NCBI GenBank assembly: GCA_035694895.1
Contig: DASSFA010000048.1
Location: 1-37,247 of the forward strand
Direction of reading: 5' to 3'
From: Rhodanobacteraceae bacterium
GTDB taxonomy: Bacteria > Pseudomonadota > Gammaproteobacteria > Xanthomonadales > Rhodanobacteraceae
DNA: 37,247 bases
Below the pieces are notes generated by a model that was given only the letters and a program-made list of their open reading frames with translations, ran no database searches and had not been told where the DNA came from. This document shows positions 1-37,247 of this stretch, piece by piece. How positions within the stretch are numbered: position 1 is the stretch's first letter; each line of letters starts with the position of its first letter. Both the position numbers and the translations under genes were made by a program.

Positions 1-128
1 TGCGTCAGCCAATGCAGGCCCGAAGGCGTACGGCCGCGCAATATGGGGCCCTGCTGGATCCGCTGCGCAGCGCCTTGGGGATGCCTCCGTTCGAACAACT
101 CCCGAGGGGAGCTGTGGGGGCCGCCTGA
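1..128 (+). CDS. TPR/sulfotransferase-family protein, C-terminal fragment (gene begins left of the window)
   Basis: Frame 3 reads RQPMQARRRTAAQYGALLDPLRSALGMPPFEQLPRGAVGAA, then TGA at 126-128. The YGALLDPLR.AL tail matches the C-terminus of the 1685..3262 paralog (RQPLRRDTAHANRYGALLDPLRKALD). Confidence 0.5.
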   Translation, partial: RQPMQARRRTAAQYGALLDPLRSALGMPPFEQLPRGAVGAA

Positions 129-149
129 GCCGCTCGACCGCTCCGTCCA

Positions 150-1685
150 TCAGATTGCCGGGAAGGACAGCAACTGGGGCAGGTGCGTTGCGTAGTGTTC
201 CCAGCGGTTCACGGATTTCGAATGGACAGGTTGCCGTGCCTGCCACAGACTTGCCGTGCTGATGACGCTGGCAGGATCTCCGGCCGCTCGCATCTCGCTC
301 GAGGTCGGGGCTGGCAAGCCGATCCACGCCGCCACCTTCGCGATGACGGCATCAGGATGCGCAACCAACTGCTCGTACTGGACAGGCAGGATGACCTCGG
401 GGAAGCGCGAGCGCCAGTGTTCCATCAGCCGTTCGCAATCACGCATGACCGCTAAGATGGCGTTGAAATCGTAGGAGTAGCCTTGCACTTCTTCCTTGAA
501 GGATTGCATCCACAGTGATAGCGCAGTGTCGCGGGCGCTGCGCCGGCACGCGATGATTTTCGCGTTCGGAAACATCGCGAGCATCAGATCAACATAGCGG
601 AAATTGAGCGGCTGCTTGTCCATGTACCAGCGCGCATCGGTTTGGTCATCCTGCTTAGCCTGGGCACGATAGATCGCTGCGCCGCGTTCAAGAGCCGTAC
701 GTTCAGGAGCTGAGGCCAACTCCGGGAGTAGCGCCAGCTTTCCAATCCAAGGCAATTCCCCGCGGTTGCAGACCTTTGGGCGGCGTGCCAGCAGCTCGGC
801 AAGCAAGGTTGTGCCCGAGCGAGGCATGCCGACGATGAAAATCGGCGCGAAATCTTCAGATCCAGGCACGTGATGGCCGATCGGCGGGGCCGCCAAGCGG
901 GCCTCCACCGCGCGACGCCACGCTTTGCGCGTCCAAAGCGTCATTGAATGCGCCAGTGCATTTGCCTGTTGGAAGTATTCGGCGGCTTGTGCGTAATCGC
1001 CGATGTCATCATGGGACTTCCCCAAGGCAAACAGCAGCGTTGAACGCGCGCGCCTGCTCAGGTCCTCGCGTTGCAACAGTGTGCGAAACAGGGCGAAATC
1101 CCGGTGGCTCGCATCCGCATAGCGCTGTGCATTGGCCAAACCCAGCGGTGCCTCCCATTCGCAAGCATCCGGACTGTGCTGCAGCGCGAACTCGTAATGC
1201 TTGCGCGCGCGCTCGAAGTTTCCGAGTTGAAGCTGCAACATTCCCGCGTACGCGTGCAGGCGTGCATCTTTTGGGGCAGCAGCAAGCGCGATATCCGCGA
1301 TCGCAGCCGCGTCACTCTTGCGATCGGCTTCATCCACAAATTCAATCGCCCGGATCGCCAATTCCGGATGATGGAGGCCATGCTCGAAACAATCGCGCAG
1401 CGACTGCGCCGCGGATCGGCCACGTGCCTGGGCGACAAGCAAGCGCGCAAGCGTGAAAGCAGTGGCGAAATCGTTTGGCTGTTCCAGCAGCAATTCGCGG
1501 AGCAACGGTTCCGCAAGATCCGGATTGCCTGTCTGCTGAAATATGCCAGCGCGCATTCTCCTCAACTCGAAGGAACGCGGATGCTCCGCAAGCGCAGCGG
1601 CGATGAGAGAGGAGGCGCCGTCAAGATCGCCGCGCAATGCGCGAGCCCGCGCCTGGTCCAGCCACATTTGCTCGGGCTGCGCCAT
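150..1685 (-). CDS. TPR repeat-containing sulfotransferase family protein
   Basis: 511 aa. The N-terminal half is made of TPR-like helical repeats. The C-terminal half has the PAPS 5'-phosphosulfate loop GMPRSGTTLL and a downstream CRRSARDTALS region typical of sulfotransferases. Its ATG overlaps the stop of the upstream paralog (TGATG at 1683-1687). Confidence 0.85.
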   Translation of the reverse strand: MAQPEQMWLDQARARALRGDLDGASSLIAAALAEHPRSFELRRMRAGIFQQTGNPDLAEPLLRELLLEQPNDFATAFTLARLLVAQARGRSAAQSLRDCFEHGLHHPELAIRAIEFVDEADRKSDAAAIADIALAAAPKDARLHAYAGMLQLQLGNFERARKHYEFALQHSPDACEWEAPLGLANAQRYADASHRDFALFRTLLQREDLSRRARSTLLFALGKSHDDIGDYAQAAEYFQQANALAHSMTLWTRKAWRRAVEARLAAPPIGHHVPGSEDFAPIFIVGMPRSGTTLLAELLARRPKVCNRGELPWIGKLALLPELASAPERTALERGAAIYRAQAKQDDQTDARWYMDKQPLNFRYVDLMLAMFPNAKIIACRRSARDTALSLWMQSFKEEVQGYSYDFNAILAVMRDCERLMEHWRSRFPEVILPVQYEQLVAHPDAVIAKVAAWIGLPAPTSSEMRAAGDPASVISTASLWQARQPVHSKSVNRWEHYATHLPQLLSFPAI

Positions 1686-3262
1686 CAGTCGACGAACGCC
1701 GGCGAATCCAGCGCCTTGCGAAGCGGATCGAGAAGGGCGCCGTAGCGATTTGCATGCGCGGTATCGCGTCGCAACGGCTGGCGAACCTGCGTGGCACTGG
1801 GGGAACGCACATCGCGGCGGGTCTGGTGGAAATCCAGGCAGGCTTGCTCGAACGGCAGCCCGCAGCGGTTCAGCAGAGCGCGAATGCTGCTTTCCGGATC
1901 GGCAATCAGGTCCTCATAGACGTGCGTATAGACGTTCTCGGTGTGCAGCATCTGCCAGTGCGTGGCGGTGCGGTCGAAGGTATGCCAGAACGCGGCAAGA
2001 TCCTCGAACGTACGCTGATAATCATTGTTTTCCAGGTATTGCCGATAGCAGGAAAAGCAGGTTTCCACTGGGTCGCGTCGGCAGACAATGACGTGGGCGC
2101 CGGGCAGCATCGCTCGGATCGCGCCGATGTACATCCAGTTGCCGGGCAGCTTGTCCGTCAACGCAGGCTTGCTGCCCCGCCAATGTGCGGTTCTTTGCAG
2201 GTACGTTTGCCCCAGGCGTTGCCAGTCAGCGGGCTGCGCGTCCGCCGCCCACTGCGGGAACGGCTTGCCCACGCGGTGTGCTTCGGATGCCAGAACGAGC
2301 GGCAGATCGGGCAATTCCCCTGATCCTGCCACCTGGGAGTGCGATGCGAAAATTTGCTCGACCAGCGTCGAACCTGATCGCGGCAGGCCGACGATGAAGA
2401 TCATCCCACGGCCCAGCTCCCGGGCCGCGCCGTGTGGTGGCGGGGTAAACGCCTGCAGAATCAAGTCCATCTGCGCGTCGAACGCCTTCGCGTCCCAGCG
2501 CCGGCTGCGCCGCGCAACCGAGTTGGCATGCTCCAGGGCGGCCAGGGATTCTGCATATCGGCCTTCATCATCCAGCGCTTTGGCGAGAGCGAAACCGATT
2601 GCAACCAGGTCGTGGTCCGTGGCTCGCGAATCGCGCATGGCGCGCCGCATCTGCCCCACGTCCCCTTCGTTCAAGCGCATGGTCTTGAGGGCCGCGAGTC
2701 CCCACCATGCCATTCCGGTCCAGGGTTTACGTTCCAGAACATGTCGGTACGCGGCAATCGCCTCGTCCACCCGGTCTTCCATGCGCAGCATGTCCGCCAA
2801 CAAGGCGCGCGCATCCATATGCGCAGGGTCGAGCGTCACCGCTCGCCGCAGAGCTTCGATCGCCTCCGCGTGGCGCACCGACCGCGTCAACATCACGCCG
2901 AGATTGAACCAGGCCGTGGCGAGGGAGGGTTGCAGTTCGCAGGCGCGACGTAGTGCAGCTATGGCGCCTTCGTAGTCACCGCAGGATCCGAGCACCGCGC
3001 CCAGCGTGTTGTAGTAGAGCGGGTCATCAGGGCGTTGCGCGATGGCGGCCTGCATGATGCGCGCGGCTTCGCCGGGCCTGCCGCGCAGATCGAGCAAGCC
3101 GGCGTGCAGGCGCAGAACTTCCGGATGACGTGGATCGGATTGCAGCAGCGGCGCGATCCGGGTAGCCGCCTCGTCCGGTCGTCCCATTTCCAGTGCCTGT
3201 GCGGTCGCCAGGACGTGCGGGATGGCAGCCTGACTCAGGCCTTGTAATCTCGAACTGCTCAT
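1685..3262 (-). CDS. TPR repeat-containing sulfotransferase family protein
   Basis: 525 aa. Several clear TPR units (e.g. YYNTLGAVLGSCGDYEGAIAALRRACELQP), then GLPRSGSTLVEQ and CRRDPVETCFS sulfotransferase motifs. Confidence 0.85.
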   Translation of the reverse strand: MSSSRLQGLSQAAIPHVLATAQALEMGRPDEAATRIAPLLQSDPRHPEVLRLHAGLLDLRGRPGEAARIMQAAIAQRPDDPLYYNTLGAVLGSCGDYEGAIAALRRACELQPSLATAWFNLGVMLTRSVRHAEAIEALRRAVTLDPAHMDARALLADMLRMEDRVDEAIAAYRHVLERKPWTGMAWWGLAALKTMRLNEGDVGQMRRAMRDSRATDHDLVAIGFALAKALDDEGRYAESLAALEHANSVARRSRRWDAKAFDAQMDLILQAFTPPPHGAARELGRGMIFIVGLPRSGSTLVEQIFASHSQVAGSGELPDLPLVLASEAHRVGKPFPQWAADAQPADWQRLGQTYLQRTAHWRGSKPALTDKLPGNWMYIGAIRAMLPGAHVIVCRRDPVETCFSCYRQYLENNDYQRTFEDLAAFWHTFDRTATHWQMLHTENVYTHVYEDLIADPESSIRALLNRCGLPFEQACLDFHQTRRDVRSPSATQVRQPLRRDTAHANRYGALLDPLRKALDSPAFVD

Positions 3263-3365
3263 GTCGCCATTATCGTCTGGACCGCGAATCCGGAAAGCCG
3301 ATATACCATACCGCCTCGATCACGCGATGCTCCCGGGCGTGGCAACGGCGCAGCCGGCAAAGACA

Positions 3366-4805
3366 ATGCATATTCCCCGAAGCGACAACGAGGCCCAGCG
3401 ATTTTCCCATGCCTTGGAGCTCTGGCGCCGCGGGGACGTGGCGCAAGCCGAAGCCATCCTGCACGAACTGGTCGCGCGGCGGCCCGCCCGCGAGGATTTC
3501 TCCACACTGTTGGCCGAGGTTCTGCGCAACCAGGGCAGGCTGGACACCGCGTCGAGGGTAATCTTCGAATGCTGCAAGGCCGGCGGCTTCGATCCCGATG
3601 TGAGCCTGCGCGGAGCAAAATTCATCCAGCAGTGTCATCGCCACGGATTGGCCGACGAGCTATGCCGCGCGACGATTGCGCGCGGCGCGGTGAGCTCCGA
3701 GATGTGGTTCGTTGCGGGCAATATCGCCCGCGAACTCGGCGACTTCGACCGGGCGCGTACCGACTACCTCGCCGCGCTCGAGGCCGGCGTGGATCTGAAT
3801 TCCTCCATGGTGTTTGGTGCACTCGCCCGGACCCAGCGCTATCGTGATCCGGCGCATCCGGATTTCGCGAAATTCCTCGCGCACTTCGACAATTCCGGAT
3901 TTTCCGTGCGTGCGCGCGCGGCGACCGGCTTCGGGCTGGCAAAGGCCTACGACGATATCGGCGAGTGGCGAACCGCCGCAGGGGTATTGCGCAAGGCGAA
4001 TGCACTGGTGCGCACGGTGCAGTCGTGGGATTCCTCTGGCTGGCATCAATTCGTGGAGGCACGCGCCCGCGCGCGGGTTGCCCGCTTGCGATCCACGATT
4101 GCTCCGGATTTCGTCCCGGTCTTCATCCTGGGATTGCCGCGCACCGGTACCACGCTCACGGCAACACGGTTGGCCAGTCACATCGGTGCGCGCGATCGCG
4201 GTGAACTGCGGGTGTTGCGGTTCGTCGCCGAGGAGCTCATCCGCGGCGGCCATCTCGACAATGTGGGCGCGATCGGGGAGGCGGCACGGTTGTATTGCGC
4301 GCACGCGCGCCAGGACGATGCACCTGCGCGCTATTACATGGACCAGGATCCGCTCAATTTTCGCTACCTGGACCTGATCGAGGCGATGTTCCCGCAGGCG
4401 CAGATCATCCATTGCCGCCGCGATCGGGGTGACACCGCCCTTTCGCTGTGGAGCCAGGATTTCGCCCATCCGGATTGCGCATTCGCCTACGATTTCGATT
4501 CGATCGCCGATTACATGGCCGGGCACGATGAGCTGATGGCGCACTGGCGCCGGACGCTGTCATTGCCGATCCATACGGTGGATTACGAGTTGCTGGTCAC
4601 GGAACCGCAGCTTGTCCTGCGAGAACTTGCGGGGAGTATCGGAGCGCCTGAGCGGACCGCGCCGGAGGCGCAAGTCACGCCGATCAATTCGTCCAGCGTG
4701 TGGCAGGCACGCCAGCCTATCTATACGAGTTCGGTCGGGCGATGGCGCGCTTACCTTCCGTTCGTGCCGGAGCTTGCAAAGTTCGCAACCGGCACCGGCG
4801 GGTAA
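3366..4805 (+). CDS. TPR repeat-containing sulfotransferase family protein
   Basis: Contains GLPRTGTTL and CRRDRGDTALS motifs. The C-terminus (SVWQARQPIYTSSVGRW) is of the same subtype as 150..1685. The track ORF starts at 3261. I prefer the ATG at 3366 (MHIPRSDNEAQRF...), which aligns with paralog N-termini and leaves a 103-bp divergent promoter region. Confidence 0.8.
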   Translation: MHIPRSDNEAQRFSHALELWRRGDVAQAEAILHELVARRPAREDFSTLLAEVLRNQGRLDTASRVIFECCKAGGFDPDVSLRGAKFIQQCHRHGLADELCRATIARGAVSSEMWFVAGNIARELGDFDRARTDYLAALEAGVDLNSSMVFGALARTQRYRDPAHPDFAKFLAHFDNSGFSVRARAATGFGLAKAYDDIGEWRTAAGVLRKANALVRTVQSWDSSGWHQFVEARARARVARLRSTIAPDFVPVFILGLPRTGTTLTATRLASHIGARDRGELRVLRFVAEELIRGGHLDNVGAIGEAARLYCAHARQDDAPARYYMDQDPLNFRYLDLIEAMFPQAQIIHCRRDRGDTALSLWSQDFAHPDCAFAYDFDSIADYMAGHDELMAHWRRTLSLPIHTVDYELLVTEPQLVLRELAGSIGAPERTAPEAQVTPINSSSVWQARQPIYTSSVGRWRAYLPFVPELAKFATGTGG

Positions 4806-4809
4806 GCGG

Positions 4810-5748
4810 TCAATGCGACCCGCGGTTGATGCGCACGTCACCGCTGAAACTGTTGATCACGATGCTGCCGTTGCCGCTTCCGACCTTGGCGCCGAGGTGT
4901 TCGCCGGGGCCGTGCTCGCTGCCGTAGGGTTTGCCGAAATCGCTGTGCAGGTCGCCCGAGAAGGTGTCGGCCTTGATCTGCGCTGAAGTGTTTTCGGGAA
5001 TACCGAGCCGCACGTCGCCGCTCATGGTGTCCACCTTCCAACTGGCGGCGGGAGCCAGCGCCGCATCGAGCTGGATGCGGCCGGAAACGGTTCCGAGGTT
5101 CACCCGGTCCAGCGTGTTGCCGCGCAGGAGCAGGCCGCCCGACACGGTCTGCGCCGTGAGGTTGCCGTTGAGCGTGGCGGCCTGGACGTCACCGGAGACC
5201 GTCTGCACGTCCATCCCGTTGGCGGCGCCTTCGAAATCCACGTCGCCGCTGACGCTGTCCACCTTCAGCGTGCCCACGCGGGCATTCAGGTGCACGCGGC
5301 CGCTGACCGTGTTGACGCCCAACGCCCGGCCATCCATCCCGGTCACGTCCACCGGCGCGCTGACCACGTGCACCTGCAGTGCGGCGGCATGGGGTACGTG
5401 CACATCCAGCACGGTGGGGTTCATCTCGTTGTCGCTGCTGAACCCGAACCACTTCGTGGACTTCCCGGAGGGCTCGACGCGGATTTCCAGCGATTGCGGG
5501 TCGCCGCTGATCTGCAAAGGCCTGGCGCCATCGCCGAGCGTGCCCTCCACCTGGATGCGGTTCTGGTTCCAGCCGCTGACGCGTACTTCGCCTTTCACAT
5601 TGCTGATCACGATTTGCGCGTTCGGCGCAGCGTCGCGGCTGAGGTGGATCGGCGTGTCGGCATACGCGGCGGCACTGGCCAGCACTGCTAGCAGGGCGGC
5701 CGTGCCGACGGGGAGCCGGACGAAACGAATGATGGGCATGCGGTACAT
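4810..5748 (-). CDS. DUF4097-type beta-strand repeat protein (putative secreted/envelope protein)
   Basis: 312 aa. N-terminal signal peptide (LLAVLASAAAYADTP). Reiterated VSG(D/R)V / TVSGD beta-repeat units typical of DUF4097. Last gene of the sigma/anti-sigma operon. Confidence 0.75.
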   Translation of the reverse strand: MYRMPIIRFVRLPVGTAALLAVLASAAAYADTPIHLSRDAAPNAQIVISNVKGEVRVSGWNQNRIQVEGTLGDGARPLQISGDPQSLEIRVEPSGKSTKWFGFSSDNEMNPTVLDVHVPHAAALQVHVVSAPVDVTGMDGRALGVNTVSGRVHLNARVGTLKVDSVSGDVDFEGAANGMDVQTVSGDVQAATLNGNLTAQTVSGGLLLRGNTLDRVNLGTVSGRIQLDAALAPAASWKVDTMSGDVRLGIPENTSAQIKADTFSGDLHSDFGKPYGSEHGPGEHLGAKVGSGNGSIVINSFSGDVRINRGSH

Positions 5749-5770
5749 GGTCGTGTCCTGACGTGAGTGA

Positions 5771-6208
5771 TCAACCGGCGCCGACGTCGAGGCGACGCAA
5801 GCGCGATTGCTGGTGTTCGGTGTTTTGCAGCAGACGTTGCAGGTATTCCGAATGCGGCGCGATCGCCAGCGCCTGCTGCAATTCGCCCTGGGCGGCGCTC
5901 AGTTCCACCGCCGCGCCGCGCAGGCGCGGATCGCTGGGTTTCCAGCGCGCGGGGGTGTTCGCGGCCGCGGCAATCTGCGCCGGCGAGGTGGCCGGCTGCG
6001 GCGAATGCAGGGCGCGAATGCCGACCACGCCGACGATCACGGCGGCACAGGCGAACGATGCGGCGAGCGCAAGCCATTGCATGCGCCGGTGCGGCGCACG
6101 CGATTGCGTTTCGATGCGTGCGGCGATCGCCGGCCAAAGGTCGCGCTGCGGTTCGACCGGCTGCGCCAGTGCGCGCAGCTTCTGACGGTCTTCAAAATGC
6201 AGGTTCAT
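5771..6208 (-). CDS. putative anti-sigma factor (single-pass membrane protein)
   Basis: 145 aa. Central hydrophobic helix (WLALAASFACAAVIVGVVGI). Its ATG overlaps the stop of the ECF sigma gene (ATGA at 6205-6208). The call rests on position and topology only. Confidence 0.6.
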   Translation of the reverse strand: MNLHFEDRQKLRALAQPVEPQRDLWPAIAARIETQSRAPHRRMQWLALAASFACAAVIVGVVGIRALHSPQPATSPAQIAAAANTPARWKPSDPRLRGAAVELSAAQGELQQALAIAPHSEYLQRLLQNTEHQQSRLRRLDVGAG

Positions 6209-6819
6209 GACTCCATGACTCCCAAAGCGCGCCGCAACAATCGGCGTGCGCGATGCAATTGCGCCTTCGACGAGCCCACTGCCATGCCCAGCTCGGAGGC
6301 GATCTCCTCGTGCTTCCAGCCTTCCACGTCATGCAGCACCAGCACCGCGCGGGTGCGCGGCGATAGCGAAGCGACCGCGCGTTCCAGTTCCTCGCGTTCG
6401 GCCGGGCAGAACGGTTGCGCGCCGGATTCGGGCAGGGTGTCTTCTTCCACGCCTTGCTCGACCGGATCGTTCTTCAGCGAACGCAGGTCCATCAGCGCGG
6501 TGTTGATGGCGAGGCGATAAAGCCAGGTGCCGAATGCGCTCTCGAAACGGAAGCCGGGCAGCTTCTGCCAGGCGCGCACGAAGGCCTCCTGGGTCAGTTC
6601 TTCGGCGCGCGCATGACGGCCGCCGACGAGGCGCAGGATTGCGCCGTGCACCCGGGCGGCGTGGCGCCGGTAAAGCGCCTCGAAGGCGCGGCTGTCGCCG
6701 CGCGCGGCGTTGCGGGCGAGTCGGACGTCCTCGTCGGCCGGACTGCGGCTGGCGAATTCGGCCACGGGCGCGCCGCGCGCTGGCTGCATGGGAATTCCGA
6801 GGGAGAGGCAGGCATCCAT
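6205..6819 (-). CDS. RNA polymerase ECF-type sigma-70 factor
   Basis: Region 2 (AFEALYRRHAARVHGAILRLVG...AEELTQEAFVRAWQKL) and region 4 HTH (EEIASELGMAVGSSKAQLHRARRLLR) are recognisable. The start could instead be the ATG at 6789. Confidence 0.85.
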   Translation of the reverse strand: MDACLSLGIPMQPARGAPVAEFASRSPADEDVRLARNAARGDSRAFEALYRRHAARVHGAILRLVGGRHARAEELTQEAFVRAWQKLPGFRFESAFGTWLYRLAINTALMDLRSLKNDPVEQGVEEDTLPESGAQPFCPAEREELERAVASLSPRTRAVLVLHDVEGWKHEEIASELGMAVGSSKAQLHRARRLLRRALGVMES

Positions 6820-6892
6820 CTTGGCAGATTGGATGCGCGGACGCGGCGGAGGGTTTACTCCGCCGCTTGGGCCCAGGCAGGGCAGGCGTCGC

Positions 6893-8692
6893 TCACGACA
6901 CCGCGGCCGCCTTGCGCGCCGGGGTTGCGGACTCGCCTGGTTCCCGCTTCAACGCCTCTGCCACGCGCTGCTGTTCGGCGCGCAGCTTTTCCGGCAGATG
7001 CGTGCCGTAGCCGTCGAGGTACTCGCCGATCGCGGCGACTTCGGCCTGCCAACCTTGCGTATCGAAGTCGAGCAGGGTGTCCAGGGCATCGTCGGCCAGG
7101 TGCAGGCCTTCGGTGTTCAGGTCGCCCGCGTTCGGCAGCAGGCCGATCGGCGTTTCCGTCGCGCCCACTTCGCCGTTGACGCGCTTCAGCATCCACTCCA
7201 GCACGCGCAGGTTGTCGCCGAAGCCCGGCCACAGGAACTTGCCGTCAGGGCCCTTGCGGAACCAGTTGACGTGGAAGACCTTCGGCAGCTGCGCGCCGGG
7301 CTGGTCGAATGACAGCCAGTGGGCGAAATAGTCGCCGTAGTTGTAGCCGCAGAAGGGTTTCATCGCCATCGGATCGCGACGCACCACGCCGACCTTGCCG
7401 GTCGCGGCGGCAGTGGTTTCGGACGCCATGCCGGCGCCGACCAGCACGCCTTGCGTCCAGTCGCGCGCCTCGAATACCAGCGGTACCAGCGACTCGCGGC
7501 GGCCGCCGAACACGATCGCGCTGATCGGCACGCCTTCGGGGTTCTCCGCTTCCGGCGACCAGCTCGGGCATTGCGTCGCGCGCACGGTGAAGCGCGAATT
7601 CGGATGCGCGGCCGGGCCGTTGGCAGGATCGTAATCGCGCCCTTGCCAGTCCTTGACCGGCTTGCGATCGTCCAGGCCTTCCCACCAGGGGTCGTTGTCG
7701 GCGGTGACCGCGACATTGGTGAAGATCGCATCGTGGTCGAGCATCTTCACCGCATTCGGATTGGTCTTGTTGGATGTGCCCGGCGCCACGCCGAAGTAGC
7801 CGGCTTCCGGGTTGATCGCATACAGACGGCCGTCCTTGCCCGGCGTCATCCAGCAGATGTCGTCGCCCACCGTCCAGACTTTCCAGCCGTCGCGCCGATA
7901 GCCCTCCGGCGGAATCAGCATGGCGAGGTTGGTCTTGCCGCAGGCTGACGGGAAGGCCGCGGCGATGTACTGGATGTTGCCGTGCGGATTCTCGATGCCC
8001 ACGATCAGCATGTGCTCGGCCAGCCAGCCTTCCGTGCGTGCCTGCCAGGAGGCGATGCGCAGCGCATGGCACTTCTTGCCGAGCAGCGCATTCCCGCCGT
8101 AGCCTGAGCCGTAGGACTTGATCGAGAGCTCTTCCGGGAAATGCATGATGAAGCGGCGCTCGGGATCGAGTTCGCCGGTGGAGTGCTGACCCTTCACGAA
8201 GCGGCCTTCGCGTTCGATGCGCTCCAGTGCCGCGGTGCCCATGCGGGTCATGATCCGCATGTTGGCGACCACGTACGGGGAATCGGTGATCTCCACCCCG
8301 CAGCGCGAAATCGGCGAACCCAGCGGGCCCATGCAGTAGGGGATCACGTACATGGTGCGCCCCTTCATGCAGCCGTCGAACAGCGCGTCGATCCTGGCGT
8401 GCGCATCGGACGGATCCATCCAGTGATTGTTGGGGCCGGCGTCTTCCTGATTTTTCGTGCAGACGAAGGTCAGGTGTTCGACGCGCGCCACGTCGCTGGG
8501 TGCGGAACGGTGCAGGTGACAACCCGGATGCGTCTTCTGGTTCAGCTCCAGCAGATCGCCGCTTTTGAGCATGAGCTCGGTGAGCTTGCGGGCCTCGGCT
8601 TCCGAGCCATCGCACCAGTGGATATGGTCCGGGCGTGTTCGCTGGGCGACTTCGTCCACCCATCGGTTCAGCGTATCCAGTTTGCTTGCCAT
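6893..8692 (-). CDS. pckG: phosphoenolpyruvate carboxykinase (GTP)
   Basis: Has the kinase-1a loop FPSACGKTN and the typical GTP-PEPCK blocks (YGGNALLGKKC, WMxF). I chose the ATG at 8692 (MASKLDTLNRW...) because GAGGAG lies directly upstream; the track ORF extends to 8758. Confidence 0.95.
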   Translation of the reverse strand: MASKLDTLNRWVDEVAQRTRPDHIHWCDGSEAEARKLTELMLKSGDLLELNQKTHPGCHLHRSAPSDVARVEHLTFVCTKNQEDAGPNNHWMDPSDAHARIDALFDGCMKGRTMYVIPYCMGPLGSPISRCGVEITDSPYVVANMRIMTRMGTAALERIEREGRFVKGQHSTGELDPERRFIMHFPEELSIKSYGSGYGGNALLGKKCHALRIASWQARTEGWLAEHMLIVGIENPHGNIQYIAAAFPSACGKTNLAMLIPPEGYRRDGWKVWTVGDDICWMTPGKDGRLYAINPEAGYFGVAPGTSNKTNPNAVKMLDHDAIFTNVAVTADNDPWWEGLDDRKPVKDWQGRDYDPANGPAAHPNSRFTVRATQCPSWSPEAENPEGVPISAIVFGGRRESLVPLVFEARDWTQGVLVGAGMASETTAAATGKVGVVRRDPMAMKPFCGYNYGDYFAHWLSFDQPGAQLPKVFHVNWFRKGPDGKFLWPGFGDNLRVLEWMLKRVNGEVGATETPIGLLPNAGDLNTEGLHLADDALDTLLDFDTQGWQAEVAAIGEYLDGYGTHLPEKLRAEQQRVAEALKREPGESATPARKAAAVS

Positions 8693-8705
8693 GTCTCCTC
8701 GCCCG

Positions 8706-8730
8706 CATATAGAAAAGGTATAGAAAGTTA
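8706..8730 (-). promoter_or_regulatory. AT-rich promoter-like island upstream of pckG with direct repeat TATAGAAA
   Basis: TATAGAAA occurs at 8708 and 8719, spaced 11 bp apart. It is the only AT-rich patch in the region, about 15-35 nt upstream of the pckG SD. No experimental support. Confidence 0.3.
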
Positions 8731-8879
8731 CGGTAGCCCCGGCGCCAGGTGAATGCAAGGAACGCCGGGGGAGGCGGGATGGGGAAGCTGGAGGCAGCAG
8801 GTGGGATGCGGCGGGACGGAACGGCAGCGTCGAATTTCCCGAACGTCAGGGCCGCTCGCAGTTTCATCGCGAGCGGAAT

Positions 8880-8970
8880 CCGGAATCTGCTCCTGAACTC
8901 CGAAGAAGAAGCAGATTCCGGGTTCTGTCCGGATTTCGTCCGAACAGCTCCGGAATGACGACGGTGGGTT
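8880..8970. repeat. intergenic palindromic repeat, copy A (CCGGAATC...GATTCCGG core plus CCGGAATGACGAC..GGTGGGTT end)
   Basis: Inverted repeat CCGGAATCTGC (8880-8890) / GCAGATTCCGG (8911-8921), then CCGGAATGACGA (8950-8961) and GGTGGGTT (8963-8970). The same end motif is seen at 13220-13242. Confidence 0.55.
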
Positions 8971-8982
8971 TAGCCTCGCTTC

Positions 8983-9024
8983 GAGTCCCGAGTCCCGAGT
9001 CCCGAGTCCCGAGTCCCGCGTCCC
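8983..9024. repeat. heptanucleotide tandem repeat (GAGTCCC)x5 plus one degenerate unit
   Basis: Direct reading: five perfect GAGTCCC units at 8983-9017, then GCGTCCC at 9018-9024. The repeat ends one base before the TetR stop codon (9026-9028). Confidence 0.95.
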
Positions 9025-9025
9025 G

Positions 9026-9595
9026 CTATTCGGGAACCAACGTCGCGATCACGTGTTCGACGTAGGTGTCGAACTGGTCCTGCGACATGCGCGGCAGGTC
9101 GGGCAGCAGGCTCAGTTGCAGAAAGCCGACATAGGCGGCGTAGGCGAGCCGTGCGCGATGCTGGGCTTCGCTCCTGCTCATGCCGGCCTGGCGGTATGCC
9201 TGGTTCAGGAATTCCAGCCGGCGTTGCGAGACCCGCCCCATCACGTGCGCTACCGGCGGCAGTTCCAGTGCCTGCAGGAACGCTGCGTACACCCGGTTCG
9301 GGCGCGCCTCGCGCGCCACGCGGTGGAACAGTTCGCGCAACCGCGCGCGCGGCTCGCCGATCGAAACGATGTGGTTCTGCAGCTCGTGTTCGTCGTGCGC
9401 TTCCCAGCGTGCGAGCGCCGCCTTCAGCAACGCCTCGCGGGTGCGGAAGTGCCAATAGAAGCTTCCTTTCGTGACGCCCAATCGCTTGGCCAGCGCTTCC
9501 ACTGCGAGAGCATCCACGCCTTCCTGGGCGATCATGTCCAGTGCGCCGTTTTCCCAATCTTCGGCGGACAGACGATTGCGTTCACTGCGTGACAT
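9026..9595 (-). CDS. TetR/AcrR family transcriptional regulator
   Basis: N-terminal HTH (VEALAKRLGVTKGSFYWHFRTREALL). Divergent from the hydrolase-fadE pair. The start is uncertain: ATGs at 9595, 9604 and 9616, and the track ORF runs to 9676. Confidence 0.85.
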   Translation of the reverse strand: MSRSERNRLSAEDWENGALDMIAQEGVDALAVEALAKRLGVTKGSFYWHFRTREALLKAALARWEAHDEHELQNHIVSIGEPRARLRELFHRVAREARPNRVYAAFLQALELPPVAHVMGRVSQRRLEFLNQAYRQAGMSRSEAQHRARLAYAAYVGFLQLSLLPDLPRMSQDQFDTYVEHVIATLVPE

Positions 9596-9669
9596 CGGCG
9601 GCATCTGCGAATCCATACGCTGGAGCGCGAAGCGAGCCCCGTGCCAAGCGTGCGCCGTTCTCGAACATG

Positions 9670-9712
9670 TTGACAAGCTGTCACAATACCATTACCATAC
9701 GTATGCGTATGG
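9670..9712. promoter_or_regulatory. candidate promoter plus TetR operator palindromes in the divergent tetR/hydrolase spacer
   Basis: TTGACA (9670-9675), 17-nt spacer, TACCAT (9693-9698). Perfect palindrome TGACA-AGC-TGTCA at 9671-9683. Inverted repeat CCATAC/GTATGG at 9695-9700 and 9707-9712, overlapping the palindrome CATACGTATG (9696-9705). Confidence 0.4.
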
Positions 9713-10614
9713 TGGTGATGCCAACCGGTTCGGCAGCTGGCGCGTGCTTCTTGCGAAGCGCCGACGGATTGCCGCTGGCTATTGAAACGCGTGGCCCGGC
9801 GAAGGCGCCGGCGGTGTTGTTCGCGCACGGCTTCGGGCAGACGCGCCACGCCTGGACGCGCTGCGCGCGGGCGCTCTCCATCGCCGGGTTTCGCACGATC
9901 GCCGCCGATATGCGCGGACACGGCGAGAGTGGCCGCCTGGCCGATGGCGCTTACCATCTGGAGCAATTCCTCGACGATCTCTTGTGCATCGCGCGCACGC
10001 CTCCCCAGCCGCCCGTGCTGGTCGGCGCCTCGATGGGCGGTCTGCTCGGGCTTGCGCTGGCGGGCGAAATCTCGCCGCCGCCGTTCCGCGCGCTGGTGCT
10101 GGTGGACATCACGCCGCGCTGGGAATCCGCCGGCGTTGCGCGCATGCTCGGCTTCATGCGCGCACATCCGCACGGGTTCGCCGATTACGACGAAGCGATC
10201 GCGGCGATCGCTTCGTATCTGCCGCACCGCACCCGGCAGAAACGCCGGCACGAACTGGAACCGCTGCTGCGCCGCGGTGATGATGGACGCCTGCGCTGGC
10301 ACTGGGATCCCGCGCTGCTGGAAACCATCGCGCACGAAGGCGAACGTTACCAGCCGCGCCTGCTCGAGGCCGCGCGCAGGATCGAAGTGCCGGTGCTGCT
10401 GGTGTCCGGCGGACGCTCCGACGTTGTCTCGCGCGACACCATCGCGGAATTCATGCGGCTGCTCCCGCATGCGCAACATGTCCAGTTGCCGCACGCCACG
10501 CACATGCTCGCCGGCGATGCCAATGACGCATTCACCGGCGCGATCGAAACTTTCATCCACTCGCTGCCCGAGGGCGGCGATTCCATGAGGCAAGCCCCAT
10601 GCACGTCTTCCTGA
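9703..10614 (+). CDS. alpha/beta hydrolase
   Basis: HGFGQTRHAW oxyanion region and nucleophile elbow GASMGG. Possible starts are ATG 9703, 9709 or 9718; the track ORF from 9541 is an extension across the operator region. Confidence 0.8.
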   Translation: MRMVVMPTGSAAGACFLRSADGLPLAIETRGPAKAPAVLFAHGFGQTRHAWTRCARALSIAGFRTIAADMRGHGESGRLADGAYHLEQFLDDLLCIARTPPQPPVLVGASMGGLLGLALAGEISPPPFRALVLVDITPRWESAGVARMLGFMRAHPHGFADYDEAIAAIASYLPHRTRQKRRHELEPLLRRGDDGRLRWHWDPALLETIAHEGERYQPRLLEAARRIEVPVLLVSGGRSDVVSRDTIAEFMRLLPHAQHVQLPHATHMLAGDANDAFTGAIETFIHSLPEGGDSMRQAPCTSS

Positions 10615-13076
10615 TCATTCTTGCCGCGCTGGTCGTGACCGGAGCCTGCGCCTACTTCCGCAGTCGCCTGTGGCTTTGGACGGCGTTGACCGTCGCCGCG
10701 ATGATCGGTGTCGGCCTGGGGCTGCCCGCACCGCGCGCGACATGGATCGTGCTCGGCGTTTTCGGTGTGCTGTTCGCGCTGCCGCTGAACTTCATTCCAC
10801 TGCGCCGCGCGCTGATTTCGAAGCCGCTGCTGAACGTGTTCCGCCGCGTGCTGCCGAAGCTATCGGAGACCGAGCAGGTCGCATTGGACGCAGGCACGGT
10901 CGGTTTCGAAGGCGAGCTGTTCGCAGGCAAGCCGGACTGGTCGAAGCTGCTCTCGCAGCCGAAGCCGCAGTTGAGCACCGAGGAGCAGGCGTTCCTGGAC
11001 GGGCCGTGCGAACAACTTTGCCGCATGGTGGACGACTGGAAGATCACCCACGAGCTGGCCGACCTGCCGCCGCCGATCTGGGACTTCGTCAAGCGCGAAA
11101 AATTCTTCGGCATGATCATCCCCAAGCGTTATGGCGGACTGGAGTTTTCCGCCCTGGCGCATTCGGCGGTGCTGCAGAAGCTGGCGAGCATCTCCACGAC
11201 GCTGGCATCCAACGTTTCAGTGCCGAATTCGCTCGGTCCGGCGGAACTGCTGCTGCGTTACGGCAGCGAAGAGCAGAAGAACTACTACCTGCCGCGCCTT
11301 GCCGACGGCCGCGAGATTCCCTGTTTCGCGCTGACCGGCCCGTATGCGGGCTCGGATGCCACTTCGATCCCGGATTTCGGGGTCATCTGCAGGCAGATGG
11401 TCGACGGTGTCGAGACGCTCGGCATGAAGCTGACCTTCGACAAGCGCTACATCACCCTGGCGCCGATCGCGACGATCATCGGGCTGGCGTTCCGCCTGTA
11501 CGATCCCGAACACCTGCTGGGTGAAAAGGAAGATCTGGGCATTTCGCTGGCGCTGATCCCGCGCGAAACGCCGGGATTGCAGATCGGCCGCCGCCACTTC
11601 CCCTTGAACATCCCGTTCCAGAACGGTCCGTTGCACGGCAAGGACATGTTCGTGCCGCTGAGCACCCTGATCGGCGGCCCGCACATGGCCGGCGAAGGCT
11701 GGAGGATGCTGGTGGAATGCCTGTCGGTCGGGCGCGCGATTTCGCTTCCGTCCAACGCCACCGGGTTCGTGCGGATGGCGGTGGCATCGACGGGTGCTTA
11801 CGCGCGCATCCGCAAGCAATTCGGCCTGGCGATTGCACGTTTCGAGGGCGTGCAGGACGCGCTGGCGCGCATCGGCGGACACGCCTACGCGATCGCTGCG
11901 CTGTCGCGCGCGTCGGCTGCGGCGGTGGACCGCGGCGAGAAACCGGCGGTGCCATCGACGATCGCGAAGTACCACGCGACCGAACTGGGCCGCGAAGTGG
12001 TGAAAGACGCAATGGACGTGCACGGCGGCAAAGCCATCCAGCTCGGGCCCAACAATTACATGGGGCGAAACTGGCAGGGCGCGCCGATCCCGATCACCGT
12101 GGAAGGCGCCAACATCATGACCCGCAGCCTGATGATCTTCGGGCAGGGCGCGATCCGCTGTCATCCGTGGGTGCTGAAGGAAATGCACGCCGCGCGCAAT
12201 CCGGATCGCGCGCGAGGCCTGCGCGAACTCGATGCGGCCTTTTTCGGGCACCTGGGCTTCGGCATTTCCAACGCCGTGCGCAGCTTCGTGCTGGGCCTCG
12301 CATTCGGCAAGCTCGGCATGGTGCCGGGCGATGCTTACACGCGCCGCTATTACCGCAAGCTGGATCGCTATGCCGCGGCACTCGCGCTGGTCGCCGACAC
12401 GGCAATGGGCGTGCTCGGTGGGCGCCTGAAGTTCAAGGAAAAGCTGTCGGCGCGCCTGGGCGACGTGCTCTCGTATCTCTACATCGCCTCGGCGATGCTC
12501 AAGCGCTACGAGGACGAGGGTCGGCCGGAAGTCGAGCGCCCGTTGCTGGCGTGGGCGTTCCACCAATCCATCTGGAACATCCAGATGGCGATCGACGGCG
12601 TGATCCGCAATTTCCCGGTGCGGCCGGTGGCGTGGCTGCTGCGCTTCCTGGTGTTTCCGTTCGGCCGCCGCGAGGTGCCGCCCTCGGACCGCCTGGGCCG
12701 CCGCGTGGCCGCACTGATCACCTCGCCCAATGCCGCGCGCGACGCGTTGCTGCGTGGCATGTATCTCACGCCCGCGCCGAACAACCCGGTCGGGCGCATG
12801 CATGCGCTGCTGCCGGAAGTGGTGGCGGCGGAACCGGTCGAGCGCAAATTCCTGAAGGCGCTGAAGGGTGGCGCGATCAAGGCGCACGATTACTTCGAAC
12901 AATTGCAACAAGCCGAGGCGATCGGCGCGATCACCCCCGCTGAACGGGCGCAACTGGAGCACCTGCGCCGCGCCACCGCCGAATTCATCAACGTGGACGA
13001 TTTCGATCCGGAGGAGCTGCGCGCAGGAGCGAGCCGGCGGGGCGCGGACTCGCCGCGTTCGTTGCACGTGGCATGA
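10599..13076 (+). CDS. fadE: acyl-CoA dehydrogenase, long FadE type
   Basis: 825 aa. Hydrophobic N-terminus and LSETEQVALDAGTVGFEGELFAGKPDW, which resembles the E. coli FadE N-terminal region. Acyl-CoA dehydrogenase core blocks follow. Overlaps the hydrolase stop by 16 nt. Confidence 0.9.
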   Translation: MHVFLIILAALVVTGACAYFRSRLWLWTALTVAAMIGVGLGLPAPRATWIVLGVFGVLFALPLNFIPLRRALISKPLLNVFRRVLPKLSETEQVALDAGTVGFEGELFAGKPDWSKLLSQPKPQLSTEEQAFLDGPCEQLCRMVDDWKITHELADLPPPIWDFVKREKFFGMIIPKRYGGLEFSALAHSAVLQKLASISTTLASNVSVPNSLGPAELLLRYGSEEQKNYYLPRLADGREIPCFALTGPYAGSDATSIPDFGVICRQMVDGVETLGMKLTFDKRYITLAPIATIIGLAFRLYDPEHLLGEKEDLGISLALIPRETPGLQIGRRHFPLNIPFQNGPLHGKDMFVPLSTLIGGPHMAGEGWRMLVECLSVGRAISLPSNATGFVRMAVASTGAYARIRKQFGLAIARFEGVQDALARIGGHAYAIAALSRASAAAVDRGEKPAVPSTIAKYHATELGREVVKDAMDVHGGKAIQLGPNNYMGRNWQGAPIPITVEGANIMTRSLMIFGQGAIRCHPWVLKEMHAARNPDRARGLRELDAAFFGHLGFGISNAVRSFVLGLAFGKLGMVPGDAYTRRYYRKLDRYAAALALVADTAMGVLGGRLKFKEKLSARLGDVLSYLYIASAMLKRYEDEGRPEVERPLLAWAFHQSIWNIQMAIDGVIRNFPVRPVAWLLRFLVFPFGRREVPPSDRLGRRVAALITSPNAARDALLRGMYLTPAPNNPVGRMHALLPEVVAAEPVERKFLKALKGGAIKAHDYFEQLQQAEAIGAITPAERAQLEHLRRATAEFINVDDFDPEELRAGASRRGADSPRSLHVA

Positions 13077-13106
13077 AATCGAGATCGCCAGGCAACGCGA
13101 TATCGC

Positions 13107-13242
13107 TCGTCATTCCGGACGCCGCTCAGCGGCGATCCGGAATCCATTTTGATCTTGCTTCGTTTTACAAAGACCAAGATGGATTCCGGGTTCCGCCGCG
13201 GATTGCATCCGCGGCAGCCCCGGAATGACGACATGGTGGGTT
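13107..13242. repeat. intergenic nested palindromic repeat, copy B (most complete copy)
   Basis: Outer inverted repeat TCGTCATTCCGG (13107-13118) / CCGGAATGACGA (13220-13231). Inner inverted repeat CCGGAATCCAT (from 13137) / ATGGATTCCGG (to 13188). Extra hairpins GCCGC-TCA-GCGGC and CCGCGGAT-TGC-ATCCGCGG. Lies between convergent fadE and prfC. Confidence 0.65.
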
Positions 13243-13254
13243 CTGGCCTCCCGG

Positions 13255-14865
13255 TCAGAGTGCCATCGCGCTCGCGTGTTCGCGCGTGGCGGCGAACGTG
13301 ACTGCCGGTGCGCGTTCCTGCGCCAGTTGCAGGTTTACCCGCGTGGGTGCGAGGTAAACCAGCTCGCCAGCGGCATCCAGCGCCAGGTTCGGCGCATTCT
13401 TCTCGCGGAACTCTTCCAGCTTCTTCGCATCGTCGCAGCGGATCCAGCGCGCGGTGGCAATCGTCACCGGCTCGAACGCGGCATCCACGCCGTACTCGTC
13501 CTTCAGCCGGTACGCGACCACGTCGAACTGCAGAACGCCCACGGCGCCGAGGATCAGGTCGTTGCTCATCAATGGCCGGAAGAACTGCGTCGCGCCTTCT
13601 TCCGACAACTGCTCCAGGCCTTTCTGCAGCGCCTTCATCTTCAGCGGATCGCGCAGGCGAGCGCGGCGGAACAGCTCCGGCGCGAAGTTCGGGATCCCGG
13701 TGAACGAAAGCGGTTCGCCTTCGCTGAAGGTGTCGCCGATCGAAATCGTGCCGTGGTTGTGGAGCCCGATCACGTCGCCGGGATAGGCGACGTCCACGAT
13801 CTCGCGATCCGAAGCCATGAAGGTCAGCGCGTTGGCGAGCTTGACCTCCTTGTTGCCGCGCACCTGCAGCGCCTTCATGCCGCTGCGGTAGCTGCCCGAG
13901 CAGACGCGCAGGAATGCCACGCGATCGCGATGTTGCGGATCCATGTTCGCCTGGATCTTGAAGACGAAGCCGGTGAGCTTGTCCTCGTTGGGCGAAACTT
14001 CGCGCGTGGTGGCGGCGCGCGCCTTCGGCGGCGGTGCGTGCTCGACGAAGAAATCCAGCAACGGCTGCACGCCGAAATTGTTGACCGCCGAGCCGAAGAA
14101 CACCGGCGTCTGTTTGCCGGCGAGGTACGCCTCGCGATCGAACGGGTGCGAGGCCCCACGCACCAGCTCCAGCTCGTCCCGCAGTTCCGCCAGCATCTCC
14201 GCGCCGATCCGCGTCACGAGCTCGGGATCGTCAAGACCCTTGAAGATCGTCGAATCCTGCCGCGTGAAATTGCGGCCCGGTTCGTACAGGTGCACCTCGT
14301 CGTCCAGCAGGTGATACACGCCCCTCAGGCGCGAACCCATGCCGATCGGCCAGGTGATCGGCGCACAGGCGATCTTCAGCACGCTCTCCACTTCATCCAG
14401 CAGTTCGATCGGTGCGCGGCCCTCGCGGTCGAGCTTGTTGATGAAGGTCATGATCGGCGTGTCGCGCAGCCGGCACACCTCCATCAGCTTGATGGTGCGT
14501 TCCTCCACGCCCTTGGCGCAGTCGATCACCATCAGCGCCGAATCCACCGCGGTCAGCACGCGGTAGGTGTCCTCGGAAAAGTCCGCGTGGCCCGGCGTGT
14601 CCAGCAGGTTGACGATGCGGCCCTCGTAGGGGAACTGCATCACCGACGAGGTCACCGAAATGCCGCGCTCCTTTTCCAGCGCCATCCAGTCGGAGGTGGC
14701 GTGGCGCGCGGCCTTGCGCGACTTCACCGAGCCGGCCATCTGGATCGCGCCGCCGAACAGCAAGAGCTTCTCGGTCAGGGTGGTCTTGCCCGCGTCGGGG
14801 TGCGAGATGATCGCGAAGGTGCGTCGGCGCGCGGTCTCGCGGTTGTGATCGGTGGCGTTCGACAT
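13255..14865 (-). CDS. prfC: peptide chain release factor 3
   Basis: 536 aa. GTPase G1 motif [28 protein letters not shown]. Overall RF3-like sequence. Confidence 0.95.
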
Positions 14866-14959
14866 GGAAGGCGGGCTTGCGGAAAACGCAAACCCGCAAT
14901 TCTAGCGTGGATCGCCGGAGCGCCGGGCCGTCGGCTTGCGCCGATGGCGCCCGGGCCGT

Positions 14960-16354
14960 TTATTTTGCCAACTTCGTCAGGAGACTGTGCCAGAAGTCCA
15001 GCGACGCCGGCACTTCGGAGGCGAGCAGCTTCTCGTTGAGGCCATGCGCGAAGGTGTCGTTCGGTTTGGAGAAGGTGGGGTCCACGCCGTAGCAGGGGAC
15101 GCCGGCATTGCGGAAGTACATGCTGTCCGAGGCGCCGGCCGACATGCCCGGCACCACGTCGACGCCCGGATAGCGCTCGTGGATGGTCGCGGCGACGGCG
15201 GCCATCACGTCCGGACGCAAAGGCGAGGCCGGGCTTTCGACGGGCGGCGGCTGTTTGACGCCGATCTCCACGGAAGGATCCGCGATCACCTTGGCGAGCG
15301 TGGCCTGCACGGCAGCGACGCTGTCGCGCGGGAAGATGCGGCAATTGATGTTGGCAGTGGCGCGTTGCGGCAACGCGTTGAGGGCGTGACCGCCGTCCAG
15401 CATCGTGGCAATGCAGGTCGTGCGGATCTGCCCGACGTAGGCGGGGTCGGCCGAGATCACCTCCGCGGCCTTGGCGTCATCCGGGTGCGCGGCGAACTGC
15501 CGCATGGCTCGAGCAAGCGCGCCGGTGCCGTGTTCGCCGGTGGCCTTCAACGAAGCCAGCGTGATCCCGCTGTGCTGCACCGGGAACTGGTACGCGGCGA
15601 CATGGTCCAGCGCCTTCGCCAGCCGGTAGATCGCGTTCTTCGAAGGTTCCGGTTCGCTGGAATGGCCGCCCGCCGAAGTGACGGTGAGGGTGAAGTCCGC
15701 ATAGGTCTTCTCGGCGGCCTGGATCTCGTAAACGACGGGCTTGAGGTTCGCGTCGTACGTGCCGCCGCCGGCATCCGCGTTGAGCAGGAATTCCGCCTCG
15801 TGGTAGCGCTTGGCCAGTTCGCGCGTGGAAGCCATGTCGGTTTCCTCGTCGCCGGAGAACACCAGGATCATCCCGCGGCTTGGTACGAAGTGTTCGCGCT
15901 TGAAGCGCATCATCGTCTCGACGAGCGCGATCACGTTGGTTTTCATGTCGGCGACGCCACGGCCGTACAGATAACCGTTCTCTTCGACCAGCTTGAACGG
16001 GTCGCGCTGCCAGTCCGCCGGATTGGCCGCGACCACGTCCATGTGCGCGGAAAGCAGGATCGGTTTCTTGCCGGGGTCGCTGCCGCGGTAGTGCACGACG
16101 AGTGCCGCCGTATGCTCGACCGGGATGATCTCGATATCGGATTTGGCGAAGCCGGCCGACTCCAGCTTCGCCGCCAGATAGCGCGCGAAGGCGGGGACCT
16201 GGTCCTTGCCTTCCACCGTCTGTGCGGCGATGGCATGACGCAGCATGTCCATCGTTTCGGGCATGGCTTGCGACGTGGTTTCCGCCACGGCTTGAGATGC
16301 GGGAACGGTCGCCAATGCGAGGCAGAGGATCAGGCCAATATGCGGCTTGGGCAT
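14960..16354 (-). CDS. M20/M25/M40 family metallopeptidase (secreted)
   Basis: Motifs SAHMDVV, GRGVADMK, SGDEE. I chose the ATG at 16354 (MPKPHIGLILCLALATVPASQAVA, a signal peptide). The track ORF up to 16855 runs backwards through the SAM riboswitch and is rejected. Confidence 0.85.
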   Translation of the reverse strand: MPKPHIGLILCLALATVPASQAVAETTSQAMPETMDMLRHAIAAQTVEGKDQVPAFARYLAAKLESAGFAKSDIEIIPVEHTAALVVHYRGSDPGKKPILLSAHMDVVAANPADWQRDPFKLVEENGYLYGRGVADMKTNVIALVETMMRFKREHFVPSRGMILVFSGDEETDMASTRELAKRYHEAEFLLNADAGGGTYDANLKPVVYEIQAAEKTYADFTLTVTSAGGHSSEPEPSKNAIYRLAKALDHVAAYQFPVQHSGITLASLKATGEHGTGALARAMRQFAAHPDDAKAAEVISADPAYVGQIRTTCIATMLDGGHALNALPQRATANINCRIFPRDSVAAVQATLAKVIADPSVEIGVKQPPPVESPASPLRPDVMAAVAATIHERYPGVDVVPGMSAGASDSMYFRNAGVPCYGVDPTFSKPNDTFAHGLNEKLLASEVPASLDFWHSLLTKLAK

Positions 16355-16508
16355 GGGGGGCTCGGGCTGTTGCGTCCCGCCGAGTATAGAAGAAGGATCC
16401 GACGGTGTTTCGGCAGCGGTGATGGGACGGAGCGCCGCTCCCGCGCCGGCCGCGGCATGTCGCGATTCCGATTCATCATGAACAGACATATAGACGTCTA
16501 AACGTCCA

Positions 16509-16537
16509 TTGACACGGTGCAATAGTGCCGCTACAGT
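16509..16537 (+). promoter_or_regulatory. near-consensus sigma-70 promoter for the SAM riboswitch-metB-hom transcript
   Basis: TTGACA (16509-16514), exactly 17 nt, TACAGT (16532-16537). Predicted start about 10 nt before the riboswitch P1 helix. Confidence 0.55.
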
Positions 16538-16547
16538 CATTGCACGC

Positions 16548-16665
16548 AACCCATCAAGACCGGCGGAGGGACAGGCCCTTTGAAGCCGGGGCAACCCGCG
16601 AATCGTTCGCAGGGTGCCAAATCCTGCGGAGATTCCACTCAAGGGGAGTCGCCGGGAGATGGGTC
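16548..16665 (+). promoter_or_regulatory. SAM-I (S-box) riboswitch aptamer
   Basis: AUCAAGACCGGCGGAGGGACAGGCCCUUUGAAGCCGGGGCAACC ... GGUGCCAAAUCCUGC ... GAGAUGGGU matches the S-box conserved core. P1 pairs ACCCAUC (16549-16555) with GAUGGGU (16658-16664). Located upstream of a methionine biosynthesis gene. Confidence 0.85.
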
Positions 16666-16755
16666 GGAGCGTGGCCGCGCGATCCCTCCTCCCCGCGCGG
16701 CCACGCCGAGACTCCGCCTCGGACGCAGGGAAGCTGCCAGACGGAGAGAATCGCA

Positions 16756-17970
16756 ATGGCCCTCGATACTCGTTTTGCTCCGCAGCCGGCAAGCGGCTGT
16801 ACCCGCGCTGTGCGCGCCGGCATCGATTGCGATGCCGCGCACGGGGCGGTGACACCGCCGCTGCACCTGTCCAGCAATTTCACGTTTGCCGGCTTCAACG
16901 GCAAGCGTGCCTATGACTACACGCGCAGCGGCAATCCCACCCGCGACCTGCTGGCCGATGCGCTGCGCGACCTCGAAGCCGGCGCTGGCGCCGTGGTTAC
17001 GTCCAGCGGCATGGCCGCGGTCGCGTTGGTGCTGGAACTGGTGCCGCACGGCGGCACCATCATCGCCGCCCACGATTGCTACGGCGGCACCTGGCGTCTG
17101 CTGGATGCGTGGGCGCGCAAGGGTCGCTTCCAGGTGCGCTTTGCGGACCTCACGGATCCGTTGTCGCTCGCCGCGGCGCTGGAAGGACAGCCCGCGCTGA
17201 CGTGGATCGAGACGCCTTCCAACCCGTTGCTGCGCATCACCGATATCCGCCACGTCGCGCAGGCCGCGCATGCGGCAGGTGCGCTGTGCGTGGTGGACAA
17301 CACCTTCCTTTCGCCGGTGCTGCAGCAGCCGTTGCGGCTGGGCGCCGATGTGGTCGTGCACTCCACGACGAAATACATCAACGGGCACAGTGACGTGGTC
17401 GGCGGCGCCGTGATCGCGAAAGACCCGGCCGTCGCCGAGCAACTGAAGTGGTGGGGCAATTGCCTCGGCCTGACCGGTGCGCCGTTCGACAGCTGGCTGA
17501 CCCTGCGTGGCCTGCGTACCCTGTCGGCGCGCATGCGCGTGCATCAGGAGAACACCGCAACCATCGCCGCGCTGCTGCAGATGCATCCGGCCATCGCCCG
17601 CGTGTACTGGCCGGGCCTGCCGGAGCACCAGGGACATGGCCGTGCCGCGCGACAGCAGTCGGGCTTCGGCGCGATGCTCAGCTTCGAGCTGCACGGCGGC
17701 GAGGCGGCTGTATGCGCTTTCCTGGATGGACTGCGCTGTATCACGCTGGCCGAATCGCTGGGCGGAGTGGAAAGCCTGATCGCACATCCGGCCACGATGA
17801 CGCATGCCTCGATGAGCGCAGAGGCGCGCCGTGCCGCGGGCATTTCCGACGCATTGCTGCGGTTGTCGGTCGGCATCGAGGACATCGATGATTTGTGCGG
17901 CGACATTGGCGCGGCGCTGGAACGCGCGGCGCAGGCGTGCGAAGCGCGCGCCCTCGAGGTGTCGCCATGA
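16756..17970 (+). CDS. metB: cystathionine gamma-synthase / O-succinylhomoserine (thiol)-lyase family PLP enzyme
   Basis: PLP lysine motif STTKYINGHSD and YTRSGNPTR. ATG at 16756 is preceded by GGAGAGA; the track ORF from 16525 overlaps the riboswitch. Confidence 0.9.
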   Translation: MALDTRFAPQPASGCTRAVRAGIDCDAAHGAVTPPLHLSSNFTFAGFNGKRAYDYTRSGNPTRDLLADALRDLEAGAGAVVTSSGMAAVALVLELVPHGGTIIAAHDCYGGTWRLLDAWARKGRFQVRFADLTDPLSLAAALEGQPALTWIETPSNPLLRITDIRHVAQAAHAAGALCVVDNTFLSPVLQQPLRLGADVVVHSTTKYINGHSDVVGGAVIAKDPAVAEQLKWWGNCLGLTGAPFDSWLTLRGLRTLSARMRVHQENTATIAALLQMHPAIARVYWPGLPEHQGHGRAARQQSGFGAMLSFELHGGEAAVCAFLDGLRCITLAESLGGVESLIAHPATMTHASMSAEARRAAGISDALLRLSVGIEDIDDLCGDIGAALERAAQACEARALEVSP

Positions 17971-19064
17971 ACGCCCAGGTTTCTTTCGCGGTTTCGCCAC
18001 GCATCGGCGCGGTGCTGCTTGGCACCGGCGCGGTCGGTCACGTGCTGTTGCAGCAGTTCGGCCCGGCCAGTCGCGCCGGCGTGGCGCTGGTGGGCGTGGC
18101 GAATTCTCGCGCGCAGGTTGTCGACCGGAATGGATTGAGCGTGGCGAATGCACGGATGCGGCTGGACTCACGCGGTGAACCGCGCGACGACGGGGCGTTG
18201 CTCGCAGCACTCGATGCGTTCCGGTGCGACCGGCGCGTGATCATCGATGCCACCGCTTCCGCCGAAGTGGCGGGCAGGCACGCCGAATGGTTGCTCGCAG
18301 GCTATGACGTGGTCACTGCCAACAAGCCGGCGGTCGGCGGAACGCTGGCCGCGTGGCAGGCAGTGCAGGACGCGGCGCGGGCAGGGGACAGCACGTACGG
18401 CGACTCGGCGACGGTTGGTGCCGGCCTGCCCGTGCTGTCGACGTTGCGGCGCCTGCGCGGCGCGGGCGATCGTCTGCTCGCGCTGGAGGGCGTGTTTTCC
18501 GGCTCGCTGTCGTGGCTGTTCAACCATTTCGACGGCACCCGCCCCTTCTCGGCATTGCTGGCCGAGGCGCGCGCATGGGGATACACCGAACCCGATCCGC
18601 GCGCGGACCTGTCGGGCGCCGACGTCGCGCGCAAGCTGCTCATTCTCGCCCGGTCCTCGGGTTATGCGCTGGACGAACACGAAGTCGAAATCGAAAACCT
18701 GGTTCCGCCTGAGCTGCGCGAGGTGGATGCAGAGACGTTCCGTTCGCGTGCGCGCGAGCTGGATGAGGCGTTGGCTGCGCGGCTGAACACGGCACGTGCA
18801 AGCGGCAAGGTGCTGCGCCATCTCGCGCGGCTTGACGCGCGCGGCAACGCACGCGTCGGACTGTGCGAAGTGGATGCTGCACATCCGACGGCACGGCTGA
18901 CCGGTTGCGACAACCTGTTCGCGCTCACCACCACGCGCTATCACGCCCAGCCGCTCGTGATCCAGGGTGCCGGCGCCGGGCCGGAAGTGACCGCGCAGGC
19001 CTTGCTGGCGGATGTGCTGGCGTTGCGCGAGCGCATTTCCGCACCGCTGGCGATGGCGGTGTAG
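17967..19064 (+). CDS. hom: homoserine dehydrogenase (stand-alone, ThrA/MetL C-terminal-domain type)
   Basis: GTGAVG NAD-binding loop. GVFSGSLSWLFN and GYTEPDPRADLSGADVARKLLILAR resemble the dehydrogenase domain of bifunctional aspartokinase-homoserine dehydrogenases. The ATG overlaps the metB stop (ATGA, 17967-17970). Confidence 0.85.
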   Translation: MNAQVSFAVSPRIGAVLLGTGAVGHVLLQQFGPASRAGVALVGVANSRAQVVDRNGLSVANARMRLDSRGEPRDDGALLAALDAFRCDRRVIIDATASAEVAGRHAEWLLAGYDVVTANKPAVGGTLAAWQAVQDAARAGDSTYGDSATVGAGLPVLSTLRRLRGAGDRLLALEGVFSGSLSWLFNHFDGTRPFSALLAEARAWGYTEPDPRADLSGADVARKLLILARSSGYALDEHEVEIENLVPPELREVDAETFRSRARELDEALAARLNTARASGKVLRHLARLDARGNARVGLCEVDAAHPTARLTGCDNLFALTTTRYHAQPLVIQGAGAGPEVTAQALLADVLALRERISAPLAMAV

Positions 19065-19085
19065 GAGTGCGCCTGCGCGCGCAGT
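19059..19085 (+). repeat. REP-like unit TGTAGGAGTGCGCCTGCGCGCG, copy 1
   Basis: A 23-nt string identical to the reverse complement of 30006-30028. It contains the hom stop codon (TAG, 19062-19064). Confidence 0.5.
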
Positions 19086-19175
19086 CGATCGTGCAGGCCG
19101 GATCAGGCCGTTTCAGGCGACGGATCCGGCGCTCCGCGCCTTTCTGCCCTACAGGTCCCGGTTCCTACGTTCGCA

Positions 19176-20792
19176 TCAATCCATCAGCATCGCCGAAGGA
19201 TCGGTGACCGCCTGCTCCACATCCGGCGTGCGCCAGCCGCAGGCCAGTCCCCAGGCGAAGAAGCCCAGCGCGACGATCGCGACGACCAGAAGATCCCAAC
19301 CGAACGGGATGTAGTTGTGCCCGCCGAATTTCTCGCTGCCGCCCCAGGACAGCGCCGCGATCGCCGGAAGGTAGAAGATCATCCAGGCCGCGCCGCGCAG
19401 CTGCGCAGCGATGTGCAGGCGGCCGCGCTTGAGCGTGTAGTACAGCCAGATCGGCAGTGCGACCACCATCAGCAGGATGATCTCGCCGGTGCGCGGCCAG
19501 CGCGCCCAGTACAACAGCTCCGTCGAGAACACGAACGCGCATGCAGCCACGATCATCAGCCCCGGCACGCGTAGCGGGCGATGCAGTTCGGGCGCGGTGC
19601 GCCGCAGTACCGACACGCTGACCGGTCCGGTGAGATAGGAAATGATCGTCGCCACCGAGATCACCTCGGCGAGCGTCGCCCAGCCGCGGAAGAAGAAGAG
19701 GAAGATGAAGGCGACGACGAGGTTCAGCCACATCGCCGGGCGCGGAATGCCCCAGCGCGGATGCACCTTGCCGAACACCGCGGGCAGCGTGCCGTTGCGC
19801 TCCATGCCGTAGATCATGCGCGCAGTGGTGGCGGTGTAGGTGGCGCCTGTGCCGCTCGGGCTGATGAATGCATCCGAGTACAGCAGCAAGGCGAGCCAGT
19901 TGAGATTCAACGCCAGCGCGAGCTCGGCGAACGGCGAGCTGTAGGCGAGCGATGCCCAGCCGCCTTGCGCCAGCTGCGCCGGATCCACCGCGCCGAGGAA
20001 GGCGATCTGCAGCAGCAGGTAGACGACCGTCGCCAGCAGGATCGAGCCGATCACCGCGAACGGCACGCTGCGGCCCGGATTGCGCGCCTCACCGGCGAGG
20101 TTCACCGGGCTCTGGAATCCGTTGAAGCTGAACACGATGCCGCTGATCGCCACCGCGGTCAGCACCGCGGACATGCTGATCGCGTGCGATCCGCCGTGCG
20201 CGCCGATGTGGAAGTTCTCCGGATGGAACGACGTGGCCATCAATGCGATCGCGGTCAGTGCCGGCACGATCAGCTTGTAGAACGTGATCGCCGTGTTGGC
20301 CTTGGCGAACAGCTTCACGCTCCAGAAGTTCAGCAGGAAATACACGACCACAAGCGCCGCGGAGATCGCCAGGCCCGTCGCGCTGAGTTCGCCGTGACCG
20401 CCCGGTGCGCGGTGGAAGAGGTCCTGCGCCCATGCCCACGGCCACGACGACATGTATTGCACGGACGCTTCCGCTTCCACCGGGATCACGGATGCGATCG
20501 CGATCCAGTTGGCCCAGGCCGCGATGAAGCCGACCAGCGTGCCGTGCGAATACTGGCCGTAGCGGACCATGCCGCCGGATTCGGGGAACATCGCGCCGAG
20601 CTCGGCATAGGTGACCGCGATGAACAGGATCACGACGGCGCCGATCACCCATGCCCAGATCGCGCCGGGCCCGGCGAGCTGCGCGGCGCGCCAGGCGCCG
20701 AACAGCCAGCCCGATCCGATGATCGAGCCCAGGCCGGTGAACATCAGCGCAATGGCACCGACGTGTCGGCGGATGGCGAATTCATTTGACAT
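19176..20792 (-). CDS. APC superfamily amino acid permease
   Basis: 538 aa with about 12 hydrophobic segments. The N-terminal signature GLGSIIGSGWLFG...YAELGAMFPESGG is typical of amino acid permeases. Confidence 0.9.
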   Translation of the reverse strand: MSNEFAIRRHVGAIALMFTGLGSIIGSGWLFGAWRAAQLAGPGAIWAWVIGAVVILFIAVTYAELGAMFPESGGMVRYGQYSHGTLVGFIAAWANWIAIASVIPVEAEASVQYMSSWPWAWAQDLFHRAPGGHGELSATGLAISAALVVVYFLLNFWSVKLFAKANTAITFYKLIVPALTAIALMATSFHPENFHIGAHGGSHAISMSAVLTAVAISGIVFSFNGFQSPVNLAGEARNPGRSVPFAVIGSILLATVVYLLLQIAFLGAVDPAQLAQGGWASLAYSSPFAELALALNLNWLALLLYSDAFISPSGTGATYTATTARMIYGMERNGTLPAVFGKVHPRWGIPRPAMWLNLVVAFIFLFFFRGWATLAEVISVATIISYLTGPVSVSVLRRTAPELHRPLRVPGLMIVAACAFVFSTELLYWARWPRTGEIILLMVVALPIWLYYTLKRGRLHIAAQLRGAAWMIFYLPAIAALSWGGSEKFGGHNYIPFGWDLLVVAIVALGFFAWGLACGWRTPDVEQAVTDPSAMLMD

Positions 20793-20880
20793 GGATGACT
20801 CCCCGTGCGTGAACCATCCATGGCGTAAACAGCCGCGGATGATGGCAGATTGCGCGGCGGGAGTCAGCGTGCCATTCGCT

Positions 20881-22215
20881 CTACACCGAGGCGAATGCTT
20901 CGCGCGTCAGGTTGATCGGCTCGCCCCTGGTGCACACCACGTCGTCCTCGATGCGGATGCCGCCGTAGGCGCGGAACGCGTCCACCTTCTTCCAGTTCAC
21001 GTCGCGTGCCGCCGGCTTGCCGCGCAGTTCTTGCAGCAGCATGTCGATGAAATACAGCCCCGGCTCGATCGTGGTGACCATGCCCGGTCGCAGTTCGCGG
21101 GTCAGGCGCAGGTAGGGATGGCCGTGCGGCCTGGCGATGCTGCCGCCGCGCTCGTCGCGCTGGAAGCCCGCGACATCGTGGACCTGGATGCCCAAGAGGT
21201 GGCCCAGGCCGTGCGGGAAGAACGTGCTGGAGATGCCGTTCGCCACCGCCGCTTCCGCGCTGCAGGTGATGAAGCCCTGCTCGTGCATGGCCTGCATCAG
21301 CACGTGGTGCGCGTGGATGTGCAGCTCGGGATAGCTCTGGCCGTCGCGCACCATGGCGCAGAAACCCTGTTGCCCGCGCTCCACTGCATCGATGAGCGCC
21401 TGGAATTCGCGAGCGTCCGGCGCGGCGTAAGTGCGCGTGATGTCCGAGTTGTAGCCGTGGAACTGCCCGCCGGCATCGATCAGGAACGAATGCGCATGCA
21501 CGGGCGGGTTGCGGTCGAAGTGCGTGTAGTGCAGCACCGCGCCGTGGCGGTCCAGCGCGATGATGTTGTCGTAGGGCAACTGGTGCTCGGCCAGGTGCGT
21601 TGCGGCGAGATAGGCGACGTGGATCTCGAATTCGGAGGCGCCGTTGCGGAATGCGGCTTCCGCCGCGGTGTGCCCGCGCGCGCCGATCTTGCTGGCGACG
21701 CGCAGCATGCTGAGTTCGTATTCGGTCTTGAACGAACGCTGCCAGTGCAGGTAGTCCATCAGGGCCTGCGGGTTGTCGGGCGCGTAGCCTTCCACCGCCG
21801 CGCTTGCGTCGCCGACGATCGCGCAACGCGCGGCATCCTTCGGCAGGTGCGTGCGCGCGTCTTCCGGGGTGCGGATGGTGACGATCTCGAAGTGCTCGAC
21901 CCAGTAACCGGCCGGCGCGGCCGGCACCACGTGCCAGTAATCGTGCGGTTGCAGGAAGACCAGCTTCGGTTTGGAACCCGGCGTGAAGACGATCCAGCTT
22001 CCCGGCGCATCCGTCAGGGGGAGCCAGTGCACGAAGTGCGGATTGGCCCGGAACGGGTAGTGCGTGTCGTCGAGGAAGCGTCCGACCGGGCGGCCGGCGG
22101 CGATCACCAGATGCTCGCGCTGTGCGAGCCCGAGCGCGGCTTCGGCGCGGCGCTTGAGCTCGGAAAGATGTGAAGGGTAGAGGCCTGCGAGGTTGTCTTG
22201 CGGCGCGGCGGTCAT
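20881..22215 (-). CDS. pepQ: Xaa-Pro dipeptidase (prolidase)
   Basis: 444 aa. M24B metal-ligand blocks (DAGGQFHGYNSDITRT, HGLGHLLGIQVHD, EPGLYF, GGIRIEDDV). Length matches E. coli PepQ. Confidence 0.9.
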   Translation of the reverse strand: MTAAPQDNLAGLYPSHLSELKRRAEAALGLAQREHLVIAAGRPVGRFLDDTHYPFRANPHFVHWLPLTDAPGSWIVFTPGSKPKLVFLQPHDYWHVVPAAPAGYWVEHFEIVTIRTPEDARTHLPKDAARCAIVGDASAAVEGYAPDNPQALMDYLHWQRSFKTEYELSMLRVASKIGARGHTAAEAAFRNGASEFEIHVAYLAATHLAEHQLPYDNIIALDRHGAVLHYTHFDRNPPVHAHSFLIDAGGQFHGYNSDITRTYAAPDAREFQALIDAVERGQQGFCAMVRDGQSYPELHIHAHHVLMQAMHEQGFITCSAEAAVANGISSTFFPHGLGHLLGIQVHDVAGFQRDERGGSIARPHGHPYLRLTRELRPGMVTTIEPGLYFIDMLLQELRGKPAARDVNWKKVDAFRAYGGIRIEDDVVCTRGEPINLTREAFASV

Positions 22216-22278
22216 GGCGGCAGCATCGATGCGGAAAACGTCATGGTGCCGCGTCGCGCGGCGCAGTGCAAAGCGCGC

Positions 22279-22623
22279 TCAGGCGTCCGATTCATCCAGC
22301 CATTCGTTCAGTGCCGCATGATCCGCTTCCGACAGCGCGATGATGCGTAGCCCGGCCCAATGCTGCCCGGGCACCGCGGCCGGTTCGCTCCACTGCTCGT
22401 GCACGCCGGCTTCCATCAGATGCATGCGGCCATCGCGGTCCGGCAACTGGAAGCGGACCTGGTACAGCGCGTCAGGCGTGAGCATGCGGCGGCCGATCAG
22501 CATCATGCCATTGCGCGAAAGGTTGCCGATGCGGCCCATGTTCTCGCCGGTCAATGCATCAGTGACCTCGATCGGGTCGAGCGCGGGCTTGCGCGTGGCA
22601 CGGCGTTGTTCCGGATCGTTCAT
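22279..22623 (-). CDS. single-domain PilZ protein (predicted c-di-GMP receptor), copy 1
   Basis: 114 aa. RxxxR (RRATR) and (D/N)xSxxG (NLSRNG) motifs with canonical spacing. The ATG overlaps the stop of the upstream large gene (ATGA at 22620-22623). The 317-aa track ORF is an out-of-context extension. Confidence 0.85.
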   Translation of the reverse strand: MNDPEQRRATRKPALDPIEVTDALTGENMGRIGNLSRNGMMLIGRRMLTPDALYQVRFQLPDRDGRMHLMEAGVHEQWSEPAAVPGQHWAGLRIIALSEADHAALNEWLDESDA

Positions 22624-24905
22624 TTCGTGAAGACCCCGCCTGGTTGGGGAGCACGGCCAACGAGTTCCCGGCCGAGGATGGCGGCGTTTGCCGTTTCCTG
22701 GCCCCTGCGGTCGGGAATGACGGCATGCGGACGGTGCAGGCCCGCGACCAGCGTATTCCAGGCGCGGTCCATCATCGATTCTGACTGCTGCGGCAGCAGT
22801 CGCGCCTGCCCGAGCACCATCAGGCGCGCCACCTGTTCCAGCCGGCGCTCCGGCGCGGCGACGCCGCGCGCGCTGACGAACAGGCAGCGGTTGGTGGCGA
22901 GCGTGTACCAGGCGAGCTTGCGTTGCACGCATTGGCCCTGCTGGTTGACGACGAACTCGAACCAGGTGCCGAACGGCAGCGAACGCAGCCGGGTCAAGGC
23001 GCGTTGTTCCTCCGCGCTGAGCGGCAGTTGCGGCGCATCGTGTTCGGCTTTCGGATCCTCGCTCTCGCCCAGGCGCTGGCGTGTCTTCAGGCGCACCGCC
23101 AGTTCGGTCTGGCTCGGCGCGCCCTGGCGTGCATCCGCCGCCGGCTGCAGATCCAGCACGCGCTGTGCAAGCTGCGACGCTTCCGGCCCCTGCAGCCCGA
23201 CCTGCGCCAGGCCGGCTTCGAGTTCCGCGCACAGCCGCGCGTTGTCGCGCTGTTCGGGCTCGCGCAGCAGCTCGTCTGCCGCGGCGAGGCGGCGATGGAA
23301 GGCCTCGCTATCCTCGCCGTGGCGCAGGATCGCCAGGGCCAGTGCATCGCACCAGGCCTGCTCCAGCAACGCCCGGATCAGCGGAGTGGTCTTGCGTCCG
23401 GCCAGGCGTTCGCCGATCGCGGCGGAAGCCCGCGCGCGCGCCTGCTCCAGCCGGTCGCGCCCTTGCGCGGCTTCCAGTTGGCGGCGCTCGGCGATTTCCG
23501 CGCGCCGGCGCAGTCCGCTGACGTGAGACTCCAGGTCGTCCACCAGCTTCTCGAGCAGCGACTGGTCGCCGGTGAATTCGTTCAGCACGCGATCCACCAC
23601 GCGTTGAAGCTTTTTGGCCAGCCCCTCGTCCACCTCGCCATCGCCCGCATCGAGCCACAGATTGGCGGTCTCGGCCACGGAGTTCAGCAGTCGTCGCGCG
23701 GGATGCGCGCGGCGGGTGAAGAAACTGCTGTCGGCCAGCGCCACCCGCAGCAGCGGAATCTGCAGGTGGGTCAGCATCCGCTGGGCGATGCCACCGCTGC
23801 GGGTTTCATCGAGCAGGCGGTCGAACAGCAGGGACACAAGCTCCAGCACGTCGCGATGTTCAGCCGCGAATTGCGGAACCTCTCCATCCGGGGCGAAGCG
23901 GTGCAATCCGGCGATGATGTCCTGACGCAGATCCTGGATGGTGCGCGGTACCTCGCGCCCGCCCAGATGCACCGGCGTCGATGCGCGGCCCTGCAAGGCG
24001 CCGAGGACCGACTGCAGGTCTTCGGTGGAGGCGATGTATCCGCCGCCGGTTCCTGCGGGGACCTGCGACGGGGTCGGGCGATGCTGGTCCAGCAGTTGGC
24101 GCAGCTTGCCGAGCGCTGCTTCCGCCGAGGCCGCCGTAGCGGCAGGCCTCGGCGCCGGAGCGGACCGGGCTCCGGCGCCGGGTCGCGCCGATTCCGCTTC
24201 GGTCCTCCTGGCTTTGGTTTCCTGGCTGCGCCGCGGCAGGAATGCGCGGAGATTGGGCAGGATGCCGCGTTGTGCGAGATGGTCGTTGAGGCCGCCATAA
24301 ATGGACTCGGCCGCCCCCATCACCCGGCGGTCGCAAAGCCGGTAAAACAATATCCGATGCTCGCGCGGCAGGCCCATGCACGATCCGATGTCGCGGAAGG
24401 CGTGGGCCAGCGCGTGCGGACCCAGCGGCAGCGCCTCCGCGTCCAGCAACGGCGAGGCGATCAGCACGCCATAGCGGTGGCCCAGTTCGAACAGGATCGG
24501 GTTGACGCGCAGTTCGGTGCGGGTGGCGATGTCATCCAGCGCCACCGCTTCGTCGAACTCATCATGGTCCACCAGCGTCAGATCGAAGCGCGTGCGGGGC
24601 GCGGCGATGCTGCGCAGGCCGAGCGCGGCTAGCCGTCGCTCGAGCGAGATCAGCAGTTGCGGCGCGGCATCGGCGCGATTGCGCTTGATCTCGCGCAGGC
24701 TTTCGAACGCGGTCTGCTGTTCGGCGTTGTTGCGCGACTGTTCGGCCAGCTTGAACAACTGCTGCTCGAACTCGGTCAGGCCGGCGCGCAGCAGGGGTTC
24801 CACGCGCGCACCGCACTCGGCGAGCTGCTCTTCCAGCAGCGTGCGCACGCGTGGCGGCAGCTCGATGCGCTCGGCCAGCTTCTGCGGTAAGCGTTCGGTT
24901 TTCAT
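22620..24905 (-). CDS. DUF1631-like large helical protein, copy 1
   Basis: 761 aa. The N-terminal pattern LP.RVR.LL...L......LFKLAEQSRNNAEQQTAFESLREIKRNR and the C-terminal LPFGTWFEF....G..VQRKLAWY......LFVSARG fit my memory of the DUF1631 family. Not verified by HMM. Confidence 0.7.
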   Translation of the reverse strand: MKTERLPQKLAERIELPPRVRTLLEEQLAECGARVEPLLRAGLTEFEQQLFKLAEQSRNNAEQQTAFESLREIKRNRADAAPQLLISLERRLAALGLRSIAAPRTRFDLTLVDHDEFDEAVALDDIATRTELRVNPILFELGHRYGVLIASPLLDAEALPLGPHALAHAFRDIGSCMGLPREHRILFYRLCDRRVMGAAESIYGGLNDHLAQRGILPNLRAFLPRRSQETKARRTEAESARPGAGARSAPAPRPAATAASAEAALGKLRQLLDQHRPTPSQVPAGTGGGYIASTEDLQSVLGALQGRASTPVHLGGREVPRTIQDLRQDIIAGLHRFAPDGEVPQFAAEHRDVLELVSLLFDRLLDETRSGGIAQRMLTHLQIPLLRVALADSSFFTRRAHPARRLLNSVAETANLWLDAGDGEVDEGLAKKLQRVVDRVLNEFTGDQSLLEKLVDDLESHVSGLRRRAEIAERRQLEAAQGRDRLEQARARASAAIGERLAGRKTTPLIRALLEQAWCDALALAILRHGEDSEAFHRRLAAADELLREPEQRDNARLCAELEAGLAQVGLQGPEASQLAQRVLDLQPAADARQGAPSQTELAVRLKTRQRLGESEDPKAEHDAPQLPLSAEEQRALTRLRSLPFGTWFEFVVNQQGQCVQRKLAWYTLATNRCLFVSARGVAAPERRLEQVARLMVLGQARLLPQQSESMMDRAWNTLVAGLHRPHAVIPDRRGQETANAAILGRELVGRAPQPGGVFTK

Positions 24906-24986
24906 GCAGCCCCCTGACGGATCCGCGCAGGGCCCGAATCCGCAGTGTCATTCTAAGCCCGTGCGCAGGCCGCGCGCGACTTCGGG

Positions 24987-25343
24987 CTAGAGGATCTTCA
25001 GGGCATCGCCATCGCCCAGCCAGGCGTTCAGCGCGGCGGCATCGTCGTCTGAAAGCGAGACGATGCGCAGGCCGGTCCAGTATTGCCCGGGTACCGCGGC
25101 GGGTTCGCCCCACATCTCGTGCAGGCCGGCCTCGATGACGCAGGACGCGCCTTGCGGGTCGGGCAGCTGGAAGCGGGTCTGGTACAGAGCGCCGTCCCCG
25201 AGTTTGCGGCGGCCGATCAACATCATTCCGTCGCGCGACAGATTGCCTATCCGGCCCAGGCTTTCGCCGCTCAAGGCATCCATCACCTCGATCGGTTCGG
25301 AAACGCGCTTGCGCCTGGCGCGACGTTGCTCGGGTGCGTTCAT
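24987..25343 (-). CDS. single-domain PilZ protein (predicted c-di-GMP receptor), copy 2
   Basis: 118 aa with RRARR and NLSRDG motifs. 77 of 114 positions are identical to copy 1 in an ungapped manual alignment. ATGA overlap with the upstream large gene (25340-25343). Confidence 0.85.
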   Translation of the reverse strand: MNAPEQRRARRKRVSEPIEVMDALSGESLGRIGNLSRDGMMLIGRRKLGDGALYQTRFQLPDPQGASCVIEAGLHEMWGEPAAVPGQYWTGLRIVSLSDDDAAALNAWLGDGDALKIL

Positions 25344-27496
25344 GCCCGCTCGACCTCGGCTTTGCCGAACTGCCGCAGGCTGGCGACGGTCAGATGCCAG
25401 GCGCGGTCAATCATGGATGCTTCCTGATGCGGCAACAGACGCGCACGTCCGGCCGCCATCTGCCGCGCCAGCTGGTCGAGCGTGCGTTCCCCCGTGGCCG
25501 CACCGCGCGGGTTGACCATCACGCATTGCCCGCTCTCGCCGTGCCAGATCAGCTTGCGCCGCACGCGCAGCCCCTGATCGGTGGTGCATTCGAACCATGT
25601 GTTGAACGGCAGTGCCCGCAATCGGCCGAGATTGCGCTGCTCCTCGTCGGTGAGTGGCGATGCGACGCGGCCGGTGCCGTCCTGATCGCCCAGACGCTGG
25701 CGGCCTTTCAGCTTCACCAGCAGTTCGGTCTGGGTCGCCTGCTCCCCGGCGCCGGGCGCCTCCCGATCCAGCACCCGATGCGCAAGCTGGCTGGCCTCTT
25801 CGGCGTGCAGGCCGACTTGCAGCAGGCCCTGCTCCAGTTCGCCGAGTAGACGCGCCTCCTCGCGCTCGCCGCGTTCGCCCACCAGTTCGGTGGCGATGCC
25901 GAGGGTGCGCGTGAACGCCTCGCTGCCTTCGCCGTGGCGCAGGATCGCCAGCGCCAGCGCATCGGTCCACGCCTGTTCCAGCAGCGCGCGGATCAAGCCG
26001 GCGGGCTTGCGTTCGGCGACCAGGTTTCCGATCGCGGCGGCAGCCTGGGCCCGCGCCAATTCCAGTTTCTCCCTTCCCTGCGCCGCATCGCACTGCCGGC
26101 GTTCGGCCACCTCGGCGCGTCGGCGCAGGGCGTTGACATGGCTTTCCAGTTCGGTCGCCTGTTGTTCGAACAACGCGGGATCGCCGTTGAAATTGGCCAG
26201 CGTGTATTCCACGGTCTGGCGCAGCTTGTCGAGCAACGCGTTGTCCGGCTCACCCTCGCTGCCGTCGATCCATAGATCGGCGGTTTCGGCCACGGCGTTG
26301 AGCAGGCGCCGCGCCGGGTGCGTACCGCGCTGAAAGATACTGCTGTCCGCGAGGGCCGTGCGCAGCCATGGGACCTGCAGACGCGACAGCAGGCGTTGCG
26401 CGGCACCGCCGCCGCGGGTGTCGTCGATCAGCCGTTCGAACCACAGCGACACCAGGTCGAATACATCGCGTTGCTCGATCGCCAGCCGCATGCTCGTCGC
26501 GTTTGGCGTCAGGCGGCGCAATTCCAGGAGCAAATCCTGATGCAGATTCCGCATCGAATTCTGCACGCCGCGTGCGTCCGGCGGCGCGGCCGTCTGAGCC
26601 CGCTGCTGCAAGGCCGCGAGCGCGGCCTGTACCGATTCCGCCGATGCGGACTGCGCATCGACAGGTTCGGTTCCTTCGAGCTTCAACAGCTCCCGTCTCC
26701 GCGCCAGCAGGCTCCGCAGCGGCGTAAGAGCCTCCTCTCCGGCAGCAGCTTCGCCCGCCTTGCCCGGACCGGCGGATCTGTCCGGCCCGCGCCGCGTGCG
26801 CGGCGCATTCCCGCGGCGCGGCAGATACGGGCGCAGCGACGAAAAAATACCCTGCGCGATCAGGCGCTGGTTCAGCATCGCATAGGCATCGTCCACTGCG
26901 CCCAGCAGCGGCGCATCCAGCAGCCGGTACCAGGAAATGCGGTGCTCCCGCTCAAGCCCGGCTTCGCGCGCGATCTCGCCCAGGCCGCGCAGCAGCGCGC
27001 GCGGGCCCAGCGCCAGTTCCTCGGCTTCGAACGGCGATCGTGCCGCGAGCGCGCCATACCGGTAACCCAGCTCGAACAGCTGGCGCGCCGCGCGGATTTC
27101 CGCGCGCGTGGCGATGTCGTCCAGCAGGACTGTCTCCTCGAACTCGTTGTCGTCGATCAGGCTGAGGCCACCCTCCAGCGATCCTGCATGCCAGGCCGCG
27201 GTTGCGGTCCGATCGAATGCGGCCAGCTTGCGTTCGAAGGTCCACCGGAACACCTGCATGATCTCGGTGTCCAGCTGCTTGGCTTTCTGCATGGCGGAGA
27301 GCGTGGCCTGCTCTTCCGCGCCGCTGCGCGGGCGCGATTCGCTCCGCTTTGCGAGCTGATGCCGGAATGCCAGCAGGCTGCCATGCAGCAGGGGTTCCAC
27401 TTGGACGCCCAGTTCCGCCAACTGCCCAGCCAGCAACTCGCGCACGCGCGCCGGCAGATCGGTGCGCGCGGCGATGCTGGAAGGCGTTTCGGGCAT
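25340..27496 (-). CDS. DUF1631-like large helical protein, copy 2
   Basis: Paralog of 22620..24905 with the same N- and C-terminal patterns (LPARVRELLAGQLAE...; LPFNTWFECTTDQGLRVRRKLIWHG....VMVNPRG) but much more diverged. I prefer the ATG at 27496; the track uses GTG at 27511. Confidence 0.7.
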   Translation of the reverse strand: MPETPSSIAARTDLPARVRELLAGQLAELGVQVEPLLHGSLLAFRHQLAKRSESRPRSGAEEQATLSAMQKAKQLDTEIMQVFRWTFERKLAAFDRTATAAWHAGSLEGGLSLIDDNEFEETVLLDDIATRAEIRAARQLFELGYRYGALAARSPFEAEELALGPRALLRGLGEIAREAGLEREHRISWYRLLDAPLLGAVDDAYAMLNQRLIAQGIFSSLRPYLPRRGNAPRTRRGPDRSAGPGKAGEAAAGEEALTPLRSLLARRRELLKLEGTEPVDAQSASAESVQAALAALQQRAQTAAPPDARGVQNSMRNLHQDLLLELRRLTPNATSMRLAIEQRDVFDLVSLWFERLIDDTRGGGAAQRLLSRLQVPWLRTALADSSIFQRGTHPARRLLNAVAETADLWIDGSEGEPDNALLDKLRQTVEYTLANFNGDPALFEQQATELESHVNALRRRAEVAERRQCDAAQGREKLELARAQAAAAIGNLVAERKPAGLIRALLEQAWTDALALAILRHGEGSEAFTRTLGIATELVGERGEREEARLLGELEQGLLQVGLHAEEASQLAHRVLDREAPGAGEQATQTELLVKLKGRQRLGDQDGTGRVASPLTDEEQRNLGRLRALPFNTWFECTTDQGLRVRRKLIWHGESGQCVMVNPRGAATGERTLDQLARQMAAGRARLLPHQEASMIDRAWHLTVASLRQFGKAEVERA

Positions 27497-27538
27497 TGCG
27501 GTTCCCGGCACGGCGGACGTGCGGTGATTCTAGTCCAG

Positions 27539-29356
27539 TCAGAGCCCGACGTCCGGGCGCCAGGCAAGCTCGATCCAGCCCGATCTCCCCGGTGTGTTGT
27601 AGCCGCTGATCAGCGAATACGTGCGATCGGCCAGATTCTCAGCGCGCAGGTGCACTTGCCAGGCGGGCGAGAGCACCACGTTGAGGCGCGCGTTGATCAA
27701 TGCGTACCCGCCGAGCGGGCCGTTGAAATCCGGTCGCGGGCCTTCGGCGTACAACTCGAGGCCGGCATCCACGCGCGCATTGAATTGCCGTGCCAGCAGC
27801 AGGTCGCCCTTGCGGGAGGCGCGCCGCAGCAGGTGTTCGCCCGTTTGCGGGTCGCGCGCGTTCTGCCAGGTCGCATTGCCATGGAACGCCCAGCCATCGT
27901 GCCGCCAGTCCGTCTGCAACTCGATCCCGTCGATCCGTGCCTGCGCGGTGTTCTCGGCCTGGAACAGCGGCCCGGTGAAATCAATCAGGTCACGGATATC
28001 GGTGCGATAGGCGGCGAGCTTGAACGACAGCGATGCAGTGGGCGTCCATTCCGCGCCCAGCTCGCTGCTGTGCGAACGCTCCGGCCGAAGTGCGGGATTG
28101 CCTGCGAAGTAGCCGCCGTAACCGGGCGAGAATTGCTCGTTCAAGCTCGGCGCGCGGAAGCCCTGGCCGAAGCTCGCGGTGATGCGCAGGCTCGGCAGCA
28201 CGCGGTAGCCTGCGGCCGCGGAGCCGGTAGTCGCGCCACCGAACACGCTGTTGTGATCGTGGCGCGCGGCCAGTTCCCAATCGAATGCTTGCAGGTGCCC
28301 GTTCCAGCCGGCGAAAGCGGCGGTGTTGTCGCGGCTCTGTCCGAACGAATCGCCTGCGCCGGAGCTGTCCACGTTTTCACCGCGCTCGTGCACGCGCTCC
28401 ACGCCGGCGGTCAGCGACTGGTTCGGCGCGAGCGTGAAGATGTTCAGCCAGGTTGCGCTCTGCCGGCGCGAGCGGAACAGTTCGAAGTAGTCCGGCGTGT
28501 TCAGGTCATCGCGCGCGCTGCCGATGCTGAGGCGCTGGTACCAGCGCGGGGTAATGTCTCCCGCCAGCGCGGCGCCGAGGTCCTGCTCGATGGTGTGCGA
28601 AACGCCCTGGTCGAATTCGTTCACCGAATCGCTGTAAAGCGCATTCGCCGAAAGCGTCTGGGTGCCCAGCTTGATGTCGCCGGACGCGGCGAGATTGCGG
28701 TTGCGCAGGCCGTCGTCGTCCGGGTTGTAGCCGAAGCCTGTCGGGTTCTCCGCGGAAAATCCGCGCACGTGGCGGATCCCTGCCTGCACGCTGAATCCGC
28801 CGTGCCCGCCGCGCTGGCCGATGCCGGCGCTGGCCGAGGCATCGTCGTAGCTGCCGTATTGCACGGCCGCATCCGGGCCGGTCAACCTGCGCGTGAAGAT
28901 CTGGATGACGCCGCCGATCGCATCCGAACCCCAGTACGCCGCGCGCGGGCCGCGCACGATCTCGATGCGCTGGATCGCGTCCAGCGGCAGCAGCGAGAAA
29001 TCCACGCCTCCGGTTCCGGTCGAGGCGATGCGCACGCCATCCACCAGCACCAGCACGTGATTGGAATTGGTGCCGCGCAGGAACAGCGCGGTCTGTTCGC
29101 CGGGTCCGCCGCTGCGTGCCAGGTCCACGCCGGCCTGCGTGCGCAGTACGTCGTAGAGATCGGCGGCGCCGCTGGCCTCGATCTCCGCCCGCGTGATCAC
29201 CGTGACATCGGCGAGCGAGGCGTCCACCGTCTGCGCCATCCGCGTGGCGGTGACCTCGACGGTGGGTTCCGTGGTCGGGGCTTGCTGCGTGTCCTGGGCC
29301 CGCACGCAAAGACTCACCGCGCCAAGCGCGGCAAACAACAGGAAAGCGTTTTTCAT
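27539..29356 (-). CDS. btuB: TonB-dependent vitamin B12 receptor
   Basis: Signal peptide MKNAFLLFAALGAVSLCVRAQD, TonB box region TVEVTATR, plug motif ALFLRGTNSNHVLVLVDGVRI, and a C-terminal beta-barrel ending in LAWRP....L. Preceded by a cobalamin riboswitch. ATG at 29356 with GGAGAAAAG upstream. Confidence 0.9.
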   Translation of the reverse strand: MKNAFLLFAALGAVSLCVRAQDTQQAPTTEPTVEVTATRMAQTVDASLADVTVITRAEIEASGAADLYDVLRTQAGVDLARSGGPGEQTALFLRGTNSNHVLVLVDGVRIASTGTGGVDFSLLPLDAIQRIEIVRGPRAAYWGSDAIGGVIQIFTRRLTGPDAAVQYGSYDDASASAGIGQRGGHGGFSVQAGIRHVRGFSAENPTGFGYNPDDDGLRNRNLAASGDIKLGTQTLSANALYSDSVNEFDQGVSHTIEQDLGAALAGDITPRWYQRLSIGSARDDLNTPDYFELFRSRRQSATWLNIFTLAPNQSLTAGVERVHERGENVDSSGAGDSFGQSRDNTAAFAGWNGHLQAFDWELAARHDHNSVFGGATTGSAAAGYRVLPSLRITASFGQGFRAPSLNEQFSPGYGGYFAGNPALRPERSHSSELGAEWTPTASLSFKLAAYRTDIRDLIDFTGPLFQAENTAQARIDGIELQTDWRHDGWAFHGNATWQNARDPQTGEHLLRRASRKGDLLLARQFNARVDAGLELYAEGPRPDFNGPLGGYALINARLNVVLSPAWQVHLRAENLADRTYSLISGYNTPGRSGWIELAWRPDVGL

Positions 29357-29361
29357 TCTTT

Positions 29362-29397
29362 TCTCCGTTCGCACACCCGCGTGAAGCGCAACGGAGA
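29362..29397 (-). promoter_or_regulatory. SD-sequestering hairpin of the btuB riboswitch expression platform
   Basis: On the minus strand, UCUCCGUU (plus-strand 29390-29397) pairs perfectly with AACGGAGA (29362-29369). The latter contains the btuB Shine-Dalgarno. The loop is 20 nt. Confidence 0.6.
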
Positions 29398-29484
29398 GAG
29401 GGGGCAGGGCACGGCGTGGCGGCCGTTCCCGACCGCCGCCCACCGCGACGCCAAGGATCGCGGCGCTTGCGAACGATTCGCAAT

Positions 29485-29665
29485 GCCGCGGCTGCAGGCC
29501 GGTCTCCGGGCTCGCGAGCGGTGTTCCTTCCGGAACACTCACCGGATCGCCTTCCCGCGCTGATCGCGCAGTGGCTCTTGTGATCCGTTCGACTCGCCTA
29601 CCGTTGCGGGGGCAGCTCCGGCTTCGAACCGGCTTCCCGTTTCACCCAAACATCAAATCGACGCG
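29485..29665 (-). promoter_or_regulatory. cobalamin (adenosylcobalamin) riboswitch
   Basis: The minus strand reads GGUGAAACGGGAAGCCGGUUCGAAGCCGGAGCUGCCCCCGCAACGGUA ... GCCACUG ... and the B12 box AGCCCGGAGACCGGCCUGC (plus coordinates 29494-29512). These are the classic conserved blocks, upstream of btuB. Confidence 0.85.
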
Positions 29666-29923
29666 AATGGGCACCTGCAAGCCGCGCAGTGTAAGTGGGG
29701 AGTCCAACCAAACACAACAGAGCAGGCCATGGATGGCCGTGTCGAAGTGAGCTTTCCGGCGCCGTCGCATGGCGGCGAGCATCGCAGCGCCAGGCGGGAG
29801 CAAGGCGCGACTGTTTGAGCACAAGGACGTGCGAGTTCGCGCCGGCCCGCTTGGCGCGAGAAGCGCAGCGGAGTCGAGCCAACCGGACGTTGGCGAGACC
29901 GTCATGCCCGGCGCCATTGGCTT

Positions 29924-29969
29924 TTACTTTCCCCGAAAGGAAAGTAACCCGCGCCGTGGGACGGCGCGG
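29924..29969. other. twin stem-loops (possible terminator of the CPXCG gene, or part of a repeat mosaic)
   Basis: TTACTTTCC (29924-29932) / GGAAAGTAA (29939-29947). CCGCGCCG (29949-29956) / CGGCGCGG (29962-29969). On the minus strand the GC hairpin is followed by GUUACUUUCCUUUC. Confidence 0.3.
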
Positions 29970-30001
29970 AAAAGACATGGATGTCGTGGATCAATTTTCG
30001 A

Positions 30002-30028
30002 GGAGCCCGGCTGTCGCGCGCAGGCGCA
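30002..30028 (-). repeat. REP-like unit TGTAGGAGTGCGCCTGCGCGCG, copy 2
   Basis: The reverse complement of 30006-30028 is identical to 19059-19081. Confidence 0.5.
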
Positions 30029-30077
30029 CTCCTACAAAAGCTGCTGCGGTACGAGCCTGCTGCTGACGACCGATGAC

Positions 30078-30263
30078 TCATTCGTCCATGCGACGCACAC
30101 TCACCTCGATCACGTCTTCTGCATCCACCCGCACGTGGAATTCGATCGGCTTGCAGCACACCTGGCAATCCTCGACGTACCGGGTGGAACCCGTCGAGGC
30201 GTCCACGCTGGTGTCGAATGATTCGCCGCAATACGGGCAGGTGATTGTCACGAATTCGAGCAT
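30078..30263 (-). CDS. CPXCG motif-containing cysteine-rich mini-protein (zinc ribbon)
   Basis: 61 aa: MLEFVTITCPYCGESFDTSVDASTGSTRYVEDCQVCCKPIEFHVRVDAEDVIEVSVRRMDE. Has CPYCG plus CQVCC pairs. AAGGAG lies 9 nt upstream of the ATG. Only the last 61 codons of the 522-aa track ORF are real. Confidence 0.85.
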   Translation of the reverse strand: MLEFVTITCPYCGESFDTSVDASTGSTRYVEDCQVCCKPIEFHVRVDAEDVIEVSVRRMDE

Positions 30264-30353
30264 TGGCGCCTCTCCTTCACGCGACCGCCACGGCGCGCGA
30301 CAAAAAGTATGTTGATCCTGCACCAATGAATGGCGTTCCGCCAAAAGGTTGAC

Positions 30354-31343
30354 ATGGAAGTCGAACGCAGGAGCGGTCTCTCCTACGCGCAATTCGTGCG
30401 CGAATACATGCTGCCGCGCAAGCCGGTGATCATCACCGATGCGCTGGACGAATGCCCGGCGCGGCAAAAGTGGACCCCTGATTACTTCCTCGAACGTTTC
30501 GGCGAGCGGCGACTGCGCGCCGAATCCGGCGAGATGAGCATGCGCGAAATCGTGAACGGCGTGCTGCATCCGCCAGCCGATCGCATGCCGTTCCTGCGCG
30601 AATCCCCGATTTCGTGGTGGCTGCCCGAGGCGATGGCGGACCTCGCGCCGTTTCCACCCTACGTGCATCCCAACTGGCTGACGTATCCGTTCGCTCGCTG
30701 GCCGGACGTGCGCCGCAGCGGCTATGCCAGCCGGCTGGCGCGCACGGCGCAGACGGAGATCAATTTCACCGGTGCCAACATGCGCTTCGGCGCGCTGCAT
30801 CTGGATCTGTTCTGGACCCACGCGCTGGTGATGCAGTGGCATGGCGCCAAGAAGTTCTTCATCTTCCCGGCCGCGGACACCAAGCACCTCTACCGGAAAC
30901 CGGAAGCCTGGATATCCGAGATCACCGACGTCGAGCACCCCGACTACGCGAAATTCCCCGATTTCGCCAACGCGCACATGATCGAATTCACCCTGCAGGC
31001 GGGCGAGGCATATTTCAATCCGACCGGCTGGTGGCACACCACGCGCACGCTGGATGTCTCGATCGCCACGGTGGTCAGCTTCGCCAATGCCAGCAACTGG
31101 AAGGAAGTCACGCAACACTTGTTGCCGCCGAATGCGCCCCTGCGTTCCAGGCTGGGTGCGTTGCCGTATCGCGCCTACCTGCGTGCACTCGGGGTGTGGA
31201 TGCTGCCGCATTACGCCTTCCCCGAAGCCACCGATCCGGCCTGGTGCCGCGACTCGCTGACGCATTACTGGCGCACCGCGGGCAGTTGGGCGGGCTCGGC
31301 GCTGGGCGGCGTGCCGGAAGAGGCGATGGCCTCGCGTTACTGA
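30354..31343 (+). CDS. JmjC/cupin-like Fe(II)/2-oxoglutarate oxygenase family protein, paralog 1
   Basis: 329 aa from the conserved MEVERRSGLSY start. N-terminal LSYAQFVREYMLPRKPVIITD...KWTPDYF is typical of cupin-8/JmjC proteins. HLD (HxD) followed by GAKKFFIFP (candidate 2OG-binding Lys) and a distal His in NPTGWWHTT. Confidence 0.85.
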   Translation: MEVERRSGLSYAQFVREYMLPRKPVIITDALDECPARQKWTPDYFLERFGERRLRAESGEMSMREIVNGVLHPPADRMPFLRESPISWWLPEAMADLAPFPPYVHPNWLTYPFARWPDVRRSGYASRLARTAQTEINFTGANMRFGALHLDLFWTHALVMQWHGAKKFFIFPAADTKHLYRKPEAWISEITDVEHPDYAKFPDFANAHMIEFTLQAGEAYFNPTGWWHTTRTLDVSIATVVSFANASNWKEVTQHLLPPNAPLRSRLGALPYRAYLRALGVWMLPHYAFPEATDPAWCRDSLTHYWRTAGSWAGSALGGVPEEAMASRY

Positions 31344-31389
31344 GACAAGCGTGATCGAAACCACGCCTGGCCTTTCGAAGATGATCGAG

Positions 31390-32370
31390 ATGGAAGTCGA
31401 ACGCAGGAGCGGCCTTTCGTACGACGAGTTCGAGCGCGAATACATGCTGCCGTGCAGGCCGGTGATCCTCACCGATTCGGTGGACGAATGTCCGGCGCGG
31501 CGCAAGTGGACGCCGGAATATTTCCGCGAGCGCTTCGGCGATCGCCGGTTGCTCACGGTCTCTGGCGAGATGACGATGCGCGAAATCGTGGAGGGGGTGT
31601 TGCACCCGGGCACCGGGCGCGTGCCGTTCCTGCGCGAATCGCCCATCGCCTGGTGGGTGCCGGAACTGATGCCCGATCTTGCGCCTGGCCCGTGCTACGG
31701 GCGGCCCAATTGGCTGACCTATCCGTTCGCGCGCTGGCCGGACGTGCGCCGCAGCGGTTACGCCGCGCGGCTGATCCGCATCGGCCAGATCGAGATGAAT
31801 TTCACCGGCGCCAACATGCGTTATCCCACGCTGCACGTGGACTTGTTCAAGACCCACGCGCTGCTCGTGCAGTGGTATGGCGCCAAGAAATTCTTCATCT
31901 TCCCCGAGGAAGATACGAAGTATCTCTATCGCAAGCCCGGGACCTGGGTCTCGCAGATCACCGACGTCGAGCATCCGGACCTCGCGAAGTTCCCCGACTT
32001 CGCCAAGACGCACATGATCGAGTTCACCTTGCAGCCGGGCGAGGCGTATTTCAATCCAACCGGCTGGTGGCATACCACGCGTACGCTGGGCGTCTCGATC
32101 GGCACGGTGATGAGCCTGGTCAATGCCAGCAACTGGAAAGAAGTGACCAGGAACCTGCTGATGCCAGATGCTCCGCTGCGCTCGCGCCTGAGCGCGTTGC
32201 CATATCGCGCCTATTTGCGCGCACTCGGGGCATGGAAGCTGCCCCACTACAGCTTTCCAGACGCCTCCGATCCGACGTGGTGCCGCGAGTCGCTGGCACG
32301 TTATCGGCGAACGGCGGGAAGCTGGGTGGGGCAAGCCAACGGTGGCGTGCCGGAAACAGCAAAGATGTGA
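31390..32370 (+). CDS. JmjC/cupin-like Fe(II)/2-oxoglutarate oxygenase family protein, paralog 2
   Basis: Same architecture (HVD ... GAKKFFIFP ... GWWHTT). Start set at the conserved MEVERRS; alternatives are ATG 31381 and GTG 31351. Confidence 0.85.
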   Translation: MEVERRSGLSYDEFEREYMLPCRPVILTDSVDECPARRKWTPEYFRERFGDRRLLTVSGEMTMREIVEGVLHPGTGRVPFLRESPIAWWVPELMPDLAPGPCYGRPNWLTYPFARWPDVRRSGYAARLIRIGQIEMNFTGANMRYPTLHVDLFKTHALLVQWYGAKKFFIFPEEDTKYLYRKPGTWVSQITDVEHPDLAKFPDFAKTHMIEFTLQPGEAYFNPTGWWHTTRTLGVSIGTVMSLVNASNWKEVTRNLLMPDAPLRSRLSALPYRAYLRALGAWKLPHYSFPDASDPTWCRESLARYRRTAGSWVGQANGGVPETAKM

Positions 32371-32413
32371 TCCCTCCGCGCCAGGGAATGGCGCTCCCGC
32401 ACAGGGAGTTGAC

Positions 32414-33394
32414 ATGGAAGTCGAACGCAGAAGCAATCTCTCGTACGAGCAGTTCGTGCGCGAATACATGCTGCCGCGCAAGCCGGTGATCATCACCGAC
32501 GTGATGGACAAATGTCCGGCGCGACGCAAATGGACCCCTGATTATTTCCGCGAGCGGTTCGGGACGCGCCGCTTGCGCACGGATGCGGGCGAAATGACCA
32601 TGGCCGAAATCGTGGAGGGCGTGCAGAACCCCAAGGAGGGCCGCACGCCGTTCCTGCGCCAGACGCCGATCGCGTGGTGGCTGCCCGAGGCGATGGCCGA
32701 TCTCGCGCCGTACCCCTGCTATGCCCACCCGAACTGGCTGTCCTATCCGTTCGCGCGCTGGCCGGATCTGCGCCGCAGCGGCTACGCGAGCAGGCTCACG
32801 CGCATCGGTCAGTGCGAGATCAATATCACCGGCGCCAACATGCGTTTTCCCACGCTGCACATGGATCTGTTCTGGCTGCACGCACTGGTGATGCAGTGGT
32901 ACGGCACCAAGAAGTTCTACATCTTCCCGATGGAAGATACGAAATATCTCTATCGCAAGCCGGGGACCTGGGTCTCGCAGATCACCGACGTCGAGCATCC
33001 AGATCTTGCGAAGTTTCCCGATTTCGCCAAGACACACATGACCGAGTTCACCCTGCACGCGGGCGAGGCCTATTTCAATCCGACCGGCTGGTGGCATACC
33101 ACGCGCACCGAGAGCATCTCGATCGGCACGGCGATGAGCTTCGCCAACGCCAGCAACTGGAAGACCATGACGGAGAACCTGCTGATACCCGGCGCGCCGC
33201 TGCGCTCGCGCGTGGGCGCGCTGCCGTATCGCGCCTATCTGCGCATGCTCGGCGCCTGGACGCTGTCGCGCTGCGCGATCCCCGAAACCACGGATCCGGC
33301 CTGGTGTCGCGAGTCACTCAAGCATTACCAGCGCACCGCCGGAAGCTGGGCGGGTGGCTCGCAAGGCGGGGTGCAGGAAAAGGTGCCGGCCTAG
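32414..33394 (+). CDS. JmjC/cupin-like Fe(II)/2-oxoglutarate oxygenase family protein, paralog 3
   Basis: Same architecture (HMD ... GTKKFYIFP ... GWWHTT). GGGAG lies 6 nt upstream of the MEVERRS ATG; the track ORF starts at 32342. Confidence 0.85.
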   Translation: MEVERRSNLSYEQFVREYMLPRKPVIITDVMDKCPARRKWTPDYFRERFGTRRLRTDAGEMTMAEIVEGVQNPKEGRTPFLRQTPIAWWLPEAMADLAPYPCYAHPNWLSYPFARWPDLRRSGYASRLTRIGQCEINITGANMRFPTLHMDLFWLHALVMQWYGTKKFYIFPMEDTKYLYRKPGTWVSQITDVEHPDLAKFPDFAKTHMTEFTLHAGEAYFNPTGWWHTTRTESISIGTAMSFANASNWKTMTENLLIPGAPLRSRVGALPYRAYLRMLGAWTLSRCAIPETTDPAWCRESLKHYQRTAGSWAGGSQGGVQEKVPA

Positions 33395-33398
33395 GCGG

Positions 33399-33439
33399 CC
33401 CGGATTTTCCGTCCGTTGTGCGCCGGGGAAAAGGCCGGG
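33399..33439. terminator. imperfect hairpin between convergent JmjC paralog 3 and hemW
   Basis: CCCGGATTTTCC (33399-33410) pairs with GGAAAAGGCCGGG (33427-33439). The T/A runs on both arms make it a possible bidirectional terminator. Confidence 0.3.
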
Positions 33440-33445
33440 TGTTCC

Positions 33446-34714
33446 TTACGGCATGAAGAGCTCGATCACATCGTTGAGGAAGCGCTGGCCGAGTCCGGTC
33501 GTGCGCAACATGCGCGCATCTTCATGCATCCATCCGCGCGCGACTGCTTCGCGCAATGGCTGACGAACGGCCTCGAGCGGAAGCCCGGTGCGCGCGGCGA
33601 AATCGCCGATCGACACACCGTCGACCAGGCGCAGCGCATTCAGCATGTACTCGAACGGCAGCTGCTCGCGCGGCACTTCGGAATCGCCGTCGATGCGCCG
33701 CGCGGTTCCCGCGTTCTCCAGAAAAGCGCGCGGATGCTTCACCTTCCAGCGGCGGCGGACATTCAACTCAGGGGCCGTCCCGTCCGCCATCTCCCGTCCG
33801 CCGCCTTCCGTGATTTTCCCGTGGGCTCCCGCACCGATCCCGAGGTAATCGCCGAAGCGCCAGTAATTGAGGTTGTGCACGCAGCGCCTGCCATCGCGCG
33901 CATAGGCCGACACCTCGTATTGCGCGTAACCCGCCTGCGCGAGACGCGCCTGACACGCCTCCTGCATCGCCCAGGCCTCGTCGTCATCCGGCAGCGGCGG
34001 CGGATTCGCGGCGAAGGCGGTGTTGGGCTCCAGCGTCAACTGGTAATGAGAGACATGCGCGGGACGAAGCGCGATCGCGCGCTCGATGTCGTCCAGCGCG
34101 CCGGCAAGCGTCTGTTCCGGCAACGCATACATCAAGTCGAGATTGATGTTGTCGAAGCCCGCGTCCTGCGCCAGTTTCACCGCGCTCTCCGCCTCGCCGG
34201 AGGAGTGGATGCGCCCCAGCGCGCGCAGCATCGCATCGTCGAAACTCTGCACGCCGAAGGAAATGCGGTTGACGCCCGCGCGCGCGTAGCCGTCGAAGCG
34301 CCCGTGCTCGACGGTGCCGGGATTGGTTTCCAGTGTGACCTCGCATCCAGGCGCGAATTTCAGTCGCCTGGCCGTGCCTTCCAGGATTTCCGCAATGCGT
34401 TCCGGCGCAAACAGGCTCGGCGTGCCGCCACCGAAGAACACGCTGACGATTTCGCGCCCGGTGAGCGCTTCGCCGAAATCGTGCAGGTCACCGTCGAGAT
34501 CCGCGAGCAGTGCAGCCACGTACTCGCGCGCCGGCAATTCGCCGCGCAGTCCATGCGAATTGAAATCGCAGTACGGGCATTTGCGCACGCACCAGGGGAT
34601 GTGGACGTAGAGCGAGAGCGGGGGTTGGGGGTGAATATTGGGCGCCAAATGCCTTGCCCCCTCTCCCTTGGGTAAGGGTTCGGCCGGAGCGGTACGCTTC
34701 AAATCCCGCGACAT
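33446..34714 (-). CDS. hemW: radical SAM family heme chaperone HemW (HemN-like)
   Basis: CxxxCxxC radical-SAM cluster motif in LYVHIPWCVRKCPYCDFNS, GGGTPS, and a HemN C-terminal domain. The start is uncertain. ATG 34714 is given here. TTG 34648 is plausible because codons before it derive from a PLPxGEG repeat unit. The track ORF to 34795 overlaps rdgB. Confidence 0.85.
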   Translation of the reverse strand: MSRDLKRTAPAEPLPKGEGARHLAPNIHPQPPLSLYVHIPWCVRKCPYCDFNSHGLRGELPAREYVAALLADLDGDLHDFGEALTGREIVSVFFGGGTPSLFAPERIAEILEGTARRLKFAPGCEVTLETNPGTVEHGRFDGYARAGVNRISFGVQSFDDAMLRALGRIHSSGEAESAVKLAQDAGFDNINLDLMYALPEQTLAGALDDIERAIALRPAHVSHYQLTLEPNTAFAANPPPLPDDDEAWAMQEACQARLAQAGYAQYEVSAYARDGRRCVHNLNYWRFGDYLGIGAGAHGKITEGGGREMADGTAPELNVRRRWKVKHPRAFLENAGTARRIDGDSEVPREQLPFEYMLNALRLVDGVSIGDFAARTGLPLEAVRQPLREAVARGWMHEDARMLRTTGLGQRFLNDVIELFMP

Positions 34715-34757
34715 GAAAGTTCGGTGCGTGCTTGGACATTGAGACATGCGCGGACCC

Positions 34758-35384
34758 TCACCCCAACCCCTCTCCCGAGGGGAGAGGGGCCACATCGGCC
34801 AAGCTCTTTCGCAGGAACGTCAGTGCCTGCCCGCGGTGGCTGATGCGGTTCTTCAGCGCGGGATCGAGTTCGGCTGCGCTCAGGCCCCCGCCGTCGTGCG
34901 GCAGGAACACCGGGTCGTAACCGAAGCCTCGTTGCCCGCGCGGCGCGCGGAGGATGCGGCCGGGCCAGCGTGCCTGCGCAATCAGCGGATCGGGATCGTG
35001 CGCGTGCCGCAACAGCGCGAGCGCGCAGATGAAATGCGCGCCGCGTCGCTCGTCGGGGGTGCCTTCCAGCTCGCGCAGCAGCTTTTCGATGTTGGCGTCC
35101 GAGTCGCCGTGCGCGCCGGCGTAGCGCGCGGAGTACAGCCCCGGCGCGCCGTGCAGCGCATCCACGCACAATCCGGAATCGTCGCCCAATGCGGGCAGGT
35201 TCGAGGCGCGCGCGGCATGCCGTGCCTTGAGGATCGCGTTCTCGATGAAAGTCAGCCCGGTTTCGTCGGCATCATGGACGCCGAGCTGCGACTGCGCGAT
35301 CAATTCGACGCCCGAGCCTGCGAACAGCTCGCGCAATTCGGCGAGCTTGCCGGCATTGCCGCTCGCGAGAAGCACTTTGCGCAT
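34758..35384 (-). CDS. rdgB: dITP/XTP pyrophosphatase (non-canonical purine NTP pyrophosphatase)
   Basis: MRKVLLASGNAGKLAELRELF, TFIENAILKARHAA, GDDSGLCVDALHGAPGLYSARYAG, GFGYDPVF, SHRGQAL. I chose the ATG at 35384; the track extension (IPASAGMTAKRG) is translated repeat DNA. Confidence 0.9.
   Translation of the reverse strand: MRKVLLASGNAGKLAELRELFAGSGVELIAQSQLGVHDADETGLTFIENAILKARHAARASNLPALGDDSGLCVDALHGAPGLYSARYAGAHGDSDANIEKLLRELEGTPDERRGAHFICALALLRHAHDPDPLIAQARWPGRILRAPRGQRGFGYDPVFLPHDGGGLSAAELDPALKNRISHRGQALTFLRKSLADVAPLPSGEGLG
34767..34789. repeat. perfect 10-bp-arm palindrome CCCCTCTCCC-GAG-GGGAGAGGGG (PLPxGEG-type repeat unit)
   Basis: Read directly from the sequence. It encodes the last codons of rdgB (APLPSGEGLG). 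A degenerate second unit (CCCCCTCTCCCTTGGGTAAGGG) lies at 34657-34678. Confidence 0.7.
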
Positions 35385-35403
35385 TCGACAACCTCGCTTG
35401 GCC

Positions 35404-35473
35404 GTCATTCCGGCGGAAGCCGGAATCCACCTTGCTTTTTGGTCTGGAGGCAAGAGATCAAAATGGATTCCGG
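35404..35473. repeat. intergenic palindromic repeat, copy C
   Basis: GTCATTCCGG (35404-35413), CCGGAATCCA (35420-29) and TGGATTCCGG (35464-73). Same family as copies A and B, but it lacks the CCGGAATGAC right end. Confidence 0.55.
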
Positions 35474-35482
35474 GTTCGGCGG

Positions 35483-35562
35483 AAATGGGGTCAGAGTGAA
35501 GTTTCGCAGCGGCACACGGCGGAATTGAGTCGGATGTACGAAATTCACTCCGACCCCATTTT
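35483..35562. repeat. long imperfect inverted repeat spanning the rph stop codon
   Basis: AAATGGGGTCAGAGTGAAGTTTCG (35483-35506) pairs with CGAAATTCACTCCGACCCCATTT (35539-35561). The pairing has one mismatch and one bulge, and the loop is about 32 nt. The right arm encodes the last rph codons (KMGSE) and the stop. Confidence 0.6.
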
Positions 35563-36279
35563 CAGCGCCGCACGCTGCAACGCGATCAGCTCGAAGATGC
35601 CTTTCTGCGCCAGTGCCAGCATGGCGTCCATTTCCTCGCGGCGGAACGCATGGCCCTCGGCGGTACCCTGCACCTCGATGAAACCGCCGCCGTCGTTCAT
35701 CACCACGTTCATGTCGGTGTCGCAGTCGCTGTCCTCGGCGTAATCCAGGTCCAGCACCGGCATGCCGCGGTAGATGCCGACCGACACCGCGGCTACAGCG
35801 CCGAACAGCGGATCGCGCGTGATCAGTTTTCTCGAGAGCAGGACGTTCACCGCATCCACCAGCGCGACGTAGGCGCCGGTGATCGCGGCCGTGCGGGTGC
35901 CGCCGTCGGCCTGCAGCACGTCGCAGTCGAGCGTGATCACGCGCTCGCCCAGCGCCGCGCGATCGATGCACGCGCGCAGGCTGCGTCCGATCAGGCGCTG
36001 GATTTCCATGGTGCGGCCGCCCTGGCCGCCGCGCGCGGCTTCGCGTTGCGTGCGCTCGGACGTCGCGCGCGGCAACATGCCGTACTCGGCGGTGACCCAG
36101 CCCTCGCCCTTGCCGCGCAGCCACGGCGGCACGCGTTCCTCCACGCTCGCGGTACACAGCACGCGGGTATCGCCGAAGCTCACCAGCACCGAACCTTCGG
36201 CGTGGCGCGTGAAGTGGCGCTGGATCGTGACCGCGCGCAACTGGTCGGGCGCGCGGCCGGAAGGACGAATCGTGGTCAT
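35545..36279 (-). CDS. rph: ribonuclease PH
   Basis: 244 aa. [64 protein letters not shown] and [14 protein letters not shown] are classic RNase PH blocks. Confidence 0.95.
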
Positions 36280-36487
36280 GCAAGTATCCGCGCAGGGTTC
36301 AACAGTTTACCATCGGCAGAAACTCCGAATAAGCTGCTGCGCTCGGCATCTTGCGCGCCGGCGGTGCTCGGAATGCTCATGTACTGACGTGTACACTCCG
36401 CTTCCTGCGCTCCGGCGACGCGCAACCTGCCTTCGCTCGCGACGCTTCTTCGGAGTTTCAGTTGCATCCATCTGTCGGGGAACCGCC

Positions 36488-37247
36488 ATGATCCGCAGCA
36501 TGACCGCTTACGCGAACGCGGAGGAAAACGTCGCGCAGGGCTGGCTGGCCTGCGAGTTGCGCGCGGTCAATCACCGTTTCCTCGAAATCGGCGTGCGCCT
36601 GCCTGAGGAATTGCGCGCGCTCGAACCGGCGCTGCGCGAACGGATCTCGGCGCGGATCTCGCGCGGCAAGCTGGACGTGAGCCTCCGCTATCGTCCACCG
36701 ACCACCGCGGCCGATCTGCTGCTGAACGATCGTGCGACCGAGCAGCTGTCCGCGCTTGCCTTGGAATTGCGCGCGCGCTTCCCGGAACTCGCCACCGATT
36801 TCGCCACGCTGCTGGGCTGGCCCGGCCTGCTGGTCAAGCCGGAACTGGACCAGGCGGGCCTCACGCAAGCGGCACTGGCCCTGCTCGAACGCGCCCTGGA
36901 CGAGTTCATTGCCGGCCGCCAACGCGAGGGCGACAAGCTCGCTGCTGCGATCGCCGAGCGCGTGGACGACATCGCCCGGATCGTGCGCGAGGTGCGCGGG
37001 ATCCTGCCGGAGATTCGCGCCGCCTTGCGCGCCAAACTGGAAACCAGGCTGGCCGAACTGAAGCAGCCGGTCGAACCGGGCCGGCTGGAGCAGGAGCTGG
37101 TGCTGCAGCTCTCGCGCATGGACGTGGACGAGGAACTCGACCGACTCGATGCGCACATCGCGGAAGCGCGTCGCGTGCTGGCGCTGGCCGAACCGGTCGG
37201 GCGCCGGCTGGATTTCCTGATGCAGGAATTCAACCGCGAAGCCAACA
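36488..37247 (+). CDS. yicC: YicC family protein (3' end outside the window)
   Basis: This ORF is open to the window edge and is not in the track. It reads MIRSMTAYANAEENVAQGWLACELRAVNHRFLEIGVRLPEELRALEPALRERISARISRGKLDVSL ... MDVDEELDRLDAHIAEARRVL ... GRRLDFLMQEFNREAN. These are YicC N-terminal and C-terminal (DUF1732) signatures. Divergent from rph, as in E. coli. Confidence 0.9.
   Translation, partial: MIRSMTAYANAEENVAQGWLACELRAVNHRFLEIGVRLPEELRALEPALRERISARISRGKLDVSLRYRPPTTAADLLLNDRATEQLSALALELRARFPELATDFATLLGWPGLLVKPELDQAGLTQAALALLERALDEFIAGRQREGDKLAAAIAERVDDIARIVREVRGILPEIRAALRAKLETRLAELKQPVEPGRLEQELVLQLSRMDVDEELDRLDAHIAEARRVLALAEPVGRRLDFLMQEFNREAN

What the first reader, a model, noticed from the sequence alone, without database searches (positions are those of the whole stretch)
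22279..27511. Tandemly duplicated, translationally coupled DUF1631-like + PilZ two-gene module
Seen in the sequence:
- Two consecutive pairs lie on the minus strand. Each pair is a large helical protein (718-723 aa and 761 aa) followed by a 114-118 aa protein.
- In both pairs the stop of the large gene overlaps the ATG of the small one as ATGA (25340-25343 and 22620-22623).
- Both small proteins carry intact RxxxR (RRATR / RRARR) and (D/N)xSxxG (NLSRNG / NLSRDG) motifs. They are 77/114 identical in my manual alignment.
- The large proteins keep only shared N-terminal (LP.RVR.LL..QLAE) and C-terminal (LPF.TWFE......RRKL.W......V..RG) blocks and are far more diverged.

Established knowledge: those two PilZ motifs are the c-di-GMP binding signature. 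DUF1631 has no assigned function and, from memory, is sometimes misannotated as thymidine phosphorylase.

Inference: the small PilZ protein is a dedicated c-di-GMP adaptor for its cognate large partner. The old duplication with asymmetric divergence would then have created two insulated output channels. I know of no described function for such a pair.
Basis: partly seen in the sequence, partly recalled or inferred. Interest (0 to 1): 0.72.

Follow-up and report, generated by a model that had tools for sequence, protein, structure and literature searches.

The report
Coupled DUF1631–PilZ gene pair, duplicated
Two neighbouring copies of a conserved two-gene unit, each pairing a large protein of unknown function (DUF1631/PacR family) with a small c-di-GMP-sensing PilZ protein whose start codon overlaps the large gene's stop, point to a direct, testable c-di-GMP input for this uncharacterised family.

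Summary
Four minus-strand genes form two DUF1631 + PilZ pairs, each joined by an ATGA stop/start overlap. Both PilZ proteins keep the RxxxR and (D/N)xSxxG motifs and model as PilZ barrels.

One correction: the large proteins are 49% identical over their full length, not only at the ends.

The pairing is not a local oddity.
- In 60 of 60 Xanthomonadales junctions, a PilZ gene follows DUF1631; 50 of 62 junctions overall are ATGA overlaps.
- In a reciprocal metagenome survey of a second PilZ subtype, 73 of 76 loci had DUF1631 upstream, and 71 of those were ATGA overlaps.
- Pseudomonas, Chromatiales and Methylococcales DUF1631 genes mostly lack the partner.

The duplication is young and lineage-restricted. 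L2–S2 is the ancestral copy and L1–S1 the inserted one. All four genes are under purifying selection. The large-versus-small rate difference is the family norm, so "asymmetric divergence" shows nothing special.

A distant homolog, Xanthomonas PacR, has published c-di-GMP-like phenotypes. I found no paper that links DUF1631 to PilZ.

Best reading: a two-subunit c-di-GMP effector, a stand-alone PilZ receptor wired to a new target family. Ligand binding, complex formation and "insulated channels" remain untested. Moderate interest.

The parts
25340..27511 (-). L1: DUF1631/PacR-family protein, the derived (inserted) paralog. It is 723 aa from the GTG at 27511; the likely start is the ATG at 27496 (718 aa).
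   Evidence: ORF. Pfam PF07793 E = 6e-118, profile positions 3-741/741. NCBIfam PacR 151 bits, below the 1200 cutoff. Long-branch clade together with L001, L002, L003 and L011. dN/dS 0.16-0.24.
24987..25343 (-). S1: stand-alone PilZ protein of 118 aa, partner of L1. Its C-terminal LKIL tail is specific to the S1 clade.
   Evidence: ORF. PilZ 22.4 bits against gathering score 22.5. RxxxR and NLSRDG motifs. dN/dS 0.09-0.18.
25340..25343 (-). ATGA overlap: the L1 stop (TGA) overlaps the S1 start (ATG).
   Evidence: Sequence read. The same junction occurs in 121 of 135 homologous junctions.
22620..24905 (-). L2: DUF1631/PacR-family protein of 761 aa, the ancestral ortholog. It is syntenic with the single-copy genes of other Rhodanobacteraceae.
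   Evidence: Pfam PF07793 E = 7e-150. Groups with the singletons L004-L010. Synteny btuB-DUF1631-PilZ-pepQ. AF2 model pLDDT 81.5: helical with a small beta domain at 648-703, and no PDB fold match.
22279..22623 (-). S2: stand-alone PilZ protein of 114 aa, partner of L2.
   Evidence: PilZ 21.2 bits. Motifs RRATR and NLSRNG. AF2 pLDDT 87: six strands plus a C-terminal helix, with a disordered N-terminal arm at 1-13. The Foldseek top ~30 hits are all PilZ domains.
22620..22623 (-). ATGA overlap: the L2 stop overlaps the S2 start.
   Evidence: Sequence read.
27527..27532 (-). TAGAAT (-10-like box) in the 27-nt gap between the btuB stop and L1.
   Evidence: An exact TAGAAT lies upstream of DUF1631 in 44 of 60 loci, against about 0.006 expected per 140 nt.
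24950..24955 (-). TAGAAT (-10-like box) in the 81-nt gap between S1 and L2.

Best explanation
Each pair is proposed to be a two-subunit c-di-GMP effector.

The small protein is a stand-alone PilZ receptor. It has a flexible N-terminal RxxxR arm and a beta-barrel carrying (D/N)xSxxG. Its translation is coupled to that of a large, cytoplasmic, mostly helical DUF1631/PacR-family protein, so the two are made together.

In the proposed mechanism, c-di-GMP binds the PilZ subunit and changes how it contacts the DUF1631 subunit. That switches the DUF1631 protein's still unknown output. By analogy with the distant homolog PacR, the output probably feeds the switch between motility and EPS/biofilm.

The window holds two units because of a lineage-restricted tandem duplication. 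L2-S2 is the ancestral copy, and L1-S1 was inserted between btuB and L2 and evolves somewhat faster. Both units are maintained by selection, and each has its own TAGAAT promoter-like box.

Shown here: gene structure, family assignment, conservation of the coupling, duplication history and purifying selection.

Inferred, not shown: c-di-GMP binding, the physical complex, and the nature of the output.
For: - Family and fold: DUF1631 full-length hits. The PilZ motifs are conserved in all 64 partner sequences. The AF2 PilZ model matches c-di-GMP-bound PilZ structures, including Alg44 (4rt0), 4xrn and MapZ-CheR1 (5xly).
- Coupling: a PilZ gene lies directly downstream in 60 of 60 Xanthomonadales junctions, and 50 of 62 junctions overall are ATGA. 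In the reciprocal survey from a different PilZ subtype, 73 of 76 loci have DUF1631 upstream, and 71 of those 73 are ATGA.
- Unit behaviour: the DUF1631 and PilZ trees are congruent. There are two independent tandem duplications of the whole unit, one in the window clade and one in L106.
- Fusions: rare natural fusions join DUF1631 parts to this PilZ type. P0315 is the N-domain plus PilZ, and P0308 is a shortened DUF1631 plus PilZ.
- Co-evolution: mirror-tree r = 0.96, with partial r = 0.88 given the neighbouring PepQ; permutation p <= 0.0005.
- Selection: all four genes have dN/dS of 0.05-0.25.
- Phenotype link: the DUF1631 homolog PacR (XC_3388) shows hypermotility, low EPS, altered biofilm and deregulated GGDEF genes (PMC9543026).
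Against: - There is no direct evidence of c-di-GMP binding or of a PilZ-DUF1631 contact, and no multimer prediction was available.
- Both PilZ proteins fall just under Pfam's gathering score and have no sequence-level PDB relative.
- Most DUF1631 genes outside Xanthomonadales (17 of 19 loci) have no adjacent PilZ.
- Xanthomonas PacR has no recognised PilZ neighbour. The family can therefore work without this partner, and PacR phenotypes may not transfer: the window proteins score only 151-231 bits against the 1200-bit PacR cutoff.
- The DUF1631 fold gives no functional clue.
- Mirror-tree correlations can be inflated by shared rate variation.
Confidence: 0.55

Rival explanations
1. The two genes share a pathway but do not form a complex. 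The PilZ protein is co-expressed with DUF1631 but acts on another target, such as the flagellar motor, type IV pili or chemotaxis enzymes. DUF1631 works in parallel or upstream, and adjacency only ensures co-regulation.
For: - Known stand-alone PilZ proteins act on targets that are not encoded beside them. MapZ-CheR1 is among the structural hits.
- DUF1631 functions without an adjacent PilZ in Pseudomonas and probably in Xanthomonas.
Against: - The ATGA coupling is preserved in 121 of 135 junctions across two deep lineages.
- The pair has been duplicated as a unit twice.
- Fusion proteins exist.
- The partial mirror-tree correlation is strong.
- All of these are more than simple co-regulation usually produces.
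Confidence: 0.2
2. The module is a homeostasis or feedback device. DUF1631 scaffolds or regulates c-di-GMP-making or -breaking enzymes, and the PilZ subunit reports the c-di-GMP level back to it, so the pair tunes the pool rather than executing an output.
For: - Deleting PacR changes the expression of many GGDEF genes, and the authors propose a role in c-di-GMP homeostasis.
- DUF1631 is a large helical protein with long helices and disordered linkers, which is scaffold-like.
Against: - No GGDEF, EAL or HD-GYP gene is in the window or conserved beside the module; the neighbours are btuB, pepQ and a permease.
- The PacR effect is transcriptional and could be indirect.
- PacR is only a distant homolog.
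Confidence: 0.15
3. On the duplication: the two modules are largely redundant, or differ only in expression. S and L proteins cross-react between modules, so they are not two insulated signalling channels.
For: - S1 and S2 are 68% identical with identical ligand motifs.
- L1 and L2 are 49% identical with all core motifs shared; 210 columns are invariant and identical in both clades, against 38 that are fixed differently.
- The duplication is recent and lineage-restricted.
- Each copy has its own TAGAAT box, so they could simply differ in regulation.
Against: - Both copies have been kept under purifying selection across at least five genomes, with dS up to about 0.9.
- Residues fixed differently between the clades concentrate in the L N-terminal helices and C-terminal beta domain, and the S1 clade has its own C-terminal tail.
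- An independent duplication in L106 suggests a recurring benefit.
Confidence: 0.35

Closest known systems
PacR (XC_3388), the DUF1631 protein of Xanthomonas campestris pv. campestris (Luneau et al. 2022, PMC9543026)
   Same: - Same Pfam family (DUF1631) with full-length homology.
- A cytoplasmic, mostly helical protein with no informative structural match.
- Its phenotypes point to c-di-GMP-type lifestyle control: hypermotility, low EPS, altered biofilm and GGDEF genes up.
   Different: - The window proteins are distant homologs, scoring 151 and 231 bits against the 1200-bit NCBIfam PacR cutoff.
- The paper never mentions PilZ, and the four known Xcc PilZ genes are not next to XC_3388.
- The proteins here are fixed to a translationally coupled PilZ partner.
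Stand-alone PilZ adaptor proteins (e.g. MapZ/PA4608 with CheR1, PDB 5xly; PA0012; the Xanthomonas PilZ-FimX-PilB system)
   Same: - A single-domain PilZ of about 110-120 aa with RxxxR and (D/N)xSxxG motifs.
- The predicted fold matches these structures.
- The proposed logic is the same: c-di-GMP-loaded PilZ binds and modulates a separate partner protein.
   Different: - The presumed partner is encoded immediately upstream with an ATGA overlap and co-duplicates with the PilZ gene.
- The partner family has no known activity.
- From memory, MapZ, HapZ and FlgZ are not translationally coupled to their targets.
- Interaction is unproven here.
PilZ domains fused to their effector (Alg44, BcsA, YcgR/MotI)
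   Same: - The top structural matches are the Alg44 PilZ domain with c-di-GMP (4rt0) and MotI (5vx6).
- Rare fusions of DUF1631 parts to this PilZ type exist (P0315, P0308).
   Different: - As a rule the PilZ here is a separate polypeptide.
- The DUF1631 C-terminal beta domain is not a PilZ or PilZN domain: hhalign probability is 0.3%.

Membership tests
PilZ domain (PF07238) | N-terminal RxxxR c-di-GMP-binding motif | tested here: met
   R7...R11 is present in S1 (RRARR) and S2 (RRATR). R7 and R11 are invariant in 48- and 64-sequence alignments of partner proteins.
PilZ domain (PF07238) | (D/N)xSxxG motif on the barrel | tested here: met
   NLSRDG (S1) and NLSRNG (S2). N34, L35, S36 and G39 are invariant across partners.
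PilZ domain (PF07238) | Six-stranded beta-barrel followed by a C-terminal helix | tested here: met
   The AF2 model of S2 has pLDDT 87, strands 19-97 and a helix at 99-113. The top ~30 Foldseek PDB hits are all PilZ domains, with TM 0.5-0.68.
PilZ domain (PF07238) | Score at or above Pfam's gathering threshold | tested here: inconclusive
   22.4 and 21.2 bits against 22.5, so marginally below. Orthologous partners pass: L061 scores 33.7 bits, and many carry a precomputed PF07238 assignment. There is no sequence-level PDB hit.
PilZ domain (PF07238) | Binds c-di-GMP | not testable with these tools
   Needs DRaCALA, ITC or MST, with RxxxR mutants as controls.
DUF1631 (PF07793) | Full-length match to the family HMM above the gathering score | tested here: met
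   L1 scores 395.8 bits (profile 3-741/741) and L2 501.2 bits (profile 2-739/741), against a cutoff of 33.7.
PacR family (NCBIfam NF058594, Xanthomonas-type) | Whole-protein score at or above the curated cutoff of 1200 bits | tested here: not met
   L1 scores 151 bits and L2 231 bits. None of the 17 other PilZ-coupled or solo DUF1631 proteins tested exceeded 336 bits. They are homologs, not PacR orthologs.
Stand-alone PilZ adaptor plus target systems (MapZ-CheR1 type) | PilZ is a separate single-domain protein | tested here: met
   114 and 118 aa with only the PilZ domain. In the representative library the family is almost entirely 105-125 aa.
Stand-alone PilZ adaptor plus target systems (MapZ-CheR1 type) | c-di-GMP-dependent physical binding to a partner protein | not testable with these tools
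   Only indirect support is available: the conserved ATGA coupling, unit duplication, fusions and the mirror-tree result.

The most novel reading that the evidence does not exclude
The PilZ-coupled DUF1631 proteins are the output subunit of a previously unrecognised class of c-di-GMP effector complex. This complex sets the motile/sessile programme in Rhodanobacteraceae and other Xanthomonadales. In this reading the PilZ subunit is the missing direct c-di-GMP input for the whole DUF1631/PacR family, and solo members such as Xanthomonas PacR and the Pseudomonas nadC-ampD-linked gene use an unlinked PilZ or another receptor. Recurrent unit duplication would then generate parallel channels with private receptor-target specificity.
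Probability: 0.3. Interest if true: 0.7.

Novelty: new variant of a known kind. Interest (0 to 1): 0.5.

Why it matters
DUF1631 is a widespread gammaproteobacterial family with no known mechanism. Its one studied member, PacR, behaves like a master regulator of motility, EPS, biofilm and virulence, and a c-di-GMP link has been suspected but not explained.

A strictly conserved, translationally coupled PilZ partner in a large branch of the family gives a concrete, cheap-to-test hypothesis for how c-di-GMP reaches these proteins. Testing needs binding assays, two-hybrid experiments and deletions. Cultured hosts are available, for example Mizugakiibacter sediminis skMP5 (L013).

The finding would also add a new target class to the list of stand-alone PilZ adaptors. 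The naturally duplicated modules offer a ready system for studying receptor-target specificity.

One practical point: these PilZ proteins sit just under Pfam's threshold, so domain-count censuses of c-di-GMP receptors can miss them.

Tried and rejected
- **Split-YcgR idea.** I tested whether the DUF1631 C-terminal beta domain (about 643-724) is PilZ- or PilZN-like. hhalign against the PilZ partner profile gives probability 0.3%. Foldseek shows only weak Tudor/SH3-like similarity at E >= 0.4. Rejected.
- **Functional clue from the DUF1631 fold.** The AF2 model is good (pLDDT 81.5), but there is no PDB match at E < 0.4. A profile search of PDB sequences and per-domain Pfam scans at E <= 10 also gave nothing.
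- **Sigma-54 promoter.** The conserved TGGC...TTGCA upstream block has element starts 18 nt apart instead of 11. Rejected.
- **Simple promoter/terminator scan.** The sigma-70 and terminator scan of 20700-29800 found no promoter and no terminator within the cluster, so operon boundaries remain inferred.
- **Divergent PilZ in distant taxa.** The small ORFs downstream of DUF1631 in Methylococcales and Chromatiaceae are FKBP isomerases. In Pseudomonas the downstream neighbours are AmpD and a SpoU methylase.
- **Reaching the Xanthomonas PacR locus.** No locus protein reached the PacR cutoff. The paper's supplements are not held. So whether XC_3388 has an unannotated PilZ neighbour could not be checked directly. 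A review lists four Xcc PilZ genes, none adjacent.
- **'Asymmetric divergence' as a post-duplication signal.** The large:small rate ratio is the same in orthologs. Rejected.
Full report
**What is in the sequence**

On the minus strand the window encodes four consecutive genes:
- L1, 25340..27511: 723 aa from a GTG. An ATG at 27496 gives 718 aa and is the more plausible start.
- S1, 24987..25343: 118 aa.
- L2, 22620..24905: 761 aa.
- S2, 22279..22623: 114 aa.

Reading the junctions shows ATGA stop/start overlaps at 25340-25343 and 22620-22623.

Pfam assigns both large proteins to DUF1631 over the whole model (E = 6e-118 and 7e-150). Both small proteins hit PilZ at 22.4 and 21.2 bits, just below the 22.5-bit gathering score.

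S1 and S2 are 77/114 identical, and both have R7xxxR11 and N-L-S-R-(D/N)-G.

L1 and L2 align end to end at 49% identity. They do not share only terminal blocks.

**Is the small protein really a PilZ receptor?**

An AlphaFold2 model of S2 was built on 48 homologs (pLDDT 87). It has a disordered N-terminal arm (residues 1-13, carrying RxxxR), six strands and a C-terminal helix.

The top ~30 Foldseek hits in the PDB are all PilZ domains. Several were solved with c-di-GMP bound. They include Alg44 (4rt0), MotI (5vx6), 4xrn, PP4397, MapZ-CheR1 (5xly) and PA0012.

Both ligand motifs are invariant in all 64 partner sequences collected, including the most distant Pseudomonas-type ones.

There is no sequence-level PDB relative, so this is a divergent PilZ subfamily. 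c-di-GMP binding itself is inferred, not shown.

**The pairing is ancient and conserved; the duplication is not**

I scanned one genome per species with a DUF1631 alignment, which returned 80 loci.
- In every Xanthomonadales locus where the 3' end of the DUF1631 gene is present (60 junctions), a PilZ-like ORF follows directly. Of 62 junctions overall, 50 are ATGA overlaps.
- Two Pseudomonas-type loci (L061, L063) have the PilZ 9 nt downstream. The L061 PilZ passes Pfam at 33.7 bits.
- The other 17 loci have no PilZ there. These come from Pseudomonas, Thiopseudomonas, Chromatiales, Methylococcales and Sedimenticola. Their downstream neighbours are AmpD, a SpoU methylase or FKBP, and Pseudomonas shows the order nadC / DUF1631 / ampD.

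A reciprocal metagenome scan started from a different PilZ subtype ("IxEFRRxRRRK...GNLSETGM"). It found DUF1631 directly upstream in 73 of 76 loci that had at least 300 nt of upstream sequence, and 71 of those 73 junctions are ATGA.

Across both surveys, 121 of 135 junctions carry the same 4-nt overlap.

**History of the duplication**

Tandem modules occur only in the window and in L001, L002, L003 and L011, which form one Rhodanobacteraceae subclade.
- Trees place L2 and S2 with the single-copy genes of the sister genomes L004-L010 and L046. L1 and S1 form a separate, longer-branch clade.
- The DUF1631 and PilZ topologies agree, so the two genes were copied together.
- Synteny shows the ancestral order btuB-like TonB receptor / DUF1631 / PilZ / pepQ / permease. 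L1-S1 was inserted between the receptor and L2.
- All four genes are under purifying selection, with dN/dS of 0.05-0.25 across pairs and dS up to about 0.9.
- The large protein evolves about twice as fast as the PilZ, both between orthologs and between paralogs. The "asymmetric divergence" therefore says nothing specific about the duplication.
- A second, independent tandem duplication of the whole unit exists in metagenome locus L106. Both of its PilZ copies are of the other subtype.

**Further indirect evidence that the two proteins work together**

- The exhaustive representative search with the PilZ partner profile found about 520 clusters at E <= 1e-10, almost all 105-125 aa long.
- It also found rare fusions. 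P0315 joins the DUF1631 N-terminal domain (HMM positions 17-250) directly to this PilZ type. P0308 joins a shortened DUF1631 (HMM positions 179-261 plus 653-736) to it.
- Pairwise distances of DUF1631 and PilZ across 45 loci correlate at r = 0.96. The partial correlation is 0.88 after controlling for the adjacent PepQ, with permutation p <= 0.0005. Mirror-tree statistics can be inflated by shared rate variation, so this is supportive only.
- Residues fixed differently between the L1 and L2 clades concentrate in the N-terminal helices (41-106) and the C-terminal beta domain (646-700). S1-type partners carry a clade-specific C-terminal LKIL tail. This fits some specialisation but does not show insulation.

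**What the large protein is**

The AF2 model of L2 (pLDDT 81.5, pTM 0.57) is mostly helical and has four parts:
- an N-terminal helical domain;
- a disordered linker at 220-256;
- a helical core that includes a 54-residue helix;
- a small beta domain at 648-703.

It has no PDB fold match at E < 0.4 and no profile hit in PDB sequences. Its beta domain is not PilZ-like.

The only functional data for the family come from X. campestris. There, XC_3388 (DUF1631, renamed PacR) was characterised by deletion:
- the mutant shows hypermotility, low EPS, disturbed biofilm and reduced virulence, with higher expression of GGDEF genes;
- the authors suspected c-di-GMP-mediated regulation but had no direct evidence;
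- the paper does not mention PilZ (PMC9543026).

The window proteins are only distant homologs of PacR. They score 151 and 231 bits against NCBIfam's 1200-bit PacR cutoff. None of 17 other DUF1631 proteins tested came close.

The four known Xcc PilZ genes are not adjacent to XC_3388. PacR phenotypes are therefore a lead for the family, not a property shown for these genes.

Full-text searches found no paper that holds both PacR and PilZ, and only five papers mention DUF1631 at all.

**Regulatory context**

- An exact TAGAAT hexamer lies 30-80 nt upstream of the DUF1631 start in 44 of 60 Xanthomonadales loci, against about 0.006 expected per locus.
- In most Rhodanobacteraceae it sits within a conserved block, ...ATGGCGCTTT-N9-CTTGCATAGAATC.
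- It is present upstream of both L1 (27527-27532) and L2 (24950-24955). Each module therefore probably has its own -10 element.
- The block is not a sigma-54 promoter, because the spacing is wrong.
- The simple consensus scan found no promoter or terminator in the cluster.
- The TonB receptor upstream is preceded by a cobalamin riboswitch. No GGDEF or EAL gene is nearby.

**Verdict**

The most likely mechanism is a two-subunit c-di-GMP effector. A stand-alone PilZ receptor is made together with a DUF1631/PacR-family protein and acts on it (confidence about 0.55).

The rivals are:
- shared pathway without a complex (0.2);
- a homeostasis or feedback role (0.15);
- for the duplication specifically, redundancy or regulatory divergence rather than insulated channels (0.35).

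This is a new variant of a known kind, the stand-alone PilZ adaptor. Its target family is novel and functionally unknown, and the genetic coupling is unusually rigid. Interest is moderate. It would not astonish a c-di-GMP specialist, but it makes the function of DUF1631/PacR directly testable.

Noticed in passing
window 27527-27532 and 24950-24955 (minus strand); L001-L057 upstream of DUF1631: An exact TAGAAT box lies upstream of the DUF1631 gene in 44 of 60 loci, against about 0.006 expected per 140 nt. In most Rhodanobacteraceae it sits inside a conserved block, ccATGGCgcttt-N9-gCTTGCATAGAATC. It is present before both L1 and L2. It resembles sigma-54 elements, but the spacing is 18 nt rather than 11.
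   Followed up: partly
window 29480-29694 (-): A cobalamin riboswitch (Rfam RF00174, 114.6 bits) lies ahead of the TonB-dependent receptor at 27539..~29350, which is therefore BtuB-like. The listed ORF start at 29542 is over-extended into the riboswitch. L1 starts only 27-42 nt after this receptor's stop.
   Followed up: partly
window 16548-16665 (+): A SAM riboswitch (RF00162, 83.8 bits) lies ahead of a Cys/Met-metabolism PLP enzyme, followed by homoserine dehydrogenase. The ORF start listed at 16525 overlaps the riboswitch and is probably too far upstream.
   Followed up: no
window 150-4805: Three adjacent paralogous genes each encode N-terminal TPR repeats plus a C-terminal sulfotransferase domain. 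Two are on the minus strand, and one is divergent on the plus strand.
   Followed up: no
L106:1-3371: An independent tandem duplication of the DUF1631-PilZ unit occurs in a different lineage. Both PilZ copies are of the 'GN(L/I)SETGML' subtype. The upstream unit is cut by the contig end.
   Followed up: partly
proteins P0315 and P0308 (representative library): Natural fusions exist. P0315 is the DUF1631 N-terminal domain plus linker plus a partner-type PilZ (369 aa). P0308 is a shortened DUF1631 (part of the N-domain plus the C-terminal beta domain) plus PilZ (301 aa). These could be real deletion-fusions or assembly or gene-calling artefacts.
   Followed up: partly
L064, L067, L068, L072 (Pseudomonas spp.): The solo DUF1631 gene sits between a divergent nadC and ampD. 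By gene order and from memory this is PA4523 in P. aeruginosa PAO1. A 2026 study reports PA4523 as a 'hypothetical protein' whose transcription peaks at biofilm dispersal (PMC13128677). The equation PA4523 = DUF1631 was not verified with the tools.
   Followed up: partly
(annotation issue): The S1/S2-clade PilZ proteins fall just under Pfam's gathering score, and their close homologs carry no precomputed Pfam domain. Sister-clade partners do pass, so PilZ censuses based on Pfam would undercount these. Precomputed annotations also list newer sub-domain families (PF26670, PF26671, PF26672) on DUF1631 proteins; these are absent from the local Pfam copy.
   Followed up: no

Follow-up and report, generated by a model that had tools for sequence, protein, structure and literature searches.

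A copy-number-variable tandem array of predicted JmjC-type (Cupin_8) oxygenase genes in uncultured soil Rhodanobacteraceae

The window, by which we mean the whole stretch of DNA analysed here, is 37,247 nt of a Rhodanobacteraceae bacterium (GenBank assembly GCA_035694895.1, contig DASSFA010000048.1) and carries three adjacent plus-strand open reading frames at 30354-33394. Each frame starts with MEVERRS, spacers of 46 and 43 nt separate them, and the DNA-level repeat period across the three paralogs is 1036 and 1024 nt; the number, coordinates, common starts and short spacers of these genes are as an earlier note on this DNA had described them. The array (paralogs P1, P2 and P3; W_1, W_2 and W_3 in trees) and its surroundings comprise the following features.

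27539-29350, minus strand: btuB-type TonB receptor gene with Plug and TonB_dep_Rec domains
29480-29694, minus strand: cobalamin riboswitch of the btuB-type receptor gene (RF00174, 114.6 bits), a neighbour outside the array
30078-30263, minus strand: gene for a CPXCG zinc-ribbon protein of 61 aa (PF14255, E 8.6e-23), divergent from the array and its conserved left boundary
30308-30353, plus strand: leader upstream of P1, TATGATGATCC...GCGCCAAGGGATGGCGC...GGGAGGTTGAC-ATG
30354-31343, plus strand: P1 (W_1), 329 aa, clade A, HLD, an open reading frame with a Cupin_8 match (E 6.5e-25)
30798-30800, 30804-30806, 30849-30851 and 31035-31037: catalytic codons of P1 for His149, Asp151, Lys166 and His228, respectively
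31344-31389, plus strand: spacer 1 between P1 and P2, 46 nt
31390-32370, plus strand: P2 (W_2), 326 aa, clade B, HVD, Cupin_8 match (E 2.1e-22)
32371-32413, plus strand: spacer 2 between P2 and P3, 43 nt
32414-33394, plus strand: P3 (W_3), 326 aa, clade C, HMD, Cupin_8 match (E 1.3e-23)
33446-34795, minus strand: hemW-like radical SAM gene (Radical_SAM and HemN_C domains), convergent with the array and its conserved right boundary

When the upstream sequences of 15 copies were aligned, the motif of the P1 leader, in which a small inverted repeat precedes a Shine-Dalgarno-like GGAG, was found to recur before most copies of the family. Its hairpin GCGCC/GGCGC is retained in most copies, with weak covariation, and a search of the P1 leader for a sigma-70 consensus promoter found none. 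Spacer 2 is a copy of this common motif (gcgccagggaatggcgc tcccgcacagggag ttgac), and the stop codon of P2 falls within its duplicated ATGTGATCC junction; spacer 1 departs from the motif, and the same variant precedes L001_2, the counterpart of P2 in the related locus L001. Terminator-like sites were sought in both spacers and none was found between the array genes, which, together with the shortness of the spacers, suggests that the three genes may form one operon. Since the GC3 of the array (0.82-0.84) is equal to that of the neighbouring genes, the array genes are taken to be long-resident.

The three genes are predicted from sequence and structural models to encode cytoplasmic Fe(II)/2-oxoglutarate (2OG)-dependent oxygenases of the JmjC (Cupin_8) type, the family to which the earlier note had assigned them. 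Scores against Cupin_8 (PF13621) are 88.9, 80.7 and 84.7 bits for P1, P2 and P3 (cut-off 27.4), and the same domain is carried by all 79 homologs found. The AF2 model of P1 (pLDDT 92.2, pTM 0.91) has the eight core strands of the double-stranded beta-helix (DSBH) fold, and Foldseek with this model gave JMJD5 as the best match (E 8e-20, target-normalised TM 0.85), with a probability of 1.00 to JMJD5, TYW5, JMJD6, JMJD7 and FIH; a sequence search of PDB matched TYW5, JMJD5, JMJD6/7 and FIH. The putative metal ligands that the note had picked out are retained in all three paralogs, namely HxD at residues 149-151 and His228 in GWWHTT, as is Lys166, which lies 17 residues past His149. No substitution occurs at these four residues (H149, D151, K166 and H228) across a 47-sequence family alignment, 22 of 22 array copies and the L007 outgroup. 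By sequence alignment, H149/D151/H228 correspond to H321/D323/H400 of JMJD5 and K166 to K336, the residue roles in JMJD5 being those given in PMC5862942. The ribosomal oxygenase class (YcfD/RoxA, MINA53/NO66) was considered and rejected: its model PF08007 scores 17.6-19 bits, under the gathering cut-off of 22, and an NCBIfam search gave no family or equivalog for the array proteins. E. coli YcfD/RoxA (Cupin_4, PF08007) is likewise a bacterial JmjC-superfamily hydroxylase with an HxD...H triad, but it belongs to a separate clade and is absent from the PDB sequence matches at E <= 0.01.

The order of genes at this slot, DUF1631-btuB-CPXCG-[array]-hemW-rdgB-rph, is a conserved synteny. In L001-L004, L016-L020, L025, L026 and L027 the array, or the single gene, has the CPXCG gene beside it, and in all complete loci hemW comes directly 3' of the final copy. 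The adjacency of btuB reflects this conserved housekeeping synteny. JmjC-type genes near TonB-dependent receptor genes have been described in neighbourhoods with SapC and tryptophan halogenase (Iyer et al., 2010, PMC2938197); the receptor in the window is, unlike those of siderophore type, a BtuB behind a cobalamin riboswitch, a search of the 37-kb window for SapC and tryptophan halogenase genes found neither, so the doubt that the earlier note had cast on a TonB receptor link was justified. No Xanthomonas protein was named among the 79 homologs found. NRPS, PKS, precursor-peptide and other tailoring genes were also sought across the 37-kb window and none was found, nor does a methyltransferase or another Cupin_8 subfamily accompany the array there, which places it outside any biosynthetic cluster.

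In related loci, the same slot between CPXCG and hemW holds one copy (L004, L018 and L019), two (L020), three (the window, L002 and L016) or four (L001), and L007 and L027, at 54-55% identity to the window proteins, have a single copy; all of the related loci come from MAGs or metagenome contigs, where repeats that are 78% identical might have been collapsed or expanded in assembly and some counts thereby skewed, but more than one independent assembly contributed to the counts and individual copies are clearly separated. The family divides into at least five to six paralog clades, of which each locus keeps one to four; all related loci have clade A in first place, with distal copies that vary. 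A survey of copy number had been proposed in the earlier note, and its outcome contradicts the idea of a triple array kept intact, since relatives carry one, two, three or four copies drawn from these clades. The locus is thus one version of an old, copy-number-variable (one to four) array in uncultured soil Rhodanobacteraceae, that is, an expansion of a gene family and no new kind of system.

The window paralogs are roughly equidistant, with 78% nucleotide and 75% protein identity and dS of 0.6-0.8, compared with dS of about 0.2 between orthologs. P1 and its ortholog L001_1 are 93% identical in nucleotides (dN/dS 0.10), and P2 and L001_2 are 95% identical (dN/dS 0.11), whereas P3 shares just 81% with its nearest ortholog L001_3 (dS 0.47, dN/dS 0.32). 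In the tree, copies group by ortholog and not by genome, with bootstrap values of 96-100% (100% for clades A and B). None of the 22 array copies is disrupted, and purifying selection acts on all of them (dN/dS 0.1-0.3), with 0.10-0.11 between orthologs for P1 and P2 and 0.20-0.28 between paralogs.

We consider it probable that these genes as a whole are a variable-copy, lineage-specific JmjC tandem array, perhaps of tailoring type, which has undergone birth-and-death evolution and whose paralogs differ in substrate or position. The ancestor would have been a single gene between CPXCG (beside btuB) and hemW, as is seen in L007, L027 and L004. Tandem duplication of a unit of about 1030 nt, including the leader, would have produced the array, and unequal recombination would have driven birth and death of copies, with short conversion tracts rare and old. 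Each enzyme would bind Fe(II), 2OG and O2 and decarboxylate 2OG to succinate and CO2; the ferryl species would then hydroxylate a C-H bond, and the paralogs would differ in the substrate or position they accept.

The differences between paralogs that bear on this last step were looked for by mapping the proteins onto JMJD5. In this mapping, which is approximate because it is a sequence alignment at 22% identity, positions aligned with substrate contacts of JMJD5 read, for P1/P2/P3, E/V/D at 57, S/T/T at 62, F/F/I at 138 and G/P/P at 146, and the x of HxD varies too. Substrate-contact-aligned positions therefore appear to differ between the paralog clades. The earlier note had left dosage or diversification as alternatives; diversification seems the likelier, because the proteins are 75% identical, are under purifying selection and differ at these pocket-aligned positions.

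Human JMJD5 (KDM8), an arginyl C-3 hydroxylase (PDB 6F4P, 4GJY and others), is the best structural match to the window proteins and shares with them the DSBH JmjC fold, the HxD...H triad and the beta-IV Lys for the C5 carboxylate of 2OG. Identity is, however, 22-24%, the window proteins have about 90 aa of additional helical sequence at the C-terminus, and they are bacterial, cytoplasmic, single-domain tandem copies. The positions of E238 and Y243 are occupied by E/V/D and S/T, which vary with the paralog, and the aligned positions do not reproduce the JMJD5-type arginine pocket (E238 salt bridge, Y243 cation-pi, W310 and S318): in the 22%-identity alignment an acidic residue at the E238 position was assigned to clade A only, and no copy has Tyr at the Y243 position. 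The top PDB sequence match is human TYW5, a tRNA wybutosine hydroxylase (PDB 3AL5, E 1.7e-15), at 17-21% identity and with a poor full-length superposition (rmsd about 14 A). To our knowledge wybutosine does not occur in bacteria, which rules out the substrate of TYW5 for the window proteins. TYW5 has a C-terminal helical extension as they do, and falls with them in the FIH/yW-hydroxylase clade of JOR/JmjC proteins (PMC2938197).

Bacterial proteins of this FIH/yW clade have been tied to NRPS clusters (PMC2938197). The Cupin_8 proteins LxaF/LxaG of the laxaphycin NRPS cluster are predicted Leu/Asn beta-hydroxylases (PMC7524897), and PbsQ/BipG of the biphenomycin RiPPs are demonstrated peptidyl-ornithine hydroxylases (PMC12257519, PMC12707348). 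The window proteins are likened to these by description only: they too are bacterial stand-alone Cupin_8/JmjC proteins, side-chain hydroxylation in peptides being a property of the former, and their relatives at 38-49% identity are located in comparable clusters beside one or two distinct Cupin_8 genes. Bacteroidetes FAAL-PKS/NRPS clusters have two or three distinct Cupin_8 genes each, and Cupin_8-Methyltransf_21-Cupin_8 modules contain relatives at 48-49% identity. When the genes of such sets are divided into subfamilies a, b and c, the window proteins are 37-42% (Bacteroidetes) and 48-49% (L009) identical to c and 27-32% identical to a and b. The differences are that the window array lies outside biosynthetic clusters, and that multi-Cupin_8 clusters hold distinct subfamilies while the array consists of paralogs of subfamily c alone. 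Because the nearest outside relatives are the c member of multi-Cupin_8 sets in PKS/NRPS/methyltransferase clusters, we would tentatively guess that the most likely substrate is the side chain of an amino acid, either within a peptide or in an amino-acid-derived metabolite, and not a ribosomal protein, a guess resting on relatives at 38-49% identity which are themselves of predicted function.

Because the closest solved structures hydroxylate protein (JMJD5, JMJD6/7 and FIH) or tRNA (TYW5), a protein or RNA substrate may apply instead. The array genes as protein hydroxylases acting on ribosomal proteins, translation factors or other cell proteins, with one target or residue per paralog, as in the earlier note's idea of related targets, are an alternative that we regard as unlikely, while giving it some weight. 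The best structure and sequence matches do include JMJD5 (E 8e-20), followed by JMJD6, JMJD7 and FIH, the genes stand alone amid the housekeeping genes hemW, rdgB and rph, and clade A is acidic at the position aligned with E238, which in JMJD5 binds the substrate arginine. A housekeeping target, however, does not predict one to four copies with differential loss of clades among close relatives; the subthreshold PF08007 score and the lack of an NCBIfam match, the location of distant members in biosynthetic-type clusters and the Ser or Thr aligned with Y243 also speak against it.

Functional redundancy, in which copies would be kept for dosage or drift neutrally and their number would vary with no adaptive meaning, is quite improbable. 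Copy number does range freely from one to four, with one copy in the L004 lineage, and the catalytic residues are the same in all copies. Dosage duplicates, however, are expected to be near-identical and these have 75% protein identity and dS of 0.6-0.8; moreover, all 22 copies are intact at dN/dS of 0.1-0.3, individual paralogs have orthologs that persist from genome to genome, and variability is highest at sites aligned with the pocket.

Within the preferred reading of a variable, tailoring-type array, there is a slim chance that the genes are tailoring hydroxylases "orphaned" from a biosynthetic cluster and now form a variable cassette that hydroxylates peptide- or lipopeptide-like molecules. 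If this were true, the targets could be antibiotics or signals of neighbours (detoxification, resistance), or, with diversification as the outcome, a secreted product or the envelope of the cell itself, and the variation of copy number and clades between strains would mirror an arms race. In a related variant, the three subfamily-c paralogs would have taken over the function of an ancestral set made up of distinct Cupin_8 subfamilies (a, b and c).

The mosaic similarity among the paralogs was interpreted in the earlier note as homogenisation in patches. The counts given there are exact: among the first 45 residues there are 6 differences between P3 and P1 and 11 between P3 and P2, and in a 58-aa block (residues 175-232) there are 3 between P3 and P2 and 10 between P3 and P1. 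The likeness of P3 to P1 at the N-terminus is better explained by orthology, because over nt 1-120 L001_3 is closer to P3 (94% identical) than P1 is (87%). The similarity to P2 falls within the following candidate.

32894-33103, plus strand: candidate old conversion tract in P3 (gene nt about 481-690, approximate borders), with the donor-like stretch in P2 at 31870-32079

This candidate spans the DSBH core from DTKYLYRKP to GWWHTTRT. Nucleotide identity in it is 0.90-0.91 for P2-P3 versus 0.70-0.80 for P1-P2 and P1-P3, pS is 0.337 versus 0.54 for the other pairs, and pN is 0.047 versus 0.086-0.103. The block tree for the tract is (W_3,(W_2,L001_2)) with 75.5% bootstrap, and the remaining gene puts P3 with L001_3/L021_2. 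For the triplet of the earlier note, the random-walk permutation test gave p = 1.3e-3 with all sites and 0.06 with third codon positions. PHI was 0.036 on 13 sequences, and was non-significant at third positions and for the set of the window plus L001. A scan of 627 triplets gave 14 at p <= 0.002, none of which passes correction for multiple tests. Between window paralogs, identical runs reach at most 26-47 nt, and those of 47 and 38 nt surpass the naive permutation expectation. Since the longest run in the tract, between P2 and P3, is just 38 nt, a conversion from P2 to P3 would be an old event.

Concerted evolution, in which frequent conversion would homogenise the array in patches and the mosaic would reflect ongoing exchange, is very unlikely in spite of the low triplet p values, the one block with lowered pS and an incongruent tree and the two longer-than-expected runs, because the paralogs are roughly equidistant and cluster by ortholog rather than by genome (93% and 95% identity between orthologs versus 78% between paralogs), no identical tract exceeds 47 nt, the third-position tests and PHI for the window plus L001 are non-significant, no triplet survives correction, and the N-terminus of P3 is nearer to its ortholog than to P1. 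Homogenisation in patches is therefore for the most part unsupported, and the nucleotide-level recombination testing proposed with it gave a signal with all sites that third positions and correction do not sustain. P3 has diverged furthest of the three and is the most mosaic, its nearest neighbour shifting along the gene; no more than one conversion tract in it, old, about 200 nt long and running from copy 2 into copy 3, has moderate support.

The array comprises three consecutive genes, which were taken from a six-frame ORF list and trimmed to a common MEVERRS start.

30354-31343, + strand: P1, 329 aa
31390-32370, + strand: P2, 326 aa
32414-33394, + strand: P3, 326 aa

The spacers between P1/P2 and P2/P3 are 46 and 43 nt, reproducing the arrangement described in the earlier note, and at the DNA level the copies recur in tandem at intervals of 1036 and 1024 nt. 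The start call is backed by 22 copies at related loci, since nearly all of them share MEVERRS while the preceding sequence diverges. Pairwise identities are 75-76% for protein and 78-79% for nucleotide sequences, the three pairs being about equally distant.

In Pfam scans, P1-P3 score 81-89 bits against Cupin_8 (threshold 27.4), but stay under the thresholds of the JmjC and JmjC_2 models. No family was matched in NCBIfam and PADLOC scans of P1-P3 and the neighbouring CPXCG zinc-ribbon protein. A sequence search of PDB with the window paralogs retrieved TYW5, JMJD5, JMJD6, JMJD7, and FIH. An AlphaFold2 model built from a 47-sequence alignment (pLDDT 92.2, pTM 0.91) has the JmjC-type fold; its closest structural match is JMJD5 (E 8e-20, target-normalised TM 0.85), followed by TYW5, JMJD6, JMJD7, and FIH. 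Residues H149, D151, H228, and K166 are invariant family-wide and align with JMJD5 H321, D323, H400, and K336, of which the first three form the metal triad and the last, a lysine, binds the C5 carboxylate of 2OG (PMC5862942). All three window paralogs retain the ligands noticed from the sequence at first reading, namely HLD, HVD, or HMD at residues 149-151, H228 inside GWWHTT, and K166. Direct reading of the sequences found no signal peptide-like N-terminus in P1-P3. Because of the Cupin_8 match, the fold, the conserved ligands, and these N-termini, P1-P3 are predicted to be cytoplasmic JmjC-type Fe(II)/2OG oxygenases that belong to the FIH/yW-hydroxylase clade; catalytic competence is very probable in all three. 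Each testable feature agrees with the JmjC/Cupin_8 superfamily, while the paralogs belong neither to JMJD5-type arginyl hydroxylases nor to YcfD-type ribosomal oxygenases.

The following neighbours were found by Pfam scans and, for the riboswitch, by Rfam scan.

22620-24905 and 25340-27511, - strand: two DUF1631 genes, upstream of btuB
27539-29350, - strand: TonB-dependent receptor gene (btuB)
29480-29694, - strand: cobalamin riboswitch of the receptor gene
30078-30263, - strand: CPXCG zinc-ribbon gene, 61 aa
After the array, - strand: hemW, rdgB, and rph

The DUF1631 genes are paralogous (48% amino acid identity) and the pair is conserved in the related loci L001, L002, and L004. The doubt expressed earlier about a link with the TonB receptor was justified, as the receptor is a btuB with a cobalamin riboswitch; a functional tie of the array to btuB or B12 was rejected in favour of mere synteny. 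Within the 37-kb window, Pfam scans found no gene resembling SapC, tryptophan halogenase, NRPS/PKS, or a precursor peptide, and the locus is not a TonB/SapC/halogenase neighbourhood. Literature searches gave no match for "Pass1" together with TonB in Xanthomonas, and plant papers only for Cupin_8/PF13621. A recent horizontal origin was rejected, because the GC3 of the array (0.82-0.84) is the same as that of the neighbouring genes. Compared with L002 and L004, the window has about 235-330 nt extra at ~29740-30075, between the cobalamin riboswitch and the CPXCG stop; this stretch contains a terminator-like hairpin at 29948-29970 (- strand) and GTAGGAGTGCGCCTGCGCGCGACAG, which occurs once in the window and which we take to resemble REP-type repeats of Xanthomonadales.

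Scans of genomes and metagenomes recovered the same locus only from MAGs of uncultured Rhodanobacteraceae and soil metagenomes; all comparison loci are from metagenome assemblies. No reference genome has the array as a characterised operon, a possibility that had been raised. The genes invariably lie between CPXCG (left) and hemW (right), and the earlier idea of an array kept intact does not hold, since the copy number in this slot varies as follows.

1 copy: L004, L018, L019
2 copies: L020
3 copies: window, L002, L016
4 copies: L001

Several other contigs, which are truncated, hold at least 2-3 copies each. A single copy is likely the ancestral state, because the more distant loci L007 and L027 (54-55% identity) hold one gene in the matching position, in the order DUF1631-TonB-dependent receptor-(CPXCG)-cupin-hemW.

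Each of the 22 copies is an intact ORF (326-330 aa) that retains the catalytic residues. In a codon-based NJ tree, the copies fall into at least 5-6 paralog clades with 70-80% identity: clade A, which holds P1 and always occupies the first array position (bootstrap 100%), clade B with P2 (100%), clade C with P3 (77%), and clades C', D, and E for the remaining copies. Grouping is by ortholog rather than by genome. P1 and P2 share 93 and 95% nucleotide identity with the first and second copies of L001 (dS about 0.2, dN/dS about 0.10), while paralogs within the window have dS of 0.6-0.8 and dN/dS of 0.20-0.28. These sequence comparisons indicate an old array in birth-and-death evolution under purifying selection, which sets it apart from concertedly evolving arrays. 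P3 is 81% identical to its nearest ortholog, L001_3 (L001 8067-9056; dS 0.47, dN/dS 0.32), and its 3' third reaches at most 78% identity to any sampled locus; the true ortholog may be missing from the sampled loci, or else turnover is faster in distal copies.

The earlier note had described P3 as a mosaic, and its counts are exact: P3 differs from P1 and P2 at 6 against 11 of the first 45 residues, and from P2 and P1 at 3 against 10 positions of a 58-residue block. In sliding windows, P3 is nearest P1 at the 5' end and nearest P2 at gene nt ~480-660. The former needs no conversion, because the ortholog L001_3 is closer still (94% identity versus 87% for P1). The P2-like block behaves differently: it is specific to P3 and lacking in L001_3, it has lower pS (0.34 versus 0.54) and pN (0.047 versus about 0.09-0.10), and in the block tree P3 joins P2 and L001_2 (bootstrap 75.5%), whereas the remainder of the gene places it with L001_3 and L021_2. 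Formal tests were moderate. The P1/P2/P3 triplet test gave p = 1.3e-3 for all sites but 0.06 for third positions, and PHI gave p = 0.036 on 13 sequences but did not reach significance with third positions or with the window plus L001 set. Among 627 triplets, which are non-independent, 14 reached p <= 0.002 against 1-2 expected, and none passed Bonferroni correction. An unequal-crossover chimera of L001-type copies 3 and 4 was rejected, since L001_4 is never nearest to the 3' end of P3. A single, old tract of about 200 nt in copy 3, converted from copy 2, is plausible. The proposed homogenisation in patches is not borne out, given the grouping by ortholog, the longest identical runs among the window paralogs (26-47 nt), and the test results; our reading is some old exchange within the family and no ongoing homogenisation. 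The gene-conversion aspect, from which the apparent unusualness arose, is weak.

A promoter scan found no sigma-70 consensus site. The three cupin genes are probably co-transcribed, because a terminator scan found no intrinsic terminators between them. A leader of about 45 nt, TATGATGATCC...GCGCCAAGGGATGGCGC...GGGAGGTTGAC-ATG, has been duplicated along with the gene.

30308-30353: conserved leader upstream of P1
32371-32413: conserved leader upstream of P3

The same leader precedes L001_3, L001_4, L002_1, L003_1, L003_2, and L005_2; P2 and L001_2 have a different one. The conserved leader might serve as an operator or translational hairpin. Its small inverted repeat has weak covariation (term -0.33 kcal/mol, 5 pairs), and we do not claim a regulatory RNA.

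More distant relatives occur in biosynthetic clusters. In Bacteroidetes (Pedobacter, Puia, and others), a homolog with 37-42% identity is one among two or three distinct Cupin_8 genes, whose subfamilies a, b, and c are 28-46% identical to one another; P1, P2, and P3 all belong to subfamily c. These sets adjoin a FAAL-PKS/NRPS pair and genes for PPTase, glycosyltransferase, flippase, and methyltransferase, and no assigned product of such clusters was found. Other proteobacterial contigs (48-49% identity) carry Cupin_8/methyltransferase modules, one with an aminotransferase.

L012 7001-8736; L013 7001-7834 and 12603-14389; L014 and L015 4895-7879: FAAL-PKS/NRPS clusters with Cupin_8 a/b/c and Wzx/Wzy-type genes
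L009 5234-9029; L028 1966-4747; L029 805-4538: Cupin_8, Methyltransf_21 (FkbM-type), Cupin_8(c), in part a further Cupin_8, and class I methyltransferase

In L009 and L028 the module adjoins a tRNA-synt_1c (GluRS-like) gene. In a Janthinobacterium MAG, the gene for a GH18 chitinase with CBM5/12 modules is followed immediately by one for a Cupin_8 protein (L006 3721-6753); with 27-30% identity and membership of another subfamily, this protein was set aside as uninformative.

The fold and ligands strongly suggest hydroxylation chemistry for P1-P3. Their substrate class may, more tentatively, be peptide or amino-acid-derived, judging from the contexts of distant relatives and a low-identity alignment. 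Within the array, positions which that alignment matches to JMJD5 substrate-contact residues rank among the most variable and differ from clade to clade: residue 57 (JMJD5 E238) is E in clade A, V in clade B, and D/I/T in clade C; residue 146 (S318) is G in clades A and D and P elsewhere; residue 138 (W310) is F, I, or L. Array copies differ in the x of HxD as well. In published work, genes for bacterial JOR/JmjC proteins of the FIH/yW clade lie within NRPS-type neighbourhoods (PMC2938197), the Cupin_8 proteins LxaF/G are predicted to hydroxylate Leu/Asn (PMC7524897), and PbsQ/BipG are demonstrated peptidyl-ornithine hydroxylases (PMC12257519, PMC12707348); compared by published description, these proteins agree with the contexts of the relatives. 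A protein substrate is a serious rival, as the structures closest to the model are protein hydroxylases. Because of the cluster contexts, the published work, and the clade-specific pocket-aligned positions, we favour a 2OG-driven reaction that hydroxylates the side chains of amino acids within a peptide or an amino-acid-derived metabolite, and each paralog would have its own substrate or regio-selectivity.

JmjC/Cupin_8 hydroxylases abound in bacteria and are, with few exceptions, uncharacterised. The array is a lineage-specific expansion within a known kind of enzyme, with no new mechanism or system, and its mild interest lies in two points. It is a natural series of related enzymes, convenient for decoding specificity in the JmjC fold because the catalytic core is fixed while pocket-aligned positions vary. 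It also ties a free-standing family to the "c" member of recurrent Cupin_8 sets in biosynthetic clusters, a link that may aid the functional assignment of either group.

Elsewhere in the window, three adjacent TPR and Sulfotransfer_3 fusion paralogs with 25-37% amino acid identity were found.

150-1685, - strand
1685-3262, - strand
3261-4805, + strand

Sulfotransferases co-occur with dioxygenases (PMC2938197); a hydroxylate-then-sulfate link with the cupin array 25 kb away was considered, but nothing beyond the matching gene number points to it. A SAM riboswitch (RF00162, 83.8 bits) lies at 16548-16665 on the + strand, before genes for a Cys/Met-metabolism PLP enzyme and homoserine dehydrogenase.
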